The translations under genes were made by a program, and so were the position numbers. A stretch of 64,000 nucleotides of DNA, from the sequence record MW460245.1. The stretch is one strand, 5' to 3'. Below, piece after piece: positions 1-64,000 of the stretch; positions within the stretch are counted from its first letter, which is position 1; every line of letters begins with the position of its first letter. Below the pieces are notes generated by a model. That model was not told the DNA's origin and searched no databases. It was given only the letters and a program-made list of their open reading frames with translations.

Positions 1-222
1 GCCCCGCGTCATGCACGTCCTTCTTGTTGCCGAGCGCAAACGGGACGCCCATGCCGAGCTTGGGGGGCTGGGTATTGGTCCAGAACACCAGCACGAGCGC
101 GACTACGGCGTGCACGCCGGGCAGGCGGCCCCACGGCATCAGGTTCAGCAGGAACGCGGCGGCGAGACTGAAGACGATGAAGTACGGATTGACCGGCTGC
201 AGGATGTATTGCGGGCGGTTCA

Positions 223-1770
223 TCACTGGGCTCCTGATTGCCCGGCCGCGGGCTTCGCGGTCGCGGCAGCGGGCTTGGCGGGCGCGACAGGCACTGCCGG
301 CGCGGGTTTCGCACCCGGCGTGGCCGCGGCGGCAGGCTTCACGTTCGCGCCGGCATCGTCGCCCTTGTCGGCCTTTTCGCTCTTTTCGCCTTTGTCACCT
401 TTAGCAGCGGCCTTGGCGCCCTTCTTGCCCTTCTTGGACGATTTCACGACCTCTTCGTCGTCATCATCGTCATCGTCATCATCGTCGTCCGAGTCTTCAT
501 CATCCTCGTCGTCCTCATCCTCATCGTCGTCATCGTAACGCGAGGACTTCTTGCCTTTCTTGCCCTTGGACTTCTTGGACTTCGAGTCTTCTTCATCCTC
601 GTCATCGTCCTCGTCGTCCTCATCATCCTCATCATCTTCGTCCTCGTCGTCATCATCTTCGTCCTCGTCGTCATCATCGTCATCATCCGACTTGGACTTC
701 TTGCCCTTCTTGCCGCCCTTGGCAGCCTTCTTGCCTTTGCCCTTCTTCGACTTCGAGTCCTCTTCATCGTCCTCGTCGTCATCATCCTCGTCTTCGTCGT
801 CATCGAGGTCGTCATCGAGGTCGTCCTCGTCTTCGTCCTTCGACTTCTTCTTGCCCTTCTTCGCCTTCTCGTCCGACTTCTTGCCCTTCTTCTTCGACTT
901 CTTCGAGGAGCCTTCGTCCTCATCCTCGTCTTCGTCGATGTCGTCGTCCAGCTCTTCCTTCTTGCCCTTCTTGTTCGATTTCTTCAGACCTTTAACGCCC
1001 ATTTTTTCCGTCCATGAGTTGAAGTTACGGCGGACCTCGTCTTCCGACTCGGGTTCATCCACCAGGTTGCCCACGTCCCACAGCAAGTTGTCTTTGTCCT
1101 CATCGGTCAAAGCACGGCGCTTGCCAGGGAGAATCTGATACGTGTCGCTTGCGCTCTTCGCATCCTTGTCAAAGAAAATCTTCAGGTCGATGCCGTATTT
1201 CTCGTGCATGACGCTGTATGCCTTCGTACCGCCTGACTTGCCGTCGATAGTATTTACGCCCTTGAGGTTCTTGAGCTTGCCGACCATCGAGGACGTCAGA
1301 CGAATCGGTCGGTTCGCGGTGAACGTATCCGAGTCCTTGTCCTTGAAGCCAGTCTCACGTTCCTTCTTCGTCGGCTTTACTTTACGCGGACGCTGCTCCT
1401 GAATCGCACGCACGATACCGTTGCAGAAGAATTGCACCGCCACTTGAATCAGGCGGTCCTTCTGTTCCGGAACGTTGTCGCGTTCCCAGTTTGCGTATTC
1501 GAGCCACGGATCGTAGATCGACGTGTCGAACGAATGCGTCTCTGCGTTCCACGAAGGCGAATCGACGTAGAACTTGGTTGGCGAACCATCCTTCTTCTTC
1601 GTCTTGACCCAGTAGCCTGCTACCGAGTACAGACCACCGTGCAAGCGCACCGTAGTCCATTTTTGATTCGCCCACTTGAACGGTTCGATAGTGTCGGTGA
1701 TACGCCGACGCTTCTTACCGCCTCCCCCTGTGGGGATGTCATCCAAATCAGAACCTTTGCGGGCCATCAT
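223..1770 (-). CDS. Putative single-stranded DNA-binding protein with very long Asp/Glu- and Lys-rich C-terminal tail
   Basis: About 250-aa globular aromatic-rich N-terminus followed by alternating acidic and KKGKK blocks; RBS AAGGAG and GTAGTAAATA motif upstream; SSB call is inference from architecture. Confidence 0.5.
   Translation of the reverse strand: MMARKGSDLDDIPTGGGGKKRRRITDTIEPFKWANQKWTTVRLHGGLYSVAGYWVKTKKKDGSPTKFYVDSPSWNAETHSFDTSIYDPWLEYANWERDNVPEQKDRLIQVAVQFFCNGIVRAIQEQRPRKVKPTKKERETGFKDKDSDTFTANRPIRLTSSMVGKLKNLKGVNTIDGKSGGTKAYSVMHEKYGIDLKIFFDKDAKSASDTYQILPGKRRALTDEDKDNLLWDVGNLVDEPESEDEVRRNFNSWTEKMGVKGLKKSNKKGKKEELDDDIDEDEDEDEGSSKKSKKKGKKSDEKAKKGKKKSKDEDEDDLDDDLDDDEDEDDDDEDDEEDSKSKKGKGKKAAKGGKKGKKSKSDDDDDDDEDEDDDDEDEDDEDDEDDEDDDEDEEDSKSKKSKGKKGKKSSRYDDDDEDEDDEDDEDSDDDDDDDDDDDEEVVKSSKKGKKGAKAAAKGDKGEKSEKADKGDDAGANVKPAAAATPGAKPAPAVPVAPAKPAAATAKPAAGQSGAQ
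450..975. repeat. Low-complexity coding repeat ((TCR/TCC)n and CTTCTTGCCC blocks) encoding poly-D/E and K-rich modules
   Basis: Directly visible; produces spurious poly-Ser ORFs on the + strand. Confidence 0.9.
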
Positions 1771-2087
1771 TGCTCCTTTTGATTCGACTGTTCTGCGCTA
1801 CAGTCTTTATTTACTACATCGCTTTTTGTTGATAGATCATCGGCAGACCGCTGTTCCTGCAATGCCAGTACCACGTTGCGATGGGTGGATACCAGCAACG
1901 CACGAAGCTCCTCAGGGTCTTCGATACGAAGGGCCATACTCAATGAAACTTCCAGAGCCTGCATAACTGCTTGCAACTGGACTGCACGCTCTCTTGAGAG
2001 CTGGGTCATGTGCAATCGCAACACGTCCGCTACCTTTGCTGCGAGGGCTTGATCCTTGAGGCGTTCGTCCATCAGGATGCCCGACAT
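1767..2087 (-). CDS. Hypothetical helical protein (start uncertain: 2087, 2162 or 2237)
   Basis: Fills the gap between the sigma-like and SSB-like genes; stop overlaps the next start. Confidence 0.4.
   Translation of the reverse strand: MSGILMDERLKDQALAAKVADVLRLHMTQLSRERAVQLQAVMQALEVSLSMALRIEDPEELRALLVSTHRNVVLALQEQRSADDLSTKSDVVNKDCSAEQSNQKEQ
1808..1817 (-). promoter_or_regulatory. GTAGTAAATA phage promoter-like motif
   Basis: Exact motif ending 38 nt upstream of the SSB-like start. Confidence 0.6.
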
Positions 2088-2118
2088 CTGTTCTGCCTGT
2101 TGGGCGCGAAGACCGAAA

Positions 2119-3195
2119 CTAGACAGCAGCGAATTCTTGGCGGCGAGTTCTACCTTCAGCATGCTTTCGAGCACGCTCCCGCTGCTTGTTCTTTTTACGG
2201 ATTCGGTCAATTCGATCCTCGTACACTTGGTCAACAAAGAGCTCCAGTGTCTGGCGGTCTTCGTAGGTTATGAATTCTGGGATACCGAGCATCACGCGCA
2301 CAATACCGTTCGGGTCAGCGCGTTTTGCTGCCTTGCTTAATGCTTGACGAAGCTCATAGGACTTGTCAGCGTCCGTGAACCCCAAGACCTCCGTGATCGC
2401 ATCACCGTATTCCTCGGTAAGCGCCTCGAACGATTGGTCCTTGTTCATCTTGCGGATGATGTCATCTACTTCCGAGCGTGCGGACTTCAGCCAGTTCTGA
2501 ATGAAGGTCGTCAGCACGCCTTGCCGCGCGTCGCATCGGTTGATGGCCCTAATCATGACGGTCATGAAGACCTGAATAGTGTCATCAAGCGGATACGCGT
2601 GGTTGTAATCCTTGTAGCAAGCCTGAGCCTGCATGATGGTCATGCGTGTGTACTTCTCAACAATCTGGGAATGCCATTCACGCGCCTTCTCTGACCAGTG
2701 CTTCACCTGCTCAATCGCACCGTACAGATTCCCTGAAGGGCGCATACCTACTAGCTGCTCGATCGCCCGCATCTCAGCACGGCGTTGGAACATATCCATC
2801 TTGTGAAATGGACTGCTCAGCTTGGTGTAGCGCTGCGTCTGCGCCAGGAACAGATTGACAGCACCAAAGAGGATACCGCGATTGAAGTAATGCAGCTTCG
2901 CATTCTCAATCATCTTCTTTGGATTGTCCGACGTCAGAAGGTTAAAGAGGTGGATCGGCAGCTTACCTCGGTCGTCACTGCTGAACTTCGCAGAGGCTTT
3001 CCGAATCTGCCGACCCACCATCTTGGTCGCGTACACCTTGAAGAAGGTTGGGCACTCAATGATGATTGGCTCCAACGCATTCCACAGGAACATGTCGAGC
3101 GTCTGGAGGTACTGGAGGCTCGTATAATTGTCAGAAACTTTTTCCTTCGTGGCTTTAAGGTCTTCGAAGACCTTGGAATGCGTATAGGCTTTCAT
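2119..3195 (-). CDS. Phage RNA polymerase sigma factor-like protein (sigma70 region 2)
   Basis: IVEKYTRMTIMQA...LDDTIQVFMTVMIRAINRCDARQGVLTTFIQNWLKSA aligns by eye with RpoD region 2.1-2.4; no clear region 4. Confidence 0.65.
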   Translation of the reverse strand: MKAYTHSKVFEDLKATKEKVSDNYTSLQYLQTLDMFLWNALEPIIIECPTFFKVYATKMVGRQIRKASAKFSSDDRGKLPIHLFNLLTSDNPKKMIENAKLHYFNRGILFGAVNLFLAQTQRYTKLSSPFHKMDMFQRRAEMRAIEQLVGMRPSGNLYGAIEQVKHWSEKAREWHSQIVEKYTRMTIMQAQACYKDYNHAYPLDDTIQVFMTVMIRAINRCDARQGVLTTFIQNWLKSARSEVDDIIRKMNKDQSFEALTEEYGDAITEVLGFTDADKSYELRQALSKAAKRADPNGIVRVMLGIPEFITYEDRQTLELFVDQVYEDRIDRIRKKNKQRERARKHAEGRTRRQEFAAV

Positions 3196-3223
3196 GATGA
3201 ATGCTCGATGTTGCGTTACCTTC

Positions 3224-3233
3224 TATTTACGTC
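3224..3233 (-). promoter_or_regulatory. GACGTAAATA variant of the phage promoter motif
   Basis: 29 nt upstream of the sigma-like start. Confidence 0.45.
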
Positions 3234-3244
3234 CTACAGCGTAC

Positions 3245-3670
3245 TTACATGCCAGGAATCTTGTGCTTGATCGTCTCTACCAACTTCACCAAGTGCTTGC
3301 ACTGGGCAGGAATCATGCCAGGGTTCGTCACATCAGGATGCTGGCCGTTGCTATAGAAGATATCCGAAGCACCGCGGTTAGCAAGCGCCCATTCCCAGCG
3401 GTACAGGAAGTCATCGCACGAACACGAGACGTTGACGTTGAGCTTGTCGTCCAGGAACTTGATGACCGTCACATAGTGGCGGCGTTCATGGTTAGCGACC
3501 TTCTTACCATCCTGATCGAAATGGTGCGTGCTGTAAGACTGGCAAGCCACGAATGCCTTGCCGTCCTTCTTACCGTAGCCGGCCTTCATCTTCACCAGCT
3601 TGACGAACTGAGCGTTATCGATCCGATCCTTCGTAACGCGGCGCATGATCTGTTTCAGGTTCATCGACAC
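3245..3670 (-). CDS. SWIM-type zinc finger protein
   Basis: VSCSC...QCKH (CxC-xn-CxH) motif. Confidence 0.7.
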   Translation of the reverse strand: MSMNLKQIMRRVTKDRIDNAQFVKLVKMKAGYGKKDGKAFVACQSYSTHHFDQDGKKVANHERRHYVTVIKFLDDKLNVNVSCSCDDFLYRWEWALANRGASDIFYSNGQHPDVTNPGMIPAQCKHLVKLVETIKHKIPGM

Positions 3671-3720
3671 GATGTTTCTCCTGTAGTCTTTGTCCCAATT
3701 AAAATCGTGCGCCGTGAATC

Positions 3721-4074
3721 TCAGTAGATCAGGTCTTCCACATGCAAACTGAGAACGTGCGCAGCCGACAGCAGCGAATTGCGGAGACCGCGTGCGATCT
3801 CGTCGTTGCGCCAGAACTCACCGTTGGTGACATCGATGATTGCTGCACGCGTCGAACCGCGCACGAATTCCGGCGTCAGGTCCTCAGGCGAGGTTTGAAT
3901 CAGGCGAACCTGACCAACGCCTACCGTGTCATTCACACGAGCCTCGATGCGGTGTACCATACCGATGGTGGGCAAACCTTTGTCTGCGACGACAAGAATC
4001 TCTACTACGGTCGTCGGGAACTCCGCTGCTGCGCGGTATGCGTTGGATACGATGGTGTCTACGATAGTGCTCAT
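3721..4074 (-). CDS. Hypothetical protein
   Basis: RBS AAGGAG; operonic position. Confidence 0.6.
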   Translation of the reverse strand: MSTIVDTIVSNAYRAAAEFPTTVVEILVVADKGLPTIGMVHRIEARVNDTVGVGQVRLIQTSPEDLTPEFVRGSTRAAIIDVTNGEFWRNDEIARGLRNSLLSAAHVLSLHVEDLIY

Positions 4075-4092
4075 TACTGCGTACTCCTTGGG

Positions 4093-5043
4093 TTAACGGG
4101 AAAGCATGATGGTGGATTCGTTACGCTTGAGCAGCTTGATGCACTCCTCAATCTTTTCCCAGCCGTGAACTTCCAGCAGCTTACGGTATTGACCCCAACC
4201 GCCTTGGAAATTGCCGCTTGAGAGATGTTCAGGCGTTGCGCAGGCTTGGTGCTCCGAAGGGGACGCATGAATCGGTTCAGCGACGACGAGGTCATCGTGC
4301 AGCTTGATGTCCTTCTGTACCTCAGGGTTCGATTGGTCGTGGTTGTTGTACGACGTGCGCGCGCATCGAGCGGTCGACATGCGGATCAGGTCCGTAACCG
4401 GATACGACTTGCGTTCTTCCATCGTAACGAACGGCAGGTGCCAGCTGCGTGCGTCCTGCATCTTGTAGTGGTCGATCTTACGGAACGTCGCCTTCGCCTG
4501 CGCTACCTTCATCGTAAACGCAAGATCCTGAATCTCCGGCTGCGCGTCCTTGTGGTCACGAAGTTCGTACCAGTTATCCCATTCAGTGGATGTCAGGCAG
4601 ACGGTGATCCAGCCGTAGGGCTCCGTACCACGTCCTGCGATCTGCTTGTGGACACCTGCATTCGTGAATGCCTCTGCCCAGTCAGCAGCCGCATTAGCAG
4701 CAGCGCGCCACGCATCTTTCAGCGACAGCCATTCGCCAGTGACCGGGTGACGTACCAACGTACCTTCCGGAAGCTCTTCGCGTGCCTGCATACCCGGCTG
4801 ATTCTTGCCCCAGAAAACAGGACCTGCCGGATCATTGCGAATGTCGGCGATGAGCTTCGCCGTCGGGATAGCACGCGTGCTGCTTGCGTTGCGGCTGAAC
4901 ACGCGATGCGTCATGACTTCTGCGTGGATAGCACGCCAGTACCGCATGAGGAACGTCGTGATCGGCTTTTGCGTGCTGCCGTTGATCGACGCCTCGATGA
5001 CTGCAACCTTGCAGCCCTTACCATGTTCCCAATTGAATTCCAT
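4093..5043 (-). CDS. thyX: Flavin-dependent thymidylate synthase (phage ThyX/Thy1)
   Basis: AEVMTHRVFSRNASSTRAIP motif, STARCARTSY, HASPSEH. Confidence 0.85.
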   Translation of the reverse strand: MEFNWEHGKGCKVAVIEASINGSTQKPITTFLMRYWRAIHAEVMTHRVFSRNASSTRAIPTAKLIADIRNDPAGPVFWGKNQPGMQAREELPEGTLVRHPVTGEWLSLKDAWRAAANAAADWAEAFTNAGVHKQIAGRGTEPYGWITVCLTSTEWDNWYELRDHKDAQPEIQDLAFTMKVAQAKATFRKIDHYKMQDARSWHLPFVTMEERKSYPVTDLIRMSTARCARTSYNNHDQSNPEVQKDIKLHDDLVVAEPIHASPSEHQACATPEHLSSGNFQGGWGQYRKLLEVHGWEKIEECIKLLKRNESTIMLSR

Positions 5044-5050
5044 TTGTTCC

Positions 5051-5425
5051 TCAAATCTTCGGCCAAGTGACCTTGTGGTTGCCTGTCATGACTGCCTGCT
5101 TACCGTCCTTGCTGACAGCAGGCGGTCGCAAAGGGGTCAGGCGATCCTGAACCTGCGAATTCACGCGGTTGAGATGCTCTGACATATGCGCCATCTCGTT
5201 GTTCACGATCTCCATGGCATGCTTCAGTTCGTCAATGACCGGAAGAGCATGTACCAGCGGATAGACGGAGCCGTTCAATAAAGCCATCGAGGTCACTACT
5301 GCATTCTCTGCAAGCTGATCTACGCTGCGCGCCTGTGTAAGTAAGGTGATGAGAGTAGCGCACGCCTTCGTCATGCGGTCGGCACGCGCCGCCAGCTGCT
5401 CATCTTCGTAGGTGTGATAGGTCAT
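5051..5425 (-). CDS. Hypothetical protein
   Basis: ATGA overlap with the upstream stop. Confidence 0.55.
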   Translation of the reverse strand: MTYHTYEDEQLAARADRMTKACATLITLLTQARSVDQLAENAVVTSMALLNGSVYPLVHALPVIDELKHAMEIVNNEMAHMSEHLNRVNSQVQDRLTPLRPPAVSKDGKQAVMTGNHKVTWPKI

Positions 5426-6045
5426 AGCACGATCTTCGTCCGTGATACACCAGTGGAGGTCAGGTGAACGACGTAGGTATCGGAGCAGCATTGAACCGTT
5501 ACATCTGCTTTCAGGAAATCCTCGTCGTTCGGCTTGTTGATCTCAGCGTTGCACTTTGCCTTGATCCGCACGTACTTCGACATTTCACCCGTGATCGGAA
5601 TGTTCAACTCTCGTTCGAGAGCTTCATGAGCCTCTCGCACCGTTAAGAATCCAAGGTCGCGCTGGCGTACAGATACATACAAAACCCACAGCATCTTTTG
5701 AACGTCCTCGATCATCTTAAGGGGATTGATCGAGGTGTCTTCCGCGGGAAGTTGATACTTGCGGAAGTCTTCCTCGCCAGTGTCCTTGTGCGCAAGGTTC
5801 CCTCGTTCATTCGTTACGAACTCACCCTTCGGCAAATAGATACGTTCGAACTGGCCGTGCCAACCGCCGCTACGATGGACCTTCGTACCGTCAGAATAGT
5901 TGGTGGGCATGCACGCGCTACACAAGTGCTTACCCTTCCGGTCTTCGATGCCAGTCCAGTCGAACCATTTCGTTGGCGTCCCAGGCTGCATAGCAAGTGC
6001 AGTGTTCTCCATGCACCCGCAGTTACCGCATTGGTATAAGCTCAT
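5422..6045 (-). CDS. Hypothetical Cys-rich (CxxC x2) phage protein
   Basis: CGNCGC...CSAC motifs; TGATG translational coupling. Confidence 0.65.
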   Translation of the reverse strand: MSLYQCGNCGCMENTALAMQPGTPTKWFDWTGIEDRKGKHLCSACMPTNYSDGTKVHRSGGWHGQFERIYLPKGEFVTNERGNLAHKDTGEEDFRKYQLPAEDTSINPLKMIEDVQKMLWVLYVSVRQRDLGFLTVREAHEALERELNIPITGEMSKYVRIKAKCNAEINKPNDEDFLKADVTVQCCSDTYVVHLTSTGVSRTKIVL

Positions 6046-6287
6046 CACTGATCCTTGAGTGCTTCACGCATTTGAGTCACATGCACGCACGATGCCTGCA
6101 CGAAGATGCTGCCGTTGTAGCCGTTGCTGAAACAGACCAACGACGGATAGGATCGCGGATAACCATGTACCTCAGGTTTGTCATCCTCGCCCCAGTAATG
6201 CTTGATGGCCTGTGCGAAACCAGCCTGCGTGCGCACCACGTAGAAGTTACCGTGAACGTGCTTCCAATTCGGAGGAAGGTCTTTCAT
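6045..6287 (-). CDS. Hypothetical protein
   Basis: Coupled start and stop overlaps. Confidence 0.55.
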   Translation of the reverse strand: MKDLPPNWKHVHGNFYVVRTQAGFAQAIKHYWGEDDKPEVHGYPRSYPSLVCFSNGYNGSIFVQASCVHVTQMREALKDQ

Positions 6288-6832
6288 ACGACACCTCGGA
6301 GGGTGCGAACGATACGGCGCAGGCGAACGTTGCTCTTGTCTGCGAAGTAGTTCCGTTGCGGATGCTGGTGACGCGGCTGGCTGAGCAGGCGGTCGATGCG
6401 CAATGCGCGCGTATGCTCTTCACGCGTGAACTCTGGTACGTCGAAGTCCTTCCCTCGGTAGAACACGCGCCGCAGGAAGCCACCGCGGTTCGCTGTCTCC
6501 AAGATAGACTGAGCCATGATCTTGCCAAGCTCTGAATGGGCGTTCGTCACTACAGCCGAGGACCACAGGATCTTATCCTGCTTGAGCTTCTCTTGGTAGT
6601 ACGGTTGCCAGAACTCGAAGTCCTCGATGGCGCGCTTATCCTGCCAGTCCAGATCCATGTGTGCGAACGGATCGCGCTCGAATTCCGAAATGAAGCGTTG
6701 CAGTTCGTCAGGATTGGCTTGAAGCCATGTCTTGGTCCGCTTACGCAGCGGCCAGTAATGATCGATGAAGCATTGAACAGCCTCAGCTTCAGGAGCGAGG
6801 CAGGTTCCAGTCGAGTGCGTCGTAGCGTCCAC
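6284..6832 (-). CDS. Hypothetical protein
   Basis: Operonic; GTG start with RBS. Confidence 0.55.
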   Translation of the reverse strand: MDATTHSTGTCLAPEAEAVQCFIDHYWPLRKRTKTWLQANPDELQRFISEFERDPFAHMDLDWQDKRAIEDFEFWQPYYQEKLKQDKILWSSAVVTNAHSELGKIMAQSILETANRGGFLRRVFYRGKDFDVPEFTREEHTRALRIDRLLSQPRHQHPQRNYFADKSNVRLRRIVRTLRGVV

Positions 6833-6986
6833 GGAATACTCCCCATGCGAGTTTGATTCGAGTTCTCAGGCCACCCGTCGATAACGGGCGGGCCGGAATC
6901 CATTTGCCTTCCACTACCATATGCACGTCACACTTATCCAGCGTGCATGCGAAGATGCGTTGGGGCGCTTGATTACGTTTAGCCAT
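6789..6986 (-). CDS. Small hypothetical protein
   Basis: RBS upstream; operonic. Confidence 0.45.
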   Translation of the reverse strand: MAKRNQAPQRIFACTLDKCDVHMVVEGKWIPARPLSTGGLRTRIKLAWGVFRGRYDALDWNLPRS

Positions 6987-7494
6987 GTGTGTCTTTCTCC
7001 CTCATGTCAGGTTGAATGCAGCAGATACCGAGCTCACGCCAGCGCTCCACAAGAGGCATGTAGTCCTCATACACCAGGAAGACTTCACGAAGGTCACGAC
7101 CAGCGATGTGCTGGAGCGCCCACGGTTTGAATTCCTCATCAGGCATATGGATGTCATGCGGATCGTCAGTCGCCCAACCCTTGATGTGATTCGGCCGCAT
7201 GATAAGCTGATCGTCCTTGATCTTGAGGCTCACATGCTGTCGAAGCTGGTGCAGCGTGGTCAGGCGTGTCTTCTCTGCGCGCGACGTTATGAACAGCACG
7301 TCGAAGACAGAGGGTTGGCTCAGAAAGAACTGGCAGATCGTGACACCCTGTTCAATGGGAGTATCTCGCTCCCAGGCGTTGTGGAACGACTCCCAGTCTC
7401 CGTTATCGAGGAATCGAGCGCGTGCCTTGTTCGAGAGGAGACAACCATCCACATCGAACAGGCAGAGCTTTTTAAGCTTGCGGCGCGGCAGCAT
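6979..7494 (-). CDS. HAD-family phosphatase (PseT/PNKP 3'-phosphatase-like)
   Basis: LFDVDG motif I, ITSR motif II, IMRP...K, YED motif IV; alternative TTG start at 7530. Confidence 0.8.
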   Translation of the reverse strand: MLPRRKLKKLCLFDVDGCLLSNKARARFLDNGDWESFHNAWERDTPIEQGVTICQFFLSQPSVFDVLFITSRAEKTRLTTLHQLRQHVSLKIKDDQLIMRPNHIKGWATDDPHDIHMPDEEFKPWALQHIAGRDLREVFLVYEDYMPLVERWRELGICCIQPDMREKDTHG

Positions 7495-7768
7495 CGAGGG
7501 CCTTCCATGCGCGAACGAGACGGCGTTCAAGGACTTCGCGGTACTTGTCCATGTAGGACAGTTGATCGCGCAGGTCGAATTGCTCTTCGCCTACCAGCGT
7601 AGTGAACAACCCATTCTTGGTGATGAAGGCAGCAAGAGCAACGCCCTTCAGCTTGAGCTCTGCGTGCTCCTGGTAGACGCGCTGCATGTGCGCAGGCAGG
7701 AGGCGCACGTCGATATCACGAATGCTCACAGGTGCAGCGGAAGCGTTGGAAGTGTAGGTCGATGCCAT
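7472..7768 (-). CDS. Small conserved phage protein (crAss001_48-like helical hairpin)
   Basis: EHAEL..K...LAAFI...F..L..EEQ..L..QL..M..Y..VL..RL pattern. Confidence 0.6.
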   Translation of the reverse strand: MASTYTSNASAAPVSIRDIDVRLLPAHMQRVYQEHAELKLKGVALAAFITKNGLFTTLVGEEQFDLRDQLSYMDKYREVLERRLVRAWKALDAAAPQA

Positions 7769-7782
7769 TTCAGACTCCTTGT

Positions 7783-8454
7783 TTAACGACGAAGGCCCTT
7801 AGCGAGGGCAAAGAATTCCTGGCGAACCTCCGGCTTGCGGAAGTCACCGCCGAGTTGCGAGGTGATCGTGTCGCTGCATGCGTCCATCACGCCTCGCGTT
7901 TTGACGCACATATGCTCTGCTTCAAGGACGACCGCGACGTGAGGCGTGTCCAGGATGAACTTGAGCGTCTCGAAGATTTGGGCAGTCAGGCGTTCCTGCA
8001 CTTGCGGTCGACGGCAGAAGAAGTCCACGATGCGATTGATCTTGGACAGGCCCACCACGTCCTTGTTTGGGATGTAAGCAACAAATGCCTCGCCAATTAT
8101 TGGCAAAAAATGGTGCTCGCAGGTCGAGTGAACCGTTGCATGACCACGGATCATCTCGTCATATTTGAACTTGTTCTCGACGACGGTAGCCTTCGGGAAG
8201 TTGTTGTAGTCCAGGCCATAGAAGATTTCCTGGGTGAACATCTTGGCGATACGCTTCGGCGTCTCGTACAGCGAATCGTCCTTCAGGTCGAGATTCAGTT
8301 CGGCCATGATCGCAGCCATATGCGATTCGATCTCTGCGCGGCGCGGCTTATGGAGCTCCGGGTGATGGACCATCGGCGTTTCCAGACCCATTTCGTACAG
8401 GTGCTGGTGAACCTTATGGCCGATGCTTGCGTCTTTCTGATATTCCGTTTTCAT
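7783..8454 (-). CDS. folE: GTP cyclohydrolase I
   Basis: ETPKRIAK, STCEHHFLP, GLSK, RPQVQERLT, HMCVKTRG. Confidence 0.97.
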   Translation of the reverse strand: MKTEYQKDASIGHKVHQHLYEMGLETPMVHHPELHKPRRAEIESHMAAIMAELNLDLKDDSLYETPKRIAKMFTQEIFYGLDYNNFPKATVVENKFKYDEMIRGHATVHSTCEHHFLPIIGEAFVAYIPNKDVVGLSKINRIVDFFCRRPQVQERLTAQIFETLKFILDTPHVAVVLEAEHMCVKTRGVMDACSDTITSQLGGDFRKPEVRQEFFALAKGLRR

Positions 8455-9050
8455 TACAGGAGTCCTTTCTTAACTTGATCGATGATGTGTTGCTTGTATG
8501 CTTCGAGCTCCGGCTCACTCATTACAACGAGGTTGAGCTCATACGTCACGAGATCCATGTTCGGTATCTCTGTACGCGTTACTTCACCTGCATATTTTGC
8601 CGCAAGCTCTCGTCCCATTTCGGACGCAAGGACGTGCGGTACGAATTTCTGCAGGTCTGTCTTAAATTCCTTCTCGATGTGTAGTGCTGCGAGGCACCGC
8701 GCTGCCACACCGCGAGGGTTGTGTTTGGGATGCTCCGGGATTGCTTGCTTGCAGTCTTCGCACAAACGAACGCCCTCGTAATAAGGGATCGTGTTGGGAT
8801 GCGTACACTTGACGTTGACATGATCCTGCAGGTGCGCCTTGCCTCTGTCAGTTATGTGCCACGAGGAGCCAGTGCGATAGGGCGATGGCTTTCGTGTCAT
8901 GTAGACAAGCTTGTACGCAGACAGTTGCGCCAGAATCGTTCCAACAGCACCGACGTCAAGCCCTATCTGACCAGACACCTCAGAGGCTGTAGCGCCTCCA
9001 ACCTTAGCACCGACTGCGGCCAGTGCTTCCCTGTGATAAGTGGTTAACAT
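8454..9050 (-). CDS. Winged-helix DNA-binding protein (MarR-like N-terminus)
   Basis: TASEVSGQIGLDVGAVGTILAQL...LV...W.ITDRG; RBS AGGAG before ATG at 9050. Confidence 0.55.
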   Translation of the reverse strand: MLTTYHREALAAVGAKVGGATASEVSGQIGLDVGAVGTILAQLSAYKLVYMTRKPSPYRTGSSWHITDRGKAHLQDHVNVKCTHPNTIPYYEGVRLCEDCKQAIPEHPKHNPRGVAARCLAALHIEKEFKTDLQKFVPHVLASEMGRELAAKYAGEVTRTEIPNMDLVTYELNLVVMSEPELEAYKQHIIDQVKKGLL

Positions 9051-9076
9051 CGGTGCTCCTAATTGCGTTGATGTTG

Positions 9077-9397
9077 TTACGCCAGCGTGGTCGGTGCTGC
9101 TACTGCGCGGTTGAGCCACATGAAGGCTGTTTGGAAGTGGCGCATCGCTTCGTCTACTGCTGCTTCAGAGGACGTGACGGTCGATTGCGGCGCTTCCTTG
9201 TTTTCGAGGCGTTGCTGCTCGCGTGCTGCGATATGCGCGCGAACCTTCGTCAGCTGGTAACGCACGCCTTCGCCGAGACCTTTGTTTTCATTCATCAGGT
9301 CGACGTCGGACTGCGTCAGCTTGCGATAACCGCTGATCGGAGGCGGCGTGTACACTGCCTCGATAGGATCGTCATTGCTTTTGATCTGTTCCTGCAT
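9077..9397 (-). CDS. acb2: Acb2-like (T4 Vs.4 family) cyclic-oligonucleotide sponge, anti-CBASS candidate
   Basis: ISGYRKLTQSDVDLMNENKGLG...HFQTAFMWLNRAVAAP matches the Acb2 pattern GYRxLSQEEIDxMNxxKxLG...QTGxMxxxRAxAQP; RBS CAGGAG. Confidence 0.8.
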   Translation of the reverse strand: MQEQIKSNDDPIEAVYTPPPISGYRKLTQSDVDLMNENKGLGEGVRYQLTKVRAHIAAREQQRLENKEAPQSTVTSSEAAVDEAMRHFQTAFMWLNRAVAAPTTLA

Positions 9398-9827
9398 TTT
9401 GCTTCTCCTGTTGAACGAGGTGCATCGGCGTGAAGCGAACAGTGCCATCCTCAAGATTGCCATAGAACATCTCACGCGGGCGCGCGTAGATGTTTCGCTT
9501 GTGCGGCCAGAGGTGCTCGTAGATCACCAGCTGTTCTTGGTTCTCTGTGTGCAGTGCCTCGAACAGCACTCGGTAGAGACCGCCCTTGTAATGGCGGTGT
9601 GTTGCAAGCGCAAGAGCTTCCGTTTCAATCAGAAACGTCTGACCTGCGATTTGCTTGGTTGCGGCAGTGACACGTGCCCAATCTTCGATCGTCTCAGCAC
9701 GCCAGCGCAGCGTGCGGCCAACAGAAGCGTCTGCTCCTGGGAACTTGTTCTCAGCACGCCAGCGATCGATAGTGCTTCTGGAGATATGCAGGTACGCTGC
9801 TACCTCCTTGATGGTCATCGTTTTCAT
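9372..9827 (-). CDS. AlpA/excisionase-like HTH fused to DUF1653
   Basis: MTIKEVAAYLHISRSTIDRW...FP...RW plus HRHYKGGLYRVL..A.H.E...LV.Y...ARP..MF. Confidence 0.75.
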   Translation of the reverse strand: MKTMTIKEVAAYLHISRSTIDRWRAENKFPGADASVGRTLRWRAETIEDWARVTAATKQIAGQTFLIETEALALATHRHYKGGLYRVLFEALHTENQEQLVIYEHLWPHKRNIYARPREMFYGNLEDGTVRFTPMHLVQQEKQNAGTDQKQ

Positions 9828-10018
9828 GGGTACATGATCCCTACAGAGTTAACGACAGGAGCCTGATAACCGTTCTCATCAGAGAAGAGCGAACTACCAG
9901 TTTCGAGAGCGTAATCAGTGATAGCATCCTCGACATACGTTGTCAGACGGTGCTCGTCTTCCTCGGTGATGTGGTCAGGCCATTCGACTTCCACTACGTA
10001 ACGTCTCTTCAGTGCCAT
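9824..10018 (-). CDS. Small hypothetical protein
   Basis: TAATG coupling with the queE stop. Confidence 0.5.
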   Translation of the reverse strand: MALKRRYVVEVEWPDHITEEDEHRLTTYVEDAITDYALETGSSLFSDENGYQAPVVNSVGIMYP

Positions 10019-10881
10019 TATGCCATTGCCACGAAAAGGTGTTGTTGGAGGCTCAAGCAAATGTTGTTCGCAAGAGCGTACTCACCTGCGTATCGGTAAT
10101 TGGCCGCCGTTGCCTCACGGTTGATGAGCTCGTCGTCCCAGATGCTAGAGACTTCACCTGCGTAAGGCTTCTTGTAGACAGCCATCGGCGATACCATCAA
10201 GCGCTGCATGCCGTGCTCTTCGGCCCATGCAAATGCCCAGTCAGGGATCGTGTGATGCGGCGACTCAGGATCAGCATCGACCACGAACTTCAGGTAGTCA
10301 GCGCGGTTCAGCACCTTCTCCGACAGCTTACCGTACTTACCTGCCTTGTAGACAGCCTTCGGAGAGACAACCACCGTGATTTCAGAAAGCCAGAAGCTCT
10401 CAGCATCGCCTTTCTTGAACAGTGGCATCTCTGCATCCAGCAGCTCAAAGAAGGAGGCCTGCGTGCCGTTCGTTTCGATCTGGACTGCGAGGTATTCATC
10501 TCCGACGCGCTCGAGGAACGCAGCGAGGTTATGCTGGAGCGTAGGTTCGCCGCCGGTGATAACCAGTACACGTTTGCGTCGGTCAACGCGGAAGGTATCG
10601 ATGATCGAATCGATCTTGTCGAACGACATGACCTTACCTTCGTTGAACTGGAACGAGGTGTCGCAGAAACGGCAAGCGCCAGCCTCGCTCTTTGCTCCGT
10701 AGTTGCAGCCAGATAGACGGATGAAGACAGCAGGCATCCCGGCGTAGGGCCCTTCGCCCTGCAGCGTGTCGAAAATCGAGGTGACCAACAGTTCGTCAGG
10801 CTTCAGGATGTAATCGTATTCCGCTTTTGCAACGTTGCGGTCAACGTTCTGTACAACAATGGGGAACGTCTTATGCGTCAT
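10018..10881 (-). CDS. queE: 7-carboxy-7-deazaguanine synthase (radical SAM), atypical CX10CX2C motif
   Basis: SIFDTLQGEG...PAVFIRLSGC, CRFCDT, VITGGEP.LQ, QIETNG, VVSPK, SLQQH; RBS AAGGA before ATG 10881. Confidence 0.95.
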   Translation of the reverse strand: MTHKTFPIVVQNVDRNVAKAEYDYILKPDELLVTSIFDTLQGEGPYAGMPAVFIRLSGCNYGAKSEAGACRFCDTSFQFNEGKVMSFDKIDSIIDTFRVDRRKRVLVITGGEPTLQHNLAAFLERVGDEYLAVQIETNGTQASFFELLDAEMPLFKKGDAESFWLSEITVVVSPKAVYKAGKYGKLSEKVLNRADYLKFVVDADPESPHHTIPDWAFAWAEEHGMQRLMVSPMAVYKKPYAGEVSSIWDDELINREATAANYRYAGEYALANNICLSLQQHLFVAMA

Positions 10882-10895
10882 GGTGATTCCTTGGC

Positions 10896-11342
10896 TCAAT
10901 AGCTCATCTTGTGGTGGTCCCTCGTGTCTGCGTCGAAGATACCTTTGACCTTCTTCTTGAACACAGGTGCCGTGGAGTTGAATGCATGCCTTGTATTTAC
11001 TTTGCACGCCTCCGGTTTACCACGCTTCGTCTTGATGTACATACCGCGAAGCACCACGCAGTCCACGATAGGGATACCAGCCGTAGTAAGCGCATCGACC
11101 GAATCATGGACGTAGGAGTTCGTCGGTGAGCCTGCTTGAACCCACGCATCAATCGAAGGGTAATGCGGATGCTTCGTCTTGAAGACCAATCCACCTAGAC
11201 AGCTCTTGCCCTTGAAGATGACACGCTTCGGTTTGACGACCTTCTTGGCTTTCTTTGCCTTAGGACTTTTTGCGCTTGAGGCTGCTGCCTGTTGCTTTTT
11301 TGCCTGGTCCTTCTGGGAAGGTTTTGCCGTGGAATTTTTCAT
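10896..11342 (-). CDS. Hypothetical basic protein inside the deazaguanine operon
   Basis: Fills the dpdA-queE gap and overlaps the dpdA 3' end by 83 nt. Confidence 0.5.
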   Translation of the reverse strand: MKNSTAKPSQKDQAKKQQAAASSAKSPKAKKAKKVVKPKRVIFKGKSCLGGLVFKTKHPHYPSIDAWVQAGSPTNSYVHDSVDALTTAGIPIVDCVVLRGMYIKTKRGKPEACKVNTRHAFNSTAPVFKKKVKGIFDADTRDHHKMSY

Positions 11343-12600
11343 AGCGAGAGATTACAGCCTCGTAGTGTGCGTCTGTCTTGATTGTTGTCTGAGCGAGACC
11401 GGCCAGCCCCTTCGTCTTCGAAGTGCTACGCATCGGCTTCCACTTGTTCGCCATCACATCGCGAATGTAGTTCACCAGCAAAGTGAACTTGTTCAAGGTG
11501 ATGTTGAGGTCCATCTTCTGGTGCACCTCAGCCAGCGGCACCTTACCTGCGAGATAGTCCTCAGCCAGTGCACACAGGAAGCGTGTCTGTTCAGCACGTA
11601 CCCACAGGTTGTGTGCTTCGAGGATACGCCACGAATGAATGATGCGCAGGTCATCGATGGACGTGCAGATAGGGCAGTTGCACTGCGGGGTCTGACGATA
11701 CGCCTGGTTCTTCTTCAGGTCCAGCGTCTTGAAGTCAGCCGTGTCGTACATACCGACCAGCGCTCCGAGACGATGGCTCACCGAGTCAGCGCCGATATTC
11801 TTCACGTAGCCGCTACGTTCCAGCAGCGCATAGAAAAACATCATGAGCTTGGATGTTACACCCAGGACGTGGAAGTACTCAGTCTTCTTGTGGTAGCGGC
11901 TAATCACATACATCAGGTTCTCGACTGCTGCGTTCGTGCGGTCGATACCTGGCGGCGGCTTGATGCCGAGACCTGCGATTGCTACCACGTTCGCCTTACG
12001 ATCCAGCACGTCAAGTCTGGCTTTACGAAGTTCGACCGTCGACCCGTGACTGATGAGTGCCAGATCGATACCGGGATCGAGGCGCTTCAGGATGTAGTCG
12101 TCATTAGCCTTGATGAGGTGCGACACCTGACGGAAGTACGCAGGTTCGAAGGCGGTTCGCACCGGCAAGTCCAGAGGCATGCCGATGTTTGCGTCCTTGT
12201 TGTAGCGGTCAATCACGCCATCCGGATGCACGAAGTCCACGTTGGCTCGCAGCAGCTGGAAGCCACCCGAGTCTACGATGGACTTGATGCCCTGTTTCTC
12301 GTACGGTGCTTTCTTGTAGTCCTTTCCCACTTCAGGGTTCGCCAGAACGAGGGAAAGCCCGCATGCCTTGATGGCCGTCGGGCTAAAGATGGGAACGCAA
12401 ACGTCGAATTGCTCTTCAGGAATGACCGCACCACGTGCTGAGGACATGGCCTCTACGACGGTGCGATCCTTTGTACGCCAACGCTTGACCTTCGGGCCAA
12501 ACTCGGTCGTTTCTTTTTCATTGGGCTTGTTTTTGACGTACAGCTGAGCAGTCCGCTCGCTGTACGCCTCAACGCCCGCCGGTACATAGTGGACGGTCAT
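11260..12600 (-). CDS. dpdA: TGT-fold guanine transglycosylase, DpdA-like (DNA 7-deazaguanine insertion)
   Basis: DSGGFQ, MPLDLP, AIAG, FHVLG, GADS, zinc site CNCPIC...HNL; adjacent to preQ-pathway genes. Confidence 0.85.
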   Translation of the reverse strand: MTVHYVPAGVEAYSERTAQLYVKNKPNEKETTEFGPKVKRWRTKDRTVVEAMSSARGAVIPEEQFDVCVPIFSPTAIKACGLSLVLANPEVGKDYKKAPYEKQGIKSIVDSGGFQLLRANVDFVHPDGVIDRYNKDANIGMPLDLPVRTAFEPAYFRQVSHLIKANDDYILKRLDPGIDLALISHGSTVELRKARLDVLDRKANVVAIAGLGIKPPPGIDRTNAAVENLMYVISRYHKKTEYFHVLGVTSKLMMFFYALLERSGYVKNIGADSVSHRLGALVGMYDTADFKTLDLKKNQAYRQTPQCNCPICTSIDDLRIIHSWRILEAHNLWVRAEQTRFLCALAEDYLAGKVPLAEVHQKMDLNITLNKFTLLVNYIRDVMANKWKPMRSTSKTKGLAGLAQTTIKTDAHYEAVISRYEKFHGKTFPEGPGKKATGSSLKRKKS

Positions 12601-12612
12601 TGTGTTCCTTGG

Positions 12613-13725
12613 TTAAAGCGTTCGCAGCTCGTGAATGATATTGCGCATACCATCCGTATCGAGGTCGTCCATCTCTTCCATGAAGTAGAACGGATTCTCC
12701 TCGTAGGCGCGCATATGGCGGATCATGGTGTCGTGCCCCATGTCCCTGAACAACCATTTACTGCTCACGAACTCCGGATGCGAGGCGGCATCTGTCAGCA
12801 CAGGTGCGCACCCATAGATCATGGCCTCAGCAATGCAGTAGCCGTAGTTCTCTTCCCGCGAATGCGAGACCATCATGACAGCAGAGGCGAGCTCTTCGTG
12901 GTACTGCTGCTTGGTCAAGTTCACCTTGATATCGAGGACGCCATCTTCCTGCGCGAGAAGTGCCTGACGCACCACCGCATCGTCGTTCGAACGCAGCGTC
13001 TTACGTGAGGACGTGATGACGAATTGCCATTCCGGGAACTGTTTCTTGAGATCGCGGAACAGGTCGATGGTGACGATCGGATTCTTCTCGGTGTCCAAGC
13101 GGTTCGTCAGCAGGATTTTCTTCTGCTTCGGAATCAGCTTACCAAGCTTCTGGTACTCGGACAAGAAGATCGGATTCTTCGTGACCTTGATGCGGTCTGC
13201 CAGATGCAGTGCGTTCAGCGGAGCGAGACGCCTCGTCATCACTGCCTTCTTGTGGTACAGAGAACCAACGAACACCTTATCGCATGCTGCGATCCAGCCC
13301 ACCTCAGTGTATTGCTGATACGGCGCAGCAACCTCGAATGCGTCGCCCTTCGTGTACGAGGCAGCATGAAGAAACGACACGAGGTGCACCTTCACCTTGT
13401 TCATTTGCGCCATCAGACGAATCTGTTCGAGGCCCCAGAACTCCGTATCGAACACGAAGATGATGGCGCCGTCTTCGACCTCACCGCGATTGAACATGCC
13501 AGCGAGGTACTGGAGTTGGGTGCTCTTGTAGTGACACGTCGAGTTGATGTCGAGGAACGTACCGACCTTGATGTCGTCCTCCAGCAACGGCTCACCGTTG
13601 ATAATGAACACATCGAAGCCAGCCTTGCTGAGTGCCTCGGGAATGCGGCGATACCATTGCTCTGTGTAACGTTCGCTGAGCGGTTCGATCGGCAGGCAGA
13701 TGAGTTGCTTGCGGTCAGTATGCAT
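12613..13725 (-). CDS. GT-B fold glycosyltransferase (GT4-like)
   Basis: NRLDTEK and E-X7-E motif EENYGYCIAE followed by AMIYGC.PV. Confidence 0.85.
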   Translation of the reverse strand: MHTDRKQLICLPIEPLSERYTEQWYRRIPEALSKAGFDVFIINGEPLLEDDIKVGTFLDINSTCHYKSTQLQYLAGMFNRGEVEDGAIIFVFDTEFWGLEQIRLMAQMNKVKVHLVSFLHAASYTKGDAFEVAAPYQQYTEVGWIAACDKVFVGSLYHKKAVMTRRLAPLNALHLADRIKVTKNPIFLSEYQKLGKLIPKQKKILLTNRLDTEKNPIVTIDLFRDLKKQFPEWQFVITSSRKTLRSNDDAVVRQALLAQEDGVLDIKVNLTKQQYHEELASAVMMVSHSREENYGYCIAEAMIYGCAPVLTDAASHPEFVSSKWLFRDMGHDTMIRHMRAYEENPFYFMEEMDDLDTDGMRNIIHELRTL

Positions 13726-14182
13726 TGTCGTCGAGCTCCAGGTCACCCTCGAAGTCAGCCGGGGCGGTTTTGATGGCCTGCGTTACAGGGAACACGAACA
13801 CATGGCGGTCGCGCTCGAACTTGATTTGATCGCCTTCACGCAAGCATTCGATGTCGGTGAAGCTCCAGAACGCAGGGCCTTCCACTTCGTTCTGACCTAG
13901 CCAATGGAACGCAGAAGGATCGACACGCAGCATGAGCGTGATGTTGGACGGACGGTACTCAACGCGCGTCTTGGTTACGTCCATGGTCACGTAGCAGCTA
14001 AACTCCAGCCCCACCTTTTCATACGTGAGGATACCGCTGTTGTCACTTATGTACAGGTGATTGATGCTATGCACGCGCAACGCGTTCTGCACCTTTCGCG
14101 TGTGGTCGCGGACGAACTCTGCGTTGGTGAACAGGGTGGGGATGCCCTTGAGGCGCCCCTCTACTTCCAGTCCGATTTTCAC
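13715..14182 (-). CDS. Hypothetical protein in the modification operon
   Basis: Tightly packed between the deacetylase and the GT; N-terminal GLEVEGRLKGIPTLF. Confidence 0.7.
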   Translation of the reverse strand: MKIGLEVEGRLKGIPTLFTNAEFVRDHTRKVQNALRVHSINHLYISDNSGILTYEKVGLEFSCYVTMDVTKTRVEYRPSNITLMLRVDPSAFHWLGQNEVEGPAFWSFTDIECLREGDQIKFERDRHVFVFPVTQAIKTAPADFEGDLELDDNAY

Positions 14183-14185
14183 TTG

Positions 14186-14893
14186 TTACTCCGTTGTGTA
14201 TTGAATGTCGCCCCAGCGCATCTCGACCTTGTCTTTGCAGACTTCAAGAAGGTACGAATAGAATTTGGCGACGCGTTCTCTGACAGTAAAGCCGCCAACC
14301 TTCTCTGCATAGCGGGCCCTTACGTCCTGCATTTCGAGGCGATTCCAGTCTTCGTCAGTACACTTCACACATACACCTGCACCGTAATGCACAGTGTGCC
14401 ATTCGTAGATGTTGAAGTCCTGCTGTCGGATGTCCTCGAACAGGTAATACTTGGCATCGTTCTGCCAGAGGGAGGACTGCGAAAGGTAGAAGCTGTCCAA
14501 CAGTCGGCGCTTGTCCTTCGAAGCTTCCTCACCGAGGTACACACCTCGTTTCATGTCCACGCTGTAGAAATGAGTGGCGAAGTGCCGCCACCCCCTATTT
14601 ACAGCTTTGTGATCGTCGTGCCAGTCTTGGATCGACGGCACGTATATCTCGTTGTACTCACTCAATGGCAGTGCGTTCTGCTCCCCGAAGTACGGCGTGA
14701 CATGAAGATGCTCGGCGAAGTCCAGAGCTTCACGACGACGAACATTCGTCAGTTCGTTACACCACAGCACTGACACCTTGTAGTCAGGTACAGCCATGTT
14801 TACCGCAGCGCCCCAGCCTTTGCGGATGATGCTGTAGCAACCGATGAGCTCATCGTCCACGTGAGGAGCGATGATTAGAACCTTTGTAGGCAT
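14186..14893 (-). CDS. PIG-L/LmbE-family N-acetyl-sugar deacetylase
   Basis: IIAPHVDDELIG and WHDDH metal motifs. Confidence 0.85.
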   Translation of the reverse strand: MPTKVLIIAPHVDDELIGCYSIIRKGWGAAVNMAVPDYKVSVLWCNELTNVRRREALDFAEHLHVTPYFGEQNALPLSEYNEIYVPSIQDWHDDHKAVNRGWRHFATHFYSVDMKRGVYLGEEASKDKRRLLDSFYLSQSSLWQNDAKYYLFEDIRQQDFNIYEWHTVHYGAGVCVKCTDEDWNRLEMQDVRARYAEKVGGFTVRERVAKFYSYLLEVCKDKVEMRWGDIQYTTE

Positions 14894-14905
14894 TTGTTGC
14901 TCCTG

Positions 14906-15553
14906 TTAGCAGTCGGTATCCAGCGGAATGTCGATCAGGTATTCATCACTGAAAGACACGTTGAATCGATCGATGAAGGCCCAAACGTCCATGTCCGTCC
15001 AGTCATAGATCGGATAGATGAAGTTCAGGCCACCCAGGCCGTTCGGTACGTAGCACGTCAGCTCTTCACGGGACGCAATAGCACCGTTGCGCACGAAGTT
15101 GGTCGAACGGCCGTCACCTCGATCAAACTCAGAAATGCGCGTACCATCGATCTGCGTGGTGTAGCCTGCACGAACGCACTCCTCGAGAGATGCGAATACG
15201 ATCGGACGCTTGCGCGCAGACTCGTACAGGAATTCGCGGGTCAGCGGATGCACCTTGTTCGGACCTGTCGTCTTCGGATTGTGGACCACCTTCATAGGCT
15301 TGTCCCAGAACTCTCGGTCACGCTCATGATATGCAGCACGTGCCAGGAAGTCTACGACGACGCTATCCTTGCCGCCGCTATGGCCGACGAATGCACGGTT
15401 GAGATCGAAATTACCGCACGACTGAAGGCTTGCTGCATTGATACGACGCGTTGCCTCTGCGGCCTTTTCGAAGATGCCTGCCCAGCACTTAGCATATTCG
15501 ATGTCGTCGAACTGCGCGTAAGGCTTGGTATCCGGCTTAGAAATAACAGTCAT
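14906..15553 (-). CDS. PAPS-reductase-like PP-loop (adenine nucleotide alpha-hydrolase) protein
   Basis: HSGGKDS PP-motif, DGTRISE, YPIYDWTDMDVW; lacks the C-terminal ECGLH motif. Confidence 0.8.
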   Translation of the reverse strand: MTVISKPDTKPYAQFDDIEYAKCWAGIFEKAAEATRRINAASLQSCGNFDLNRAFVGHSGGKDSVVVDFLARAAYHERDREFWDKPMKVVHNPKTTGPNKVHPLTREFLYESARKRPIVFASLEECVRAGYTTQIDGTRISEFDRGDGRSTNFVRNGAIASREELTCYVPNGLGGLNFIYPIYDWTDMDVWAFIDRFNVSFSDEYLIDIPLDTDC

Positions 15554-16463
15554 TGTTGAAGATTCCTTGTTCATCGTGGAAGACACGCAGCTTACCTGCA
15601 GGGACTTGACCGCGTTGCAGCACCAGACGCGGGATCGTGAGGAAGTCAGCTTCGACTCCAGCGCCGAAATACGCGGCAAGCATGATGCGCGCACGAGAGA
15701 TGAGCGCACCGTCACCGAACTGTTCAACACTGTCCAGAACGATCCACACGTCGAGGTCTGAGGTCGAGGGCCACTGAGGTTCCTTGACCAGCAGAGTCAC
15801 CTTCAACTCATTCGCGATTGCTTGCCACTTCTCCGATTCAGCGAACACAGGCTTTTGCTCTTCGACGTCCAGCAGAGCGATAACCTTCTTGAATGCATCA
15901 GGACGTGACACACCGTCGAACACGTTCGGCAGGTTGTATTGCGTCATGAGACGACGCAACGTGGCGTGGGTCTTCATTCGGAAATCATCCGACGGACGCT
16001 TGCCATCTTCCTGATACGCCAGAGGCGGCAGGTAGAAGATTTGGTCATATGTCGAGAGCCACGACAGGATATAGCCTTCCATGCCCTTCACCATCGGGTG
16101 ATCGGGGAAGTCGGTGCACGCGATAGCGTACAGGTCCAGCACGCTGCGATCAGTGATGACGATATGCGCGTCGCCCTTCAGCTCTGCCTCTACCTCAGCC
16201 TTCACGAGATTCGAGATCATCCCGAAGTGTGCACGAGGATCAGCCGGGAAGTGTTCATCCTTCCAAGTGATCTTGCGATCTTGGCTACTGACGACTTCGG
16301 CGAGGACATGGTACTGACGCTTGAGGCGTGCAGTAGTCTCCAGTGCCATCGTCGTCTTGCCGCTGCTGTTGGTACCAGTGAAAGCAACCTTGTACTTCGC
16401 ACTGCGCGGCTTGAGGGTCGATTGGGATGCGTCCACGAATTGTTCCATGAGAGTCTTGGTCAT
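15537..16463 (-). CDS. P-loop nucleotide kinase (AAA_28/NadR/TMP-kinase-like) with extra C-terminal domain
   Basis: AFTGTNSSGKTT Walker A, ITDRS, EDGKR lid; C-terminal SDLDVWIV. Confidence 0.75.
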   Translation of the reverse strand: MTKTLMEQFVDASQSTLKPRSAKYKVAFTGTNSSGKTTMALETTARLKRQYHVLAEVVSSQDRKITWKDEHFPADPRAHFGMISNLVKAEVEAELKGDAHIVITDRSVLDLYAIACTDFPDHPMVKGMEGYILSWLSTYDQIFYLPPLAYQEDGKRPSDDFRMKTHATLRRLMTQYNLPNVFDGVSRPDAFKKVIALLDVEEQKPVFAESEKWQAIANELKVTLLVKEPQWPSTSDLDVWIVLDSVEQFGDGALISRARIMLAAYFGAGVEADFLTIPRLVLQRGQVPAGKLRVFHDEQGIFNNDCYF

Positions 16464-16468
16464 GATGA

Positions 16469-16837
16469 TTACTGGATGATGTAGTGACAAACGGCACCGC
16501 ATTCGCCGTCTTCGGAAACTTCGATGATGAGGTCACGCTTGACCCGATCACCTTGGTAGTGTTGATCGAGGCGCTTCGCCAGATCGTCTGCGATCATTTC
16601 ACAGCTCTTGTGATTCAGTTCCAGCGTACCATCCTCGTACCAGCCTTCCACCATATTCAGGAACTGATGGAACTCGATCTCACGATTGTCGTGATGCACT
16701 TCGATCTGGATGCGGAACTTGAACAGGTGACGATGACGGTCGCGCAGGTACGCAACGTCTTCTGGTGCGTTCGGATAGAAGTGATAGCCTTTGCGTTGGA
16801 AGGTGACGTAGATGAACTTCGGATTGTGTGCCAGCAT
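16469..16837 (-). CDS. dpdL: QueD-paralogue T-fold protein, DpdL-like (predicted CDG decarboxylase)
   Basis: LRDRHRHLF (LxxxHRHxF), REIEF, KSCEMIA, VSEDGECGA; lacks the QueD catalytic Cys. Confidence 0.7.
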   Translation of the reverse strand: MLAHNPKFIYVTFQRKGYHFYPNAPEDVAYLRDRHRHLFKFRIQIEVHHDNREIEFHQFLNMVEGWYEDGTLELNHKSCEMIADDLAKRLDQHYQGDRVKRDLIIEVSEDGECGAVCHYIIQ

Positions 16838-16867
16838 ATGAACCTCAGAGTGGGTTAGGACTCAATC

Positions 16868-16877
16868 TATTTACTAC
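16868..16877 (-). promoter_or_regulatory. GTAGTAAATA motif heading the dpdL-to-queE operon
   Basis: Exact motif 31 nt upstream of the dpdL start. Confidence 0.6.
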
Positions 16878-16890
16878 GTGAGTCGCATGA

Positions 16891-16930
16891 GAAAAGGAAA
16901 CAGGAGCCCGTCCCTGAGGAAGAGCTCCTG
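16891..16930 (-). terminator. Intrinsic terminator after queD
   Basis: CAGGAGC/GCTCCTG stem followed on the minus strand by TTTCCTTTTC. Confidence 0.65.
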
Positions 16931-16943
16931 ATCGTTACTGCGT

Positions 16944-17417
16944 TTAATCCATCACTGCGCCTACTGCGGATTCTCCAGTGTATATAGCGCTATTGCCACC
17001 ATGCTCGCGCACCTCGCACTCAACAACCCATACGCGATCACCGTACTTTTCATCGATGATGCGTGAGGCCACGTTGAAAGCGAATTGGGCAAAGCGTTCG
17101 CAGCCAACACCCGGTTCCATGACCACCACGTCCATGATACCACGACGTTGTGCTTCCATGAACCATTCGAGTTCCGGGTCGTCCTTCGCTACCACTGTCT
17201 TGTGGTCGAAGGTATTGACCAACTCAGCCTTCAGCTCTTTCAGGCCACCGAAGTCGGTTACCCACCCTTTGTCGTCCAACTCATGCGCCGCGAACTTGAA
17301 ACCGATCTGGACAGCGTAGCCATGAAGCTTGCAGCAGTGCGAGTGCGTCGCGCGCCATTGACGGAAGGCGCAGGACAGGCCCACGTCGTGGGTGTACGTT
17401 TTGGTACTAAGGAACAT
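16944..17417 (-). CDS. queD: 6-carboxy-5,6,7,8-tetrahydropterin synthase
   Basis: CAFRQWRATHSHCCKLHGY, WVTDFGGLK, FDH, VREH..NSAIY. Confidence 0.93.
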   Translation of the reverse strand: MFLSTKTYTHDVGLSCAFRQWRATHSHCCKLHGYAVQIGFKFAAHELDDKGWVTDFGGLKELKAELVNTFDHKTVVAKDDPELEWFMEAQRRGIMDVVVMEPGVGCERFAQFAFNVASRIIDEKYGDRVWVVECEVREHGGNSAIYTGESAVGAVMD

Positions 17418-17439
17418 TCAGGTTCTCCTGTTGTATGCT

Positions 17440-17694
17440 CTATTTACTACCTTCAGAAAGGTTGTCAACGATGACGCTCATCCCGTAGAGGGTACCAATG
17501 CTGCCGACATTCTTAACCTTGTCTAAGAAGCGATTAACACCGTCGTTGAACGCAGCATGCATTTCCCATTTGTCCGTTATGAACAATGGCGTTCTCCCAG
17601 CTTTCGCCCTTCGCATGTAGCGGAAGCGGCCTGCTTGTGCCTTATTCGGCGGATGCTTCCTGTGCCGCCGCATACTCATCAAACTGGATGCCAT
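17440..17694 (-). CDS. Hypothetical basic protein
   Basis: Operonic position. Confidence 0.45.
   Translation of the reverse strand: MASSLMSMRRHRKHPPNKAQAGRFRYMRRAKAGRTPLFITDKWEMHAAFNDGVNRFLDKVKNVGSIGTLYGMSVIVDNLSEGSK
17441..17450 (-). promoter_or_regulatory. GTAGTAAATA motif upstream of queD
   Basis: Exact motif 24 nt upstream of the start. Confidence 0.6.
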
Positions 17695-18035
17695 AGAATT
17701 TCGTCCTTGATGTCTTCTTCGAGGATGACGGAATGTGCGGTTTGAATATGCACGTTGACGTTCATGCTGTCACCGACGTTGTTGGCCAAAGAGCAGCAAA
17801 TTGAACCAGCCTGAATGAGTTCCTGATTCACCCATTTCTCGAGGATGCGTACGAGCAGGCCAGTGATGATCCTGCGTTGTACATCGACAGGGAATATCTG
17901 CTCTCGGGAAAGCTGATCCCTGATGACCTGCTCGCGAGCCTCCCGCAGTTCCTGCATGATGAGGCGAAACACCATTGCCTGTTCAGCAGGAGACTGCAGG
18001 TAATAAGGCTTCGTAATGTGGTCGCGATTGTTCAT
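17679..18035 (-). CDS. Hypothetical protein
   Basis: ATGA coupling with the HD gene. Confidence 0.55.
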   Translation of the reverse strand: MNNRDHITKPYYLQSPAEQAMVFRLIMQELREAREQVIRDQLSREQIFPVDVQRRIITGLLVRILEKWVNQELIQAGSICCSLANNVGDSMNVNVHIQTAHSVILEEDIKDEILWHPV

Positions 18036-18790
18036 CGCATCACCGGCTCATCTTCCGATCCTACTGGCATCACCACACCACCCTGCGAATAGTCCCACTC
18101 ATTGACCAAGTCCACAAATGCACGCAGTGCACGGGTCAGTTGGAAGCGGCGCATATCCCGCGCGTATTCTGTGAACAGCTCTGCAGTCACCTGGAACGTG
18201 TAGACTCCGTCCACGAAGGCTTGAAGCTGTTCAACGGTAGCGCAGTCCATCCGCTTCCGATTCATCTCCTCGTACAAGCCGATGAGTACCTGACGGCCAG
18301 CCGGCGTGTACAGCATCATGAGGTCGGCATCGCGCAGGCATTTCTGAGAATACGTCACAGGTTCAACAGGGAATTGTTTGCCGTCGAACCACGTACACTT
18401 GATGAGGTCCACCACCGTTTCCACATCGTAGTCACTTCGGGCGCTGTTAGTGAGATAGCGCGGCATGTATTCACGCACGAAGGTAACAGCGCTATCGATG
18501 TTCCGTTCGTCCGACGTGACTCCACCGCTGTGGTTGAAGTCATGCATGAGCGCTGCAACCATCAGGTTATTCGAAGTGCGCAGCGAGAATTGTTCCTTCG
18601 GACCATGCATGAAGGCGCTGATCGCGTGGAACGCTACCAGCATCATGTGACCGACGTTGTGGTAAGGGTTCGCGCAGTGGACGCCTTGGTCCATCATACG
18701 TGCTACCTGACCGATGACGTTGTGTTGGGCAATGAACTCCTTACGCAGTTCGCCCAGCTCGAATACATTCATAGTGCCAAAGCTAGCCAT
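18032..18790 (-). CDS. HD-domain phosphohydrolase (PDEase-like)
   Basis: NPYHNVGH, AALMHDFNHSG, LRDADL. Confidence 0.8.
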   Translation of the reverse strand: MASFGTMNVFELGELRKEFIAQHNVIGQVARMMDQGVHCANPYHNVGHMMLVAFHAISAFMHGPKEQFSLRTSNNLMVAALMHDFNHSGGVTSDERNIDSAVTFVREYMPRYLTNSARSDYDVETVVDLIKCTWFDGKQFPVEPVTYSQKCLRDADLMMLYTPAGRQVLIGLYEEMNRKRMDCATVEQLQAFVDGVYTFQVTAELFTEYARDMRRFQLTRALRAFVDLVNEWDYSQGGVVMPVGSEDEPVMR

Positions 18791-18791
18791 G

Positions 18792-19814
18792 TTAACCTCG
18801 TTGAGTCTTCGTGTATGAAAGGGACTTCTCCAACAGCTTCACTACCTCCTTCGGGAGCTTCTTGCCTGTGAGGTGATAGCTGAATGCTTCGGCAATCGTC
18901 TCCTTGTAATTCTTGCATGCATACTCAGAGATGACAGGAGCCAGCTCTTTGTTCGTCACGCGTTTCGGCCATAGGTACTGAAGGTCATCGCGGTAGTCTG
19001 CTTCCCACAGCAGATCCAACTCCTTCGCAGTGATGCCATGCTGCTGGCTGATCGTGCGGAGAATCAGCTTGTATGCCTCAGTATCCTCTTCTGACAGATT
19101 GCTCTTGAAGTCAGACGGACGGTCTTCCTGTGCAAGCAGGTCAGTAAGGAAGCGTTTGCAATCCTCCGCCTTCACTTGCCCAATCTTGATTGAGCTATTG
19201 AAGAGGCGAACCCACTTTGCTTCTAGCTTCGTGCTGTTCTTCAAAAACTCGTAATGCCAGTGATGACCGAGCTCGTGATGAATCACGTACTGCATTTCAC
19301 TGAGCGGCTGGCACTCGGGATGAATCTGGAAACGATGCGGCATCTTCTCGCTGTTGGCCGAACGCAGATACATGCCGGCATACTTGCCACCGTTGTAGGG
19401 ATGCACTTCCCACAGACACGTCGTCGGATCGATCAGGTAGTCGAGACCATTCGCCTTGAGGGTCTTGTATGCCTTGCTGAACCCTTTCAGGATCTTGTCG
19501 CGTGTTTCCTTTTCAGGAGTGTAGAACCAGCAAAGTGCTCCGAAGTCTTCGTGCGTCTTGCGGCCCTTATACAGGGAACCTACCTCGGTACCGTACACCT
19601 TGCCTGCTGCGGGATCAGGACCCAGATTCAGGATCACGTCCTTCTTAGGTACTTCGACCTGTACGCGAAGCTTGGGGATATGCGAGTTCTTTTCAAGGGT
19701 ACCGGTCACGATGCCCTTGTGAATGCTTTCCATCTTGAATAGGAACTTACGTGCGCTCTTGCCAGCTTCGTCGCGTACTGTTCCGATAAGGTAATCGCCA
19801 GCCGTGAATTCCAT
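18792..19814 (-). CDS. Zincin-like metallopeptidase-domain protein
   Basis: IHHELGHHWH (HExxH) and distal Y..KN..E.IAEAF; RBS AAGGA before ATG 19814. Confidence 0.6.
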   Translation of the reverse strand: MEFTAGDYLIGTVRDEAGKSARKFLFKMESIHKGIVTGTLEKNSHIPKLRVQVEVPKKDVILNLGPDPAAGKVYGTEVGSLYKGRKTHEDFGALCWFYTPEKETRDKILKGFSKAYKTLKANGLDYLIDPTTCLWEVHPYNGGKYAGMYLRSANSEKMPHRFQIHPECQPLSEMQYVIHHELGHHWHYEFLKNSTKLEAKWVRLFNSSIKIGQVKAEDCKRFLTDLLAQEDRPSDFKSNLSEEDTEAYKLILRTISQQHGITAKELDLLWEADYRDDLQYLWPKRVTNKELAPVISEYACKNYKETIAEAFSYHLTGKKLPKEVVKLLEKSLSYTKTQRG

Positions 19815-19835
19815 AGCGTTCCTTGCGGCGTGAGA

Positions 19836-19878
19836 ATAAAAAGAAGGCCCTGAGCCTCGGGGGAGTAGACTCAGGGCC
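19836..19878 (-). terminator. Intrinsic terminator
   Basis: GGCCCTGAG/CTCAGGGCC stem followed by TTCTTTTTATT on the minus strand. Confidence 0.7.
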
Positions 19879-19920
19879 CATAAAGATCGGCTGCATGCCA
19901 GCACCGATCATGAAGAAACT

Positions 19921-20907
19921 TTATTGCGCTGCTGCGGGCGTTGCCGGCTGCGGATGACCACCTGCTTCGATTTCAGCGACGACGGCTGCCGGAACCGAAG
20001 CCGTTGCCATCACGACGTTGGTACCTTCGTCCTGCGGCAGAGCAGGTTGGTACGGTGCGTCATCCATCGGAGTCGACACGGAGGTCAGGCCACGCTGCGA
20101 GGCAGGCATTTCCTCGGCAGGCTCAGCATCCGGCTGTACTTCCTGATCCGTTGCCAGCACCAGCGTTGCGTAGCGCGTCGAGGTGTTCGCGTAGAAGTTC
20201 GGATACACACCGACCAGGTAATCCCAGTCGACCGTGATCTCAACACCCTTGTGAGTGCCGATGTAGACCACGCTGTAATAGTCCTGCTCCGGGTTGCTGC
20301 TGCTGAACGACTTGTAGATGTCTTCCAGCGTCAGGCCTTCCTTCAGCTCGATGCTGAATTCGTGCATGAGGCGGCCCGACTTCACGTCCGGCATTTGCGC
20401 GTAGCCTGCGACTGCGCTGCTCAGGAGGTTCGCGTCGATAACCGGCGGCTTAATCACTTGGCCCTGCGGTGCTGCGGTACCGAACGTCGTCACCAGACCT
20501 TCGGTGCGCGGCACGACAGCAACACCACCTTCGCTTTCCTGCTCTGCCACCGAAGCCTTTGCAGCCTGCATGATCGGATGCTGGTCAAGCGGAACGTTGT
20601 TCTGCACAACCATTTCCGACTCTTCCTCTTCACCCGGAAGTGCTTCGAACAGTTCGGTGACAGCGATCTCGACGTCCGGATCGACATTGTGGAACTTGCG
20701 CTTGGCGAGGAACTTCGCACGCGGCACACAAAAGACGTTGCCTTGTTGGTCAGCATAGATGACGCTGATCGGGTACTCACCTTGGCGCGACTTCGGAACC
20801 GCTTCGTTGACGGTCATCAGGACGGTGTGCTCGGAACCTTTGTCCGTTTTCCACACAGAGCCCTGGGTCAGGAATTCGAGGTCGATCGGGGATACTGCAT
20901 TGCTCAT
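19921..20907 (-). CDS. Hypothetical protein with Pro/Ala-rich C-terminus
   Basis: RBS AAGGA before MSNAVSP; strong GC3 codon bias. Confidence 0.7.
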   Translation of the reverse strand: MSNAVSPIDLEFLTQGSVWKTDKGSEHTVLMTVNEAVPKSRQGEYPISVIYADQQGNVFCVPRAKFLAKRKFHNVDPDVEIAVTELFEALPGEEEESEMVVQNNVPLDQHPIMQAAKASVAEQESEGGVAVVPRTEGLVTTFGTAAPQGQVIKPPVIDANLLSSAVAGYAQMPDVKSGRLMHEFSIELKEGLTLEDIYKSFSSSNPEQDYYSVVYIGTHKGVEITVDWDYLVGVYPNFYANTSTRYATLVLATDQEVQPDAEPAEEMPASQRGLTSVSTPMDDAPYQPALPQDEGTNVVMATASVPAAVVAEIEAGGHPQPATPAAAQ

Positions 20908-20968
20908 GATTGATCCTTTAAGGAAAGGGATGTCGTCGGCCGACGAGTTAGTTTTTGCCCTACGCGCT

Positions 20969-21352
20969 TTATTTACTACCTGTGGGAACCTGCAGAGTAG
21001 TAGGATTTCCATCAGGCGCATGCGCGTTTGCAATAGCAAGAGCGAGGTCTGCATTCATGTTGAACGCCTTACGAACAACCTCTGCCAGCGACTGGTGGTT
21101 ACGACGGCAGCTTTGGTACTGCGCGTTCCATCGTGCAGCTTGATCCAGAAAGTCCTTCTGGTTGAGAGTGCGGTCTGGCATCGCGTCCAGATACTGATCG
21201 CAGTCCTCCAGAAGAGCCGGATCGATGTTGACCCGCTCCTTCTGCGGTACCATCGGTATGGTGGGCTGGACTTGAACAGGTGCAGTAGTGCAACCGACTG
21301 CGAACACCAGAACGATTACGGCGAGACAAAGGGCGATGGCTGTATAACGCAT
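20969..21352 (-). CDS. Outer-membrane spanin (o-spanin, lipoprotein)
   Basis: Hydrophobic signal with lipobox AVGC, Pro-rich linker, L.E.C...L; directly follows the i-spanin. Confidence 0.75.
   Translation of the reverse strand: MRYTAIALCLAVIVLVFAVGCTTAPVQVQPTIPMVPQKERVNIDPALLEDCDQYLDAMPDRTLNQKDFLDQAARWNAQYQSCRRNHQSLAEVVRKAFNMNADLALAIANAHAPDGNPTTLQVPTGSK
20970..20979 (-). promoter_or_regulatory. GTAGTAAATA motif
   Basis: Exact motif 63 nt upstream of the 20907 start. Confidence 0.55.
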
Positions 21353-21741
21353 TAACTTCCTCCACTTAACAGCAGCGCGTTAGCTGCCTTAACGGTAGCA
21401 GGCGTAATAGCGCACGTGGTCGCCTGCTGAGGGTTATCCTTCACGTATTGGGTGATGATGGTGCTTTGCTTTGCTTCGAGGAGCTTCTGCAAAGCACGGT
21501 TCGCCGATGCAGCGTTCTGGCTTTGGAGTTCCAGGTCGCTGATCTTTTTGTTGTCAGCCTCGCGACGTTGATTCTCGTCTCTGTCGCGGGCCTGGAGTTG
21601 GTCTTTGAAGCCTTGGACTTCCTTGTCACGAGACTTCTGACCTTTCGGGTAGCCATCCTCGTAACCAGAGCTATGACCCCATTCGTACACACCAAACAGC
21701 AGGGCGGCTACAGCGGCAGCACCTGCCAGATATTTCCACAT
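21352..21741 (-). CDS. Inner-membrane spanin (i-spanin)
   Basis: N-terminal TM helix, GY..GY, coiled coil, C-terminal Cys. Confidence 0.75.
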   Translation of the reverse strand: MWKYLAGAAAVAALLFGVYEWGHSSGYEDGYPKGQKSRDKEVQGFKDQLQARDRDENQRREADNKKISDLELQSQNAASANRALQKLLEAKQSTIITQYVKDNPQQATTCAITPATVKAANALLLSGGS

Positions 21742-21765
21742 ATGCGCTCCTAAGAAAAGTGCAGC

Positions 21766-22824
21766 TTAACTAAAATAACGGCTCTTGATTTTGTTCCGAA
21801 TCCAATCTGGACAAGAATCCGGGTCCCACAGAGATACACCTGCACGTTTTGCAGCCTTGCTTGGTTCCTTCTTGTGCTCGTACTCAAGCCAAGGGCTGCC
21901 CCTCATCTTCCACAGCGCCAACGATTTGTACGTCAGCACTGGGTACTCCTTCAGTGACGCCTTGATCTTCTTTGTTGCTTCACGGCCAGCGCAGTCACCA
22001 TCCATGAACAGCACAACGGTTTCGACGCCTGTAGCAGCAATGATCTCGCACTTCGCTTTGCCCCAGCTTTGTGTGCCGAGAATGGAGACAGCAGGTATGC
22101 CGGCCAATATCAGCTTGAGGGCGTCGCGCTGCCCTTCAACAAGCACCAGCGTAATCGGCTTACCTATCTCCTTGGCAATGCGCTTCGCCATCTTGACGCT
22201 GTAATCCAAAGGGAAGAGGCCGTGTGTCTTAGACCAACTACCCTTCGCGTTCACGTAAGACGGATGTTCAGCGTGTTTACGGAAGCGAGCCTTGATGTAA
22301 CCGACTAGCTCTCCGTTCACCGTGCAAGGCAGATATAAGCGACGCTCTGACCAATAGTCAAATTCCTCGTTGTAGAACTCTGCGCTGCGTGCTCCGATCT
22401 TACGCAACAGCTTGGTCGGTATGCCTCGCCAGCGCTTCCCTTTCGCCAGCTTGCGCACGTTACGCATGCGCTCCTGCACGAAGTCAGAAACACCCTCTTC
22501 GTCCTCTTCTACCTCGAGGCGCTTGAGGGCAGTGTGCAAGGTGTTAGCGAACTCATCCTTGGGCTTACCCTTAACGAACGGCTTGAGGCCAAGCTTCTCT
22601 GCGATGTCATCCCACTTACCACCTTGGCCACAACCATAGCATTTTCCGTACCCAGGTGAATTGGTTGTGTCGCCATGAAACACACGAAACGATGGTGTCT
22701 TCTCAGAGTGAAAGGGACATGCGACGAAGGTTGAGTCACCCATCGTCCTCTTCTCACCACTGTACTGCTGTAACTGCTCACGAACGAACGACAGCCGTTG
22801 AAAGCGGTCAAGTGCCTCGCTCAT
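21766..22824 (-). CDS. dnaG: DNA primase (CHC2 zinc finger + TOPRIM)
   Basis: CPFHSEKTPSF...CYGCG; LVEGQRDAL; FMDGDCAG. Confidence 0.9.
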   Translation of the reverse strand: MSEALDRFQRLSFVREQLQQYSGEKRTMGDSTFVACPFHSEKTPSFRVFHGDTTNSPGYGKCYGCGQGGKWDDIAEKLGLKPFVKGKPKDEFANTLHTALKRLEVEEDEEGVSDFVQERMRNVRKLAKGKRWRGIPTKLLRKIGARSAEFYNEEFDYWSERRLYLPCTVNGELVGYIKARFRKHAEHPSYVNAKGSWSKTHGLFPLDYSVKMAKRIAKEIGKPITLVLVEGQRDALKLILAGIPAVSILGTQSWGKAKCEIIAATGVETVVLFMDGDCAGREATKKIKASLKEYPVLTYKSLALWKMRGSPWLEYEHKKEPSKAAKRAGVSLWDPDSCPDWIRNKIKSRYFS

Positions 22825-22832
22825 GGAAACTC

Positions 22833-23531
22833 CTACGATTCGTCCGACGCCAAGCTTACCAGAGTCGGATCCTTAAACAGCCGGACATCAAGAGCATTGA
22901 AAGCCCTCAACATGGAGAGCTCTGACTGGAAGCTTGATGTCCACCGCCACCAATGACTACATACAGCCTGGGTCGGGAGAAACACAGGTCGATCGATGAT
23001 CGGCGGGAATCGGAAGAACACGTACCGCAAGGGATGGAGAGAACGAACGCGATCCACCACATCGTCTTCTGTCGACCACAATAGCTGCACACTACCATTT
23101 ACTGTGGACACCATACCATACAGGTAGATGGGAATCTGACGTGACAGGAAGGCAAAGTAGCCGTGTGATGACGCATTGTTAATCATCACCGCATAGTTGG
23201 TGCAGTCCTCAGCATCCAGCTCTTCTTGAAGACGGTGAAGCTTGTTGAGGTGCCTGCTACCTTCATACTGCGAATCGATTTGGGACAGCTTCTGGCTCAG
23301 GGATTTGTACAGCGGCTCCTCAGTCATGTAATCGATGCGCAGCAGCTTGTCGCGCTGCGGCAGACTCATGACCTCAGCCTCGTAAGTCGAATACGTGTAC
23401 CAGAAACCAGTGAAACGGCTTTGGAAGTGTGCGCCGCTTTCGCCACCTTCATACAACTTGAACGGTTGCGTAGGGCTGTTAGCAGCTAGAACAACTGCCC
23501 CGTAGAGCAGCTGGTCAGAAATGGGAATCAT
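22833..23531 (-). CDS. Hypothetical protein
   Basis: Operonic with the primase. Confidence 0.6.
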   Translation of the reverse strand: MIPISDQLLYGAVVLAANSPTQPFKLYEGGESGAHFQSRFTGFWYTYSTYEAEVMSLPQRDKLLRIDYMTEEPLYKSLSQKLSQIDSQYEGSRHLNKLHRLQEELDAEDCTNYAVMINNASSHGYFAFLSRQIPIYLYGMVSTVNGSVQLLWSTEDDVVDRVRSLHPLRYVFFRFPPIIDRPVFLPTQAVCSHWWRWTSSFQSELSMLRAFNALDVRLFKDPTLVSLASDES

Positions 23532-23547
23532 GCGAACCTCGTGGGCT

Positions 23548-23940
23548 TTAATGCGTACCTAATGGTTTCGGGATCGGTAGCTCCTCGTGACGGATGAAGC
23601 CACCGAAACATTGCGCGAACAAGAATGGGTTCTCTATCTCCGCATCCTGTAGCACCTTCAATACCGACTGAACTACCTTGAGGCGAGCCTCTTCATCGGC
23701 GGCATAGAAGTGCAGACTATAGAGCTCTGAATCGAACGTGAGGAAATCCTGCTCCACATTCTCTGACGCATTGAATCTTGCGATGGTCAGTTGGTAGTTA
23801 GCGAAGGGAGCATGTCGCGACTCCCTCACGTCGTTCAGCATCAACATGTACACGGTAGGGTCCCGAAACCGCTTACTATCGAACACCATCCAAGACTCAT
23901 CGTCCTCTCGGCGGTCGATCATGTAGCGAGGACCTTCCAT
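23548..23940 (-). CDS. Hypothetical protein
   Basis: Abuts the upstream stop; RBS GGAGG. Confidence 0.6.
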   Translation of the reverse strand: MEGPRYMIDRREDDESWMVFDSKRFRDPTVYMLMLNDVRESRHAPFANYQLTIARFNASENVEQDFLTFDSELYSLHFYAADEEARLKVVQSVLKVLQDAEIENPFLFAQCFGGFIRHEELPIPKPLGTH

Positions 23941-24174
23941 TCAACCTCCCTGTGCGAGGAGCCAGTTACGCAAGTCTTCGAGATTGTCGAGGAAGCGTTG
24001 TGGTATCCCTGACTGACCTTGTTCGTTGACAGCAGTGCGTGCCAGCTCTACATGCAACGCCTCGATCTTGCCCCTGACTTCATACAGCTCTTTGCGGCGC
24101 TGTTCAGAACGTTGGCGATGGCGTTTCACCTCAGCCTCCGTCAGCCTGAACAAGCTTGGATCATAGTGGCTCAT
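23941..24174 (-). CDS. Hypothetical coiled-coil protein
   Basis: ATGA coupling with the polymerase stop. Confidence 0.55.
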   Translation of the reverse strand: MSHYDPSLFRLTEAEVKRHRQRSEQRRKELYEVRGKIEALHVELARTAVNEQGQSGIPQRFLDNLEDLRNWLLAQGG

Positions 24175-27100
24175 GCTTTCTCCTTCTTTGACTTCGCCTT
24201 GTCGATAGCTTCCTTAGCTGCCTTCTTAGCAGCCTTGCGTTCAGCCTTTTCAGAGGCGTCGAATTCATCCAGTGCAGTCTGAATCTGCTCGTCCAGATCA
24301 GTAACACCAAGCAGCGGGAAATGCTTCTGCAAGTAGTTACGAATCTTCGGATTGCGCCACGACTCTAGAATCTCGTCCATCACTTCCTCTTGCGTACCTT
24401 CGAGGAGGCCAAGCTCGTCAGCATCCTTCACAGTTTGCTTGAGGTTCGATAGCAGGTTCGGAATCGTCCAGTCCCACTTGTACGACTGCGAGTCAACTGC
24501 CGCGGTCTCCAGTTCGATCTCCGGTTCAACCGTGAACTCCAGACCGAATTCATCCTTGTACCGCTTCGTGACTTCATACGTTGCAGCCCATTGAAGCATG
24601 TGGATGACTGGCAGCATCATGCTATAGATAACGCTCAGATAGTTCGCATCGTGAACCACTCGGTTATACAGCACCTTGAGTTCCCACAGCGTCCGGCTCT
24701 GACCTTGCATAGCTGCAATCTTCGGCGCATGCTTGTAGTAGAGCTCCATGAAGACTCGCGATGCCTTGATACCGATCTCCGATGCAAGCCCCTGAACAGG
24801 ACCGTTGGTACCGCGACGCACCTGCTGGGACACAATCGCACGGTCAGTCGTCATAGCAGCTGGGAGGAAGCGACGACGGCCGATCGGCGAGTACACGTAA
24901 TACTCTTTCTCTGCAAGCTCCGACATGTCCCGCGTCCACTTAGCGCCGGCCTTAAACTCAGTCATCATCTTGTCGATGATACCCTGCGCATAGTCGGTAC
25001 GATCCTCTGCGAGCAGCTCAGCCAGCTTCTTATCTGCGGCGTTCAGTTCCTTGCGAATCGTTTTGATATCACGTTCGCCTTCACCCTTCTCCGCAGCAAG
25101 GAGCTCGTTGTATAGCGTACTGATGGACGACTTGAACGCGTTCATGTCTGCCTGCTTCGTGTCGATACCAAGCGTTTCTGCACCCTTGCCGTACAGAACA
25201 CCGAACACGACGGCCTTAATCGCGTCACGCAGCGGATCGCTCTTCTCCACCCACTTACCGAAGAATCGGAACACGTTCTGGATGTGAATGTCGCCCTTCG
25301 TCTTGAGCTCCTTGAACACCGCATCACGTTCCTCTTTTGTGAGGCATTTGATGAGTTGCTTACGAAGCTTCTGACCTGCCTTGAATGCACCAGCAAGGAC
25401 CTTGTCACCCGAGATAACAGACCAGATGCGAACCTCGTGTGCGCTGTAGTCGTAACGAACGAACAGCCTGCCCTTGGTCGTTTCAAACATCCGCTTGATG
25501 TACTTCGCAATCTTCGAACGCTGCGGAATCGTTTGCAACGATGGATTACGAGACGCAAGACGACCAGTCACAACGTCCCAGAACGAGTAGTCAGGTCGCA
25601 GGTGACTGTCAGTTACCGAGTCAGCGTTGCGCGTCAGCTTCTTAAACCAGCCACGCACGTAGGTACTCAGAAGCTTCTCAGTTTCCTGATACGTCGAATA
25701 AGACTGGAGAACCTTGTTCTTATCCTTGTACGCCTTCACGAACGCCTTGTCTGCCTGAGGCTCGCCAGTCTTCGTGTGGTCGAGGGGTTCGAGGCCCATG
25801 ACATCAAAGAACAGAGTACGCTTGTGGTCAGGCTTGCTCCACTTGAACACCCAGTTCGATACGTCCTTCTTCACCTTCGCGAATGCGAGCAACGACTTCG
25901 CCTTCAGACCTGAATCACCGATGAGGCGCTTGTTAGCCTCGATCACCTCAGGTTGCTGTCGCATCTCGTTCAATGCTTTGGACAGTTCAGCCTTCAGCGG
26001 CGACTCTTGACCCATCAAGAACTTCAGGTACTTCATCGAAACAAGCGAACCGTCCTCTCGCAGGTGCGACAGCTGGTGCGCGGTATCACTCATCTGGTAC
26101 ATCATGTGGCGAATGAAATACTTTTTGTAGTTCCGTTCCTCAAGTTGCATCATCGATGCGCGCTTGATTTGTTGCTTCTTCATGGCCAGCAGACTCACAA
26201 CGTCCGTTGCCATGTACTTCATCACGCTCTTCTTGTTCGGGCGAATCGCGATGATGGTCGCGCGGTCTTCCTTCTTGAACTCAGAGGTGAAGTAGGTGTC
26301 GTTACCGTAGCTGCACAGGATCGGAGCGAGACCACCATGCTTACCCTTCATGAAGCCAGATAGCAGTCCGATGTTTTCATCCAGCAAGTGTTCACCTGCT
26401 GTAATCTCCCAGACGCGATACCAAATCATCGGTATCTTCAATGCGCGTCGGATGATCCGCAAGTCAAACATCCCGTTGAAGGTCAGCAGCGTTTGATCTT
26501 GTACGACCGTCTCGCTGAACAACTCCTTGAGACGTTTCTTGATGTACTTGCGTTCGTCTTTGCTCCAGTCGGCCAGCGGGTGATCGACCGAAATGATGTA
26601 GCCCTTGTTCGGCGTGTGGTCGAACGCAAACTGGATCGTCAAAAGCTTGTTGTGCAGCACGCTAAGGTTCTTCGTCTCCGTGTCGACCGCAATCTCCTTC
26701 GCCTTGCGGAACATCACGCAGACCTTGTCGAACATCTCGATGCTGTCCACATACTTCGGGATAACCTCAAGCTTCGACAGGTCATGAGGATTGCGACCTA
26801 GCATGAGGTTCATCAAGTGACGACAGTAGAACCCGATCAGGTTCGCGTGTTCAGAGCTGCGGTCAAGCATCTTGAACAGATCGAGGGTCGGTACGACCTT
26901 CAAGCTGTGGCGCTCACCATCAGCCTTGTAAGACATATCGAACACCCAACCATTCTTGTAACGCGCATCCTCAACATCGGGATACAAAGCCTCGAATGCC
27001 TCAGTACCAGATACAAGCATGTGAGTCGGCTTCAGCTTCTTCACCAGTTTCTGGATGCGCTGCGCGAATTGCGCCTCAGCATCGCGTCGAGCCTGTTTCT

Positions 27101-27398
27101 TGAGATGGAGATGCCGACGAGCATTGAAGTTCGCACAAGCGACCGAGAACGACGGAAGCCCCTCACCATCAGTGTAGGGGACTCCAGACTTGCGCGCGTA
27201 CTTGTACGAGTTGAGGATCGTGTTGCGGGTGATCTTGTCCCCGCCGAGTTGCTTCGTCTTGAGGTCACGACCGTCGATCGTTTGATAGACGATCAACAGC
27301 CTACGTTTGGAGCGTGACCAAGCCGGATCGATCGGCAAGGTCATGTTGTAACTGTCCGAAATCTCATCGACTTCGAACCGGTAGGAATCTTCGAGCAT
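24171..27398 (-). CDS. polA: Family A DNA polymerase with 3'-5' exonuclease and N-terminal UDG-like domain
   Basis: ExoI VDTET, ExoII FNGMFD, ExoIII YMATD; motif A DYSAHEVR, motif B K..VFGVLYG, motif C VHD; GGAGG RBS favours ATG 27398 (longest ORF starts 27467). Confidence 0.95.
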   Translation of the reverse strand: MLEDSYRFEVDEISDSYNMTLPIDPAWSRSKRRLLIVYQTIDGRDLKTKQLGGDKITRNTILNSYKYARKSGVPYTDGEGLPSFSVACANFNARRHLHLKKQARRDAEAQFAQRIQKLVKKLKPTHMLVSGTEAFEALYPDVEDARYKNGWVFDMSYKADGERHSLKVVPTLDLFKMLDRSSEHANLIGFYCRHLMNLMLGRNPHDLSKLEVIPKYVDSIEMFDKVCVMFRKAKEIAVDTETKNLSVLHNKLLTIQFAFDHTPNKGYIISVDHPLADWSKDERKYIKKRLKELFSETVVQDQTLLTFNGMFDLRIIRRALKIPMIWYRVWEITAGEHLLDENIGLLSGFMKGKHGGLAPILCSYGNDTYFTSEFKKEDRATIIAIRPNKKSVMKYMATDVVSLLAMKKQQIKRASMMQLEERNYKKYFIRHMMYQMSDTAHQLSHLREDGSLVSMKYLKFLMGQESPLKAELSKALNEMRQQPEVIEANKRLIGDSGLKAKSLLAFAKVKKDVSNWVFKWSKPDHKRTLFFDVMGLEPLDHTKTGEPQADKAFVKAYKDKNKVLQSYSTYQETEKLLSTYVRGWFKKLTRNADSVTDSHLRPDYSFWDVVTGRLASRNPSLQTIPQRSKIAKYIKRMFETTKGRLFVRYDYSAHEVRIWSVISGDKVLAGAFKAGQKLRKQLIKCLTKEERDAVFKELKTKGDIHIQNVFRFFGKWVEKSDPLRDAIKAVVFGVLYGKGAETLGIDTKQADMNAFKSSISTLYNELLAAEKGEGERDIKTIRKELNAADKKLAELLAEDRTDYAQGIIDKMMTEFKAGAKWTRDMSELAEKEYYVYSPIGRRRFLPAAMTTDRAIVSQQVRRGTNGPVQGLASEIGIKASRVFMELYYKHAPKIAAMQGQSRTLWELKVLYNRVVHDANYLSVIYSMMLPVIHMLQWAATYEVTKRYKDEFGLEFTVEPEIELETAAVDSQSYKWDWTIPNLLSNLKQTVKDADELGLLEGTQEEVMDEILESWRNPKIRNYLQKHFPLLGVTDLDEQIQTALDEFDASEKAERKAAKKAAKEAIDKAKSKKEKA

Positions 27399-27421
27399 TG
27401 AACCTCCGAGGGTGATACTGT

Positions 27422-27431
27422 TATTTACGCG
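27422..27431 (-). promoter_or_regulatory. CGCGTAAATA variant motif upstream of polA
   Basis: 24 nt upstream of the ATG at 27398. Confidence 0.4.
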
Positions 27432-27447
27432 TTCAAGGACGGTGACG

Positions 27448-28767
27448 TCAGGTCTGTTTGACGACAACGATCTCTGCGGCGCGTGTGATGGAGGTGTAAA
27501 GGTGTTCAGCTACTTGGTCCCGAAAGTAGTACGACTCATCAATCACCAACACTTTGTCCCACTGACTGCCCTGTGCCTTGTGACAAGTGATCGTGTCACC
27601 GAAGCACCAACTGTCCGACCCAGCGATGTCGCGGTAGTTCGGTTCAGGGAGTCTGTCATTGAACAGATAGGGCGGTACAACGGTCACGAGGTCTTTGGAC
27701 GAGTCAGACTTACGTAGAGCCTTGCGTGTGCCCTTGAAGCCGAGCCACTCAACATCCTCCTCAGGTCGAACGGGGATGCTAAGAATCTCCTCCTTCGACA
27801 TGATGAACTTTGGGATGTGCGACGGAGGGAACTTGTGTTGCTTCAGGAACGCGCTGTACTTTGGATTGATGATCTGGTGCTTCTGTTTGATCGGTACATC
27901 GGTGACGAACCAGATGGTGCCGTTCATGAAGCCCGCGTCATGGTTGTTCCGCGTACACATGAGCTTGTCACCAATGACGGGATAGAACAGTGGATCGAGG
28001 CCACCGTTGCGTGACGGGATGATCTCCGTTGCACCCTTCATTGCGCGGATATGCTGGTTCAGCTCATCACGAGTCTTGTTGCGTCCGACGATGACCTGAT
28101 CGGCCCATGCGAGGCGCGCGTCCTTGAGATCGACATAGTGCGAGAACACTCTGCTGTCACCGTACTTCCCAGGCTTGAGCCTCCGACCTTCACGAATCTC
28201 TGTTGCGAGCCAGATGATCGGAGAATCCTTCGCTTGACGATGAATCTCTGTCAGCAGATAGTCAGGATGTTCAGCGGTGAATGCACCAGTGCCTTCAACA
28301 GGCTTCAACTGGAAGGGATCGCCAAGCACAAGAATCTGGACACCGAACGATTCCAAGTCAGCACGTATCTCCTCGTTGACCTGCGACACCTCATCGAGGA
28401 TCAGCAAGCGTGCAGTAGCAAGTGGCGATTCACGGTTGATGGTCTTACCGACGAACAGGCCGGTAGCTTCATCGATGATCGGCTTATAGATGAGGCGGTG
28501 GATCGTTGAGGCGTCATCGCAGCCCTTGAGACGCAGCACCTTCGCTGCCTTGCCTGTGTACGCGGCGAACAGCATAGCGCCCCTGTACTCATTCTGGACG
28601 AAGTCAGAGACAACGGAAGCCATCGTGGTCTTGCCTGTGCCCGCATAACCGAAAAGCTTGAATACCTGGGTGCTACGCTTCTTACCTTTGACGTCCCAGC
28701 CTCGCAGCCACTTCACGATCTTGTTGAAGGCTTCGACCTGCTGCCCTCTTAGCTTAGGTAGAGTCAT
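27448..28767 (-). CDS. SF1B helicase (RecD2/Dda-like)
   Basis: GYAGTGKTT, TIHR, ILDEVS, GDPFQL, RQAKDS, TCHKAQGSQW, YTSITRA. Confidence 0.92.
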   Translation of the reverse strand: MTLPKLRGQQVEAFNKIVKWLRGWDVKGKKRSTQVFKLFGYAGTGKTTMASVVSDFVQNEYRGAMLFAAYTGKAAKVLRLKGCDDASTIHRLIYKPIIDEATGLFVGKTINRESPLATARLLILDEVSQVNEEIRADLESFGVQILVLGDPFQLKPVEGTGAFTAEHPDYLLTEIHRQAKDSPIIWLATEIREGRRLKPGKYGDSRVFSHYVDLKDARLAWADQVIVGRNKTRDELNQHIRAMKGATEIIPSRNGGLDPLFYPVIGDKLMCTRNNHDAGFMNGTIWFVTDVPIKQKHQIINPKYSAFLKQHKFPPSHIPKFIMSKEEILSIPVRPEEDVEWLGFKGTRKALRKSDSSKDLVTVVPPYLFNDRLPEPNYRDIAGSDSWCFGDTITCHKAQGSQWDKVLVIDESYYFRDQVAEHLYTSITRAAEIVVVKQT

Positions 28768-29072
28768 TCTTGATCCTTGGATCGCTTAACCCATGTTTTC
28801 CGCCCAGTCGCGTCATCGATTACGGGAACATATCCTCGAAGGTGCATACGGCGCGCCACCTCTTTGCGATTCTTAGGTCGCAGCATCCTGAGATCGTCCC
28901 ATGGAATCTTGTTACCTACGTCAGCAGTCGCTATGAATAGATCCTTCAGACGCTTAACCTTAAGGGGAGGTTCAGTAGAAGGCTCAAGAGGCTCAGTAGA
29001 CTCATATTGGATATGGTTCTGTTGCTCACAAAGGCGTCTGTATTTGCGCTCGTAGAATTCATAGTCTTTCAT
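28764..29072 (-). CDS. Hypothetical protein (AT-richer)
   Basis: Coupled overlaps on both sides. Confidence 0.5.
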   Translation of the reverse strand: MKDYEFYERKYRRLCEQQNHIQYESTEPLEPSTEPPLKVKRLKDLFIATADVGNKIPWDDLRMLRPKNRKEVARRMHLRGYVPVIDDATGRKTWVKRSKDQE

Positions 29073-30919
29073 TTGAATTGGCTCCGGATGCTTTCCATTT
29101 CTGCCTCATATTCTTTCGCAAGTGCTTCATCGCCTTTTTGTCTTGCTCTGTACGCGCGCGCGTTGAGGGCTTTCAGTTTGCTCTTGATCTCATCAGGGCG
29201 AATCTTCCTTTTCGGCTTCAACTCCTTTTCAGCTTTCTTACGCGCTTGGGCCCTTATGGACGTGTACGTCTTAAAGTCCCAGGACTGGTAGCAGCCGAAC
29301 ACGTCCATAGCGTCCGTCGTCAGTGTCGGAAAGCCTTTGTACCGACGCTGTAGCCTTGACGCAAGCCCTAAGGTCGGTACTACAGCAAGCATGGGTTTTT
29401 TGATGTTAGGAATTCGGATGTTGCCACGACCGATACATTGAACAGACTTATCGACAATAAAGTCCTCGTCAGCATCGTAGCCAAAAGGTCCAAGCAAGGC
29501 ATTCAGCAGCCGGGCAAGGTGAGGGTTTGGATTGATAGCAGGAAGGAACACTACTGCGTTGCTATCCCGGAATCTGTTGTCACCTTCAGCCTTGCCGTGG
29601 TTCAACTGTTTAAAGGTTTCGTCAAGGTCGTACTCATCGCGAAACTTGTGATTCAGAAACATGAGAGCGCGATGTTTGCAAGGGTGTTTCTTGTGCCACT
29701 TCGCGACGACCTCTGTAGACCTAGCAACAAGCCATCCGAGCATATCAGTATTACCTCCCCAGCCATGCAGCAACTTCACAAGCTCTCGCTGCGCGGCACT
29801 AGGTTTCCCTTTCAAAGGATCTTTGACTCTCTTGATGGCCGTCATAAGATCCTTCGTGCTGATACCGTTGACCTTCATGTAGTCACCAAGTAAGGTCAGG
29901 TTTTCCAAAGGAAGGATACAACCACCGTTAAGGTACTTGCCTAACGCAGGTACCCGATCGTCTGCAAGAAGAGGTGCTATAGTCAAATAGTCGTACCGGC
30001 TCGTTGCTTCATTGAGGCGGACACGGTAACCTTCCTTCGAGAACTTGTTCATGAACCACTTCGAAGCATCCGTCGGAGTGTTACCTTCCATTTCAAGGAA
30101 GTGGAACATCTGGGATGTCTCAAAGTCTGCACTCAGAATGTACACGTCCTGGAATCCAGAGAAGGGATGCGAGGGTAAAGACACCTGAATCATCCGACGG
30201 TTCTCAGAATCACCTTCGAAAAAGGCATAAGCCTGTGTGCGAACAATTTTGTCGTCGTCCGGAAGAATGCTTTGGTGCAGCTCATCAAGGAGTCTGAATG
30301 CATAAGCTGCCTTCTTACCTTGAAGGCTACTGACCTTCTTGTTCTCGGGAAATACGCGTGCATGAAGTACATGGATACCATGGTACACCTCCTTACCGAC
30401 CTTCAGAGGTGTTGTCTTGAACAAGCGATCGAAATATTCCTGGGCTGGTGCATCTAACTGAACCTTCCCTAGCATGTCAGCCCACTTACGAGACTCATCG
30501 AACAGGACAACCGTGTCCTTGATTATGTCTTTGTGATTCGACAGCGCGAGAAACGCCTTATGAGTCATGAAGAGGACGCAGCCTTCTTCCCAAGCTTGCT
30601 TCTTCTTACCGTCATTTGTGCGACCTGCGAGAATGTTGTTCACCTGTTCTTGGACAGTGTCATCATCCTTAGAGCCTTCCTCAGAATATGCGATGCGCAG
30701 TCGGCGCCGCTCTTTCGTGCTCAGCTGCTTATGAAGGCGCTCGGCAGTTTGTTTAAGAAGGTGGCGGGTTGTGGCCACGTAGAACACATAACGCGGCTTA
30801 TGTTTGAGGTCGAGGGCACGTTGGATATGTTGCTTCATCATCTCGATTGCAGCGTCAGTTTTACCGGCCCCTGGAGGCAGGCTGACGTACTTCACCATCA
30901 ACCTAGATAGTGCTGTCAT
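29069..30919 (-). CDS. SF2-helicase-like ATPase (possible origin-binding protein)
   Basis: Walker A PPGAGKT, VFYVATTRHL, MTH, VLFDE Walker B, SAD, QCIGRGNIR. Confidence 0.65.
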   Translation of the reverse strand: MTALSRLMVKYVSLPPGAGKTDAAIEMMKQHIQRALDLKHKPRYVFYVATTRHLLKQTAERLHKQLSTKERRRLRIAYSEEGSKDDDTVQEQVNNILAGRTNDGKKKQAWEEGCVLFMTHKAFLALSNHKDIIKDTVVLFDESRKWADMLGKVQLDAPAQEYFDRLFKTTPLKVGKEVYHGIHVLHARVFPENKKVSSLQGKKAAYAFRLLDELHQSILPDDDKIVRTQAYAFFEGDSENRRMIQVSLPSHPFSGFQDVYILSADFETSQMFHFLEMEGNTPTDASKWFMNKFSKEGYRVRLNEATSRYDYLTIAPLLADDRVPALGKYLNGGCILPLENLTLLGDYMKVNGISTKDLMTAIKRVKDPLKGKPSAAQRELVKLLHGWGGNTDMLGWLVARSTEVVAKWHKKHPCKHRALMFLNHKFRDEYDLDETFKQLNHGKAEGDNRFRDSNAVVFLPAINPNPHLARLLNALLGPFGYDADEDFIVDKSVQCIGRGNIRIPNIKKPMLAVVPTLGLASRLQRRYKGFPTLTTDAMDVFGCYQSWDFKTYTSIRAQARKKAEKELKPKRKIRPDEIKSKLKALNARAYRARQKGDEALAKEYEAEMESIRSQFK

Positions 30920-30948
30920 TTTCTACTCCGTAGAAGGATACGCTTTTA

Positions 30949-30958
30949 TATTTACTAG
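30949..30958 (-). promoter_or_regulatory. CTAGTAAATA variant motif
   Basis: 30 nt upstream of the 30919 start. Confidence 0.5.
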
Positions 30959-31122
30959 GCAAAGAGAAGTGATGCGAGACTGGAACCCTGCTGACGTTGT
31001 AGGATAGCGCGTATACCGCACATGCGACTCATCCGTTATAAGTATTAACGAATGGTACCAACATCGGTATACGCCAATCAGCAAGTTCTCTGCGAAGCGA
31101 AACAACTCTGGTAACTTACTGA

Positions 31123-31334
31123 TTGCGCGGAGCGCAAGCGGTAAGGTACAGAGGTGTGCCGCGAGCTAGGAGTGAAGCGGAGCGGAACTCCTACCCCGAG
31201 ACATCCCTGCATCTCACAACGTTACCGATTCTCTTGGGGTGGGCTGCGCCTACGGCTTGCCCAGCTCACGCGACTTCGGTCACCTACCGAAGCTCCTCCG
31301 TCGCTTCGTTGTAGATGACGCGAAGGTTTCGCGT
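31123..31334. other. Hairpin-rich divergent intergenic region, candidate replication origin or structured element
   Basis: Stems TTGCGC/GCGCAA, TAGGAGT/ACTCCTA, CTTCGGT/ACCGAAG, ACGCGAA/TTCGCGT at the strand switch. Confidence 0.45.
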
Positions 31335-31354
31335 TCGCAGCTCTTTGCTGACAG

Positions 31355-31364
31355 GCAGTAAATA
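31355..31364 (+). promoter_or_regulatory. GCAGTAAATA variant motif
   Basis: 34 nt upstream of the sbcD-like start. Confidence 0.5.
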
Positions 31365-31397
31365 TTCGGTATCTGACACTCACCATACGTTACGAAA

Positions 31398-32450
31398 ATG
31401 GATTTCATTACGATAGGTGATCTTCACCTCAAAGGTACCAACGGTAAGGGGGCCCTTGCCAAGTATTTTGCGGACTCTGACGCCGTGGTTTTACGGGAGG
31501 TCTACAAGATTCTGGACATTGCTCTCCAGAAGGCTATCCAGCATGTTGTGTTCCTCGGGGATGTGTGCTCTCACTGGGAAATGACTGACAGTGGATTCCA
31601 GAAGTTGTGCCGCATGTTCCACAAATACCCTGACCTCACCTTCCACCTCTACCCTGGGAACCATGACCAGCGTGACGAGGAGGATTCTGACGCCCAGGTA
31701 ACGTCGCTGGACTCGCTGGCGTTGCTCTGCAAACAAGGGAAGTTCGAGAACGTTCGCGTCTACTTGAAACCAGAGACTACCAAGATCGGGAAGCACAAGG
31801 TTCGGTTCCTGCCTTACCCGAGCTTAGACTTCGATCCTGACGCTCTGAACTTCTTCCACAACGATGTGTACGGTGCGAAGGGTGACAACGGGCGCTTGAA
31901 CAAATCGAAGGACTACAAGCTGTCGAAGAAACAGAAACGCGCGGTGGCTGTAGGTGGTCACCTGCATACCAACCAAGTTGTGGGCCGCAAGTATTTCATC
32001 GGTACCTGCATCCAGAATTACTTTGGTGAGGGGCGGAAGAAGTTCTATGGTCATGTGCGGTGGAATGGTCCTGACGACTACGAGGTTGAGTCGGTGCGAT
32101 GGTCTCCTAAGTATCGTCTTCACACCTGCACCGTAACGTCGAAGAAAGACCTTCAGAAGATTCCGTGTTCGAAATATGACCTCATCAAGCTGGTCCAACC
32201 TGATGGTTCCCTCGTCACGACGGCAGACTACCCGAAGGGGATCAACATCGTTGAGACATCGCCGTTCAAGAGCCGAGACTTGCTTCAGGAAGAGATCGAG
32301 ACCGACCTCAAGACTGGTGATGAGTTGACGGTCGATGTGGACGCCTTCTTCGATGCGTGGACGGCGAACGCAAACCTTGATCCTGACGAATTGAAAGGCA
32401 TGATGAAGACAAAGGCACGACTGATAGGCGTTAAGGAGAGGTCCAAATGA
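31398..32450 (+). CDS. sbcD: SbcD/Mre11-like metallophosphoesterase nuclease
   Basis: GDLHL, LGDV, GNHD, GGHLH. Confidence 0.85.
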   Translation: MDFITIGDLHLKGTNGKGALAKYFADSDAVVLREVYKILDIALQKAIQHVVFLGDVCSHWEMTDSGFQKLCRMFHKYPDLTFHLYPGNHDQRDEEDSDAQVTSLDSLALLCKQGKFENVRVYLKPETTKIGKHKVRFLPYPSLDFDPDALNFFHNDVYGAKGDNGRLNKSKDYKLSKKQKRAVAVGGHLHTNQVVGRKYFIGTCIQNYFGEGRKKFYGHVRWNGPDDYEVESVRWSPKYRLHTCTVTSKKDLQKIPCSKYDLIKLVQPDGSLVTTADYPKGINIVETSPFKSRDLLQEEIETDLKTGDELTVDVDAFFDAWTANANLDPDELKGMMKTKARLIGVKERSK

Positions 32451-32716
32451 GCAAGAAGAAAAAGAAGGGGCCACCGATCAAACGTGGCGTCTTCTGCGGC
32501 ATCATAAAGCGACAGCTACTGGTCGCTACATGTCCTCTGCCGAAAGGAAGCTGCGTGTGGAAACACCGCGTTACCGGGCAGTGTAAATATACGGAAGCAG
32601 ACCTGACGCCTGTGCAGTACGCTGAGCTGGTTGGTGCGAAGATGCCTGACCACTCGGAGTTGGTGCAGGTTCGTCAGATCGTTTTCACCGAGGTGAAGAA
32701 GGAGTTCCAGAAATGA
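32447..32716 (+). CDS. Small Cys/His-rich basic protein
   Basis: C..I...C...C.WKH...C pattern; ATGA coupling. Confidence 0.6.
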   Translation: MSKKKKKGPPIKRGVFCGIIKRQLLVATCPLPKGSCVWKHRVTGQCKYTEADLTPVQYAELVGAKMPDHSELVQVRQIVFTEVKKEFQK

Positions 32717-33111
32717 TGGACCTTGTTAGCTACCACACGATGCCGCCTGAGCATGTTGAGAATGCGGTACTCATCGCAAAGGCGATGAGCGTGTTTGCAG
32801 GCATGCAAACTGTCCGTGAGCACTGCACGCCTCTTGCACATCACCTTGACGGTACACCTGAGCTGTGGCAACCGTACCAACCAGGAAGCCAGGACTTCTT
32901 CAATGTCCTGAAGTTCTTTAAGGTGTCCTTGCACTATGCACCTAACTGGTTCTGCTTCGACTGCGTTGTGCCTACACCTGGTACACGGAGCAGCGGTACG
33001 TTGGCTTCGGCACCTGCAGCCAAAGGTCCATACACTCAGGCGATTGTATGCGCTGCCGTATGCAACCGAATCGCAGAAGTGATTAAAGGGCGGTGTAGTA
33101 AAGAAGTATAG
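32713..33111 (+). CDS. Hypothetical protein (weakly NinX-like)
   Basis: W.PY....D...VL...AIV.AAV; operonic. Confidence 0.5.
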   Translation: MMDLVSYHTMPPEHVENAVLIAKAMSVFAGMQTVREHCTPLAHHLDGTPELWQPYQPGSQDFFNVLKFFKVSLHYAPNWFCFDCVVPTPGTRSSGTLASAPAAKGPYTQAIVCAAVCNRIAEVIKGRCSKEV

Positions 33112-33163
33112 TTCGCGCGAACTAAGAAGTAACAATCCAACGCAACACTGAAAAGAGGCCTCT

Positions 33164-33889
33164 ATGAAATACCTTACCGTAACGGAAGCAGAGCAACAAC
33201 CCGGGAATTCCTTCTGGGTGCTCAACACCACGGACTCGTCGGACGTCGGCTATTCGGGCGACGTCCTTTTTGACGTTCCCAAGCTGAACGGTAACGCCGA
33301 CGCCGACCACATTCTGGTTGAGCAGACGTGGCTTCCGCAAGACCTGACAGAATGGGTTCCGAAGAACCAACTCTTGCAAGCATCGGAACTCCGCCGCTGC
33401 GTGCGCAAGGGTCTCATCTCGATCATCTCCGAAGCGGATGCAATCCGCATCATGCAGCGTCCGGGTGCCAAGGAAGAGCGTCAACGCATCCGCGCGGCGA
33501 AGCGCTTCATCCAGGAATCGGCGACTGCACGTGCGATGGGCTCGCATGCTGACGTGAAGCTGGCATCGGATTCGGACGCACTGGTCTCGGCATACACGCA
33601 GGTCAAGACGATCAACCCGGTCGAACTCGAACGCCAACAAAACGTGGCACGCGCTGCGCTGGCGAAGACGGAACTGGAAGATGGCGTCGAACCGTCGTTC
33701 GCAGCATGGGCACAGCGTCTGCACATGCAGGAAGACATCCAAGCCGTCAACGCGATCCTGAACAAGGGCAAGATGACGAAGCGCCAGCTCAAGGTCATCA
33801 TGAAGTACCTCGGTGCTGACCAAACGCAAGCGCGTGCGAACGTGACGAAGCGGATCGAAAAGATCAACGCGAAGAAGAAGGGCGGTTAA
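33164..33889 (+). CDS. Hypothetical protein
   Basis: RBS GAGG; strong codon bias. Confidence 0.75.
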   Translation: MKYLTVTEAEQQPGNSFWVLNTTDSSDVGYSGDVLFDVPKLNGNADADHILVEQTWLPQDLTEWVPKNQLLQASELRRCVRKGLISIISEADAIRIMQRPGAKEERQRIRAAKRFIQESATARAMGSHADVKLASDSDALVSAYTQVKTINPVELERQQNVARAALAKTELEDGVEPSFAAWAQRLHMQEDIQAVNAILNKGKMTKRQLKVIMKYLGADQTQARANVTKRIEKINAKKKGG

Positions 33890-33913
33890 GCCGTCCCTCA
33901 TCAAGGAGCTACC

Positions 33914-35152
33914 ATGAGAAAAGCAGATAAGGAACAAGTGGTACACCCGACTCACTACAACCGACATCCCAGCGGTATCGAGTGCTGGGACATCAACCAG
34001 TACATGAGCGCCAACATCGGCGCGGCGTTCAAGTACGTTTACCGTCGTGGTGAGAAGGGTGATCCGATTGTCGACCTGCAGAAGGCATTGCAGTACATCG
34101 ACAAAGAGATCGAGATGTTCAAGGAGATGATCGCCAAGAAATTCATCTCCGAAGGTCACCCGGTCAACCAGATGCTGGTTGTTGCCTCGAATCGTTCGGA
34201 TTTGATCCGCATCGTTGCCTTCGAACAGAATCCGCACGCAGCACGGTTCTACTCGCAGGTTGCACGCCCGTGTCCTCGTGTCGATATATACCTTGCTGAG
34301 CACCTGATGAGTGCGCGCGATGCTGTCGAAAAACTCATCGAAGAATGCAAGATCGGTGAACCGGGAGGTGAGTACCCGCTGCTGCCTTGGGGTCTGCTGG
34401 CCAAGTGCATCCCGCTTGACTCGCTCATGGTGCGGATGAACGTCGAACCGTTTGTTCGGGGCTCAATCACCTTGGAACTGGCAAAGAAGTACGCAGGTCA
34501 GGTATTCGAGTATGAGGACGTTCTGTACAAGGTTGAAGAGTCTGGAGTGACGGTGTGGGATCCGATGCCTGAAGCGAATGAGGACGAACCGGAGGAAGAC
34601 GGTTGCATGGAAGGTGGCGACTGCGAAGAAAAGGCTCGGTCGTTCGATGAAGAGCTGATCGCCGCTTCCAAGAAGTACGCCCATGACCTCAGCCAAGGCG
34701 ACTATGCGAACGTGCAACCTGACGAGTCATTCCTCGCTGGTGCGCGTCACTGCCGGTACTGGATGCGTGAGAACCTCCTCAACGCTATCGAAGGTCGCTC
34801 GCACTGGACTGACGCTCTCAAGAGCGAGCCTGCGGCAATTCCGCTGAACGTGCTGGCGAAGGCAGCTGGTGTCGACCTCGTAAAGCTGACTCAGGATATC
34901 GAGGCTGATCCTCTCTGCAAGTCGGCGATGGCTGACGCGTATGGCCTGCTGTCGATCGGTGACGGTACGGCGGAAGGAGCAACGATCGCTCTGAACAATG
35001 CTCACTTCCTCGACCTGATGCAGACTGTTCCCTACACCGCTTCGTTCAAGCGTATGTGCGCGGCGAAGGGCATCCGCGTCGAAGTGAACATCTACACCAC
35101 GCAAGGTGTGGCCGCTGCTGACAGCGCTGATCCTGAGAAAGCGTCAATCTAA
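33914..35152 (+). CDS. DUF3310 (SaV-like) domain fused to unknown domains
   Basis: VVHPTHYN...IECWDI...GAAFKYVYR.GEKG...DLQKA..YI. Confidence 0.8.
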   Translation: MRKADKEQVVHPTHYNRHPSGIECWDINQYMSANIGAAFKYVYRRGEKGDPIVDLQKALQYIDKEIEMFKEMIAKKFISEGHPVNQMLVVASNRSDLIRIVAFEQNPHAARFYSQVARPCPRVDIYLAEHLMSARDAVEKLIEECKIGEPGGEYPLLPWGLLAKCIPLDSLMVRMNVEPFVRGSITLELAKKYAGQVFEYEDVLYKVEESGVTVWDPMPEANEDEPEEDGCMEGGDCEEKARSFDEELIAASKKYAHDLSQGDYANVQPDESFLAGARHCRYWMRENLLNAIEGRSHWTDALKSEPAAIPLNVLAKAAGVDLVKLTQDIEADPLCKSAMADAYGLLSIGDGTAEGATIALNNAHFLDLMQTVPYTASFKRMCAAKGIRVEVNIYTTQGVAAADSADPEKASI

Positions 35153-35193
35153 CCCCTGTTGTTTTTCTGCAACAGCGGTGCGTGGATGACAGG

Positions 35194-35222
35194 TTGTGCG
35201 TCGTCTAGCTTTCGTGTACCAT
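35194..35222 (+). promoter_or_regulatory. Possible sigma70 early promoter TTGTGC-N17-TACCAT
   Basis: Intergenic, upstream of a run of small genes. Confidence 0.35.
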
Positions 35223-35300
35223 GAAGGCTAGGGACGCACCCTGTCCCTGAAGTGTTGTTTTCACACAACAAGTTTCTTCGTCAAAGAAAGGACGGCATGT

Positions 35301-35633
35301 ATGAAGTTCATCAACGCAAAGAAGCCCAAGGAGTACGCAGAGCAGGTTGTCAGCATCGACGCGCAAATCGCCGAACTGCGCGCCCAGATCGCAGCGCTGG
35401 AAGAGGAGCGCGATGACATCGTGGAATACCTCGATGCTCGTGTCGGCGAAACGTTCGAATACCGCGCACCTGACGGCACGCTTCGTCGTGGCGTGTTCAG
35501 CGTGACAGCTGGCAAGAAGATTCTTGACCGCGCGAAGGTCGAACGGTTTTACGAATCGATCGGCAAGCGCCTGCCGATGAAGTCTGCAAAGCAGTCCGAC
35601 AAGTTCACCGTTCTCGACGTGTCGGAAGAATAA
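35301..35633 (+). CDS. Hypothetical coiled-coil protein
   Basis: RBS AAGGA; codon bias. Confidence 0.7.
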   Translation: MKFINAKKPKEYAEQVVSIDAQIAELRAQIAALEEERDDIVEYLDARVGETFEYRAPDGTLRRGVFSVTAGKKILDRAKVERFYESIGKRLPMKSAKQSDKFTVLDVSEE

Positions 35634-35665
35634 CCAGTTCAATTCTCAAAGAAAGGAGAAACACC

Positions 35666-36115
35666 ATGCCGTGCCAAGACTACATGCCCGACACCGCCCA
35701 CGATCTCGCGCAGGAAGAGGAGATCAAACGCCTCAAGCGCCGTTGCAACATGCTGGCGCGTACCGCGTGCGCTGCGTTGACTTCGCTGGAAGCGTTGATC
35801 GAAAGTCCGAAGCTGATCCGCAACATCGATGACGGCGACGATCATACCGAGCGCGCACGCGACAAGCTGCTGACCGAAGTCGGCGGGCTGTCCGAACGGC
35901 ATCATGCGCAGTCGCTGCGGTGGTGGGCACGTCACCAGCGGCTCGACGCCGAGCGCAAAGCACGCAAAGTGGCAGAAGTCGAAGCGGCAGCAGAGGCTGC
36001 GCGTGAAATGGCTGCGCACAAGGTGCGTGCTGCCGATGTCCTCATGAAGCTGTCTGAGGAAGACCGCATGGCGCTGGTCGCTGTCGGTGCGCTGAGGGCT
36101 GAGGTGGTGCTGTGA
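35666..36115 (+). CDS. Hypothetical protein
   Basis: RBS AAGGAG. Confidence 0.7.
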   Translation: MPCQDYMPDTAHDLAQEEEIKRLKRRCNMLARTACAALTSLEALIESPKLIRNIDDGDDHTERARDKLLTEVGGLSERHHAQSLRWWARHQRLDAERKARKVAEVEAAAEAAREMAAHKVRAADVLMKLSEEDRMALVAVGALRAEVVL

Positions 36116-36309
36116 ACTTCGTCTGGCATTTTCTCGGTCTCGTTGTGATGCTGCATTTCGTTGGCTTTGCGACCGGACTTTATGACGTGCTGATTCTTAA
36201 GGCACAAGTTTCAGATCGTGGCGCGTTCCGGCGTGCCATCGCTATCAACCTCGCGATTGTGGCCCTCGCATGGGCCATCGCATATCTGGAGACACAACCG
36301 AATGTTTAA
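36112..36309 (+). CDS. Small membrane protein
   Basis: Two hydrophobic segments; GTGA coupling. Confidence 0.5.
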   Translation: MNFVWHFLGLVVMLHFVGFATGLYDVLILKAQVSDRGAFRRAIAINLAIVALAWAIAYLETQPNV

Positions 36310-36685
36310 CCTCGATGCAAACGTCGTGCGCGGTTACTTCAACAGTGACACGTCTGACACGAAGCGAGCGCTCGCGCACTTCTATGCCGCGGTTTACAGT
36401 GACTTCGCCGGCATGCGCGAGCATCAGGTGACGCTGACGCTTCTGGAAGACCGTGACAACAGCGGTGTCGGTGACTTCACCCTCAAATCGGTCAACGAAG
36501 CAGCGCAGCACATGCGGGATGCTGGCTTCAACGTCGAAGTTGAAGCGGACAAAGAGCAAGACGGCGATGCGCCTGACATCGAGGACAATCCGGACCTCGA
36601 AGAACCGAACTGGGATGATGGTGACTCCCTGGCCGATGCGGTGAATGAGCTGCTGCCGATCATCGAGGTCACGATCACCTGGTAA
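36302..36685 (+). CDS. Hypothetical acidic protein
   Basis: RBS GGAG before ATG 36302. Confidence 0.65.
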   Translation: MFNLDANVVRGYFNSDTSDTKRALAHFYAAVYSDFAGMREHQVTLTLLEDRDNSGVGDFTLKSVNEAAQHMRDAGFNVEVEADKEQDGDAPDIEDNPDLEEPNWDDGDSLADAVNELLPIIEVTITW

Positions 36686-36723
36686 TACCGCAGTAAGAAC
36701 CTAGTCAAAGAAAGGACTCAGCA

Positions 36724-37107
36724 ATGAATAGCACCGCAGCCCAACAAATGATTAACGCCATCAAAGGTGATCCCATGCTCGACGTCGCTCGTCACGCGGC
36801 CAACATGACCAACAGCATCAAGCAGTCGCGTGGTGTGGGGCGCGTGAAGAAAACGCCGGACCATCCGCGTTTTCGCTTGACGACGATTGTGGGTCATCGC
36901 TCGTGGTGCGAGGTAGCCCAGCAGGAAGGCTACACCATCAAGTATTGCAACATCACTGAGTATTACCTCGCCACCGATGCAGCAGGGGAACCGCGCGGTG
37001 CGTTCCCTTCGTGGCGAGCCGCATACCGTAACCTGACGAAGGACAACCCTCGTGCGGTCATGTATCGCATCCGCAAGGGCTGGCTGGACGTCGTCATCGG
37101 CTGGTAA
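36724..37107 (+). CDS. Hypothetical protein
   Basis: RBS AAGGA. Confidence 0.65.
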   Translation: MNSTAAQQMINAIKGDPMLDVARHAANMTNSIKQSRGVGRVKKTPDHPRFRLTTIVGHRSWCEVAQQEGYTIKYCNITEYYLATDAAGEPRGAFPSWRAAYRNLTKDNPRAVMYRIRKGWLDVVIGW

Positions 37108-37158
37108 ACCAAGCAGTTCCGTTCAATCGTTTTCACCCACAGAAAAGGGGTTTTCATC

Positions 37159-37623
37159 ATGCGTCGTATCTACATCCAGAACAAGCACTGCCCGGCAACC
37201 ATGTATGCTTCGGTCCGTCTGACGCGGGAGCAGTACAAGGCACTTCGTACCTTCATGCGGACGCCCGACTACCACTCGCAAGTCGGCTTCCCGGGCGGTG
37301 TGCGTCTGGCTACGATCGGTAGCGGCTGGTACCGGCTGACCTGCCCGTCGGAGTACAAGACGGAGCAGAAGATCATGGATGCAGTTCGCATCATCACGAA
37401 GAGCAATCATCAGGTTGCTGAGAAGCAGCGTGAAGGCAAACGCATCCAGAAGGCGCACAAGCCGAATGCAACCGCGTTCATCGACGGTCGTTTCGTGTCC
37501 ACGCAGCCGAACTTGACCCAGATTCCGCGGGCCGCTGTGCCGCCGGCACCGATCGTACAGGCACCGAAGCCGGCTGATCCGAATGCACTGGCGCGGCTTG
37601 CTGCCAAGTTCGGACGGCGTTGA
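37159..37623 (+). CDS. Hypothetical basic protein
   Basis: RBS AAGGGG. Confidence 0.65.
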   Translation: MRRIYIQNKHCPATMYASVRLTREQYKALRTFMRTPDYHSQVGFPGGVRLATIGSGWYRLTCPSEYKTEQKIMDAVRIITKSNHQVAEKQREGKRIQKAHKPNATAFIDGRFVSTQPNLTQIPRAAVPPAPIVQAPKPADPNALARLAAKFGRR

Positions 37624-37802
37624 TGGAAACCGTCATACTGTGGTTTCACATGATCTGGGACGCCTTCCTCTTCATTGCTATGGGGTGGGCAAGCCAGGGC
37701 TTGTATCAAGAGAACAAGGTGGAGGGCATCATCTGCGGTATCGTGATGCTCTTCCAGTTCGCTTTCCTCGTGCATGACTCGCTCATGCTTATCGCACACT
37801 AA
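37620..37802 (+). CDS. Small membrane protein
   Basis: Two TM segments; overlap coupling. Confidence 0.5.
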   Translation: MMETVILWFHMIWDAFLFIAMGWASQGLYQENKVEGIICGIVMLFQFAFLVHDSLMLIAH

Positions 37803-37831
37803 GCTAGACCAACCAAAGAAAAGGACACACC

Positions 37832-38272
37832 ATGAATGCTCGTACCATCGGCCTGAACGACATCAAAAACTTCGACGAAGCCACGCTGCATGAATCCCGT
37901 CACGGCATCGGCAAGACGCATGTTCTGGAGCGTGCGCCTGTCGAGAAGGCGGTAACGAAGCTGAAGGGCAACAAGCCGACCCAGATCGCCATCGAATACG
38001 ATGCGCCGCATTGGGTGATCCTGATCCACAACCCGGGTCAGTCGTTCTGGACGCCGCTGCTGTCGAAGCATCGTTTCAACGAGATCAAGGACGATTACGG
38101 TGTGGTCGTCAAGAAACGCCCGATCATCGAGTCGTTCGCTTCCTACGAGGAGGCGGAGAGGCATGCGAATGAGAATCTCTCGCATGCGGAGCTGACGAAG
38201 CGCCCGACGGGTTTCTGGGCATCGCTGTTCGGCGCAACGCGCATCCAGTTCGGTAGTTCGAACGCGCAGTAA
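37832..38272 (+). CDS. Hypothetical protein
   Basis: RBS AAGGA. Confidence 0.65.
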   Translation: MNARTIGLNDIKNFDEATLHESRHGIGKTHVLERAPVEKAVTKLKGNKPTQIAIEYDAPHWVILIHNPGQSFWTPLLSKHRFNEIKDDYGVVVKKRPIIESFASYEEAERHANENLSHAELTKRPTGFWASLFGATRIQFGSSNAQ

Positions 38273-38275
38273 GCC

Positions 38276-38285
38276 GTCGTAAATA
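38276..38285 (+). promoter_or_regulatory. GTCGTAAATA variant motif
   Basis: Intergenic, about 69 nt upstream of 38354. Confidence 0.45.
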
Positions 38286-38353
38286 GAAAACATCCGGGAG
38301 GGCGGAACTGTGCCAATCTCCCTCCCCTTCAAGACCACAAGATAGGAGTTTCA

Positions 38354-38614
38354 ATGAGTAAGCGCGTGCCGGATAAGGATACTGTTCTCCCGTTCAACCA
38401 CGAGGACGTGCGGCACATTGCATCGAACCAGAAACCTGCCCTCTGCATCACGTATGACGAGGCACAAGGCGAATGGACGATTGTGCCGAAGTCCGCGCGA
38501 GGCGGGATGTTTGTGTTTCTGACGGAACAACCGAAGAGTCATCACACGCATGTCCGCATCTACGGCATCGTGAACTCAGGGAAGGCTGCACGTGGTGAAA
38601 CGTTCAAGCAGTAA
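38354..38614 (+). CDS. Hypothetical protein
   Basis: RBS AGGAG. Confidence 0.6.
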   Translation: MSKRVPDKDTVLPFNHEDVRHIASNQKPALCITYDEAQGEWTIVPKSARGGMFVFLTEQPKSHHTHVRIYGIVNSGKAARGETFKQ

Positions 38615-39389
38615 TGCACTTGTCGTCTACGGTACCTACACAGGCGATATTGAGGACGTAGCGAAGCTCGCCCGGTTTCGTTACGGCCTTCGTGAGCTTC
38701 AAAAGGGACGGAAGCAATGGAACAACCTCCGCAAGCAAGTCCTGAACGTCATTTTGAGCTACGCCAACGAATTCGAAGGCGAACTTGAGACGGTGAAGCG
38801 CCTGCGCCTTGAAATCCGCAACACGACCAAGGGCGCGCCTGTTACACAGGGCCAAGAGACACCTGACGCGTTCCTCATGAATGGGGAATCCACTGAACTG
38901 TATAACGTCAATCGGGAGATCATCAAAAAGGTATACAAGACTCTAGCTCAGATATTCCACCCCGATAAGGGTGGCGACCCTGAGCTGTTCGATGCGATCT
39001 ACAAGGCATACAAGGCGAACGATCTTTCGTTCCTCGGTGAGCTGTACATGACCAGCCAAAAGATGCACGACGTCGAGTGGATCAAATCGAATGGTCTCGC
39101 GTTCCTTTCGCAGGAGATGCAGAGGCCCAGCGTAAATATAGCCATGTTACGGGCACGACCTGAATTCCTGATTTGTCAGCTTCACATGACCGGCAAGTTT
39201 GAGAAGGCTAGGGCCGCAACGCAGACGTACCTGCAAGGACTCATCCTCGTCCTGCAGCAAGAACTCAACCTCAATATCGGAGCTATCAATGGCCAAGGAA
39301 GAACTGAAGAAGAAAAAGAAGAAGTCGAAGGACGCGGAGGAAGCGACCTCTTCGAAGAAGTCCAAGAAGTCCAAGGAAGAGAAGGCTGA
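38592..39389 (+). CDS. Protein with an internal J-domain-like segment
   Basis: IIKKVYKTLAQIFHPDKGGDPELF..I..AY. Confidence 0.65.
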   Translation: MVKRSSSNALVVYGTYTGDIEDVAKLARFRYGLRELQKGRKQWNNLRKQVLNVILSYANEFEGELETVKRLRLEIRNTTKGAPVTQGQETPDAFLMNGESTELYNVNREIIKKVYKTLAQIFHPDKGGDPELFDAIYKAYKANDLSFLGELYMTSQKMHDVEWIKSNGLAFLSQEMQRPSVNIAMLRARPEFLICQLHMTGKFEKARAATQTYLQGLILVLQQELNLNIGAINGQGRTEEEKEEVEGRGGSDLFEEVQEVQGREG

Positions 39390-40041
39390 TAAGAAGGGCA
39401 AGAAGATTGCCAAGGCAGCCAAGGCTCAAGGCGTGAAGAAAAAGAAGAAGGGCCCCTGGGCCCCGGTAGCACCGGCTGACTTCAAGCCGTTCGACTGCGA
39501 GCTCGTCTTCAAGACGGAAAAGGACGGCCTGATCGGCAGCATGTTCCGCGCAACGCGTTACAAGGGCCGCTACGCTCCGGAAGTGGACGACAAGAAGAAG
39601 TTCCCGATGCAGTCCTACGACGTCGGTACGCTGACAGGCATCGCAGCACGCCTCGCAGGTGTGACGTTCAAGACGAACGCCGACAACCTGTACCCGGTCG
39701 ACATCAAGACCCGCAACGAGACGGAAACATACAAGAATGCGGAAGGCGAGAAGAAGGTTCGCCTGGTGCATCGCAAGGCAATGCGTCTGCCGGCGAACAC
39801 GCAGTTCCGCATCGTCATGCGCGTCATGGCTCGCAAGGCGAAGGGCAACGTGATCGGCGTCTCGTTCAAGGGCGTGTGGCAGTGGGTCGAAGTGAAGAGC
39901 AAGGTCAAGCCGGTCGAGCTCGACAAGAAGGATCCGATCTACCGCGCACTTCGCAAGTCGGTCCGCACGATGCCTGGCGCATTCCGCAACGTGCAACTGC
40001 CGCCGGGCGGCCGCCGCAAGAAGGTTGAAGACGACGAATAA
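39289..40041 (+). CDS. Hypothetical protein with Lys-rich N-terminus
   Basis: RBS GGAG before ATG 39289; strong codon bias. Confidence 0.75.
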   Translation: MAKEELKKKKKKSKDAEEATSSKKSKKSKEEKADKKGKKIAKAAKAQGVKKKKKGPWAPVAPADFKPFDCELVFKTEKDGLIGSMFRATRYKGRYAPEVDDKKKFPMQSYDVGTLTGIAARLAGVTFKTNADNLYPVDIKTRNETETYKNAEGEKKVRLVHRKAMRLPANTQFRIVMRVMARKAKGNVIGVSFKGVWQWVEVKSKVKPVELDKKDPIYRALRKSVRTMPGAFRNVQLPPGGRRKKVEDDE

Positions 40042-40063
40042 ATCGTTCGTCATGCTGTAAAGA

Positions 40064-40087
40064 AACAGGCACCACATGGTGCCTGTT
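40064..40087 (+). terminator. Hairpin, probable terminator
   Basis: AACAGGCACC/GGTGCCTGTT with a 4-nt loop. Confidence 0.55.
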
Positions 40088-40129
40088 GTCGCATTCAAGT
40101 ACAACACCAACCCTTTCCTAGAGGTTCTT

Positions 40130-40939
40130 ATGCAACGTACCATGGTCAAAGACTACAGCCTGCTCTCGTTCGACGTGGACGGCAAGGTTCACACGTCGAA
40201 GCGTCAGATTCGCATCATCACCGAAACGCGCACGAAGGGTTCGGTCGACGTGGTCCCGAACGGCTCGCAACTGGCAATCATCGGCAACGATACGTTCCTG
40301 TACAAGCGCAATCCGACGGGTGTGGTTCTCGTGAATGAACTGGTTTGCTATCGCAGCGCAGGCTGGATCCCGGGCGAAGTCAAGCCGTCATCCGGCTTCG
40401 GCAAGGCTATTGTCGAAGCGCTGTACTTGTTTGGTGCCATCACGCGTGACCAATACCACACGCACAAGAAGGCCATCAAGGCAGGCGAGGCAGAGGAAGC
40501 TGAGAAGAGCTCCTACGACACCCTCATCCACACGCTGCAATCGGCGGTGCGCAATCGTGGTACCAGCAATGTGCGCGCTATGCTGGACGAAGCCATCCTC
40601 GGCATCCCGGAGAAAGAGCGCGCAAAGATCGCCGCGCGAGTCACAGGGCTGCCTGCAGCTGGTTTCGAGTCGGCAGCTACCGAAAAGCCGAAGAAGGCTG
40701 AGAAGGTCGCGCGCAAGCAAACGCCGCACATGAAGAAGGCAGCAAAGCCTCAAGCAAAGAAGACGCTCCCGGCATCGCAAGCTGGCCTGAACCGTGCAGT
40801 GCAGTTGGACACGATGACGGCAGAAGGCAAGGCGAAGGTCGAAGCGGCTGTCGGTACGCTGACCGCAAAACCGGATGCAAAGCCGAAAGCAACGAAGGCG
40901 CGCAAAACGGGCGTGAAGGCATCGACGCCCCTCATCTAA
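40130..40939 (+). CDS. Hypothetical protein with Lys/Ala-rich histone-like C-terminal tail
   Basis: RBS GAGG; KKAAKP-type tail. Confidence 0.7.
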   Translation: MQRTMVKDYSLLSFDVDGKVHTSKRQIRIITETRTKGSVDVVPNGSQLAIIGNDTFLYKRNPTGVVLVNELVCYRSAGWIPGEVKPSSGFGKAIVEALYLFGAITRDQYHTHKKAIKAGEAEEAEKSSYDTLIHTLQSAVRNRGTSNVRAMLDEAILGIPEKERAKIAARVTGLPAAGFESAATEKPKKAEKVARKQTPHMKKAAKPQAKKTLPASQAGLNRAVQLDTMTAEGKAKVEAAVGTLTAKPDAKPKATKARKTGVKASTPLI

Positions 40940-40949
40940 GGAGAATCGA

Positions 40950-41444
40950 ATGAATCGAGCTCTTGCCTCGAAGCAGTACGACGAGAACCTTCACGAAGGC
41001 ATGCTGTTCCGCCTTTTCATTAGCTTCGATGACATGCTGTTGCGCGAGCAGGATGCTCCGTACTACACGACGGAAAGCGGGCGCATCATGTCGCGACTCG
41101 AGGCGTACAACGGCATCCGCCCCGAACACCTGATGCAGTTCACCTTGTTCCGTGACAAGGAAGGCGTTCCGAAGTACGCAGAAATCTTTGCGACCAACAT
41201 CGAGCGCCTGTACGCGAAGGGCATTCTCCTGCAGAAGGCTCTTAAGGTTCGTCGTCGCTTCGTCAACAAGCGCCGCATCGAACTGAACGAAGCGCAGCAA
41301 GCTGTGAAGGAGTCGCTGGCCTCGTCGCTCATGAGCGGCCTCCTCGAGTACCCGGAAGTGCCGCATAGCGTAACGCAACGTCTCGCAGAACACCTTGCGT
41401 CGAAGGTCACTGACCTGCTGAACGAAACTCTGTTCAAGGGCTAA
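40950..41444 (+). CDS. Hypothetical protein
   Basis: RBS AAGGAG. Confidence 0.7.
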   Translation: MNRALASKQYDENLHEGMLFRLFISFDDMLLREQDAPYYTTESGRIMSRLEAYNGIRPEHLMQFTLFRDKEGVPKYAEIFATNIERLYAKGILLQKALKVRRRFVNKRRIELNEAQQAVKESLASSLMSGLLEYPEVPHSVTQRLAEHLASKVTDLLNETLFKG

Positions 41445-41447
41445 GCC

Positions 41448-41645
41448 ATGCTGGCGCGAGTCATCCTGATGTTTGTGATCCTGACGTTTGCTGGTTTCTT
41501 CGGGTTCAAGGCGTATAAAGCCCTGCGCCTGAAGGATCGCCGTCTGGTTCGCCGTGATGCAGTAAAGAACGCAGCAATCCTGATCGTGTGTGCGCTGGTG
41601 TCGATGTGCGTTATCGCAGTCGCAACGCTCGCCGATCAACTCTGA
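41448..41645 (+). CDS. Small membrane protein
   Basis: Two TM segments flanking a basic loop. Confidence 0.6.
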   Translation: MLARVILMFVILTFAGFFGFKAYKALRLKDRRLVRRDAVKNAAILIVCALVSMCVIAVATLADQL

Positions 41646-41646
41646 T

Positions 41647-41752
41647 TCAGGGCTAACAGCAGGCAGGTTTACTCTAACCTGTAGTATGTTCGAGCGGAAT
41701 CGTGTCGCATCCTTGGCCGGAAGGACTCGTTTCACCCTGACCTGCTGCCTGA
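41647..41752 (+). ncRNA. Candidate structured ncRNA (multibranch)
   Basis: Closing helix TCAGG+CAGCAGG / CCTGCTG+CCTGA; inner hairpins CAGGTT/AACCTG and TCCTT/AAGGA. Confidence 0.4.
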
Positions 41753-41756
41753 TACC

Positions 41757-41831
41757 CGACCAGTTAGTAGAGTGGTAAACAGCCTAGTCGCCTAGCTAGG
41801 AAGCGGCGGGTTCGACTCCCGCACTGGTCGA
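41757..41831 (+). tRNA. Non-canonical tRNA-like RNA (8-bp acceptor, 8-nt anticodon loop UCGCCUAG)
   Basis: CGACCAGT/ACTGGTCG; T-arm GCGGG-TTCGACT-CCCGC; anticodon stem CCTAG/CTAGG; D-loop AGTGGTA. Confidence 0.75.
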
Positions 41832-41861
41832 CTACCACTTTCTCACCCATTGAGGTTTTAT

Positions 41862-42656
41862 ATGAAGCGTTTGTTCCGTGCAGCAGCAATCATCGCCATT
41901 GGCCTGTCGGTCGCGGCGTGTGGCAAAATCGAAACCGGTAACGCAGGTCTGCGTACCACGTACACTGGCAAGGTCGAACAGGAACCGATCGGTCAAGGCT
42001 TCTACACCAAGTTCACCTCGACGGTGAACGAGTACAGCCTGAAGAAGGTTCCCGTCGTTCTGGAGAACATGACGCCGAAGGTCGCAGGCGGTCTGCGCCT
42101 GAAGGAACTGGACGTGCAGGTGATCTACCAGATCAATCCGACGAGCCTGTATCGCCTGGCGACTCAGTACACGGGCATGGATGCCATCGATCCGAACGAC
42201 AGTGACATCCGCTGGCCGGCGTACCAACGCGTGAAGGCTGTATCGCTCTCCGAGATCGCAAACGTCGTCTCGCAGTTCGATTCGATGGAGATTCACCAGA
42301 AGCGTAACGCCATCGAGAACGATGCGAAGGCAGCTATCCAGAAAGCCCTCGACGCGTCCGATCCGGGCGCATTCCAAATCGTGGAAGTCATCGTCAAGCA
42401 AGTGCTGACCGATGAATCGGTGGAGAACGCGATCCGCAACGTCGCAACGAAGCAGAAGGAAAACGAGGCTGCACTCCTGGAAGTGAGCATCGCCAAGCGT
42501 CGTGCCGAGGCAGTCGCTGCAACTGCGAACACCCTGACGCCTGCATTCCTGCAGCACGAATACAACCAAGCGCTCGCGAAGTTCGCCGACAACAAGAATG
42601 TGACGGTGGTGCTGGATGGTTCCGCCTCGAACAAGATCCTGAACCTCAAGCAATAA
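41862..42656 (+). CDS. SPFH/band-7 (prohibitin-like) lipoprotein
   Basis: Lipobox AACG, I.TGNAGLRTTYTG, C-terminal coiled coil. Confidence 0.85.
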   Translation: MKRLFRAAAIIAIGLSVAACGKIETGNAGLRTTYTGKVEQEPIGQGFYTKFTSTVNEYSLKKVPVVLENMTPKVAGGLRLKELDVQVIYQINPTSLYRLATQYTGMDAIDPNDSDIRWPAYQRVKAVSLSEIANVVSQFDSMEIHQKRNAIENDAKAAIQKALDASDPGAFQIVEVIVKQVLTDESVENAIRNVATKQKENEAALLEVSIAKRRAEAVAATANTLTPAFLQHEYNQALAKFADNKNVTVVLDGSASNKILNLKQ

Positions 42657-42657
42657 C

Positions 42658-42849
42658 GTGAGCAAGCGACTCCCCTACGAAAGTGCCCCGTTCAACTACC
42701 GGGGCATCCACTGCGCCAATCAGAAGTGCGGCGTAGTGGTAGGCTTCACTGAAGGTATGCAGAGCTACACCCTTTGCCCGGCTTGCTACAAGGAAGCCGA
42801 ACGTGAACACGATGCGCAGACTGCGCAGCAACTCAAGGAATCGAAATGA
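42658..42849 (+). CDS. Small zinc-ribbon protein
   Basis: CANQKC...CPAC. Confidence 0.5.
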   Translation: MSKRLPYESAPFNYRGIHCANQKCGVVVGFTEGMQSYTLCPACYKEAEREHDAQTAQQLKESK

Positions 42850-43184
42850 ACGCAGCATACCAAGAACTTCTCGCGAAGAAAGCCGCACTCGAAAAGCAAA
42901 TCGAGGAAGTCCGTGCAGCCGAGAAGGTGCCGGCAATCGCGAAGGTTCAGGAACTGATTCGCCTGTACAACCTCAAGCCTGCTGAAGTCTTCGGCCCGGC
43001 AGAACTCCAGGGCGAACTGTTCCCGGCGAAACGCAAGCAAGGCGTTCCGAAGGGCACGAAGTTCAAGCCGAAGTACATGGATCCGAAGACTGGCAGCACG
43101 TGGAGCGGTCGTGGTAAGCCGCCGAACTGGATCAAGGGTGTGGCTGACCGCACTTCGTTCCTCATCAACAAGAACGAAGCATGA
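42846..43184 (+). CDS. hns: H-NS family nucleoid/silencing protein (Bv3F-like)
   Basis: YQELLAKKAALEKQIEEVR oligomerisation helix; PKYMDPKTGSTWSGRGKPPNWI DNA-binding motif. Confidence 0.92.
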   Translation: MNAAYQELLAKKAALEKQIEEVRAAEKVPAIAKVQELIRLYNLKPAEVFGPAELQGELFPAKRKQGVPKGTKFKPKYMDPKTGSTWSGRGKPPNWIKGVADRTSFLINKNEA

Positions 43185-43465
43185 AGGTCAAGTACGTAGC
43201 GGACGACGGCACTGAATTCTGGAACGAGGATCAGTGCCGCGCGTATGAAACCCTCATCAAGGCAGCATCGAATTCAGCATTCAAGCAAGTGGTGAAGGAG
43301 TTGTTTGACGGTTGTACCACGTGGTATCGCGGTTCGGATCCGAACGATCCTGACGTGAAGGTTTTCCGTGTTGAAGAAGATATGCAGAAGTTTACCGCTA
43401 ACCTCGTTCGCGCACTTCCGGCTCTCCAAGGAGAACTGACTCGCGCGCTCAACAAAGGAGTCTGA
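43181..43465 (+). CDS. Hypothetical protein
   Basis: KYVADDGTEF..E..C..YE phage-type motif; ATGA coupling. Confidence 0.65.
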   Translation: MKVKYVADDGTEFWNEDQCRAYETLIKAASNSAFKQVVKELFDGCTTWYRGSDPNDPDVKVFRVEEDMQKFTANLVRALPALQGELTRALNKGV

Positions 43466-43466
43466 C

Positions 43467-44273
43467 ATGGGTTTCAAGAAAGGATTCTTCCGCGGCCTGC
43501 TGGCCGGTATCGTCATCGGCGCAGTTGGTTTCTTGAGCGCGCAGGCAGCACACGCCAAGATTCCGCCGACTGTTCGCATCGGAGTGGACGCTTCGTATCC
43601 GCCGTTCGAGTACAAGAAGCCGAGCGGTGAACTGACTGGCTTCGGTGTGGATCTCGGCAACGAGATTTGCAAGCGCATGCAGGTCAAGTGCGTGTGGGTG
43701 GAGAACAGTTTCGACGGCATGATCCCAGGCCTGAAGGCTCGCAAGTTCGATCTGTTCCTGAGCTCGATGTCCATGACGCCGAAGCGCAAGGAACAGATCG
43801 ACTTCACCGACAAGACGGCTCGCACGCCGACGTTCCTGATCGCGAAGAAAGGTTCGACGCTGTTGCCGACTCCTGAATCGCTGAAGGGCAAGGCAGTCGG
43901 TGTGCTGCAAGGCTCCATGCAGGAGACGTATGCGAAGCAGGTGTGGATGCCGGCAGGTGCACAGGTGCTGTCGTATCAGAACCAAGACCTCGTGTATCAG
44001 GATCTGGTCGCTGGTCGTGTGGACGCAACGCTGCAATCCGGCGTGCAGGCGAAGCTGGGCTTTCTGAACACGGCTCAAGGCGCGAACTACCAATTCGTCG
44101 GCAAGGAAGTCTTCGATCCGAAAATCTTCGGACCGGGTCAAGGCATCGGCGTGCGCAAGGAAGATCAGGACCTGCGTGACGCGGTGAACAAGGCCCTCGC
44201 CTCGATCCGCGCCGATGGTACCTACAACAAGATCGCGAAGCCATATTTCGACTTCGACGTTTATGGAGAGTGA
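43467..44273 (+). CDS. Periplasmic basic amino-acid ABC substrate-binding protein (HisJ/ArgT family)
   Basis: Signal peptide AQAAHA; RIGVDASYPPFE, FDGMIPGLKARKFD, R.EQIDFT, VYQDL.AGR.DA, GIGVRKED, DGTY..IAK.YF. Confidence 0.93.
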   Translation: MGFKKGFFRGLLAGIVIGAVGFLSAQAAHAKIPPTVRIGVDASYPPFEYKKPSGELTGFGVDLGNEICKRMQVKCVWVENSFDGMIPGLKARKFDLFLSSMSMTPKRKEQIDFTDKTARTPTFLIAKKGSTLLPTPESLKGKAVGVLQGSMQETYAKQVWMPAGAQVLSYQNQDLVYQDLVAGRVDATLQSGVQAKLGFLNTAQGANYQFVGKEVFDPKIFGPGQGIGVRKEDQDLRDAVNKALASIRADGTYNKIAKPYFDFDVYGE

Positions 44274-44276
44274 CGG

Positions 44277-44621
44277 ATGAACATCATCCGCATTGACGGT
44301 CGTATCGATTACGAGAACACGACTGCGTGGTACATCAGTGCAATCATCGTCCATTTCCAACCCGGAAAGAACGAACACGAATCGCAGTTCCTCGGCGGCT
44401 TCTTCGTGAAAGCAGAAACCGAGTATCACGCTGTTGGTCAGCTCACGAAGGACTCTATCCTTCCTGTCGCCCCGACCTGCGCATGCCACGATATGGAGAT
44501 TCAGGTCGGCGCCATCGATCCGGAAATGATCGAGAAGGTTCCTGAAGCTTTCTGGAACAAGTGCCTGACTAAGGACGAGATCGAAGCTGTAAACGCTCGA
44601 CTGGGAGGGCAACTGCAATGA
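44277..44621 (+). CDS. Hypothetical protein
   Basis: RBS GGAG; operonic. Confidence 0.6.
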   Translation: MNIIRIDGRIDYENTTAWYISAIIVHFQPGKNEHESQFLGGFFVKAETEYHAVGQLTKDSILPVAPTCACHDMEIQVGAIDPEMIEKVPEAFWNKCLTKDEIEAVNARLGGQLQ

Positions 44622-44675
44622 TTCACCTCGAAAAGGTCTACCACAATGACTTTCTACCTCACAAAGGAGAAGGTC

Positions 44676-44840
44676 ATGAGCAGAACGGTGAAGGGCAGTA
44701 AGGCCCCTGGTTTCCAATACTGGAGCAAACGACCCGTCAAAGGGGAAACGCGCGCATCGCCAGGGGCGCATAAGTTTACCAAGAAACTCACGCACCGAGC
44801 CGAACGGCGGCAAGGGCGTAAAGAATGCAAAGAAGGTTAA
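44676..44840 (+). CDS. Small basic hypothetical protein
   Basis: RBS AAGGAG before ATG 44676. Confidence 0.5.
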   Translation: MSRTVKGSKAPGFQYWSKRPVKGETRASPGAHKFTKKLTHRAERRQGRKECKEG

Positions 44841-44859
44841 CCTCTTAAAGGAGTTCATC

Positions 44860-45291
44860 ATGGCAATCAAGGGTCAAAAGGCGCAAGCACAATCGAACCG
44901 CAAGCTGACGGCAGGTGAAGTGCGTGCGCAGCGTGCGATGGTGTCTGGCTTCGCAAGCGCAAATCAAGCGCAGGCAAACGAGCCGATCACGGCAATGAAG
45001 GCTGTCCCGGCAATCACCGGCGGCACGGAGGAGGCACTCGACTACCTGCAGAGCGCACTGAACGATATCAGCTACTCTGTCGAGCAGGTGATCAACATGT
45101 GCCAGCCGCACCTGCCGGAATACCTCTTCGCGCCTTCGGATGGCGAAGAAGGGTGCATCGGTTACGAGACGCGACACAACGGCGTCAGCAACTCGAACAC
45201 GGCGACGGTGAATCGCATCAACAGCCAGATCGATGAGCTGGATCGCATCCAACGCCGCGTCGAATTCCTGCGCGCGCACCTGAAAGTGTAA
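44860..45291 (+). CDS. Hypothetical protein
   Basis: RBS AAGGAG. Confidence 0.7.
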   Translation: MAIKGQKAQAQSNRKLTAGEVRAQRAMVSGFASANQAQANEPITAMKAVPAITGGTEEALDYLQSALNDISYSVEQVINMCQPHLPEYLFAPSDGEEGCIGYETRHNGVSNSNTATVNRINSQIDELDRIQRRVEFLRAHLKV

Positions 45292-45354
45292 GTGACGTTC
45301 CTGCAATTGGAAGGCTTCGCCTCGTTCGGAGCCTTCCCCTCTCCTGAGGACTTC

Positions 45355-45885
45355 ATGCACACCCCTCCCGAAGCAAATTCGGACTTGTTCCCGGATACCC
45401 AGATCGTCATCAAGCCTTCCGGTTACGACGGTCAGGCTCTTGCCCTCGACATCCTGCCTGTGATCCTCGAGGCGAACGACAAGCTGCACGAGCGTGTCTA
45501 CGCGACTCTGTACAACCCGGAACACACCTCGAAGTATTCGCGAGACTTCCGCACGATCCACTACAACACTGGTCAACGCAGTGGTATGACCAGCGCCATC
45601 ATGAAGCTGGCGAAGGAAGGCGATCTTGTCATCGCACCGGACACGAACTGGCTGGAAGGCTGGCAGGATGAGCTCGGTAACTGCGCAGCTATCTCCACCA
45701 CGAAGGATCGTGTTACCAACATCCGCTGCGCGTTCTGGCATACGCATGCAGAGACTGTGTTCAACAACATCTGGATCGTCGGTGCTTTCGGTCATCCATG
45801 GACCGCGTGGAGCCAAACCGATATTGGCCTCGTCCGTTCTCGTCTCATCAAGAACGGTCACCAGCGAATGATCCTGATCGGGTGA
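45355..45885 (+). CDS. Hypothetical protein with degenerate P-loop-like segment
   Basis: TGQRSGMTSAI..L...DLVIAP; RBS GAGGA. Confidence 0.55.
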   Translation: MHTPPEANSDLFPDTQIVIKPSGYDGQALALDILPVILEANDKLHERVYATLYNPEHTSKYSRDFRTIHYNTGQRSGMTSAIMKLAKEGDLVIAPDTNWLEGWQDELGNCAAISTTKDRVTNIRCAFWHTHAETVFNNIWIVGAFGHPWTAWSQTDIGLVRSRLIKNGHQRMILIG

Positions 45886-45894
45886 CTCCAGAAG

Positions 45895-45904
45895 GTAGTA
45901 AATA
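45895..45904 (+). promoter_or_regulatory. GTAGTAAATA motif directly upstream of tRNA(CAU)
   Basis: Ends 9 nt before the tRNA 5' end, as expected of a -10-type element. Confidence 0.65.
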
Positions 45905-45913
45905 AATCGTGTA

Positions 45914-45991
45914 GGGCGGGAAGCTTAACGGGTATAAGCACTCGGCTCATAACCGAGCGATAGATGGGTTCGAGCCCCTCACCGCCCACCA
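45914..45991 (+). tRNA. tRNA-Met or Ile2 (anticodon CAU), CCA encoded
   Basis: CTCGG-CTCATAA-CCGAG arm, D-stem GCTT/AAGC, TTCGAGC loop; atypical A8, G7-A66 mismatch, bulged T in the T-stem. Confidence 0.85.
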
Positions 45992-46008
45992 TTCACAAGG
46001 AGCAGCAA

Positions 46009-46467
46009 ATGGTAGATCGAAAGATTGTGCATCTTCAGGTCGGTGATGACAACTGGACGCCGACGGTCGAGGAACTGATGAGCATCGTCGAGATGTTCCA
46101 ATCGACGGAACTGGACAAGGGCACGGACGCTGCTCTCAGCGCCGTTGTCGCAACGCGTAATGCAGTTCAACCGACGGTCATCGAACTGAAGGATGGCGAG
46201 GAGCTTGTGCCTGTCGCCGTACCGATCAGCCTTTCGCAGGCAGTCGCAGCGCGCGTCCTGGGCGACCTCATCGCAAACAAGGTTACGGTCCAAGGCGACG
46301 CATCGCCTGACTTCCATTCGGGTGTTCACTACGCGATGGAAATGGTGCGTAAGAACATCACGCGCATCGTCTACGAGTACACGTCAGGTCAGCAGCCGGA
46401 CGCAGAGAATGAATGCGATCCTGGCGAATTCGATTCGGTCGATCTTGAACCTGACGTCGACCGTTAA
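46009..46467 (+). CDS. Hypothetical protein
   Basis: RBS AAGGAG. Confidence 0.7.
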   Translation: MVDRKIVHLQVGDDNWTPTVEELMSIVEMFQSTELDKGTDAALSAVVATRNAVQPTVIELKDGEELVPVAVPISLSQAVAARVLGDLIANKVTVQGDASPDFHSGVHYAMEMVRKNITRIVYEYTSGQQPDAENECDPGEFDSVDLEPDVDR

Positions 46468-46473
46468 GTCAAC

Positions 46474-46634
46474 GGGGAACGTGAGCAGAGAGGCTTAATG
46501 CGAGGAGGTCGCGTAATCTCCGAAAACATCAGCCGTCCTTCGACGCCTAATGCTGCGAGGCAAGCGCGTAGACTCCTGTTAGCCAGTGACCGCTCTCACT
46601 GGTGTACCGTACGTTCGAATCGTACCGTTCCCCA
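46474..46634 (+). ncRNA. tRNA-like RNA with 8-bp acceptor, 8-nt loop UCGCGUAA and 87-nt structured variable region
   Basis: GGGGAACG/CGTTCCCC; T-arm GTACG-TTCGAAT-CGTAC; D-stem GCA/TGC; stem GGAGG/TCTCC; insert hairpins CGTC/GACG and CCAGTGA/TCACTGG. Confidence 0.75.
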
Positions 46635-46661
46635 CCCATCACCACAGCCCTCGAGGTTCTT

Positions 46662-46868
46662 ATGCCGGTGAAGATTACCATTGCAGCACCTGAAGGCTTC
46701 CCGAAGTTCGCGGTCGCATCGTTGATTGCTGAGATGCTCAAGCAGCATGGCTGTCTGATCGACTATGAACTGGCAGCACCGAAGTACAACCACGCAACCG
46801 CATGCCTCGCTATGAGCCATGTCGATAAGAACGATCCTCGTAATCGCATTGTCATTAGCGAATCGTGA
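46662..46868 (+). CDS. Small hypothetical protein
   Basis: RBS GAGG. Confidence 0.5.
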   Translation: MPVKITIAAPEGFPKFAVASLIAEMLKQHGCLIDYELAAPKYNHATACLAMSHVDKNDPRNRIVISES

Positions 46869-46907
46869 AGGTTCTAAAGTGTTGTAAATGTGCAACAGTC
46901 TCGCAGG

Positions 46908-46937
46908 TTGACGTTGACTTTTCAAACGTGTTATGAT
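46908..46937 (+). promoter_or_regulatory. Possible sigma70 promoter TTGACG-N18-TATGAT
   Basis: Intergenic AT-richer region. Confidence 0.35.
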
Positions 46938-47027
46938 TCGGTCCCGCACTCCACACAGTTTGAAAACGCGGTCTGTTGTATGAATGCAACACTGAGCTTG
47001 ACAAGCAGTTAGCATCAAGACAGCAAA

Positions 47028-47037
47028 GCAGTAAATA
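47028..47037 (+). promoter_or_regulatory. GCAGTAAATA variant motif
   Basis: 63 nt upstream of 47100. Confidence 0.5.
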
Positions 47038-47099
47038 GTTGGTAGCTTGTTCATATGAACGGCGATTGACAGTCAATCCACTCTGAAAGGAAACACACC

Positions 47100-47714
47100 A
47101 TGGCAGTCCAGAAAGGCAAGAAGGGCAAGGCAGCAAAGGCGAACAAGAAGGCAGCAGGCAAGAAGGGCGCCAAGGAAGAAAAGCTGACCGCAGCCCAGAA
47201 GCGTGCGCTCAAGAAGGCCGAAACCGCGAAGGCAAAGGGTGAAGGCAAGAAGGGCAAGAAGGCAAAGGCCGAGAAGGAAGTGAAGGCTGCGAAGGGCGGC
47301 AAGAAGGCTGCGAAGAAGGACGTTCAGGTCGCATCGAACGGTCAGGTTTCGATCAAGGTCATCAAGCAGACGACCGGCGAAGAAATCAAGATCAACGCGC
47401 ATTCGTATGTCGTCGACGGTGTGGCGATTCCGAAGAGCACGGTCAAGCTCGTTCATGGCAGCACGATCTATCACGAAGTGTTCATCGTGGTCGGCGAACT
47501 GGAAGACCTGATCGAGCACAAGGGCCATGTCGTCTACAAGGTGAAGGACGGCGCACCGGTCATCCCGTTCGACCAATCGTTCGTGGCAGTGACGTTCGGC
47601 GCAGCGGCAGCAGAAGCTGCTGAGGCAGAAGACGACGAAGATGGCGACGACGACGATTCGGAAGACGATGACGACGAATCGGAAGACGGCAAGTCGTTCG
47701 ACTTCGAAGACTAA
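47100..47714 (+). CDS. Histone-H1-like Lys/Ala-rich N-terminus, small globular domain and acidic tail
   Basis: Composition; RBS AAGGA; terminator downstream. Confidence 0.75.
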   Translation: MAVQKGKKGKAAKANKKAAGKKGAKEEKLTAAQKRALKKAETAKAKGEGKKGKKAKAEKEVKAAKGGKKAAKKDVQVASNGQVSIKVIKQTTGEEIKINAHSYVVDGVAIPKSTVKLVHGSTIYHEVFIVVGELEDLIEHKGHVVYKVKDGAPVIPFDQSFVAVTFGAAAAEAAEAEDDEDGDDDDSEDDDDESEDGKSFDFED

Positions 47715-47740
47715 GCTGACCTGAAGCTAGGTTAAGCGTC

Positions 47741-47776
47741 AACGGGAACCTTGGGCAACCTTGGTTCCCGTTTCCC
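47741..47776 (+). terminator. Intrinsic terminator
   Basis: AACGGGAACC/GGTTCCCGTT stem followed by a T-rich tract. Confidence 0.65.
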
Positions 47777-47803
47777 TTTGAAGCAACTCGAAGGACTGCC
47801 GTC

Positions 47804-48115
47804 ATGAGCAAGAAAGCGAAAGTGGATACGCGTGATTACCTCGCGTTGTACAGCGCGAAATGCAAGCGCTGTGGTCACCTTGATCCGGATGAACCCAAGA
47901 AGTACAAGTGTACCAAGAAGAATGGTAATGACCAGTGTCCAGCTTCCGAGGTACAGATCGTGGTGGTAGGCAAGGCCATTCGCTTTGCGCAGGAAGTGCA
48001 GTTGGCGCGGTTGAACCGCGACGCGAAGAAAGAAGGCGAGATCATGAAGCTCGTCGCCGAGCAGAACTCGGCATTTAGGAACAAATTCTACTCTGAACTG
48101 GAGGCGTCCACGTGA
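47804..48115 (+). CDS. Zinc-finger-like hypothetical protein
   Basis: CKRCGH...C...CP. Confidence 0.6.
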   Translation: MSKKAKVDTRDYLALYSAKCKRCGHLDPDEPKKYKCTKKNGNDQCPASEVQIVVVGKAIRFAQEVQLARLNRDAKKEGEIMKLVAEQNSAFRNKFYSELEAST

Positions 48116-48918
48116 TGGATAAGGGTACGGACCCTGATAAGGGCAAAGCTAAGAAAAGCAAGAGTACCAAGAAGGCCAAGCGGTTAAGAGGAAGTGAGAT
48201 TAAGCTCACGAAGATTAAGCAATGGATCATGCCACGTGATGCAGTGTCGTACAAGGTACTGCGTCGGCTTGGTTTGCCGTACACGAAGTTCCATGAGCGC
48301 ATGATGCCGACGCTCAAGCTGTTGATGGAAAAGAAGGGCGTTAAGGCTTCACCCGTCCAGTTTCAGGACGACATCTTTGAGCCGTTCACCGACAAGGTGA
48401 TCGAGGGTTGGGAGCGCATCCCTGGCTGCAAGGCTCTCATCAAATCCAAGAGCATGACCTTCGTTTGCAAGGGCGCTGACAACTTTGACCGCGCGCAGAA
48501 GGCGAAGGAGAAGCTGGAGGAGTGTCTGGATCGTTTCTTCAGGCGCTGGGGTTACACGTACACGGCGCAATGGTCTGAGGGCAAGACGACGCTCAAGCTG
48601 TACATAGAGTACGTGTTCAGCAATGACCGCATGCCTGAGCTCAAGGTGGAGTCGGAGAACGAGGTCGTACCTGAAACCATTTTGACTTTGGGACGCACGC
48701 GCCTCGTATTCAAGTTCGGCAAGATAAATACGAAGGGACCGCACAGCGGCCGTGAACCTGAGGTCACGCTGAAGGTCGAAATATCGCAAGGTGGTCAGTG
48801 GAATGGGATTCATACGAGCCATTGTCTCTACTGCGAAATCTCGAACGTCATGCCGGCCATCACTGCCCTGGCGAACGTGCTGAACCAGAATCCCGACAAC
48901 ATGGACGTAACGGAATAA
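48112..48918 (+). CDS. Hypothetical protein
   Basis: TAATG coupling to the topoisomerase B gene. Confidence 0.65.
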   Translation: MMDKGTDPDKGKAKKSKSTKKAKRLRGSEIKLTKIKQWIMPRDAVSYKVLRRLGLPYTKFHERMMPTLKLLMEKKGVKASPVQFQDDIFEPFTDKVIEGWERIPGCKALIKSKSMTFVCKGADNFDRAQKAKEKLEECLDRFFRRWGYTYTAQWSEGKTTLKLYIEYVFSNDRMPELKVESENEVVPETILTLGRTRLVFKFGKINTKGPHSGREPEVTLKVEISQGGQWNGIHTSHCLYCEISNVMPAITALANVLNQNPDNMDVTE

Positions 48919-51047
48919 TGGCCAAGGAAAAGGAAGTCAAGAAGGGGAAAGCGAAGTACGATTCCTCTTCCATCGACATGCAGAGGTTCCCGGACAACAT
49001 CCGGCATAGCCCTGGCATGTATATCGGCGGTATCGATGGGTACAGCCGTTGGATCACTGCGAAGGAAAACCTCGATAACGCGCTCGACGAACACCTGGCG
49101 AAACGGAACAACTTCGTCCAGCTCTTCGTTACGAAGGATCGCGAGGTAGTGGTGATCGATGAGGGGCACGGTATCCCTCAAGGCATCAAGTCGTATGAGG
49201 TGAACGTCAACGGCAAGACGATCAAAGCCAAGATGCCGACGATGCAGGCCATTTTCGGTGAACTGCACACGTCGGGCAAGTACCGCAGCGAAGCGTACCA
49301 GACCTCGATCGGTACGCACGGTGTTGGTGCGAAGGCAACGAACGCGACTGCCGAGTATTTCAAGGTCTGGACGTGTTTCGAAGGGCAGTGGTACCACATC
49401 GCTTTCAAGAAGGGTCGACTGAGCACACCTGTCGAGAAGTGCAAGGCACCGAAGTCCCCTGAGGGTGTGAAGTTGAAGAAGGGTACGATGATCGTGTTCA
49501 AGCACGATGAGACCATCTTCAAGAAGAGCAGCAGTGCGATGCCTCTGAACTACGCTCGCGAATGGGCGGAGGTCATGTCGTACATCAACCCCGGTCTGAC
49601 GCTCAAGATCAGCGAAGCGGATGCGAAGGGCAAGTACAAAACGGACACGTATTTCTCCAAGAACGGCCCGAAGGATTACATTGCAGCGCAGCTCAAGAAG
49701 CTGGACGTGGCTGCTGAGTCCAAGATCCTCGAGTTCAAGAATGACCTGATCTCGATCTTCATCGCGTTTTCGGGTCATACCGAATGCGCGTTGAAAGGAT
49801 TCACGAACGGTTCGTACAACCGCGATGGTGGTCGTCATGTTGATGTCACCACCGGCGCCCTCTACAAGGCGCTTCTGGACTTCGATGGCAAGGCGTCGAA
49901 GGAGAAGGACAAGGTCAAGGAGAAGGTCAAAGCCGCTAAGAAGAAGGGCAAGGCTCCTAAGGCAAAGGGCAACGGTCCGGCATTCACGGAAGCAGACGTG
50001 CGCGAAGGTCTTGTCGGTATGGTGAACGCCATGCTGCACAAACCGACGTTCAACTCGCAGGACAAGGTCAAGCTATCGGATGATCGGATGAACTCCAAGC
50101 TGGAACAGGAGATCACCGAGTCGTTCATCGAATTCTTCAAGGACAACAAGGCGCTGGCAACGCGTTTGCGCGATCAGGCGATCCGCATGAATCAAGCGCG
50201 GTCGAAGTTCGTGGCGTCGAAGGCAGTGGCGTCGGCTTTGGGTAAGCTCAAGAAGGATGGCTTGCCTGCGAACTACAGTGGCTTCAACCCCAAGACCGCA
50301 GTCGAGGATCGTGAGCTGTTCCTGGTCGAAGGGGACTCAGCAGCAGGTGGTATCCGGAAGACCAAGATGCCGTGGCAATCGCTGCTGCCCCTGCGTGGTA
50401 AGGTCTTCAACGTCCTGAAGTCGAAGCAACGGAAGTCGAAGAAGGGTGAGAAGGATCCTCTGCTGAGCGAGGCAGTGCTGAACATCCTGACCGCGATCGG
50501 TTACGATCCCAAGGCGAAGGATCCCATCGCGAAGCTGACCGTCGGCAAGATCATCTTCGTGGCTGACCCGGACCCTGATGGTTGCCACATCAACTCGCTG
50601 TTGTGCGGTCTCATCTACAAGATGGTGCCGGAAATGTTCAACCGAGGTATGGTGTGTATCGTCAACATGCCTGAGTTCTACTCGGTGTACAACAAGCAAC
50701 TGGTGACTGGTCTCACTCTGTCTGACGTTCGGAAGAAGTTGGACAAGGTGAAAGCACCGAAGTCGCACCGGGTGCTGCACGCCAAGGGCTGGGGTGAAAT
50801 GGATGCCTCGCTCATGAAGCCGATCGCCATCGATGCCAAGACGCGTCACCTGATCCAGATCAAACCTCTGGAGACGGCAGACAAGACGGAGTTCGTGTAC
50901 CTCATGGACGAGAACGTGGAGTACCGACGTGAGCTGCTGCGCCTGCCAGGTTCGAAGGCTGCTGCCAACGATGCCGAAGCTGCCGCTTCGAAGGAGAAGA
51001 AAGGCAGTAAAGTAAAGGCAAAGAAGAGGAAGGTGAGCAATGGCTAA
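48918..51047 (+). CDS. gyrB: Type IIA topoisomerase ATPase/TOPRIM subunit (GyrB/ParE-like)
   Basis: ENLDNALDE, DEGHGIP, GTHGVGAKATN, LVEGDSAAG, PLRGKVFNV, DPDPDG. Confidence 0.95.
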   Translation: MAKEKEVKKGKAKYDSSSIDMQRFPDNIRHSPGMYIGGIDGYSRWITAKENLDNALDEHLAKRNNFVQLFVTKDREVVVIDEGHGIPQGIKSYEVNVNGKTIKAKMPTMQAIFGELHTSGKYRSEAYQTSIGTHGVGAKATNATAEYFKVWTCFEGQWYHIAFKKGRLSTPVEKCKAPKSPEGVKLKKGTMIVFKHDETIFKKSSSAMPLNYAREWAEVMSYINPGLTLKISEADAKGKYKTDTYFSKNGPKDYIAAQLKKLDVAAESKILEFKNDLISIFIAFSGHTECALKGFTNGSYNRDGGRHVDVTTGALYKALLDFDGKASKEKDKVKEKVKAAKKKGKAPKAKGNGPAFTEADVREGLVGMVNAMLHKPTFNSQDKVKLSDDRMNSKLEQEITESFIEFFKDNKALATRLRDQAIRMNQARSKFVASKAVASALGKLKKDGLPANYSGFNPKTAVEDRELFLVEGDSAAGGIRKTKMPWQSLLPLRGKVFNVLKSKQRKSKKGEKDPLLSEAVLNILTAIGYDPKAKDPIAKLTVGKIIFVADPDPDGCHINSLLCGLIYKMVPEMFNRGMVCIVNMPEFYSVYNKQLVTGLTLSDVRKKLDKVKAPKSHRVLHAKGWGEMDASLMKPIAIDAKTRHLIQIKPLETADKTEFVYLMDENVEYRRELLRLPGSKAAANDAEAAASKEKKGSKVKAKKRKVSNG

Positions 51048-52563
51048 GAAGGAGAAGGTCAAGAAGGGTAAGGGGCGCACCAGCATGCGTCCCGACTCGA
51101 AGGATCAGAACATCACCAAGGAAACACTGCGGGAGTTTGGTCGTCGCAACATGACGGCGTATGCTCTCGAAGTTAACCTGGGTCGTTCGATCCCTGAGCT
51201 GGTTGATGGTCTGAAACCAGTTCAACGTCGTGTGCTGTGGGCAGCATCGCAGTTCCCGAAGGGTGCGCACAAGACCGCGCAGATCGTCGGATCGTGTCTG
51301 GGTAACTATCACCCGCACGGTGACAGCTCTGTATCGTCTGCAATCGAGACGCTGGTGCACCATCCGACGCCGACTATGGAAGGTCACGGTGAGTGGGGTT
51401 CGCTGATTGATAGCGCAGCAGCCGCACGATACACCAACACCTGCCTGTCGAAGTTCGGCCGTACCTTCTTCGAATCGGACTACATCAACAAGGAGGTGAC
51501 GTCCTTCGTTCCGACGTACACGGACAAGGACGTTGAACCGGTGACGCTGCCGGCCCAGATGCCGTTCGTCCTGATGACAGGGGCGACTGGCGTTGGCGTT
51601 GGTATCACGACCGACATGCCGTCGTTCACGCCTGAGTCTCTGATCGACGTGATGGAACGTCTCCTGGACGGTGAGAAGCTGGATGCTAAGGACTTTGCCA
51701 AGTCCCTGAAATACGATCACAAGTGGGGCGGTAGTGTCGTCAACACGAAGGAGAATCGGAAGGGTTGGCTCCAGATGTTTGAGTCGCCTGAAGGGAAGGT
51801 TCTGTTCGAAGCCAATCTGGAAGTGTACCGTGACGAAAAGCGGATCGTCATCGCAGACTGGCCTCCTGGTCTGAATCCTGAGAAGTTCGTGGAGAAGGTT
51901 CGTGATCTTCCGGAGTGCGGTGGTGTCGATAACGTACAAGGTCTCAAGTACGAGATTCGCCTTCGCAAGGATCACAACTTCGACCAGTTCGACAAGTTCG
52001 AAAAGAAGGTGCGCAAGCTTTCCACAGTTTCACAATCGTTCAAGTGCGTGGTCACGAAGACACGCGCGAAGGTTGTCGATGGTGTGGTGAAGTCGAAGAC
52101 AGACATTCTGGCGATGTCAGTTCCTGAGCTGCTGGTCGCATGGCTCAAGGAACGGATCAAGCTGGAGCTCAAGTCGCTGGCGTTCCGCATCAAGAAACAG
52201 AAAGCCGCAATTGCATATAGCGAGCTGCTGCTGTACGCGACGAAGGGTTCCAACCTCGATGTCATCATTCATGCAGTGCGGAAAACGGACGATCCCGAAA
52301 AGCACATCATGAAGAAGCTCAAGCTGACGGAAGAGCAAGCCAAGCAGATCCTTGCGCTGCAACTTCGCCAGCTATCGCGGCTTGAGGAGAAGACCCTCAA
52401 CGCGAACCTGAAAGACCAGAAGAAGGTTCTGGCGCAACTGGAGAAGTGGGAACAGAAACCCAAGAAGCAGGTGCGCAAGTCCTTCGCACCGATTCTGGAT
52501 GCGATCAAGGCTGACCGCAAGCGTGTGAAGGAACTGGCCGAGCAGGAACTGACCATCGTCTAA
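51040..52563 (+). CDS. gyrA: Type IIA topoisomerase cleavage subunit (GyrA/ParC-like, no beta-pinwheel CTD)
   Basis: DGLKPVQRR, YHPHGDSS, AAARYT catalytic Tyr; only 507 aa. Confidence 0.95.
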   Translation: MAKKEKVKKGKGRTSMRPDSKDQNITKETLREFGRRNMTAYALEVNLGRSIPELVDGLKPVQRRVLWAASQFPKGAHKTAQIVGSCLGNYHPHGDSSVSSAIETLVHHPTPTMEGHGEWGSLIDSAAAARYTNTCLSKFGRTFFESDYINKEVTSFVPTYTDKDVEPVTLPAQMPFVLMTGATGVGVGITTDMPSFTPESLIDVMERLLDGEKLDAKDFAKSLKYDHKWGGSVVNTKENRKGWLQMFESPEGKVLFEANLEVYRDEKRIVIADWPPGLNPEKFVEKVRDLPECGGVDNVQGLKYEIRLRKDHNFDQFDKFEKKVRKLSTVSQSFKCVVTKTRAKVVDGVVKSKTDILAMSVPELLVAWLKERIKLELKSLAFRIKKQKAAIAYSELLLYATKGSNLDVIIHAVRKTDDPEKHIMKKLKLTEEQAKQILALQLRQLSRLEEKTLNANLKDQKKVLAQLEKWEQKPKKQVRKSFAPILDAIKADRKRVKELAEQELTIV

Positions 52564-52604
52564 ACGCGTTGCGCAGGCGCAACACTTCTGTTGTGGAAAT
52601 ACAA

Positions 52605-52633
52605 CAGACAGGTTGACAGAGTTGCTGTATAAT
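52605..52633 (+). promoter_or_regulatory. Possible sigma70 promoter CAGACA-N17-TATAAT
   Basis: Perfect -10 in an intergenic region. Confidence 0.4.
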
Positions 52634-52746
52634 CACTGTAAGCGTCACGGCGTCTTGTCACTTTGCTAACACAGCAGCGCACTTCAGATTTTCACGGAGT
52701 GCAGTTTGACAAGACGCTGTAACGCTCTCGTGGTTTGTTTTACCTT

Positions 52747-52756
52747 GTAGTAAATA
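52747..52756 (+). promoter_or_regulatory. GTAGTAAATA motif
   Basis: Exact motif 43 nt upstream of 52799. Confidence 0.6.
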
Positions 52757-52798
52757 TCTGGTGTAGTTACACACTCAACCCTTTCCAAAGGAAACATC

Positions 52799-53284
52799 AT
52801 GTCGGACATCCTCAAGCAAGTCAAAGAACTCATCGCCGAAAACAAGAAGCTGACGAAGGCCAACGAGAAGCTGGAAGCCAAGCTGGAGAAGGCTGAAGGC
52901 AAGTCGGAAGGCAAGGCAGCGAAGGGCAAGAAGGCCAAGGGCGGCAAGAAGGCCAAGGCTGAAAAGGCCGAGAAGGAAGAAAAGTCGGCGAAGAAGGGCA
53001 AGAAGGCGAAGGCCGAAAAGGGCGAGAAGAAGGCCAAGAAGTCGAAGGGCGACAAGGCTGAAGCCAAGGCGAAGAAGGCGCTCGAAAAGGGCGAGAAGGA
53101 AGCCAAGGCCGCCAAGAAGGGCAAGAAGGAAGAAAAGGAAGGCAAGAAGGCCAAGAAGTCGAAGGGTGACAAGGCCGAGAAGTCGTCCAAGAAGGACAAG
53201 AAGGCAGCGAAGGCTGAAAAGGCTTCGAAGAAGGAAGGCAAGAAGGAAGGCAAGAAGAGCAAGGGCGAAAGCTTCATGATCTAA
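52799..53284 (+). CDS. Histone-H1-like Lys/Ala/Glu-rich nucleoid protein
   Basis: N-terminal coiled coil, then repeats such as KKAKKSKGDKAE (twice). Confidence 0.75.
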   Translation: MSDILKQVKELIAENKKLTKANEKLEAKLEKAEGKSEGKAAKGKKAKGGKKAKAEKAEKEEKSAKKGKKAKAEKGEKKAKKSKGDKAEAKAKKALEKGEKEAKAAKKGKKEEKEGKKAKKSKGDKAEKSSKKDKKAAKAEKASKKEGKKEGKKSKGESFMI

Positions 53285-53308
53285 GCCTGCCGGCTTGATG
53301 CTTCACTG

Positions 53309-53343
53309 AAAAGGGTTGATAGCTCAAAGCTGTCAGCCCTTTT
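53309..53343 (+). terminator. Intrinsic (bidirectional-type) terminator
   Basis: AAAAGGGTTGATAGC/GCTGTCAGCCCTTTT stem. Confidence 0.75.
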
Positions 53344-53388
53344 ATCATTTCTCTGAATCCCCGAACACGAAACAGCAAGGAGAATCTG

Positions 53389-54366
53389 GTGGCTGCTACT
53401 CGGATACGAGTTTCGGACAATACCTTCGACAGGTTTCAGGCGGCGCAGGGGCTGCACGCCAAAACCAAGTCCCAGATGGAGAACATCGTCAATGCCCTTT
53501 CGGTTGGTTCGAAGGGCCCGCCTGACGCAGCAGTGGTCAAGGCGAAGGCTGAGAAGCGAATCAGCGCTCTCGGTGCGCTTGCGCTACAGATGGAAGCTGT
53601 CATCGCTTCGCTCAAGGGGCTGTACAAGCTCAAACGGTCGAAGCAGATGAAAGAGCTCGACAAGGCAATCTCGTCCCTGGACAACATCCTCGACATGCCG
53701 CGACCGCAAGGTACCACGACGCTGCTGCGTAAGTGTCGCAACGAACTGGTGAGCCTGAAGGAAGGCGTGTACCTCGAAACGGCAGTCGAGAAGAAAGACC
53801 TCAAGGTCAAGGTGTGCAAGCGTGCGCTGGTAAAGGTGCAGGAACTTCAGGCCGCGGCACGCGAAGCGATGAACGAGAAGAAGGCTGCGACCACGACGTC
53901 AGAGCTGGATGCGCAGACCGAAGAGGTGTTGAGTCGGACGAAGAGCTTTAAACTGCCTGTCGTCAAGGAAGGCGGCTTCGCCGTGTCACGCGCACCGGTC
54001 ATCCCTTCGATGGCTCTGGTTCCTGATCGCTTGAAGGCGAAAGGCTTCAAGGTCGACAACGCAGGCGGCTACCCGATCATCCACGATCAATTGGTGATCG
54101 GTATCAGTCGGACCTACGTTAGCGGCCCGTCCGACAAGCTGAAGAGCAAGAACAGTTCGCCGTCATTCGCAGGTGCGGACAAGATTCGCAAGAAACTCCA
54201 GAAGCAGCTCAACACCAAGCTGCGATTTGTGAGTGAGCGTGCTGGCATGGGTGCCGGCGCGAATGCAGCATGGTTCTGGGTGATGCCGGATGTCGAGTTG
54301 GACCGGTTGGCATCGGTGTCGCCTGGTAAGGCAGTTAAGATACCCAGTTGGGGGTTTGCTTCATAG
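53389..54366 (+). CDS. Hypothetical protein
   Basis: RBS AAGGAG; GTG start; codon bias. Confidence 0.7.
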   Translation: MAATRIRVSDNTFDRFQAAQGLHAKTKSQMENIVNALSVGSKGPPDAAVVKAKAEKRISALGALALQMEAVIASLKGLYKLKRSKQMKELDKAISSLDNILDMPRPQGTTTLLRKCRNELVSLKEGVYLETAVEKKDLKVKVCKRALVKVQELQAAAREAMNEKKAATTTSELDAQTEEVLSRTKSFKLPVVKEGGFAVSRAPVIPSMALVPDRLKAKGFKVDNAGGYPIIHDQLVIGISRTYVSGPSDKLKSKNSSPSFAGADKIRKKLQKQLNTKLRFVSERAGMGAGANAAWFWVMPDVELDRLASVSPGKAVKIPSWGFAS

Positions 54367-54372
54367 GAGGTT

Positions 54373-54879
54373 GTGATGCTGGTAAATGAAATGGTGGCTC
54401 TGCCGAGCCCTGAGACTCTCGAATACCTGTCGATGGTTATGTCTGCATCGCCGATTCCGGACATGAACATGGAGGAGTGGTACTGCGCCCTGAACTATTC
54501 GCTGGAGCAGATGGACGCGCAGATCGAACGTGAGTACGTGGCTTATGTGGACACGATCAACATTTGGTACGATGACCAGATTGGTTCGTCCCAGCTGCTG
54601 ATGGTGTTGAAGTCGGAAGACATGGTGCAGCGCAATGCAGAGCTTCAGGCTGACGCACCGAACCCGTTCTACACTCGGTACTACCCGTACATGGTGATGC
54701 TGGAGAACATGCCGCAGCTCAAGCGTAACTATCGGGCCGCCATTTCCAGCTGGGCGGATGCGCTGGTGCGTGACCGCACGCCTCTTATCTTCGGCACGGA
54801 GACGCTGATTGAGCGCGACTACCCGAAAGCGCCTGGGATGAACTTCTACGCAGACATGGATCGACGCTACAACGCATGA
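54373..54879 (+). CDS. 2H-phosphoesterase-fold (Acb1/T4 57B-like) protein lacking both catalytic His
   Basis: By-eye alignment to Acb1: WYCALNYS vs IHSTICYS; LLMVLKSE vs LVLVLDSE; YYPYMVM vs YTPHITL. Confidence 0.5.
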   Translation: MMLVNEMVALPSPETLEYLSMVMSASPIPDMNMEEWYCALNYSLEQMDAQIEREYVAYVDTINIWYDDQIGSSQLLMVLKSEDMVQRNAELQADAPNPFYTRYYPYMVMLENMPQLKRNYRAAISSWADALVRDRTPLIFGTETLIERDYPKAPGMNFYADMDRRYNA

Positions 54880-54887
54880 GGTAGGAC

Positions 54888-55370
54888 ATGGGTAAGCCCA
54901 CGAAGCATCACCAGACTATTGCCCTCGACCACTGCTGGGTGTGCAACGAACGGTTCAATGACGTGGTGAATCCAGGTAGTGCCTCACGTGAGGAGCATCA
55001 CGTCATACCAGTCCGCGCAGGTGGTAAGGACGGGCCGACGGTGAGCCTGTGTGCATCCCATCACTCCTGCCTTCATGCGATGGCTGAGTTCATGAGCGCG
55101 AAGCGGCAGCATGCGGCGATCTTGCTGATTCGGCAAGAGCCTGAGGACAGGAAGCGGAAGCTTATGTGGCTTGCTACGCGAGTGGTGAACGCCTTTGCTG
55201 CCATGTCCAACGATCCGAACAAGTTGACCCTTTGTTCGGTGGAAGTCAACAAGCGGCAGATCGAAATGATCGAGCAGCTCAAGAAGGTCACAGGATTCCG
55301 AAGTCGCGAGGCAGTGTTGCTGGCATGCCTCGAACAGACTTATAGCCGGCACTTCTCTCTACGCAAATAA
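54888..55370 (+). CDS. HNH endonuclease with possible C-terminal ribbon-helix-helix
   Basis: CWVC...EEHHVIP...GG...V.LCASHH..LH. Confidence 0.75.
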   Translation: MGKPTKHHQTIALDHCWVCNERFNDVVNPGSASREEHHVIPVRAGGKDGPTVSLCASHHSCLHAMAEFMSAKRQHAAILLIRQEPEDRKRKLMWLATRVVNAFAAMSNDPNKLTLCSVEVNKRQIEMIEQLKKVTGFRSREAVLLACLEQTYSRHFSLRK

Positions 55371-55738
55371 TGGAAAAGATCCTTCCCGAAGACAACAGCA
55401 ACGAAGCCAAGCTGTTGATGTTCCACATCGTCGGTGGCTCGGTCGTTATCGCATCAGCGTATCCTGATGTGGAGAACGGTACGTGGGTGATGGAGCGCCC
55501 CGCAGAGTTCATCGTTCAACCGACCGAGCAAGGTCTTCGCCCTGCCCTGCTGCCCTGGTTGTCGATGATGGGTGTTCTACCGACGCGTTCGGTGCGTCAC
55601 GTCGAAACGCTGCACATCATCGCCGTCGATCCGTGTCCGCAGGATCTGGCAGACAAGTACACCCAGATGACCAGCAAGGTGCAGATCGCACGCACGATGC
55701 CTTCGAACGACAGTTTCGCAGGCTTCGCAAAGCCGTAA
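55370..55738 (+). CDS. Small beta-rich (Sm-like) hypothetical protein
   Basis: LLMFHIVGG..VIA...RPA.FIVQP..G.R.ALLPW pattern. Confidence 0.55.
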   Translation: MEKILPEDNSNEAKLLMFHIVGGSVVIASAYPDVENGTWVMERPAEFIVQPTEQGLRPALLPWLSMMGVLPTRSVRHVETLHIIAVDPCPQDLADKYTQMTSKVQIARTMPSNDSFAGFAKP

Positions 55739-55828
55739 AACCGCATGAAAGAGCGCAACATATAGCAGGTTGACAAGCATGCTATACTAGAAGGGAGGAG
55801 AGGATTCTCCTTCCTCATCCGTTAATCA

Positions 55829-56533
55829 ATGGAGAAGTTGATGCAGAAGAAAGACGTGGTTGGTGGTAAGGTATCATCGAAGTCGATGAAGGAGGCGTTC
55901 AAGTGCAGTGAGTGTCTCCACTTCAAGAAACACGCTCACTCGGATCACGATGAGGTGTGTTCGAAGGAAGGCGTTCGCGGATTCGCCATCGCACCGAAGT
56001 GCTTTACCCCTGACGTTACTCAGATCGCAGGCAACACCGACCAGTTCGTGCAGCTGGCAATGCTCCTCGATTCGTACACACCGAAGCAGCAGCGCATCCT
56101 GCTTGGTGTTCTGCGTGGAGCGCGCAAGTCGAAAAAGAAGGCGCTGTCATTCGGGACGAAGGTCTACTTCCTGATGCACGGGAAGGAGTACATCTCCAAT
56201 TACTTCTTTGCGTATGTGATGGGCTACTCGTCGAAGGGCGAAATGATGCTGACAGGCTCTCCTGATGTTAAGAGTCGTGGCGCGTCATTCTTCTACTTTG
56301 CGAAGGATCCAGATGGACTGCTGACCGAGAGTCAGTGGAAGGTCAAGCGCAAGGCGTTGTTCGCGGCAGGCAAGATCAACGATCCGGACACCCGCAAGTT
56401 CAAGGTGAAGGTCGATGACGCGGCGGACCACAAGGTACCGTCGATTGACGATGCACCTGCTTCGTGGCACGACAAGAAGGACACGAAGAAACGCCGTCGT
56501 AACGATCCGCTGGAATTTGCTATCACGCGTTGA
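55829..56533 (+). CDS. Hypothetical zinc-binding protein
   Basis: CSECLHF...C...KCF. Confidence 0.7.
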   Translation: MEKLMQKKDVVGGKVSSKSMKEAFKCSECLHFKKHAHSDHDEVCSKEGVRGFAIAPKCFTPDVTQIAGNTDQFVQLAMLLDSYTPKQQRILLGVLRGARKSKKKALSFGTKVYFLMHGKEYISNYFFAYVMGYSSKGEMMLTGSPDVKSRGASFFYFAKDPDGLLTESQWKVKRKALFAAGKINDPDTRKFKVKVDDAADHKVPSIDDAPASWHDKKDTKKRRRNDPLEFAITR

Positions 56534-56541
56534 GGCCTTAG

Positions 56542-57510
56542 ATGGGACAGCCTGAAACTCTTCTCGAAGTTCTGGGCGACGACTACTCGAAGGATGTTGT
56601 AGGGGCAGTCTTCGCTTACGTATTTCACCGAATCAGCCACAAGGAGCTTGTGCGGTATCTGGCAACTCCTGACGACAAGCTGAGAGGGAAACGGATCTAT
56701 TCCAAGATCAAGGACAGCGGTTACGTCCTGAAGAATTGCAAGCTGTATGCTTTTGCGTATCACGCACACAGGCAGCGTGGAGCTCCGAAACCAAGCCCCT
56801 CCAAGTTTGGCGTGCAGGAAGATTATCGATGGTTGATGCGGATCAATCTGTCACACCTCGGTAAGTATGGTCGTGGTAAGCCGTGGTCCATTCAGGTCAT
56901 GGATCAAAACATCTCTGACTTCTTGGAGTCGAAAGAGATCACGGCATACATTGGGAAGTTCATCAACGCGAAGCTCCTGTTCCTCATCAAGTCTTACGGG
57001 GAATCGAAGGGATCGTTGATCGGTGAAATGAAGGCGGCGGCTTGTCGTGCGGCATACCTGCAATACCCGCGCGTCGATTCGCTTCTCCACTTCCAGAACA
57101 CGATGAAGACGGCAATCAAGAATGCAGGTCACACCAAGATCCTGTATCACACGAGGGAATGTCGTCAGGCACTGCAGGGACCGAATCACCAAGCAGTAAA
57201 TGAATCAATAGATAACACGATGCTCCAGCTTGAGGCTCCGCCCGGCTACATGGAGCACATCCGCGATTCGCTGGAGTCGTTGGCTTCGTTGAACCTTGCA
57301 CCGCGTGCTGCGCGTTTCATCCAGTGCGCGTGCGGGCACTATGACGAGGAGTTCTCTCTGTATCTGGAGACGGACAATTCCCTGGCGGTCGATCGGATGT
57401 CGTACACGCGTTACCTGTCGCACCTGCGCAAGTTCATCGGTATCACGGAGGAACAGCAGGTGAAATTCCTGAGTAAGATTCGCCCCTTAATCGAGGCACC
57501 ATCGGAGTAA
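56542..57510 (+). CDS. Hypothetical protein, weakly sigma-region-2-like
   Basis: LIGEMKAAACRAAYLQYP...HFQNTMKTAIKN. Confidence 0.4.
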   Translation: MGQPETLLEVLGDDYSKDVVGAVFAYVFHRISHKELVRYLATPDDKLRGKRIYSKIKDSGYVLKNCKLYAFAYHAHRQRGAPKPSPSKFGVQEDYRWLMRINLSHLGKYGRGKPWSIQVMDQNISDFLESKEITAYIGKFINAKLLFLIKSYGESKGSLIGEMKAAACRAAYLQYPRVDSLLHFQNTMKTAIKNAGHTKILYHTRECRQALQGPNHQAVNESIDNTMLQLEAPPGYMEHIRDSLESLASLNLAPRAARFIQCACGHYDEEFSLYLETDNSLAVDRMSYTRYLSHLRKFIGITEEQQVKFLSKIRPLIEAPSE

Positions 57511-57513
57511 ATC

Positions 57514-57855
57514 ATGCCATCCTTCATGGACAAGTTCAAGGTAGAAGCTGAGTCCCATTTGAAGACCAAGCCGAAGGCCAAGGCTTCCACGGGGGAGTCC
57601 CTGGACGAATTCTTAGCGCGCTTCCGGCTCACTGAAGAGCAGTACCGCACCATGTCGAAGGCTATGCCTTACGAGGAGCTTGTGTGCTGCCTCGAACTGC
57701 TACGGCCCTCCAAGCATAAGACCGCATATCGCGAGAAGCTTGAGAAGAAGATCAGGGGTTGGGTGCAGCTCATCGGTATCGGTAAGCCGTTGACGAGCGC
57801 GGAATTCAAGGCAGCCGCTCCGAAGTGGCCGATCAAGTATCAACTTCCGAAGTAA
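57514..57855 (+). CDS. Hypothetical protein
   Basis: RBS GGAG; operonic. Confidence 0.6.
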   Translation: MPSFMDKFKVEAESHLKTKPKAKASTGESLDEFLARFRLTEEQYRTMSKAMPYEELVCCLELLRPSKHKTAYREKLEKKIRGWVQLIGIGKPLTSAEFKAAAPKWPIKYQLPK

Positions 57856-57863
57856 AGGTCAAC

Positions 57864-58325
57864 ATGAACGATTTTCTCGCAGCATACGCCATCGGCGAGG
57901 CAGCAGTCGCACGCACGACGAAGGACATCGATGCCCTTCAGGATGTGCTGAATGACTTCAACGCCGCAATGCAGGTCATCACGAAGGGTCGCATCGAGGT
58001 GTCAGTGGGTGAACGCGCCAACAGCGCGAAGGCTTACTACGGCCTACCGGCCGCAGAGATTCGCAAGTTCTGTATGCCGATCATCTTGCACATGAAAGGG
58101 CAGGATCCGAAACAAGGCAAGGAGGTCGGATACATGCGCTGGGCTGGCTACGGTCTTGTATCAGGTCTTGAAATACGGATGCGTAGTACGTCCGACTCGA
58201 TGGCTCACAATATTCAGCAAGTACGTGAGCACTTCGTTCGCTTCCTCAAGGATGGTCGCAACGTCGCCTTCATCCAGGCGATGCTTGGTCCTGACTTCGA
58301 TGCCGAAATCAGCGAAGCGGCATAA
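57864..58325 (+). CDS. Hypothetical protein
   Basis: RBS AAGG before ATG 57864. Confidence 0.6.
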   Translation: MNDFLAAYAIGEAAVARTTKDIDALQDVLNDFNAAMQVITKGRIEVSVGERANSAKAYYGLPAAEIRKFCMPIILHMKGQDPKQGKEVGYMRWAGYGLVSGLEIRMRSTSDSMAHNIQQVREHFVRFLKDGRNVAFIQAMLGPDFDAEISEAA

Positions 58326-58548
58326 ATTCGAGACGGCGAAGCAGGTCAAGAAGTTCCTCAAAGGGAAATGGCTTGACCTGCACCTGATCCGCTCTGTCGA
58401 TGGGCTCCATGAAGTCCAACTCCGCAGCGAGGTACAAGTAGTAGTACCGCCCAAGCGCGAGCTCCTAGCACCCAAGGCAAAGAAGAAGCCGTCCAAGACT
58501 CAAAGTCCGCAGTCAAAGTCACTCACCTCTCTACTGAAACGAAAATGA
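58300..58548 (+). CDS. Small basic hypothetical protein
   Basis: Fills the gap; ATGA coupling downstream. Confidence 0.4.
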   Translation: MPKSAKRHKFETAKQVKKFLKGKWLDLHLIRSVDGLHEVQLRSEVQVVVPPKRELLAPKAKKKPSKTQSPQSKSLTSLLKRK

Positions 58549-58955
58549 ACTTCACCACGAACATTGCCGTACCTGAGGGTATGTCAGCCGACGAACTGGT
58601 CGTATCGGCACGAAAAGCACCGAACGTCGTTTCCGCGGAAGTCTCCGCCGACGGCAAATCGATCAAGGCTGTACTGGCTTTGCATCCTGACCAAGAAGCT
58701 GCTGTCGGTGTCCTGATGGCAGGTGTTCCCAACATGCAATCTATCGCAGCTGGTTCCGTTCCGCCTGACCACGCGCTGACCTTCAATGCTGGCTGCGTGT
58801 TCGGCTACAGCATGGCGTGTTCCGGTATCGGTGAGGTTGTCATTCGCCTGATGAGCGAACTCTCGAAGGATCAGCAGAAGGCCTTCCGCAGTCTCGCAAC
58901 GGTTCTGTCGGCAACTGCCCAGCAATGCAACGAACTCCTCAACAATGGTGAATGA
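58545..58955 (+). CDS. Hypothetical protein
   Basis: Operonic. Confidence 0.6.
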   Translation: MNFTTNIAVPEGMSADELVVSARKAPNVVSAEVSADGKSIKAVLALHPDQEAAVGVLMAGVPNMQSIAAGSVPPDHALTFNAGCVFGYSMACSGIGEVVIRLMSELSKDQQKAFRSLATVLSATAQQCNELLNNGE

Positions 58956-59613
58956 CATGATGACGCTGACTCCGCGGGAGAACCAACCTATTCAGGATGC
59001 CTTCGTGACTGAGGCAATTATCATGCGTATCGAAAAGGCTGTCGAGGAAGTGCTGGGCACGCATCGCATGAATCAAGAAGCCCTCGACACGTGGCTGAAT
59101 TGGAGCGGTACAATGCCTTTGGCAGAAGCTATCGCATTGACGGTCTTCCGGTCAAACACCCGATCGATGATCGATGCGAGCGGTCGAATCGAGGCGGTGT
59201 ATGCAGGTGCGAACCCTCCCGGCTACAACCGCTGGCCCGGCTCACCGTCGCTGACGCAATTCGTGGATCACGTTGCGCTGGCGATGCGAACGGACATCAT
59301 GTCTTACATCAAGGAAGTTTCGCTGAAGGACGACGATGCGGATGAAGACCTCGATCCAGAAGAGATTGAGGTGTTTACCAAGGGTAAACCGACACCTCCC
59401 GCGCGCCTCGGTATTCGTCTGGCTGAGGATACGATGGCGGCAATCGCAAAGACGCCAACGGCACGTGTCCTTGCGCTGCTGTTCGAAGCCCATTACAACC
59501 TGCATGCGAAATTATCGGCTGACGGTCTCATGGTCCAAGCCAAGGATCAGCTCGATCAGGCGAACCATGCACTATATGCGGCCCTCGGGGAGTCAGGCGA
59601 TGGTGATCAGTAA
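58945..59613 (+). CDS. Hypothetical protein
   Basis: Operonic. Confidence 0.65.
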   Translation: MVNDMMTLTPRENQPIQDAFVTEAIIMRIEKAVEEVLGTHRMNQEALDTWLNWSGTMPLAEAIALTVFRSNTRSMIDASGRIEAVYAGANPPGYNRWPGSPSLTQFVDHVALAMRTDIMSYIKEVSLKDDDADEDLDPEEIEVFTKGKPTPPARLGIRLAEDTMAAIAKTPTARVLALLFEAHYNLHAKLSADGLMVQAKDQLDQANHALYAALGESGDGDQ

Positions 59614-60055
59614 CGCATACGTTCTCCCGGATGACGTGCGATATGCGACGCGTACTGGTGAGACGCTCGTCATCCACTACCAGAGCGATGGCAAGTACAA
59701 GACCGCTCCTTATAGCACGTACACGAAGGAGGTCAATCGCCTGATAGATAAGGCTAAGGCTGATCTTTATCCGCCGAAGGAGAAACGCGATATGTTCGGC
59801 TTCACTAAGGCTGAACTACGCATCCTTAGCTTTGGTCTGAAATGGGGCCAACGCCCGCGAGGGTACACACCTCTGATGTACGCAAACGACCTCGGCATCA
59901 CTGACTTCTACCTCGATCTGGTCAATCGACGCTTCACTGAGCTTTCTGCTCCTTTCTTTGCCCGCCAACGGCCCATATCGCGTGTAGGTCGCGTCTTGCT
60001 GTTCGGCGAATTCTTCAGCGGTTATACCTTCCACGACTACTACCTTCTACCATGA
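59600..60055 (+). CDS. Hypothetical protein
   Basis: RBS GGAG before ATG 59600. Confidence 0.55.
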   Translation: MVISNAYVLPDDVRYATRTGETLVIHYQSDGKYKTAPYSTYTKEVNRLIDKAKADLYPPKEKRDMFGFTKAELRILSFGLKWGQRPRGYTPLMYANDLGITDFYLDLVNRRFTELSAPFFARQRPISRVGRVLLFGEFFSGYTFHDYYLLP

Positions 60056-60200
60056 GCAAACTCCTTGATACGGCCACCGTCGCTGTGGCTGAGTTGATCG
60101 CACGCGTTGGTGCGCAGCAGGCTGTCGCAAGTGCAGAGGTTGAGGCTTTGGCGATCATTCATCGTCTTGGTACGGCGATGGGGATCAAAGGCCGTTGTGA
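60052..60200 (+). CDS. Small hypothetical protein
   Basis: ATGA and GTGA coupled overlaps. Confidence 0.45.
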
Positions 60201-60985
60201 TACCGAATCAGAGTGCTTTCACTCGTGCTGAGGTCGTGGATTTTGTCCAGGACCTTCAGAACCAGCACTTCGAGGCTATGACTGCGGTGCACGATAAGGC
60301 TAACAACCTCGTCGGTAAGAATGCTGGGCTGGAGGCAAAGGTTCGCAGTCTGGAAGAGAAGATCGAGGCACTAGAAGTAGAGTTGAAGGACGCAAAAGCA
60401 GCGAATGCTGCGTGGGTGCAACATTCGCCAGGTCTCCGCCGCGTTCCAGAGGAAAAGGTTCAGCAAATCAGCTTCCGACCGAAACTGTTCGACGTGGTGA
60501 AGTTCAAGAGCGACGAATCGACGCCCATGAAAGGTGCTGACGTATGGGGCGTCGTGGTCTGCAAGGAAGGTTCGGAGCTTCAAGTAGCTGACCACAACGG
60601 TACTATCTACTTTGCAACTGAATCTTCCATTCAATGGTGCATCGATACTGGCAACATCAAGCCGGGTGATACCGTCGTTGTCGAGGAATACGATGGCAAC
60701 CATGCGCAGCACGTTGTCGATTCGGTGGAGCTTCCCTCACACATCGAGACTGTAAACGGCAATAAGTGGGACCTTGCCAAGCTTCGCAGCCATCTCAAGC
60801 CGAATGGTATCGCAACCATCACTGCTGTACTGACCGACGCGAAGGATCAGCCGTACGAGATTCGCAAGGTGGTGAACGTGGACGCATTCATGGATGCCCT
60901 AGCGTTGTACGTGCAGCAGCCGCAATACGAGACCCGCAAGCTGAAGGTAAAACAGCAACTCGAAGAACTCCTCAGCCGGACCTGA
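60197..60985 (+). CDS. Hypothetical protein (coiled coil plus SH3-like beta domains)
   Basis: GTGA coupling; codon bias. Confidence 0.6.
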   Translation: MIPNQSAFTRAEVVDFVQDLQNQHFEAMTAVHDKANNLVGKNAGLEAKVRSLEEKIEALEVELKDAKAANAAWVQHSPGLRRVPEEKVQQISFRPKLFDVVKFKSDESTPMKGADVWGVVVCKEGSELQVADHNGTIYFATESSIQWCIDTGNIKPGDTVVVEEYDGNHAQHVVDSVELPSHIETVNGNKWDLAKLRSHLKPNGIATITAVLTDAKDQPYEIRKVVNVDAFMDALALYVQQPQYETRKLKVKQQLEELLSRT

Positions 60986-60986
60986 T

Positions 60987-61562
60987 ATGCATACCCCATC
61001 TACTCCTATTGAAAACGAATTCCACGCCCGCATCGCTGGTTTGCTGACCAAGCGTGAGCAAGGCCACGTCATGGGCGTGCTGCGTGCGATGCGCGATGAA
61101 GGCAAGCTGGACACGACCGGTACCAAACTGTACACGATGGACGATATGCGCAAGTACGCGGACGAGTTCCATCAGTCGCGCATTGCGGTTTCGTCGGAAG
61201 GCTACCCGAAAGACTTCGTGCGCCTCGATCTCATGGTCGCACCTGACGGCACGTACCACGCTATCGGCGGTCCTCGCTTCGAAGCCCGTCCAGGCATGGA
61301 AGGCGCTGACCTCGAGTTCATCGGCCTCCGTCGTCTCAATGACGGGCTCCTGAAAACACGTATCTCCATCGCAACCGAGAAGGTATCGAACCACGGCCTT
61401 GCAGCAATGGTCGACAACAACCTCGAGAGCATGGAAGCGATCATCGAGGCGCTAGACGAGAAGAAACTGGCTGGTCTGTCGAACTACATGAAGAAGCTGA
61501 AGGACACTCTTGAGAAGGTGAAGGAGTTTCTGGACGTGTTGAACTTCTACAAGCGGAGCTAA
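60987..61562 (+). CDS. Hypothetical protein
   Basis: Abuts its neighbours. Confidence 0.65.
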   Translation: MHTPSTPIENEFHARIAGLLTKREQGHVMGVLRAMRDEGKLDTTGTKLYTMDDMRKYADEFHQSRIAVSSEGYPKDFVRLDLMVAPDGTYHAIGGPRFEARPGMEGADLEFIGLRRLNDGLLKTRISIATEKVSNHGLAAMVDNNLESMEAIIEALDEKKLAGLSNYMKKLKDTLEKVKEFLDVLNFYKRS

Positions 61563-61563
61563 T

Positions 61564-62070
61564 ATGACGACTATGGTAGCCCCAATTATCGGGCAAGAAG
61601 CTTTTGGCCCTCAAGGGTTGGGTCGCGTTACTGGTTACAATCTCACGTTCCCGAATCAATGGATCAGCATCATGCCTTATGTGCAGCGAGGCGAGCAGCG
61701 GTTCGAGCATGAAGACGGTCCTCACTATTCACCTGGCAATGTGTGGTTGATTCCCCTTGGTGGAGGCAAGCCGTACAAAGCGATTCAGGAATCGCCTGCA
61801 TCCAAGATCGTCACGACTGCACCTCCGCCGCGTCCTGTTGCACCTATCGCACTCCTCAGCACGAAGAAGCTGGTAGGTGAGTCGAAAGACGAGTGCATGT
61901 TCACCTACGACGAATTGTGGACGATGATGTTCTACTGCGACGAAGCGCGCGAGGCCTCGAACGGTGAGGTGATGCTGTACAAGGGCGGCGCCAAGAAGTT
62001 CATGGATAACATGCAAGCAGAGTACGAGAAGAAGGTAGCAGCGGCTGAGGCTGCGAAGGGGAAATATTGA
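61564..62070 (+). CDS. Hypothetical protein
   Basis: RBS GGAG. Confidence 0.65.
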   Translation: MTTMVAPIIGQEAFGPQGLGRVTGYNLTFPNQWISIMPYVQRGEQRFEHEDGPHYSPGNVWLIPLGGGKPYKAIQESPASKIVTTAPPPRPVAPIALLSTKKLVGESKDECMFTYDELWTMMFYCDEAREASNGEVMLYKGGAKKFMDNMQAEYEKKVAAAEAAKGKY

Positions 62071-62294
62071 TGACTGATAAATGGGCAGAGGCGCGCCGCA
62101 ACGCCATCGAAAGCGCGAAACACGTAGCAGGTAAGACGGTAGTATCTGTAACGAACGACGAGCGTGAACTGACGCTCAAGTTTAGCGACGGTACGATCCT
62201 CGAGATCGGCTGCGGCATGTATGCTAACCGCGACAACTGTGGTGACCATGCAGAGCTGGAATACGACCTGACGCTGCCGAAGGAGGGCGCATGA
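62067..62294 (+). CDS. Small hypothetical protein
   Basis: Coupled overlaps. Confidence 0.6.
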   Translation: MMTDKWAEARRNAIESAKHVAGKTVVSVTNDERELTLKFSDGTILEIGCGMYANRDNCGDHAELEYDLTLPKEGA

Positions 62295-62689
62295 GCACGT
62301 CACGTATCTCGTTCATCAACAAAATGCTCATTAGCCTGTGCTCGCACCATCGTATTCAGGTTGTCCGGGCAACGAATCCAGAGCAGCACGCAACGGTGTT
62401 TGATCTCAAGAGCAAAAGCATCACGCTCGGGTTTCAAGCTGATCCGCAGGTCGGCATCTTGCGATTCGCCTACATGGTCGGTCTGTTCGTCTTCGAAGAA
62501 GATCACAGTACGCGCATCGAGCAGGAATGCTACGCGTGGGAATGGGCGATTGACTTCATCCGAACCTGCGATCCGAAATTGAAGTTCAGCAGGTTGAGCA
62601 TTGCCTGGGCTGTTCGCCACCTGAAACAGTCGGCAGGTGAGCAGGTACCGCAGGAGTACATCGACTATTTTGACCTGCTGAGGGAATGA
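62291..62689 (+). CDS. Hypothetical protein
   Basis: RBS GGAGG; ATGA coupling. Confidence 0.6.
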   Translation: MSTSRISFINKMLISLCSHHRIQVVRATNPEQHATVFDLKSKSITLGFQADPQVGILRFAYMVGLFVFEEDHSTRIEQECYAWEWAIDFIRTCDPKLKFSRLSIAWAVRHLKQSAGEQVPQEYIDYFDLLRE

Positions 62690-62898
62690 TGCTGATAGAG
62701 ATGGGAGTGGTAATCACGCTCTGCATTTGGGCGTTCAGTGGAGTATGGTGGCCGTTCGCTGTCTTCATGGTCGGCCTTTTGATTAGCATCCTCTTCGAGG
62801 TATACCTCGAAGAACGCAAAGGACTTCAATATGAAAACCTCAGAGCAGCCGCTGCCGCCAATCGTAATGAACGAGGAGATTCGCGAGATCGCGAATAG
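62686..62898 (+). CDS. Small membrane protein
   Basis: Two TM segments. Confidence 0.5.
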   Translation: MMLIEMGVVITLCIWAFSGVWWPFAVFMVGLLISILFEVYLEERKGLQYENLRAAAAANRNERGDSRDRE

Positions 62899-63493
62899 GA
62901 ACGGCTTCCTGCGAACGCACGCCTGCTGCCAAGGCGTGGACAACAAGTTCTGCCAAGGCGATCACTGGCAAGGCAACCTGCAGGGCGTAGTGCGCGGCAT
63001 CGAACGCAGCATCCTCAGTGCCATCGTCAAGACGCAAGCTGGTGCGCGTGCGCTGGCCATTGCTGTCATCATGCAACGCGAAGACATGGCGCAAGCTGAG
63101 TCGGAGCGCAAGATGAACACGCAGCGTCTCACTGGTACGCAGGTCCTTCGTGACCATGAGATCGCCCTGCTGGTGAACCAGATCAGGGACGAGGCAGTAA
63201 AGTACAAGGACACGCAGCAACTCCGCGCACGCATCGCGCACCTCGTTGTGCCTGCTGTCCGCCGCAATGACGTGTCGCATGACGACCAGAACCATATCAT
63301 GCTGGATGTCATTCGCGATATGCCTGATGCGATCCCGGAAGAATGGATCATGGAGGCTATGCGGCGTGTGTTGAAGCACAACACGAATCACGATCCTGCA
63401 ATTAAGGCAGCCCTAGCCGAGGCGAAGAAGGCTGACCCGAAGAAACCGCGCGGTGTTCATCACGGCGCTCGTACACCCAAGACCAAGGAATAA
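62831..63493 (+). CDS. Hypothetical protein
   Basis: RBS AAGGA; codon bias. Confidence 0.65.
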   Translation: MKTSEQPLPPIVMNEEIREIANRNGFLRTHACCQGVDNKFCQGDHWQGNLQGVVRGIERSILSAIVKTQAGARALAIAVIMQREDMAQAESERKMNTQRLTGTQVLRDHEIALLVNQIRDEAVKYKDTQQLRARIAHLVVPAVRRNDVSHDDQNHIMLDVIRDMPDAIPEEWIMEAMRRVLKHNTNHDPAIKAALAEAKKADPKKPRGVHHGARTPKTKE

Positions 63494-63495
63494 TC

Positions 63496-64000
63496 TTGAC
63501 CAAGATCGTTCAAGTCGAGAACCTCGACTTTCAAAACCTCCTCAACACCGAAGACCTGTACGAGGTGCTCGGCCTGACGAAGGACGCAACGGTGAAGCAA
63601 ATCAAGGCAGCGTACCGCAAGCTGTCTATGAAGTTTCACCCGGACCGCAACGGCAGCTCTGAGGAGTCCATCAAGGCGTTCCAGAAGATCCAGCATGCCT
63701 ACGCGATCCTGTCGAAGCGGGAGAAGCGTGACTTCTATGACCTCGTCGGTGGTGAGTATCCGACTGAGGATCAGCTCAAGCAGAAGGCGCAGTCGCTGTG
63801 GGCGAAGGTGCTGACCGAAGTTATGGATCAGGCGGCGCAGCGCGATCAACTGGTGATCGCCATGTACAATCCAGTCTCCGATGCGCGCGGTATGCTCCAG
63901 CAGAACAAGCGGCAGATGGAGAACCAGCGCAAGAAGATGGCGCACATGGTCGAACGCTATCAATCGATGATGAAGCGGATGAAGCACGCGAAGGGTGAGT
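63496..64000 (+). CDS. DnaJ J-domain protein (truncated by the window end)
   Basis: TTG start after AAGGA; DLYEVLGLTKDAT..QIKAAYRKLSMKFHPDRN...F.KIQHAYAILS...KR..YD; absent from the ORF track because there is no stop in the window. Confidence 0.85.
   Translation, partial: MTKIVQVENLDFQNLLNTEDLYEVLGLTKDATVKQIKAAYRKLSMKFHPDRNGSSEESIKAFQKIQHAYAILSKREKRDFYDLVGGEYPTEDQLKQKAQSLWAKVLTEVMDQAAQRDQLVIAMYNPVSDARGMLQQNKRQMENQRKKMAHMVERYQSMMKRMKHAKGE

Follow-up and report, generated by a model that had tools for sequence, protein, structure and literature searches.

By modifying their DNA with 7-deazaguanine derivatives, phages gain protection against restriction enzymes and CRISPR nucleases. Eight 7-deazaguanine derivatives have been described in DNA so far, all of them small (PMC10516641), and phage dDG-type clusters with DpdA3 and DpdL have been reported for Cellulophaga phage phiST as well as ACP17, a phage of Acidovorax (Hutinet et al. 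2023, PMC10516641). The phiST and ACP17 clusters contain FolE, QueD, QueE, a DpdL homologue, a DpdA-like TGT, and no QueC, as does the cluster of Burkholderia phage BCSR5 (MW460245.1) that is analyzed here; the window was a 64,000-nucleotide stretch of that record. ACP17 also has a homologue of the BCSR5 glycosyltransferase. Relative to phiST and ACP17, the BCSR5-type clusters add a PP-loop enzyme (designated PAPSr), a deacetylase, a protein designated p155, and sometimes an AAA_28 kinase; in ACP17, DpdA3, the GT4-like protein, and DpdL are present, and the PP-loop enzyme, deacetylase, and p155 are absent.

QueC, Gat-QueC, and QueC plus AsnB systems likewise have a PP-loop ATPase encoded with FolE, QueD, QueE, and DpdA, and the pairing or fusion of PAPSr with an amide hydrolase has a parallel in Gat-QueC, where a glutaminase is the partner of QueC (PMC10516641). 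However, no homology between QueC and PAPSr was detectable beyond the P-loop, PAPSr lacks the Zn-binding cysteines, its partner is an LmbE/PIG-L-type deacetylase instead of the glutaminase of Gat-QueC, and it is always accompanied by a glycosyltransferase, unlike the QueC systems. A closer resemblance in the protein itself was found with CysD and FMNAT/FAD synthase, which have in common with PAPSr the fold and the PP-loop (S/N-G-G-K-D-S/C), G-x-R-x-x-E...R, and P-(I/L)-x-x-W motifs, and whose use of ATP to adenylylate an oxyanion, PPi being set free, is the chemistry that PAPSr would resemble. The identity to these enzymes is only 17-19% and the TM-score only 0.55-0.59. Moreover, PAPSr is shorter (215 aa), has neither a CysN GTPase partner nor a flavin or MoCF-type domain, occurs in the context of 7-deazaguanine DNA modification as opposed to sulfur or flavin metabolism, and carries family-specific, near-invariant residues with no assigned counterpart in CysD or FMNAT/FAD synthase.

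Two further systems are relevant. DndC and BrxP of BREX type 4 are PAPS-reductase-fold proteins that work on DNA; the fold, the intact PP-loop, and the setting in DNA modification are common to them and PAPSr, whereas PAPSr is acidic and has no Fe-S cysteine cluster and no Dnd or BREX partners. Mycothiol and bacillithiol synthesis (MshA/MshB/MshC and BshA/BshB/BshC) employs a GT4 glycosyltransferase, a PIG-L/LmbE deacetylase, and an ATP-dependent ligase that acts on the freed sugar amine. The BCSR5 module resembles this triad, as an analogy of logic only: its glycosyltransferase gave weak NCBIfam matches to BshA and GlcN-PG synthase, whereas the candidate ligase has the PAPS-reductase PP-loop fold and is no homologue of MshC or BshC, and the acceptor would presumably be a deazapurine instead of inositol or malate.

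Gene content of the BCSR5 cluster

The genes of the cluster, with the evidence for each assignment, were as follows.

7783..8454, minus strand: FolE (GTP cyclohydrolase I); Pfam PF01227, 2.4e-57
10018..10881, minus strand: QueE (CDG synthase, radical SAM), annotated as 7-carboxy-7-deazaguanine synthase; Pfam Radical_SAM, 1e-11
10896..11189, minus strand: p97, a small conserved protein after DpdA, 97 aa; in 11 of 27 loci, position constant
11260..12600, minus strand: DpdA-like (TGT superfamily) transglycosylase, 446 aa, pI 9.4; tblastn match to the Motura 'tRNA guanine transglycosylase', 2e-36
12613..13725, minus strand: GT-B/GT4-type glycosyltransferase (GT1), 370 aa; Pfam Glycos_transf_1, 9.5e-11, and Glyco_trans_1_4, 4e-8
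13715..14182, minus strand: p155, a conserved protein of 155 aa between the deacetylase and the glycosyltransferase
14186..14893, minus strand: LmbE/PIG-L-type metal-dependent deacetylase-like protein, 235 aa; Pfam PIG-L, 24.3 bits (cutoff 28.2)
14906..15553, minus strand: PAPSr, a PP-loop ATP pyrophosphatase with the PAPS-reductase/CysD/FMNAT fold, 215 aa; QRE00066.1
15537..16463, minus strand: AAA_28 P-loop kinase-like protein, accessory, 308 aa; Pfam AAA_28, 5.5e-11, and PHROG 2107
16469..16837, minus strand: DpdL-like protein with a T-fold, 122 aa; homologous to the predicted CDG decarboxylase
16944..17417, minus strand: QueD (CPH4 synthase); Pfam PTPS, 2.7e-15, and PHROG 2389 (QueD-like), 6e-41

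A TGT-superfamily transglycosylase is thus encoded together with FolE, QueE, and QueD in BCSR5, as in other DpdA-based clusters. The DpdA-like protein carries DSGGFQ and CxCxxC in its own sequence, its profile matched archaeosine TGT (3e-8) and QTRT1 (7e-5) in the PDB, and its family HMM matched ACP17 gp123, whose gene adjoins the ACP17 DpdL gene, at 1e-26. The BCSR5 QueE and QueD proteins are 51% and 59% identical, respectively, to those of Achromobacter phage Motura. From the AAA_28 gene through DpdA, the genes are densely packed, with overlaps or gaps of no more than 17 nt; the stop of the AAA_28 gene overlaps the PAPSr start by 17 nt. A scan of positions 7000-18500 for promoters and terminators gave nothing above shuffled expectation.

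The DpdL-like protein was overlooked in the initial sequence-only reading of the region, and, as a predicted CDG decarboxylase, it would compete for the CDG carboxylate that had been proposed there as the PAPSr substrate. It contains the L-x3-H-R-H-x-F signature in its own sequence, corresponding to the LxxxHRHxF signature described for DpdL (PMC10516641), and its family HMM matched ACP17 gp125 at 4e-58. The relationship between DpdL and QueD was not significant by HMMER against the PDB and was weak by hhalign against the QueD of the window (probability 26%), so that the basis of the DpdL assignment is its homology to ACP17 gp125 together with the motif.

In the deacetylase, P10, H11, D13, and D14 together with D90, H92, and H95 were invariant among 22 homologues, and its (A/P)HxDDE and HxxH motifs aligned with those of TT1542 (1uan). 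Since the Pfam score lies below the cutoff, membership in LmbE/PIG-L rests on these motifs and a weak profile match. Within the module, conservation is highest in the glycosyltransferase (mean column identity 45%), whose profile matched GT1-family proteins in the PDB. No Pfam match was obtained for the p155 family (22 members) and no PDB profile match; its AF2 model had a pLDDT of 72.9 and Foldseek found no significant match to it. For p97, no family match was obtained. Among the Pfam-scanned neighbours of PAPSr, no CysN-like or other GTPase gene, no DndA-, DndD-, or DndE-like gene, and no gene for QueF or another preQ0-using enzyme was seen.

Sequence and conservation of PAPSr

The PAPSr reading frame (14906-15553) runs on the minus strand from an ATG at 15553 to a TAA stop at 14906-14908 and coincides exactly in its coordinates with the annotated BCSR5 CDS QRE00066.1, 'hypothetical protein'; positions 12000-20000 of the window are 100% identical to the MW460245.1 record. 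On the opposite strand, an ORF at 14894-15559 (+) is a mechanical ORF only. The PP-motif and the C-terminal signature that had been noticed at the outset were confirmed in the translation: residues 59-64 are SGGKDS, and P181-I182-x-D184-W185...V190-W191 is of the PAPS-reductase C-terminal type. An alignment of 110 PAPSr homologues contained SGGKDS in 108 sequences, with S59, G61, and S64 invariant and G60, K62, and D63 conserved at 99%; in the AF2 model the motif directly follows strand E54-57, as in the PP-loop ATP pyrophosphatases (adenine nucleotide alpha-hydrolase superfamily), whose SGGxDS loop comes behind the first beta-strand of a Rossmann-like fold. The residues H91, K94, Y110, R162, S202, E204, and Y205 are near-invariant and specific to the PAPSr family.

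The absence of an ECGLH tail and of an Fe-S cysteine cluster, also remarked on earlier, held throughout the family. None of the 110 aligned members has an ECG[LI]H-like or EC[GA][LIV]H motif, no alignment column reaches 20% Cys, and conserved [4Fe-4S]-binding cysteines of the APS reductase, DndC, or TtuA type are missing. Each of the five cysteines in the BCSR5 protein falls in a column where Cys makes up 1-3%, and family sequences contain a median of 2 Cys, some having zero. The family is acidic, with a median pI of 5.6 and a net charge of about -5.

Homologues numbered 75 in a set of 5.8 billion proteins, and among 1.84 billion there were about 100 cluster representatives at E<=1e-3 and 81 at E<=1e-10. 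The motif is thus no product of chance, and PAPSr is a genuine gene under conservation. When 50,697 phage records were searched by tblastn, relatives were restricted to BCSR5 and the Xanthomonas phages BUDD and X1, and no cellular homologue turned up in 185,579 species genomes under a pattern-limited scan. Against Pfam PF01507 the BCSR5 protein scored 20.7 bits (gathering cutoff 22.5); the cutoff was passed by the clear homologues P0098 (46.4 bits) and P0113 (37.8 bits), many cluster members have a precomputed PF01507 match, and PHROG 2302 was matched by PAPSr at 2e-12.

Fold and family placement

A profile of the PAPSr family searched against the PDB matched CysD (1zun, 1.4e-11) and FAD synthase (8rom, 5e-9). 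The AF2 model, for which a smaller alignment of protein-search homologues was the input and whose quality is limited accordingly, had a pLDDT of 90.6 and showed one domain of 215 aa that lacks a DNA-binding module. Its top Foldseek matches in the PDB were 8ron/8rom, 1zun, and PAPS/APS reductases, with a probability of 1.00 against FAD synthase, CysD, and PAPS/APS reductases and TM-scores of 0.45-0.59. The PAPS domain of human FAD synthase matched at 7e-9 with a TM-score of 0.59, yeast FMNAT also matched, and the best viral fold match, apart from PAPSr itself, was a giant-virus protein named 'riboflavin kinase'. NAD synthetase, a carboxylate-adenylating PP-loop enzyme, scored below CysD and FMNAT, and the NCBIfam CysD models gave 25 bits for PAPSr compared with cutoffs of at least 195. 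By profile and predicted fold, PAPSr is thus placed in the PAPS-reductase/CysD/FMN-adenylyltransferase clade.

The same kinds of evidence place PAPSr outside the QueC family. Pfam and NCBIfam gave no QueC or ExsB match, the hhalign probability of the PAPSr family against Motura QueC was 0.6%, no QueC-named chain appeared in the PDB profile list at E<=1 or among the best 50 Foldseek PDB matches, and no conserved Cys provides a counterpart to the C-terminal Zn-binding cysteine cluster of QueC. Homology to QueC was rejected, the Pfam, NCBIfam, PDB profile, hhalign, and Foldseek searches all being negative.

Absence of QueC and comparison with Motura

The complete genomes of BCSR5 (227 kb) and BUDD were searched for QueC by tblastn and by PP-loop motif scans, and none was found. 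In the BCSR5 genome, QueC probes gave no match better than E=0.09, and PAPSr was the sole PP-loop ORF with protein support; as a check of probe sensitivity, the Motura QueC probe found 275 phage records. The gene order in Motura is QueD-QueC-AsnB-TGT-x-QueE-x-FolE, so that in this relative of BCSR5 with a like gene order, QueC and an AsnB-like gene occupy the slot of the PAPSr module. Because Motura holds QueC-AsnB there, the slot between QueD and DpdA would be a site of CDG-tailoring enzymes.

Conservation of the module and gene fusions

Related loci (27) were surveyed with profile HMMs of the module families, with neighbours taken within 10 kb. The order PAPSr-PIGL-p155-GT1 (PP-loop enzyme, deacetylase, p155, glycosyltransferase) was identical in 26 phage loci, p155 being present in 26/27, and PAPSr was never seen without PIG-L, p155, and GT1 in the 26 complete module loci. 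Within 10 kb, a DpdA-like gene occurred at 21 of the 27 loci, FolE at 17, a DpdL-like gene at 17, and QueC at none; QueD and QueE were likewise usual neighbours, and the AAA_28 gene was found at 6 of 27. Deazaguanine genes were absent within 10 kb at four module loci, which counts against an amide of CDG as the product; loci L020, L021, L031, and L032 may carry a DpdA elsewhere, the DpdA pattern scan having found one DpdA subgroup only. At one locus, a sugar O-methyltransferase (RMNT_CmcI) lies two genes past the module.

Natural fusions were found in module context: PAPSr is joined to the PIG-L deacetylase in P0098 and P0113, and DpdL is joined to PAPSr in the metagenomic protein P0081. Median pI values are acidic for all four proteins of the module (5.1-6.0) and basic for DpdA (9.1), a split that fits enzymes of small-molecule chemistry feeding a DNA enzyme. 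On the sequences surveyed, the module is phage-only. No published description of it was found in literature searches on this pathway and module or under the phage name, and neither the pathway searches nor the titles and abstracts of papers mentioning BCSR5 gave DNA modification data for BCSR5, BUDD, or X1.

Proposed function and alternatives

Since PAPSr has no redox cysteine and no Fe-S centre, it should catalyze the transfer of an adenylyl group of ATP onto an oxygen nucleophile, with PPi leaving. The reading preferred here, at a probability of roughly 0.4, is that PAPSr adenylates an oxyanion, most plausibly the carboxylate of CDG, leading to an amide with an amino sugar that is unmasked by the deacetylase. 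With regard to substrate, nucleophile, order of steps, and product, FolE, QueD, and QueE would provide CDG as their end product, and PAPSr would adenylate its C7-carboxylate; the glycosyltransferase and deacetylase would supply the amino sugar, the latter unmasking its amine, and the freed amine would attack the adenylated CDG to form the amide. The basic DpdA-like transglycosylase would then exchange the decorated free base into DNA. By analogy, the scheme resembles amidotransferases, in which a hydrolase is paired with a PP-loop enzyme, and the synthesis of mycothiol and bacillithiol, with its GT4/PIG-L/ATP-ligase logic.

The earlier proposal of a linkage to a sugar or amine is strengthened by the strict synteny of PAPSr with the LmbE/PIG-L-type deacetylase and the GT4 glycosyltransferase and by the deacetylase fusion. 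The accompanying proposal that PAPSr activates the carboxyl group of CDG fared less evenly: it gains from the QueC and AsnB-like genes in the Motura slot, but for the nearest solved relatives (CysD and FMN adenylyltransferase) the acceptor of AMP is sulfate or phosphate and the product is stable and is released, and the carboxylate-adenylating relatives score lower (NAD synthetase) or are missing from the matches (QueC). Also against the CDG amide is the DpdL homologue, a predicted CDG decarboxylase, two genes upstream of PAPSr; CDG stripped of its carboxylate by DpdL could not serve as the PAPSr acceptor. Nor does the scheme account for the acceptor of the glycosyltransferase or for p155.

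An adenylyltransferase of the FMNAT/CysD style, which would transfer AMP to a phosphate or similar oxyanion and release a stable AMP conjugate, is the main rival, though an unlikely one. It could, for example, convert a sugar phosphate into an ADP-linked (amino)sugar donor used by the GT4 enzyme, with either the nucleotide sugar or the sugar after transfer as the substrate of the deacetylase. The top matches by profile and fold (CysD, the PAPS domain of human FAD synthase, and yeast FMNAT), the 'riboflavin kinase' name of the best viral fold match, the strong conservation of the glycosyltransferase relative to the rest of the module, and the AAA_28 P-loop kinase, whose gene directly precedes PAPSr with its stop overlapping the PAPSr start in BCSR5 and at five further loci, all speak for it. 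The kinase is restricted to those six of 27 loci, however, and to our knowledge the known sugar-activating nucleotidyltransferases have a different fold; the fusion to the T-fold DpdL-like domain and the position of the module in the QueC and AsnB slot of Motura would also be left unexplained. The DpdL-PAPSr fusion is equally unaccounted for if PAPSr is a carboxylate-amine ligase for some other acid, an amino acid or small acid, which it would use to N-acylate an amino sugar installed beforehand by the glycosyltransferase and deacetylase on a 7-deazaguanine made by DpdL, as an equivalent of MshC/BshC following MshB/BshB. This role is improbable: the module has no conserved gene that would be a candidate for supplying the acid, and MshC and BshC belong to families different from that of PAPSr. 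It is nevertheless compatible with DpdL being a true decarboxylase; the gene set of ACP17 suggests stepwise accretion around a glycosyltransferase core, and the PAPSr-PIG-L fusion would fit deacetylation and acylation as consecutive steps.

Replacement of QueC had been suggested from the start, and part of that suggestion survives, in that QueC is missing from an operon that does encode FolE, QueD, and QueE. QueC is itself a PP-loop enzyme, and it occupies the same slot in Motura. As a plain QueC surrogate, PAPSr would convert CDG and ammonia to ADG and/or preQ0 for insertion by DpdA, and the sugar genes would serve another purpose. This simple replacement is argued against because PAPSr is never found without the sugar module; the lack of QueC homology beyond the P-loop and of conserved Zn-binding cysteines, the lack of QueF or another preQ0-using enzyme nearby, and the fact that QueC-less DpdL phages such as ACP17 manage without PAPSr make it quite improbable. 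A DndC-like action on DNA, in which the backbone phosphate or the inserted dCDG would be adenylated after DpdA, finds precedent in DndC and BrxP and is very improbable, given the acidity of the PAPSr family compared with DpdA-like proteins at pI 9.1, the missing Fe-S cysteines and DndA/DndD/DndE-like neighbours, and the single domain of 215 aa with no DNA-binding module. The Pfam, PHROG, and JGI names read 'PAPS reductase', which would make the gene an auxiliary metabolic gene for a true PAPS/APS reductase of sulfur assimilation. Against this stand the ECGLH cysteine motif in 0/110 sequences with no Cys conserved, the genomic context of DNA modification, and the intact ATP-type PP-loop, as is usual among the ATP-using members but not in CysH. 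The chance that it is such a reductase is negligible, and this assignment was rejected on the absence of both catalytic and Fe-S cysteines among the 110 homologues.

Biological implications

It may tentatively be suggested, as a doubtful rather than a probable outcome, that the BCSR5-type large phages replace guanine with a new amino-sugar-conjugated 7-deazaguanine, the free base being built by PAPSr and its LmbE-type partner as an amidotransferase-like pair of a new kind and inserted by a divergent DpdA. If true, no glycosylated 7-deazapurine would have preceded it in DNA, nor any carboxylate ligase in the PAPS-reductase clade; in enzymological terms, the PAPS-reductase/CysD/FMNAT clade would gain a new acceptor. 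From the presence of the module in DpdA/DpdL clusters that lack QueC, a bulkier derivative carrying a sugar is predicted, along with a new branch of tailoring from CDG or 7-deazaguanine, and the DpdL-PAPSr fusion and the glycosyltransferase homologue of ACP17 bear on a point left open in PMC10516641. For Burkholderia phage therapy and Xanthomonas biocontrol, the chemistry of the phage DNA matters for sequencing, restriction mapping, and resistance to host defence.

The focal gene and its family

The gene at 14906-15553 on the minus strand of the 227,351-bp genome of Burkholderia phage BCSR5 (MW460245.1), a phage isolated from sewage, encodes a 215-aa protein (QRE00066.1) that is named 'hypothetical protein' in the record. 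Positions 12000-20000 of the window align with this record at 100% identity and with identical coordinates, on which basis the window is regarded as the genome's first 64 kb. The gene is genuine and conserved: 75 relatives were recovered from a collection of 5.8 billion proteins, and about 100 related cluster representatives, 81 of them at E<=1e-10, were found among 1.84 billion proteins. The homologues are mostly 165-230 aa long and derive mostly from contigs of phage size, and no relatives were found in bacteria or archaea in a pattern-limited scan of one genome per species (185,579 species). The SGGKDS PP-loop described in the sequence-only reading lies at residues 59-64 and is practically invariant in an alignment of 110 homologues, and the PI.DW...VW signature of PAPS-reductase type corresponds to P181-I182-x-D184-W185...V190-W191. 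Outside the PP-loop, the near-invariant residues of this alignment are H91, K94, T105, Y110, Q134, D136, G137, R139, E142, R145, G157, R162, G172, P181, I182, W185, V190, S202, E204 and Y205. An ECGLH-like tail occurs in none of the 110 sequences and no column contains cysteine in 20% or more of them, in line with the missing ECGLH tail and Fe-S cysteine cluster noted for the focal protein; the earlier observation is thus confirmed in all details.

Pfam family PF01507 scored 20.7 bits on QRE00066.1 against a threshold of 22.5, and clear homologues exceeded the threshold. The profile of the focal family matched CysD (1zun, 1.4e-11) and the PAPS domain of human FAD synthase (8rom, 5e-9), followed by NAD synthetases, TtuA, GMP synthases and PAPS reductases. 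The AlphaFold2 model was confident (pLDDT 90.6, pTM 0.87), and Foldseek placed it closest to FAD synthase/FMN adenylyltransferase, CysD, PAPS/APS reductases and TtuA (TM-scores 0.45-0.59). In a viral structure library, the best non-self match was a giant-virus protein named 'riboflavin kinase', followed by phage 'PAPS reductases'. The protein therefore belongs to the PP-loop ATP pyrophosphatases and, within them, to the PAPS-reductase clade, where it is nearest to those members that still use ATP. Homology to QueC was rejected, as no QueC structure was present among the best 50 Foldseek PDB matches and hhalign of the family against QueC of Achromobacter phage Motura gave a probability of 0.6%. 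With no cysteine conserved, a DndC- or TtuA-type Fe-S enzyme was likewise rejected, and a true PAPS reductase, which lacks any realistic chance, was excluded because the catalytic cysteine is missing.

Operon organization

Genes of the modification operon, in gene order
16944-17417, minus strand: QueD
16469-16837, minus strand: DpdL-like protein, 122 aa (not annotated as DpdL)
15537-16463, minus strand: AAA_28 kinase-like protein, directly upstream of the focal gene
14906-15553, minus strand: focal PP-loop gene (QRE00066.1)
14186-14893, minus strand: LmbE/PIG-L-like protein
13715-14182, minus strand: p155, a 155-aa protein
12613-13725, minus strand: GT4-type glycosyltransferase
11260-12600, minus strand: DpdA-like protein of the TGT superfamily, 446 aa (not annotated as such; missed by Pfam)
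10896-11189, minus strand: p97, a 97-aa protein
10018-10881, minus strand: QueE
7783-8454, minus strand: FolE, with three small genes between it and QueE

From the AAA_28 gene through DpdA, intergenic gaps and overlaps are at most 17 nt, and no promoter-like or terminator-like signals above chance were found in the operon region. Between QueE and FolE, the gene at 9077-9397 (minus strand) encodes an Acb2/Tad1 hairpin domain (PF24729, 1e-11), and its product is a candidate sponge of CBASS or Thoeris signalling nucleotides; a small protein with an HTH_17 DNA-binding domain and DUF1653 is encoded within the operon at 9372-9827 (minus strand). Downstream of FolE, on the minus strand, a weak ThyX (Thy1) match, a PNKP-type HAD phosphatase and a crAss001_48-related protein (4093-5043, 6979-7494, 7472-7768) may belong to modification-linked nucleotide metabolism. 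A Rz/Rz1-spanin-like gene pair (20969-21741, minus strand; weak DUF2514 and LysC matches) adjoins the DNA primase, remote from the annotated endolysins.

L-x3-H-R-H-x-F, the DpdL signature of Hutinet et al. 2023 (PMC10516641), is present in the sequence of the 122-aa protein itself, whose family HMM matched gp125 of phage ACP17 (4e-58), which has the same signature and adjoins QueE. DpdL is a QueD paralogue whose role in decarboxylation of CDG, the end product of FolE, QueD and QueE, is a proposal, and ACP17 dpdL was one of two dpdL genes expressed by those authors (PMC10516641). Residues S78, C79 and E80 are invariant in the DpdL-like family (16 sequences). The DpdL homologue marks BCSR5 as a QueC-less, DpdL-type 7-deazaguanine phage. 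The 446-aa protein was assigned as DpdA-like because it matched the Motura TGT (2e-36), contains DSGGFQ and CxCxxC, belongs to a family whose profile matched archaeosine and queuine TGTs in the PDB, and matched, by family HMM, ACP17 gp123 (1e-26; 424 aa, two genes upstream of ACP17 DpdL).

Absence of QueC and comparison with related phages

Across the complete BCSR5 genome, no ORF with protein support other than the focal gene has a PP-loop motif, and tblastn with Motura QueC and phage JG054 Gat-QueC gave a best E of 0.09. The Motura probe is sensitive, since it found 275 phage records, and by these searches QueC is really lacking in BCSR5. QueC is also absent from Xanthomonas phage BUDD, in whose complete genome the PP-loop ORFs are NAD synthase and the focal homologue only. 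BUDD encodes an NAD salvage/synthesis set of NAMPT, NMNAT and NAD synthase (L103-L104, record 175975-181728).

Motura provided the best non-self QueE match among phage records (QueE 51% and QueD 59% identical) and shares with BCSR5 the order primase, peptidase, QueD, variable slot, TGT, one gene, QueE, one gene and FolE. The slot contains QueC and an asparagine-synthetase-B-like gene in Motura (L011:8086-9972), whereas in BCSR5 it contains the DpdL-like, AAA_28, focal, PIG-L-like, p155 and glycosyltransferase genes, a natural cassette swap. The DpdA proteins of the two phages are only 25% identical, which would fit an altered base specificity. In the DpdL phage ACP17, FolE is followed by one gene, DpdA3, a glycosyltransferase homologue, DpdL and QueE; unlike BCSR5, this phage has no PP-loop enzyme, deacetylase or p155. 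Its gp124 (L092:6534-7562), between gp123 and DpdL, is the glycosyltransferase homologue, matched by the HMM of the module family at 3e-38 and weakly by GT4 models of Pfam; a glycosyltransferase is not mentioned in the text of the 2023 paper in which ACP17 DpdL and DpdA were tested (PMC10516641).

Conservation of the module

The set of loci consisted of 79 viral-contig loci obtained via the family alignment, three metagenome contigs and Xanthomonas phages BUDD and X1, with ORFs named by iterated profile HMM searches. All 27 loci with a PP-loop protein at least about 31% identical to that of BCSR5 had the order PP-loop enzyme, PIG-L-like protein, p155 and glycosyltransferase, complete in 26 and cut by the contig end in the other. 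Neighbours were counted in 10 kb on either side of the focal homologue, save for two complete genomes: DpdA-like genes were found in 21 of the 27 loci, FolE and DpdL-like genes in 17 each, QueD and QueE in 10 each, AAA_28 in 6, and QueC and AsnB-like genes in none. Four module loci had no deazaguanine genes within 10 kb, and the module was absent around more distant PAPS-reductase-like proteins (<=29% identity; L033-L040, L042-L045). The module is conserved and phage-only. Its linked DpdA proteins form two very different subgroups, 54-58% versus 18-23% identical to the BCSR5 protein. A second, shorter PP-loop paralogue directly follows FolE in two metagenomic phage contigs with the full module (L003:16174-16743, L015:15992-16567). 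At L020, where deazaguanine genes are absent within 10 kb, a sugar O-methyltransferase (12966-13706; RMNT_CmcI, 4.8e-38) lies two genes past the module glycosyltransferase.

Natural fusions join the PP-loop domain to a PIG-L-like domain (homologues P0098 and P0113) or, in P0081 (L106:7985-9163), a DpdL-like domain (residues 8-121) to the PP-loop domain (223-390) through about 100 residues of no assigned nature; module context was confirmed for P0098 and P0081, the latter with the full module. In the PIG-L-like family P10, H11, D13, D14, D90, H92 and H95 are invariant, and they line up with the motifs for metal binding and catalysis in TT1542, an LmbE protein. No match to p155 was found by sequence or by fold, using an AlphaFold2 model of moderate quality.

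Proposed function and alternatives

An intact ATP-type PP-loop without a redox or Fe-S cysteine points to the mechanism common to PP-loop enzymes, in which an adenylyl group passes from ATP to an oxygen nucleophile and PPi is released. From genomic context we infer an acceptor within the 7-deazaguanine pathway, since the focal gene takes the QueC/AsnB slot and the PP-loop domain is fused to an amide hydrolase, an arrangement that recalls glutaminase and PP-loop amidotransferases, Gat-QueC included. The same pathway is suggested by the combination of a GT4 glycosyltransferase with a PIG-L deacetylase and an ATP-dependent ligase, the scheme on which mycothiol and bacillithiol synthesis is built. 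It is suggested too by the fusion to a DpdL-like domain of the T-fold type, T-fold enzymes being pterin or purine binders (PMC10516641). With median pI values of 5.1-6.0, the four proteins of the module are acidic, and the DpdA-like family, at 9.1, is basic; these values suggest small-molecule substrates for the module and a subsequent exchange of the finished base into DNA. The focal protein is regarded, with a probability of roughly 85%, as a PP-loop activating enzyme in a sugar-decorating branch of phage 7-deazaguanine modification. In the full model, for which we infer substrate, nucleophile, step order and product and which falls somewhat short of even odds, the focal enzyme would adenylate the CDG carboxylate, an amino sugar freed by the deacetylase would attack to form an amide, and DpdA would put the decorated base into DNA.

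The main rival is an FMNAT/CysD-like role, for example in turning a sugar phosphate into an ADP-linked amino-sugar donor, since the closest relatives of solved structure transfer AMP to sulfate or phosphate, giving stable products that are released; the kinase gene upstream favours it, but a kinase is present in only 6 of the 27 loci, and we consider this role rather improbable, if still a serious competitor. The four module loci that lack deazaguanine genes within 10 kb weigh against the CDG model, and DpdL complicates it, as the carboxylate would be lost if DpdL decarboxylates CDG. Such an activity would fit ligation of another acid by the focal enzyme to the sugar amine on the 7-deazaguanine scaffold, which is judged unlikely. 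The plain QueC surrogate entertained by the sequence-only reading is less likely again, because the focal gene was never found apart from sugar genes and ACP17-type QueC-less clusters manage without it. A DndC-like role at the DNA level is very improbable for an acidic protein that has neither Fe-S cysteines nor Dnd partners.

No description of the module was found in the literature consulted on this pathway and module or in the titles and abstracts of papers naming BCSR5, and PAPS reductase and glycosyltransferase both go unmentioned in the text of the survey of 7-deazaguanines in phages from 2023 (PMC10516641). Within the PAPS-reductase clade the enzyme forms a divergent branch confined to phages, with a putative acceptor in the 7-deazaguanine pathway. 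The DpdA-based 7-deazaguanine DNA-modification system of the QueC-less DpdL type is known; what is new is a previously undescribed tailoring module within it.

Follow-up and report, generated by a model that had tools for sequence, protein, structure and literature searches.

At the 3' end of MALAT1 lies mascRNA, a tRNA-like RNA at which RNase P cuts, and this cut both makes the 3' end of the upstream transcript and frees the small RNA. Phages encode small tRNA-like RNAs as well, for instance C4 RNA of P1 and P7 and the stable RNAs C and D of T4, which are matured by the tRNA-processing enzymes of the host, C4 RNA by RNase P. The "tRNA genes" of phages are usually read as codon supply, and those that look odd are set aside as pseudogenes or labelling errors.

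The locus described here comes from the Burkholderia jumbo phage BCSR5 (MW460245.1, 227 kb, from sewage), and the window analysed matches bases 1-64000 of its genome at 100% identity. Positions 41758-41830 are annotated in GenBank as tRNA-Ala, within a co-directional gene string. The analysis suggests that this element, here called e1, is a host-derived tRNA body that has stayed under strong selection after losing its decoding features, and that it is joined to a second conserved RNA domain, the rod. The features of the locus are the following.

41448..41645, + strand: small open reading frame of 65 aa (QRE00103.1), a GenBank CDS upstream of the rod
41647..41752, + strand: structured leader of 106 nt, the rod, predicted by RNAalifold and conserved in the metagenome contig L028
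41753..41756, + strand: single-stranded spacer TACC by sequence (TTGG in L028), putative RNase P leader
41757..41831, + strand: tRNA-like element e1 (GenBank 'tRNA-Ala', 41758-41830), by ARAGORN and Rfam RF00005, with an orthologue at L028:371-448
41757..41764, + strand: acceptor 5' strand CGACCAGT, pairing with ACTGGTCG at 41823-41830, 7 bp and a possible -1:73 pair
41767..41783, + strand: D arm, stem GTAG/CAGC with a conserved A·A mismatch, loop with A14 and G18G19
41783..41800, + strand: anticodon-arm hairpin, CCTAG (41783-41787) and CTAGG (41796-41800) around TCGCCTAG
41806..41822, + strand: T arm, perfect 5-bp stem GCGGG/CCCGC, loop TTCGACT
41823..41831, + strand: acceptor 3' strand and discriminator (G41830 or A41831), followed by CTACCA with its CCA out of register
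41862..42656, + strand: SPFH/band-7 lipoprotein gene (Pfam PF01145), downstream of e1

Structure of the tRNA-like element

A first-pass annotation of the window had described an 8-bp acceptor stem flanked by C and A, a perfect T arm and a CCTAG/CTAGG hairpin, and all of these are present, the flanking C at 41756 and the A at 41831. The Rfam tRNA model RF00005, whose gathering cut-off is 29 bits, scores e1 at 35.2 bits in a search of the short stretch by itself, a match that is lost in the filtered search of the whole window; the orthologue reaches 36.7 bits. ARAGORN reports e1 as tRNA-??? with a 2-base "anticodon", which corresponds to a 6-nt loop. Nucleotide 26 is lacking, the variable region is 5–6 nt, and the D loop is 9 nt in BCSR5 and 12 nt in L028. 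No tmRNA was found in the window by ARAGORN or Rfam.

The anticodon arm can be drawn in two ways. The 8-nt loop of the first-pass annotation has a constant length in the two phages, but U41788 and G41795 can also pair and close a 6-bp stem around the 6-nt loop CGCCTA. This is the minimum-free-energy fold in BCSR5 and L028 alike, and homology to tRNA-Gly(CCC) points to the same register. Judged from the sequences, the 6-nt loop NGCCUA closed by U·G is as plausible as the 8-nt loop. The arm also holds a 10-nt palindrome, CCTAGCTAGG (41791-41800), which occurs once in the BCSR5 genome, and three CTAG. Genome-wide in BCSR5, CTAG is the most depleted palindromic tetramer, with 182 sites and an observed/expected ratio of 0.58; the second most depleted is GGCC, with a ratio of 0.78.

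Conservation and selection

The only orthologue of e1 was found by way of the SPFH lipoprotein, which has one close relative (91% protein identity), on the 3.5-kb JGI metagenome contig L028. The third codon positions of the two SPFH genes are only 49% identical, so that neutral sites have almost reached saturation. In e1, nevertheless, each of the 18 stem pairs is standard in both phages and none is broken. In the acceptor and T stems 13 of 13 pairs are kept, six of them by two-sided change (five of the eight acceptor pairs, -1:73 among them, and one T-stem pair), while controls with slid partners gave 0; like those for the rod below, these compensatory counts come from a single comparison of two sequences, BCSR5 and L028. 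From U8 through the D stem, the anticodon arm and the first variable bases, 36 of 37 positions are identical, and the anticodon-arm hairpin by itself has 17 of 18. Compensatory pairs in the acceptor and T stems, together with near-invariant D and anticodon arms against a neutral background of about 50%, argue for selection on e1 as an RNA and against a decayed tRNA, as the first-pass annotation had held.

An abnormal anticodon loop, a mismatch in the D stem and the lack of CCA are what one could expect of a decaying, functionless tRNA pseudogene. Over the whole 185-nt module of rod and e1, however, there are 11 compensatory pairs and 0 broken ones at about 50% neutral divergence, which makes a pseudogene highly improbable. 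An overlapping conserved reading frame was also considered as the cause of the invariance, and was rejected because the leader has indels of 5, 2 and 1 nt, which would break any overlapping frame.

In the orthologue the loop, TAGCCTAG, has the same length and keeps 7 of the 8 bases, so it is not an assembly indel. The consensus proposed for this loop does not hold at position 2, where BCSR5 has C and L028 has A, and the C and A flanks, thought to be a shared feature, are G and T in the orthologue. The eighth acceptor pair is complementary and covaries (-1:73 goes from C:G in BCSR5 to U:A in L028), but an 8-bp mature stem is not established, since -1 and 73 can pair in 30 of 46 host-family tRNA genes, where they lie outside the mature stem; in the tRNAs of the phage clade this is the case for 4 of 21.

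Genome context

The 65-aa open reading frame, which matches no Pfam family at the cut-off, ends with a TGA stop codon at 41643-41645, 2 nt ahead of the rod, and has an orthologue at L028:81-257. On the other side, the ribosome-binding site GAGG of the SPFH gene lies about 20 nt 3' of e1. The flanking genes on both sides are co-directional with e1, and no promoter-like or terminator-like site was found within 41300-42100, which suggests that e1 would be transcribed within a polycistronic message. In L028 an additional 73-aa open reading frame (L028:465-686), absent here in BCSR5, lies between e1 and the SPFH gene. The gene downstream of e1 thus differs between the two phages, which implies that the module travels with its upstream side. 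The 5' region of the 73-aa frame (TTCACAAGGAG) is similar to that behind the tRNA-Met of BCSR5. Kinship between this frame and the one following that tRNA-Met was rejected, as the proteins are unrelated.

When the entire BCSR5 genome was searched loosely with the Rfam tRNA model, tRNA-Met at 45914-45988 was the sole match, and neither a CCA-adding enzyme nor a class II synthetase core was found in this genome. Judged by topoisomerase, phiRSL1 (RSL1) and BcepSauron/BcepSaruman (Sauron and Saruman) are the cultured phages closest to it. RtcB is present in RSL1 and Sauron and absent in BCSR5.

Short contigs identical to BCSR5 at 42800-43120 and 45750-45900 occur in two wastewater metagenome runs, which suggests that BCSR5 or a near-identical phage is present in sewage sampled elsewhere. 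The public runs hold traces of BCSR5 only, and e1 itself is not covered in them.

Origin from tRNA-Gly(CCC)

For comparison with the host we used the 46 tRNA genes of a Paraburkholderia genome, which is a relative from the host family and not the laboratory host. For the L028 copy tRNA-Gly(CCC) is the best of the host matches, and for the BCSR5 copy it ranks second overall. The body of e1 is identical to it at 42 of 58 and 47 of 61 positions (72-77%), the latter being the L028 copy against tRNA-Gly(CCC) variants with TGGCC in the D loop. The anticodon arm of Paraburkholderia tRNA-Gly(CCC) consists of a C followed by the stem CUAGC/GCUAG around the loop UUCCCAA, and its T arm is near-identical to that of e1. 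A CUAGY/GCUAG anticodon stem is thus common to the two, and the TGGCC of the D loop is shared with the L028 copy. Of 81 sampled genomes of the family, 24 contain the 18-nt host anticodon arm, each a single time, with 0 control hits. It appears from these likenesses that e1 derives from a Burkholderiaceae-type tRNA-Gly(CCC), and this derivation is part of our best explanation.

Aligned by this homology, e1 pairs U31 with G39, its 6-nt loop reads NGCCUA where the host has UUCCCAA, and its variable region is 6 nt, while nucleotide 26, U73 and CCA are lacking. The acceptor is wholly different from that of tRNA-Gly(CCC) and changes between both phages; no acceptor mimicry of a host tRNA was found.

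The homology also bears on the possibility that the invariant arm is kept as DNA, with the palindrome CCTAGCTAGG and a third CCTAG half-site forming a protein-binding site, for instance an operator. The palindrome is perfect and has no second copy in the genome, in which no palindromic tetramer is more depleted than CTAG, but the anticodon stem of tRNA-Gly(CCC) is the source of two of the three CTAG, and the invariant block also takes in the D stem and the first variable bases. Furthermore, the motif is not repeated in the genome and a promoter-like site is absent. A DNA site is, in our judgement, quite improbable.

Can e1 decode?

The first-pass annotation had suggested that e1 is a quadruplet decoder. 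More broadly, it could be a decoding tRNA with an abnormal loop, reading either four bases with a +1 shift (GCCU on AGGC) or a triplet (by GCC or CCU), in the latter case with an altered loop that escapes an anticodon nuclease. ARAGORN reports a 4-base anticodon, 'gcct', in the L028 copy, the conserved length of the loop and 7 of its 8 bases agree with such a role, and C35 and C36 may be remnants of a glycine anticodon. Decoding by a natural 8-nt loop is known from the mitochondrial tRNA-Thr1 of yeast (PMC3113583).

However, no loop register of e1 combines U33 with a purine at 37, and at the would-be position 33, which is loop position 2, the two phages differ, one having C and the other A. 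The pairs 1:72, 2:71, 5:68 and 7:66 and position 73 also differ between BCSR5 and L028. Glycine identity is set by G1:C72, C2:G71, G3:C70 and U73, and at 1:72, 2:71 and 73 none of the variants of e1 fits this set. After position 73 follows ACT or TTC and no encoded CCA, which is present in 21 of 21 ordinary tRNAs of BCSR5, phiRSL1, BcepSauron and BcepSaruman and in 45 of 46 host-family tRNAs. The CCA-less tRNAs of T4 are matured and used in E. coli, so the missing CCA alone does not exclude charging. It comes together here with the missing nucleotide 26, the 6-nt variable region and the lack of a phage class II synthetase core. A crude proxy scan of long open frames gave about 207 AGG-C sites that a frameshifting tRNA would affect, and an equally crude scan gave no convincing case of a split gene needing a +1 shift. 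The missing U33/R37 register, the variable identity positions, the lack of CCA, of a CCA-adding enzyme and of a class II synthetase core in the phage, the frequency of AGG-C and the lack of a split gene all speak against translation, so any decoding role for e1 is improbable, and an abnormal-loop tRNA of either the quadruplet or the triplet kind is to be doubted to the same degree.

Nor is the label tRNA-Ala for 41758-41830 supported. The identity of tRNA-Ala lies in the pair G3:U70, and in e1 the pair 3:70 is C:G (A:U in the 8-bp register). CGC follows U41788 only when the stem is disregarded, so that no NGC anticodon is in register, and again there is no CCA. Whether e1 is a processing signal or a decoy, this annotation should be corrected.

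The leader rod

The rod fills almost the whole distance between the small open reading frame and e1, from 2 nt after the stop codon to 4 nt before the element. In the RNAalifold prediction an interrupted helix of 15 bp closes it, formed by 41647-41667 and 41736-41752 (41647-41651/41748-41752, 41657-41663/41741-41747 and 41665-41667/41736-41738). This closing helix is also recovered in single-sequence folds of BCSR5 and of L028; an inner hairpin spans 41691-41729. The rod has 26 pairs, which are without exception standard in BCSR5 and L028; five of them are compensatory, and slid controls gave 0. It has no Rfam match. As far as the two sequences tell, the rod is a new part of the locus, a conserved folded domain upstream of e1. 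It could also have a role of its own, such as that of an RNase III site or a regulator.

That the leader is a repeated promoter motif was rejected, as it is not repeated. A scan of IMG/VR with the leader motif gave three matches, all in unrelated operator- or promoter-like regions without a tRNA-like element. The contigs share a 23-nt motif with the leader of e1 (L095:2385-2407, L096:9916-9938 and L097:947-969), and in them it sits in a region with an inverted repeat and promoter-like sequences (GCGACACG ... CGTGTCGC, TTGGCC, CATATAAT). The overlap is probably due to chance.

Searches for further homologues and partners

Exact 18-mer and 25-mer scans of IMG/VR revealed no true homologue of e1, and a degenerate pattern of anticodon arm and T loop gave one chance hit in metagenomes and none in viral or genome collections. 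A search for related loci with the topoisomerase found none, protein searches that used each of the two flanking hypothetical proteins returned only BCSR5 itself, and the more distant contigs that carry an SPFH gene (L029-L032) are without e1. The contexts of CUAGGC sites were patternless and offered no plausible antisense target of the e1 loop.

A mimic of Y RNA or YrlA was also considered, and rejected because no partner gene of the Ro60/TROVE type was found in BCSR5, RSL1 or Sauron. The DUF2828 half of this rejection is weak; the search had no match in the same three phages, but it also matched 0 of 14 control genomes, so its null shows nothing.

Other tRNA-like elements in the phage and its relatives

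The first-pass annotation had placed e1 in one RNA family with an element at 46474, by a shared 8-nt loop. In that element the supposed loop, UCGCGUAA, is probably paired. Its CGCGU is predicted to lie in a long-range helix (probability of being unpaired 0.03), and for 46474-46634 the long-range fold has -62.1 kcal/mol against -58.7 kcal/mol for the local hairpin with the 8-nt loop, so that forcing the hairpin costs 3.4 kcal/mol. Position 2 of the loop varies in the orthologue of e1, and a model built from the two e1 copies of BCSR5 and L028 (R1) gave no match at 46474 when the window was searched. The 46474 element is likewise without an in-register CCA and its -1 and 73 can pair; no orthologue of it was found. 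The link between the two elements is weak, and the proposed family is not supported.

It was also possible to observe unannotated tRNA-likes in the tRNA regions of phiRSL1, Sauron and Saruman, one in each, with acceptor, T arm and elbow intact. They are similar to e1 in this respect, in their D arm and in having an anticodon arm that cannot decode, but they have loops of 3–4 nt, no CUAG motif and no leader rod, and those of Sauron and Saruman encode CCA. Thus, non-decoding tRNA-likes recur in this phage clade, which is not to say that they are kin of e1.

The phiRSL1 tRNA-like (L025:3390-3461, minus strand; about 186389-186460 of the phage) lies between tRNA-Pro and tRNA-Gly, has no CCA, and carries an anticodon arm with a 5-bp stem and the tetraloop GACG; at this place the RNA numbering of the phiRSL1 record omits 'RNA2'. 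Those of BcepSauron (121029-121100, L026:9030-9101) and BcepSaruman (L027:8728-8799) lie behind a thioredoxin gene and have a 5-bp anticodon stem with a 3-nt loop cap and, at the end, G73-CCA. The sole difference between these two is a G·U to G-C change in the anticodon stem, and they are followed by about 230 nt of possibly structured RNA and then a terminator.

Two further observations were made in the tRNA region of phiRSL1. At 188801-188924 (L025:5802-5925, minus strand) there is a 124-nt match to the Rfam tRNA model with 41 bits, where a domain of about 60 nt replaces the anticodon arm, a layout that resembles the 46474 element of BCSR5. At about L025:6300-6420 (minus strand) a T arm and acceptor 3' strand are followed by a hairpin and then by an apparent tRNA 5' half, that is acceptor 5' strand and D arm, an arrangement that looks permuted.

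Proposed function

Most likely, e1 serves in RNA processing or as a decoy rather than as a working tRNA. Our best explanation, in which we have slightly more belief than doubt, is that e1 is a functional, non-decoding tRNA mimic that arose from tRNA-Gly(CCC) and forms the 3' half of an RNA of about 185 nt (41647-41831), which serves as a processing module for RNase P. The acceptor/T minihelix and the elbow of e1 are intact and a decoding loop is absent, which is the fold of mascRNA-type elements, and RNase P requires only this minihelix and elbow. Within the polycistronic message, the host RNase P would recognise them and cut at the 5' end of e1, and a 3' tRNA-processing nuclease would cut behind it. 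The message would be split in this way, leaving the mRNA of the small open reading frame with an end made up of the stable rod and 4 nt, where the rod may block 3' exonucleases, while the downstream gene would receive a new 5' end. A tRNA-shaped RNA of about 75 nt would be freed, whose invariant CUAG-rich arm could offer a sequence-specific surface to a partner, and which presumably is neither charged nor reaches the ribosome. The preference of RNase P for substrates that usually carry an RCCA tail counts against this processing model.

A pure processing signal needs no invariant anticodon arm, so the model leaves part of the function unexplained, and for this reason we keep a trans-acting decoy as the main rival. 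The primary role of e1 would then be to mimic the body and arm of tRNA-Gly(CCC) and to titrate or block a host factor reading this arm, for instance a defence nuclease, a toxin or a modification enzyme, with processing as the route of its maturation. The resemblance to the host-family tRNA-Gly(CCC) speaks for this, as does the pattern of change, in which D stem and anticodon arm are invariant and the acceptor drifts; the decoy with a protein-recognition loop, which the first-pass annotation had named as its other option, fits the invariant arm. Furthermore, tRNA-targeting defences and countermeasures by phage tRNAs are established (PMC12409363, PMC12673091). On the other hand, the loop NGCCUA is odd in a mimic of a tRNA with UUCCCAA, no conserved partner gene adjoins e1, and Ro60/TROVE was not found. 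Factors that read the anticodon arm of tRNA-Gly(CCC) are not known either, and we regard a decoy as the primary role as rather unlikely. We are just as hesitant about a bolder version, in which the 185-nt module is the bacterial-virus counterpart of MALAT1 and mascRNA. In it the mimic would cause the host RNase P to make an mRNA 3' end protected by a hairpin, and the freed, identity-erased copy of tRNA-Gly(CCC) would use its invariant CUAG palindrome arm to act in trans on some factor of the host, e.g. of a tRNA-directed defence.

If the processing model is true, phages shape the ends of bacterial mRNA with tRNA mimics. If the decoy model is true, the invariant arm is a lead to some host factor by which a glycine tRNA is read.

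Comparison with known systems

The frameshift suppressors sufD and SufB2 (10.1101/2020.12.31.424971) are like e1 in that the loop can be drawn as 8 nt on a glycine-type body, but they keep U33, the purine at 37, the identity elements and CCA, which e1 does not. With tRNA-Sec, e1 shares a possible 8+5 bp acceptor/T helix, whereas the UCA anticodon, the long variable arm and the 6-bp D stem are lacking and the score with RF01852 is 22 bits (E 0.84), below the cut-off of 47. Closer in setting are C4 RNA of P1 and P7 and RNAs C and D of T4, which are phage-encoded and lie among phage or tRNA genes as e1 does, a likeness drawn by features. C4 RNA acts by antisense pairing, while the e1 loop showed no plausible target. 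In arrangement the closest is mascRNA at the end of MALAT1. The MALAT1 system is eukaryotic and has a triple helix as protector, whereas e1 has a 106-nt rod and an invariant anticodon arm, but both have a tRNA-like element without a working anticodon directly behind a stabilising structure, with a cleavage that in the phage is a predicted one.

Follow-up and report, generated by a model that had tools for sequence, protein, structure and literature searches.

We found that the giant Burkholderia phage BCSR5 (MW460245.1) carries a tRNA-like element of 161 bases, and we give an even chance to the reading that it is a complete class II serine-type tRNA body whose anticodon arm has become a structured domain of 75 nt and which is kept as a nondecoding mimic. 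The element lies at positions 46474 to 46634 of the window, the whole 64,000-nucleotide stretch that we analyzed (bases 1 to 64000 of the record), within an unannotated gap of 194 nt. It is intergenic and on the same strand as its neighbors (the + strand, which also carries all the features described below), with a tRNA-Met gene 480 nt upstream and the next start codon, that of the gene at 46662, 25 nt past its end. The fold as such is not new, and the abnormality is the anticodon arm. The element is a true tRNA-derived gene, and probably one that does not decode.

The body of the element is of the class II serine type by homology

The 5' strand of the acceptor stem, GGGGAACG (46474 to 46481), forms eight Watson-Crick pairs with CGTTCCCC (46626 to 46633), with pair probabilities of 0.95 to 1.0. 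G46474, at position −1, adds an eighth pair that tRNA-Ser genes do not have, and pair 3-70 is G-C and not G·U, as an earlier note on this DNA had remarked. The 3' strand, CGUUCCCC, is followed by A and then CC (46626 to 46636, from the sequence and from the ARAGORN drawing at a relaxed threshold). This A is the discriminator of the 8-bp stem, and since CC is followed by another C, the gene does not encode the terminal A of CCA. The T arm, GUACG-UUCGAAU-CGUAC with G53-C61 (46609 to 46625), is matched locally by a class II covariance model, and more than 120 viral contigs have the same 17-mer as a T arm. The acceptor, T arm, and anticodon-like hairpin that the earlier note described were all found in the sequence, as were the 8/5 stems that it named, an 8-bp acceptor with a 5-bp T stem.

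Between the acceptor and the D arm lie U8, G9, and one extra A (46482 to 46484), where an alignment with T4 tRNA-Ser has its one gap. This A after G9 is absent in all tRNA-Ser relatives, and all 23 of the 23 IMG/VR loci with the same D arm read UG-GCA. The earlier note had also claimed a D arm, which is present but had to be corrected to a GCA/UGC stem around the 11-nt loop GAGAGGCUUAA (46485 to 46501); the loop contains A14, G15, G18, G19, and A21. The long variable arm of class II tRNAs (30 nt, 46578 to 46607) is found in every predicted fold and consists of GU/AC, an internal loop, and an 8-bp stem, GCCAGUGA/UCACUGGU, with the loop CCGCUC. It begins right after the closing stem of the central domain and ends one base ahead of the T stem. 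That base, C48 (46608), is the Levitt-pair partner of G15, and nearly all canonical tRNA-Ser relatives likewise have a C before the T stem. The approximately 31 stem pairs of the tRNA body include zero mismatches, and every tertiary-contact base is present.

On sequence homology, the body of the element is of the class II tRNA-Ser type. The D-arm 17-mer GCAGAGAGGCTTAATGC has exact copies in 23 viral contigs of IMG/VR; 11 of the 23 hold canonical tRNA-Ser genes with the anticodon GCU, UGA, or CGA, and about 9 of the 23 loci are noncanonical. The D arm GCA-GAGAGGCUUAA-UGC is thus the same as in these phage tRNA-Ser genes. Class II tRNA-Ser is carried by many phages including T4, and from G7 to the D arm the element shares 19 of 21 bases with T4 tRNA-Ser, with one gap. 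Also held in common with tRNA-Ser are U8, G9, C11-G24, the long variable arm, C48, a canonical T arm with its G53-C61, and an acceptor (GGGAACG/CGUUCCC) that resembles GGAAACG/CGUUUCC. When the central domain is folded as one long arm, G46502 sits at position 26 and the variable arm spans position 44 to C48, both as in tRNA-Ser genes. The element differs from tRNA-Ser in having 75 nt instead of an NGA or GCU anticodon in a 7-nt loop, the extra A after G9, an eighth pair G-1:C73 with A (or C) and not G as the discriminator, and a variable arm of 30 nt, and no tRNA model detects it. Like a canonical tRNA, it has an acceptor directly against a 5-bp T stem whose loop is of the T-psi-C type; unlike one, it has no 5-bp anticodon stem that closes a 7-nt loop with U33, and in the alternative hairpin described below a C stands before the putative anticodon.

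The 8-bp acceptor, 5-bp T stem, long variable arm, and serine-type body are shared with tRNA-Sec and the allo-tRNAs (8/5, 8/4, and 9/3 stems). However, tRNA-Sec has a 6-bp D stem with a 4-nt loop, whereas the element has 3 bp and 11 nt and no UCA anticodon, and the Rfam tRNA-Sec family did not match the element at E ≤ 10.

The element exceeds chance expectation and escapes standard detectors

We searched for tRNA-like ends with a strict descriptor, an 8-bp all-Watson-Crick acceptor abutting a 5-bp all-Watson-Crick T stem with a TTCRANN loop. This descriptor had two matches in the BCSR5 genome, the element and the tRNA at 41757, compared with a mean of 0.017 matches in 60 first-order-Markov genomes, 1 of which contained any match. 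The fold energy of the element had a z-score of −3.2, and 0 of 200 shuffles folded equally well.

The Infernal/Rfam and ARAGORN searches that the earlier note had proposed were run, and no known family matched. ARAGORN made no call at the element at default settings or in tmRNA mode at the default and 80% thresholds, and an Rfam 15 search of 501 nt including the element gave no match even at E ≤ 10, RF00005 included. These results bear out the claim of a tRNA-shaped gene to which standard detectors are blind. A covariance model built from 30 phage class II tRNAs matched only the T arm (13.7 bits, E = 0.023); it could not bridge the two expansions and gave no decision between folds. We also considered YrlA and Y RNA and rejected them, as there was no Rfam match and the termini of those RNAs are at the opposite end of the molecule.

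The element is an orphan within an accessory island

Among 50,697 phage records, blastn in distant mode returned BCSR5 itself only, blastn of the element against plasmids returned nothing, and an exact 25-mer of the element was absent from IMG/VR. A pattern of the acceptor and T loop gave 24 matches in JGI metagenomes and GTDB genomes, all of them chance matches or unrelated tRNAs. The flanking proteins had no relatives in IMG/VR. In a set of 5.8 billion proteins, the upstream flanking protein matched only itself, the product of a gene approximately 1.5 kb downstream matched itself and one 47%-identical protein on a 1.5-kb contig, and a third query matched nothing.

The element lies inside a 7-kb accessory island that is missing from BcepSauron and phiRSL1, and the syntenic gaps of these phages contain promoter-like sequence and no tRNA-like element. 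The neighboring genes encode SPFH, solute-binding, and H-NS proteins, none of them linked to RNA, and were set aside as a clue to function. No tRNA-related enzyme genes were found near the element. No part of the element longer than 15 nt has a second copy in the genome, which rules out a mobile repeat. Amber recoding that would need a CUA suppressor was likewise rejected, because TAG usage is like that of the other stop codons.

A 75-nt domain with two exclusive predicted folds takes the place of the anticodon arm

The MFE and centroid folds place a central domain of 75 nt (46503 to 46577) where a tRNA has its 17-nt anticodon arm. In this long-arm fold (−59.7 kcal/mol with the homology-based D arm), a closing stem of AGGAG (46503 to 46507) paired with CUCCU (46573 to 46577) encloses 65 nt and leaves no 7-nt anticodon loop. 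Beyond the closing stem, the arm consists of the helices CGCGU/GCGCG and UCUC/GAGG and the apical hairpin CGUC-CUUC-GACG. The earlier note had instead described an expansion outside the anticodon loop, an 87-nt variable region of novel architecture. Those 87 nt (46522 to 46608) are present, with CAGC/GCTG around CGTC/GACG and with CCAGTGA/TCACTGG, but they are mostly the 3' part of the 75-nt domain plus the 30-nt variable arm, and the expansion is within the anticodon arm (46503 to 46577).

The hairpin that the note had taken for the anticodon arm, GGAGG-TCGCGTAA-TCTCC (46504 to 46521), in which a G·U pair adjoins the loop, is only a minor conformer (ensemble probability of approximately 0.03). 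As an alternative to the long arm it can be written GGAGG(U)-CGCGUA-(A)UCUCC, with a loop of 8 or 6 nt; its pair probability is 0.026, and its constrained fold of −57.0 kcal/mol is 2.7 kcal/mol above the long-arm cloverleaf. The two folds are mutually exclusive with an energy gap of only 2 to 5 kcal/mol overall, and the helices are predicted from one sequence that had no homologues in the collections searched.

The heptamer CGCSUAR occurs three times in the domain (46510 to 46571), as CGCGUAA at 46510 to 46516, CGCCUAA at 46544 to 46550, and CGCGUAG at 46565 to 46571. No other three-copy cluster within 100 nt occurs on either strand of the 227-kb genome, a statistic that is post hoc. The heptamer is also contained in the 8-nt anticodon loop, UCGCCUAG, of a second noncanonical tRNA (41757 to 41832), which has the anticodon stem CCUAG/CUAGG, is annotated as tRNA-Ala, is reported by ARAGORN as tRNA-???, and matches the Rfam tRNA model with 35.2 bits. 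The loop of the alternative hairpin resembles UCGCCUAG, with 6 of 8 positions equal. An odd anticodon-loop size was found in only 9 of 751 unique phage tRNAs sampled, and the heptamer motif was found in none. Within the domain, segments 46504 to 46521 and 46559 to 46576 are identical at 12 of 18 positions, which suggests, at the level of sequence, that an anticodon arm was duplicated.

Other large phages carry tRNA bodies of similar architecture

Two IMG/VR loci (L202 and L211) have serine-type bodies in which a GUCA tetraloop replaces the anticodon loop; they differ from each other at six positions, five of which are in stems, and pairing is kept in 5 of these 5. At L086, four paralogues have an extra arm of approximately 70 nt with compensatory changes in 24 of 40 pairs. 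A 165-nt serine-type body within a tRNA cluster (L166-168) was missed by ARAGORN and has an 8-bp stem at the anticodon position that encloses approximately 50 nt. Serine-type bodies at L176 and L184 combine a normal 7-nt loop with a variable arm of 43 to 55 nt. In Ralstonia phage RP12, two tRNA genes that had escaped annotation contain anticodon-loop insertions of 19 nt and 30 nt, and one of the two genes exceeds the Rfam gathering threshold for tRNA; the regions are identical in RP12 and RP31 and give no covariation signal. The phage analogues are alike in architecture, and homology to the element is not demonstrable; they were found with descriptors that demand intact stems, which is a selection bias. 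About a dozen analogues were met in passing and serve as precedents for the retention of such bodies, and AAUAGCCCUA and CAUGAAUAGA are example sequences shared among candidate tRNA-body families. We did not find short insertions in phage tRNA anticodon loops, or tRNA decoys, described in the literature.

The closest described RNA is T4 species 1 RNA (rnaC), which also lies in a phage tRNA cluster and is 139 nt long versus 161 for the element. As in the element, its canonical T arm (CCGGG-UUCGAAU-CCCGG) abuts an acceptor-like stem and is closely preceded by a long hairpin, and one long irregular arm replaces the anticodon arm. However, rnaC has two U·U mismatches in the acceptor and no recognizable D arm, whereas the element keeps the full tRNA-Ser D arm, and local alignment of the two recovered only the T-loop-like GUUCGRAU. 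The T4 species 1 and 2 RNAs were reportedly sequenced in the 1970s, and the role of such RNAs is said to have been open since then. Species 1 RNA is a stable RNA whose function is still unknown (PMC9697503). Given this precedent and the analogous expanded tRNA bodies in phages, the new class proposed in the earlier note is too strong a term for an orphan.

Alternative explanations of the element

The element may instead be a pseudogene, a tRNA-Ser-type gene with a duplication or insertion of approximately 55 to 58 nt in its anticodon loop that has not yet decayed, and we regard this as a serious, if minority, possibility. The direct repeat CGCGTA that flanks the insert (46510 to 46515 and 46565 to 46570) and the two arm-like units with 12 of 18 positions identical are typical of slippage or duplication. 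The other non-Met tRNA of the phage, with its 8-nt loop, is abnormal as well, and the element is an orphan known from a single sequence in an island that BcepSauron and phiRSL1 lack. A gene on its way to decay is harder to reconcile with a body free of stem mismatches and with its tertiary-contact bases intact, or with an insert that forms a long, stable coaxial extension and not a random one, as the z-score indicates. Moreover, a single duplication does not account for the third heptamer (46544 to 46550), and comparable nondecoding bodies of other phages carry compensatory changes.

We think it unlikely that the hairpin GGAGG-UCGCGUAA-UCUCC is a working 8-nt anticodon loop, reading GUA and then A (tyrosine-like), in a decoding, nuclease-evading tRNA of class II with the discriminator A73 and a variable region of 87 nt. 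That bacterial tRNA-Tyr belongs to class II and has A73 counts for such a tRNA, as do the position of the hairpin right after the D arm and the likeness of its loop to that of the tRNA at 41757, given how rare odd-sized loops are among the sampled phage tRNAs and that none has the motif. The local hairpin would also form first in transcription, and the bodies at L176 and L184 show a 7-nt loop together with an enlarged variable arm. Phage tRNAs with mutated anticodon loops have been described that escape host tRNA nucleases (PMC10264068, PMC11555353). Their abnormality is confined to the anticodon-loop region, as in the element, but they keep a 7-nt decoding loop, whereas the loop of the element measures 65 nt (8 nt in the minor fold); insertions or decoys are not mentioned in PMC10264068. 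Against a decoding hairpin stand its low ensemble probability and its lower stability (by 2.7 to 5 kcal/mol). It also requires that the D stem contain an A·G mismatch or that position 26 be filled by two bases, which sets it apart from all the tRNA-Ser relatives, and it lacks U33, since a C stands before the putative anticodon. The 57 nt that follow are mostly complementary to the hairpin, and an 87-nt variable region with three hairpins exceeds that of all the analogues.

An intron-containing pre-tRNA is improbable in our judgment. Removal of approximately 58 nt would leave a 7-nt loop of GU-CGA-GA (Ser), GU-GUA-GA (Tyr), or GU-CUA-GA (amber suppressor), depending on the junction. The insert would lie in the anticodon loop and extend the stem as a stacked helix, as in archaeal and eukaryotic pre-tRNAs with a bulge-helix-bulge and bacterial ones with a group I intron, and the insertions in the two RP12 tRNAs are at the equivalent place. 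However, the element has no bulge-helix-bulge (two 3-nt bulges and a 4-bp helix) but 2x4 and 2x3 internal loops around a 5-bp helix. The host is bacterial, and bacteria are not known to have a tRNA splicing endonuclease; the RtcB and RNA ligase of BcepSauron, used as tblastn queries against the whole BCSR5 genome, found no homologue. A group I catalytic core (P3 to P9) takes at least approximately 200 nt, far more than this insert, and neither Intron_gpI nor another intron or ribozyme family matched at E ≤ 10, in agreement with the dismissal of a group I intron in the earlier note. ARAGORN in intron mode at the 80% threshold did call a tRNA with a 64-nt intron at the element, but this call is uninformative because the same mode called 98 "intron tRNAs" genome-wide at the 90% threshold.

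We consider it very improbable that the element is not a tRNA derivative at all but a miniature tmRNA, a 57-amino-acid open reading frame (46498 to 46671), or a cis-acting leader of the gene at 46662. Read as codons, each heptamer would give Ala and then a stop (GCS UAR), like the end of a tmRNA tag, and tmRNA has an acceptor, a T arm, and a long helix in the place of the anticodon arm, but the element has G3-C70 and not G3·U70, a true D stem, a class II variable arm, no pseudoknots, and no credible tag frame, and ARAGORN in tmRNA mode at 80% and the Rfam tmRNA families were negative, so the earlier rejection of tmRNA held. The ATG of the reading frame (46498) follows a ribosome-binding-site-like GAGAGG, but this is the conserved tRNA D loop, and among 1.84 billion proteins the sole match was a weak one to a repetitive 2,576-amino-acid protein; we therefore rejected a protein gene. 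The end of the element is close to the next start codon, as for a leader, but no predicted fold pairs with the ribosome-binding site of that gene.

A candidate nondecoding tRNA mimic

For the reading that we favor, a nondecoding mimic, we propose that an anticodon arm was apparently duplicated around an inserted hairpin to give the 75-nt domain. Because we found no promoter-like or terminator-like sites flanking the element, it is presumably cotranscribed with the operon around it. Like a tRNA, it would be excised by RNase P and 3' trimming, and the host CCA enzyme would complete its end. The product would be L shaped, with a very long arm on the anticodon side, and would not decode. Seryl-tRNA synthetase and most factors that bind the tRNA body ignore the anticodon, and the element could therefore serve as a nondecoding mimic: it would occupy a tRNA-binding factor of the host or the phage, or be charged by one. 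To whatever recognizes the loop of the tRNA at 41757, the three copies of CGCSUAR may display the motif of that loop.

More tentatively, and with some doubt, we suggest that the element is an extreme member of a recurrent, previously undescribed kind of RNA in large phages, in which the anticodon arm, the variable arm, or both of a class II serine-type body are replaced by large structured domains. If so, these RNAs would undergo tRNA-type processing, and perhaps aminoacylation, without decoding, and could carry amino acids or divert host factors directed at tRNAs, as decoys or sponges. Phage tRNA genes are now seen partly as countermeasures to host tRNA nucleases. In BCSR5, the heptamer copies would make the element a sponge or regulator of whatever recognizes the loop of the tRNA at 41757. 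The alternative, in which the insert is removed, would mean a novel bacterial or phage route of tRNA splicing.

Standard annotation, as the element and its analogues show, overlooks a population of tRNA-body RNAs with probably nondecoding centers, and the element is a caution against tRNA counts from default detectors. If the element is a relic, it documents the death of a phage tRNA gene by duplication within the anticodon arm. If it is functional, one small gene in a cultivable phage, with a clear structural prediction, would offer a testable tRNA-mimic system.

Results

A tRNA-like gene in an accessory island. The unannotated element at 46474-46634 of BCSR5 carries the arms that the earlier note had described. 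We found the 8-bp acceptor stem, all Watson-Crick (46474-46481 with 46626-46633), the T arm GUACG-UUCGAAU-CGUAC (46609-46625), the hairpin GGAGG-UCGCGUAA-UCUCC (46504-46521), and both nested hairpins downstream of it. A strict descriptor, which required eight Watson-Crick pairs in the acceptor and, directly adjoining it, a T arm with five Watson-Crick pairs and a TTCRANN loop, matched two sites in BCSR5, the element and the tRNA at 41757, compared with a mean of 0.017 matches in 60 simulated genomes. The 164-nt RNA of the element folds at -62.3 kcal/mol (z = -3.2), and none of 200 shuffles folded equally well. The tRNA-like features of the element exceed chance. A loose descriptor gave a weak match at 26923-26990 on the minus strand (7- to 8-bp acceptor, G.U pairs in the T stem, total length 66 to 68 nt), which probably is chance.

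BCSR5 (MW460245.1) is a Burkholderia phage from Israeli sewage with a genome of 227,351 bp, and the window is 100% identical to its bases 1-64000, with unchanged coordinates. Two hypothetical genes on the strand of the element (46009-46467 and 46662-46868) flank the 194-nt gap that contains it, and tRNA-Met (45914-45991) is 480 nt upstream; the phage record has no annotation at this site and only two annotated tRNAs genome-wide. The neighboring genes encode an SPFH/Band 7 protein, a periplasmic family 3 solute-binding protein, an H-NS-like protein, and others without known function, and none of them is RNA linked. Neither side of the element has a promoter-like or terminator-like site, and it is probably excised from a longer transcript. 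All three tRNA-type genes and the host-like genes (SPFH/Band 7, family 3 solute-binding, and H-NS-like) fall within a 7-kb accessory island (40076-47099). The island, with both odd tRNAs and tRNA-Met (40.0 to 47.1 kb), is missing at the syntenic position in the nearest phages, phiRSL1 and BcepSauron (~50% amino acid identity to BCSR5 in topoisomerase), where the gap is a promoter region.

The element had no homolog in phage, plasmid, IMG/VR, JGI metagenome, or GTDB genome DNA, so no compensatory change can support or contradict any of its helices. In a set of 5.8 billion proteins, the upstream flanking protein matched only itself, one further flanking-protein query had no match, and the gene ~1.5 kb downstream had a sole relative, 47% identical.

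The body is of the serine type. Many phage tRNAs have the 17-mer of the T arm (>120 viral contigs), and one viral class II tRNA that carries it (L069) also has a near-identical acceptor, GGGAAUG/CGUUCCC. This 95-nt gene (10293-10388, minus strand) is assigned a 4-base anticodon (UGAG) by ARAGORN, which implies an 8-nt loop. Exact copies of the 17-nt D arm, GCA-GAGAGGCUUAA-UGC, are present in 23 viral contigs, 11 of which have it in ordinary tRNA-Ser genes of 85 to 90 nt (anticodons GCU, UGA, or CGA). All of these genes read U8-G9-GCA...UGC-N26 and then enter the anticodon stem. T4 tRNA-Ser is identical to the element at 19 of 21 bases over the G7-to-D-arm segment, with one gap. The D arm shared with phage tRNA-Ser and the T4 match mark the element, by sequence, as a class II, serine-type tRNA body. 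It is peculiar in three respects: G9 is followed by an additional A, the acceptor gains a terminal pair (G-1:C73), which gives 8/5 stems followed by A-C-C, and the center is abnormal. A body with such a center might be a recently disabled tRNA gene, which we consider possible but doubtful.

Two folds compete for the center. G46502 is position 26 by homology, so the anticodon stem is expected from A46503. A predicted stem, AGGAG (46503-46507) with CUCCU (46573-46577), closes 65 nt at this position and is followed by a 30-nt hairpin (46578-46607), one base (C48), and the T stem, which is a class II layout. The earlier note had described an 87-nt variable region; under this layout it divides into 57 nt that belong to the expanded anticodon domain and 30 nt that form a true variable arm. 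The long-arm cloverleaf has both the minimum free energy and the centroid topology, at -59.7 kcal/mol with the homology-based D arm, and the cloverleaf with 46504-46521 as anticodon arm reaches -57.0 kcal/mol, with an ensemble probability of 0.026 for its pairs. The two are mutually exclusive because 46555-46577 is largely complementary to 46503-46520. The modeled energy gap of 2.7 to 5 kcal/mol is too small for thermodynamics alone to decide between them, and the local hairpin would be the first to form during transcription. We lean toward the long-arm fold as the right one; the local-hairpin fold is a less likely candidate.

A repeated heptamer links the center to a second odd tRNA. The plus-strand gene at 41757-41832 is annotated as tRNA-Ala, called tRNA-??? 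with anticodon 'cc' by ARAGORN, and scored at 35.2 bits by the Rfam tRNA model only with permissive filters. Its anticodon stem of 5 bp carries an 8-nt loop, UCGCCUAG (alternatively 6 bp and 6 nt), and CCA is not encoded. In the 46504-46521 hairpin the loop is UCGCGUAA. The heptamer CGCSUAR, also present in the loop at 41757-41832, occurs three times within the element (46510, 46544, and 46565). Nowhere else on either genome strand do three copies fall within 100 nt, although the strands carry 44 and 52 copies (Poisson P of ~5e-6, post hoc). By direct count, 46504-46521 and 46559-46576 are identical at 12 of 18 positions. With these repeats and this identity, the central domain resembles two copies of an anticodon arm separated by a hairpin. 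Anticodon loops of odd size are rare, with 9 among 751 unique phage tRNAs sampled, and none has the heptamer. One possible reading of the heptamer is [G/C]UA and a purine, equivalent to a Tyr or amber anticodon and R37, although that anticodon is preceded by C and not by U33; another is an Ala codon and then a stop codon. We found no TAG recoding in BCSR5. That the local-hairpin fold works, as a tyrosine-like tRNA with an 8-nt loop and a giant variable region, seems to us quite unlikely.

Detectors do not recognize the element. The earlier note had proposed Rfam and ARAGORN searches, and these place the element in no Rfam family: Rfam 15 gave no match at gathering thresholds or at E of ≤10 (501-nt search), and ARAGORN made no call at default settings, with or without the tmRNA and intron modes. 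ARAGORN reported a "tRNA with a 64-nt intron" here only when introns were allowed and the threshold was set at 80%. This call has no weight because, at a 90% threshold, allowing introns yields 98 such genes across the BCSR5 genome. A tblastn search of BCSR5 with the RtcB and RNA ligase of BcepSauron as queries gave no match. We give an intron-containing, spliced tRNA only a slim chance. A 57-amino-acid ORF (46498-46671, plus strand) overlaps the element and is probably spurious: what resembles its ribosome-binding site is the tRNA D loop, and a search of 1.84 billion proteins gave no credible homolog. A tmRNA, small ORF, or leader is barely plausible.

Expanded tRNA bodies occur in other phages. 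We traced analogs through the T arm and D arm that they have in common with the element; these are relatives by architecture and are unannotated. In Ralstonia phage RP12 (NC_041911.1), two such genes flank the sole annotated tRNA (tRNA-Asn). One (2919-3026) is a 108-nt class II tRNA whose anticodon loop contains 19 inserted nt; it scores 35.8 bits with Rfam tRNA and 45.9 bits with a purpose-built class II model. The other (3134-3238) has a 37-nt "anticodon loop." Phage RP31 is identical across this region. Next to the RP12 tRNA genes lie two noncoding stretches with very strong predicted folds, 2601-2920 (320 nt, -126 kcal/mol) and 3241-3520 (280 nt, -151 kcal/mol), and neither matches an Rfam family at gathering thresholds.

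IMG/VR loci L166 to L168 (e.g., L167, 1975-2140, minus strand) have a 165-nt serine-type body in a tRNA cluster on a 318-kb contig. The body has a 45-nt variable arm and, at the anticodon position, an 8-bp stem that encloses ~50 nt. L127 (3444-3575) has a 132-nt serine-type body with the element's T arm and a 21-nt loop, also in a phage tRNA cluster; its anticodon and variable arms are expanded, as in L166 to L168. Further loci have a serine-type body in which the 7-nt anticodon loop gives way to a 13-nt loop containing the palindrome UGCGCA (L197), a 3-nt CAU loop (L205), or a GUCA tetraloop (L202 and L211). In L176 and L184 the loop is normal and the variable arm is 43 to 55 nt long, and L191 has the element's D arm with an 8-nt loop. 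L202 and L211 differ at six positions, five of them in stems, and pairing is kept in all five. Serine-type bodies without a 7-nt anticodon loop also have central motifs in common, AAUAGCCCUA in L188 and L178 and CAUGAAUAGA in L201 and L050. These compensatory changes and common motifs suggest that such bodies comprise several conserved families.

A 172-kb IMG/VR contig (L086) carries four paralogous tRNA-like genes of 143 to 146 nt (434-578, 942-1085, 1283-1424, and 1681-1824). In each, the acceptor, D arm, and T arm are normal, and an additional arm of ~70 nt separates the D arm from a hairpin whose loop, CUCUCAG, is invariant. Of 40 predicted pairs, 24 show compensatory changes. ARAGORN made no call for L166 to L168, L167 and L127 did not reach the Rfam gathering threshold, and Rfam did not detect the L086 paralogs. 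Those checked, namely these loci and the second RP12 gene, were all missed by ARAGORN or sub-threshold in Rfam.

Discussion

Phage T4 species 1 RNA (rnaC, 139 nt), like the element, lies within a phage tRNA cluster. In its predicted fold, an acceptor-like stem adjoins a canonical T arm, which is preceded on its 5' side by a 10-bp hairpin, and there is a single long arm. In sequence, rnaC and the element have nothing in common beyond a T-loop-like motif. The function of rnaC was still given as unknown in 2022 (PMC9697503).

Our best reading, at about even confidence, is that the element is a nondecoding RNA built on a tRNA-Ser body, processed in tRNA-like fashion, that could engage factors reading the tRNA body. 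All that goes beyond the serine-type body and its expanded anticodon arm is inference. RNase P and 3' processing would release the RNA, and the CCA enzyme would complete its 3' end. It could then engage factors that recognize the tRNA body instead of the anticodon. SerRS, which reads the tRNA body and not the anticodon for serine identity, is the obvious candidate. The long arm would display three copies of the loop motif from the other odd tRNA of BCSR5.

The element's kind is already known, as tRNA-derived RNA in a phage tRNA cluster, and the literature searched contained no description of expanded serine-type tRNA bodies. The interest of the element lies mainly in the wider, apparently undescribed population of such bodies that it indicates.
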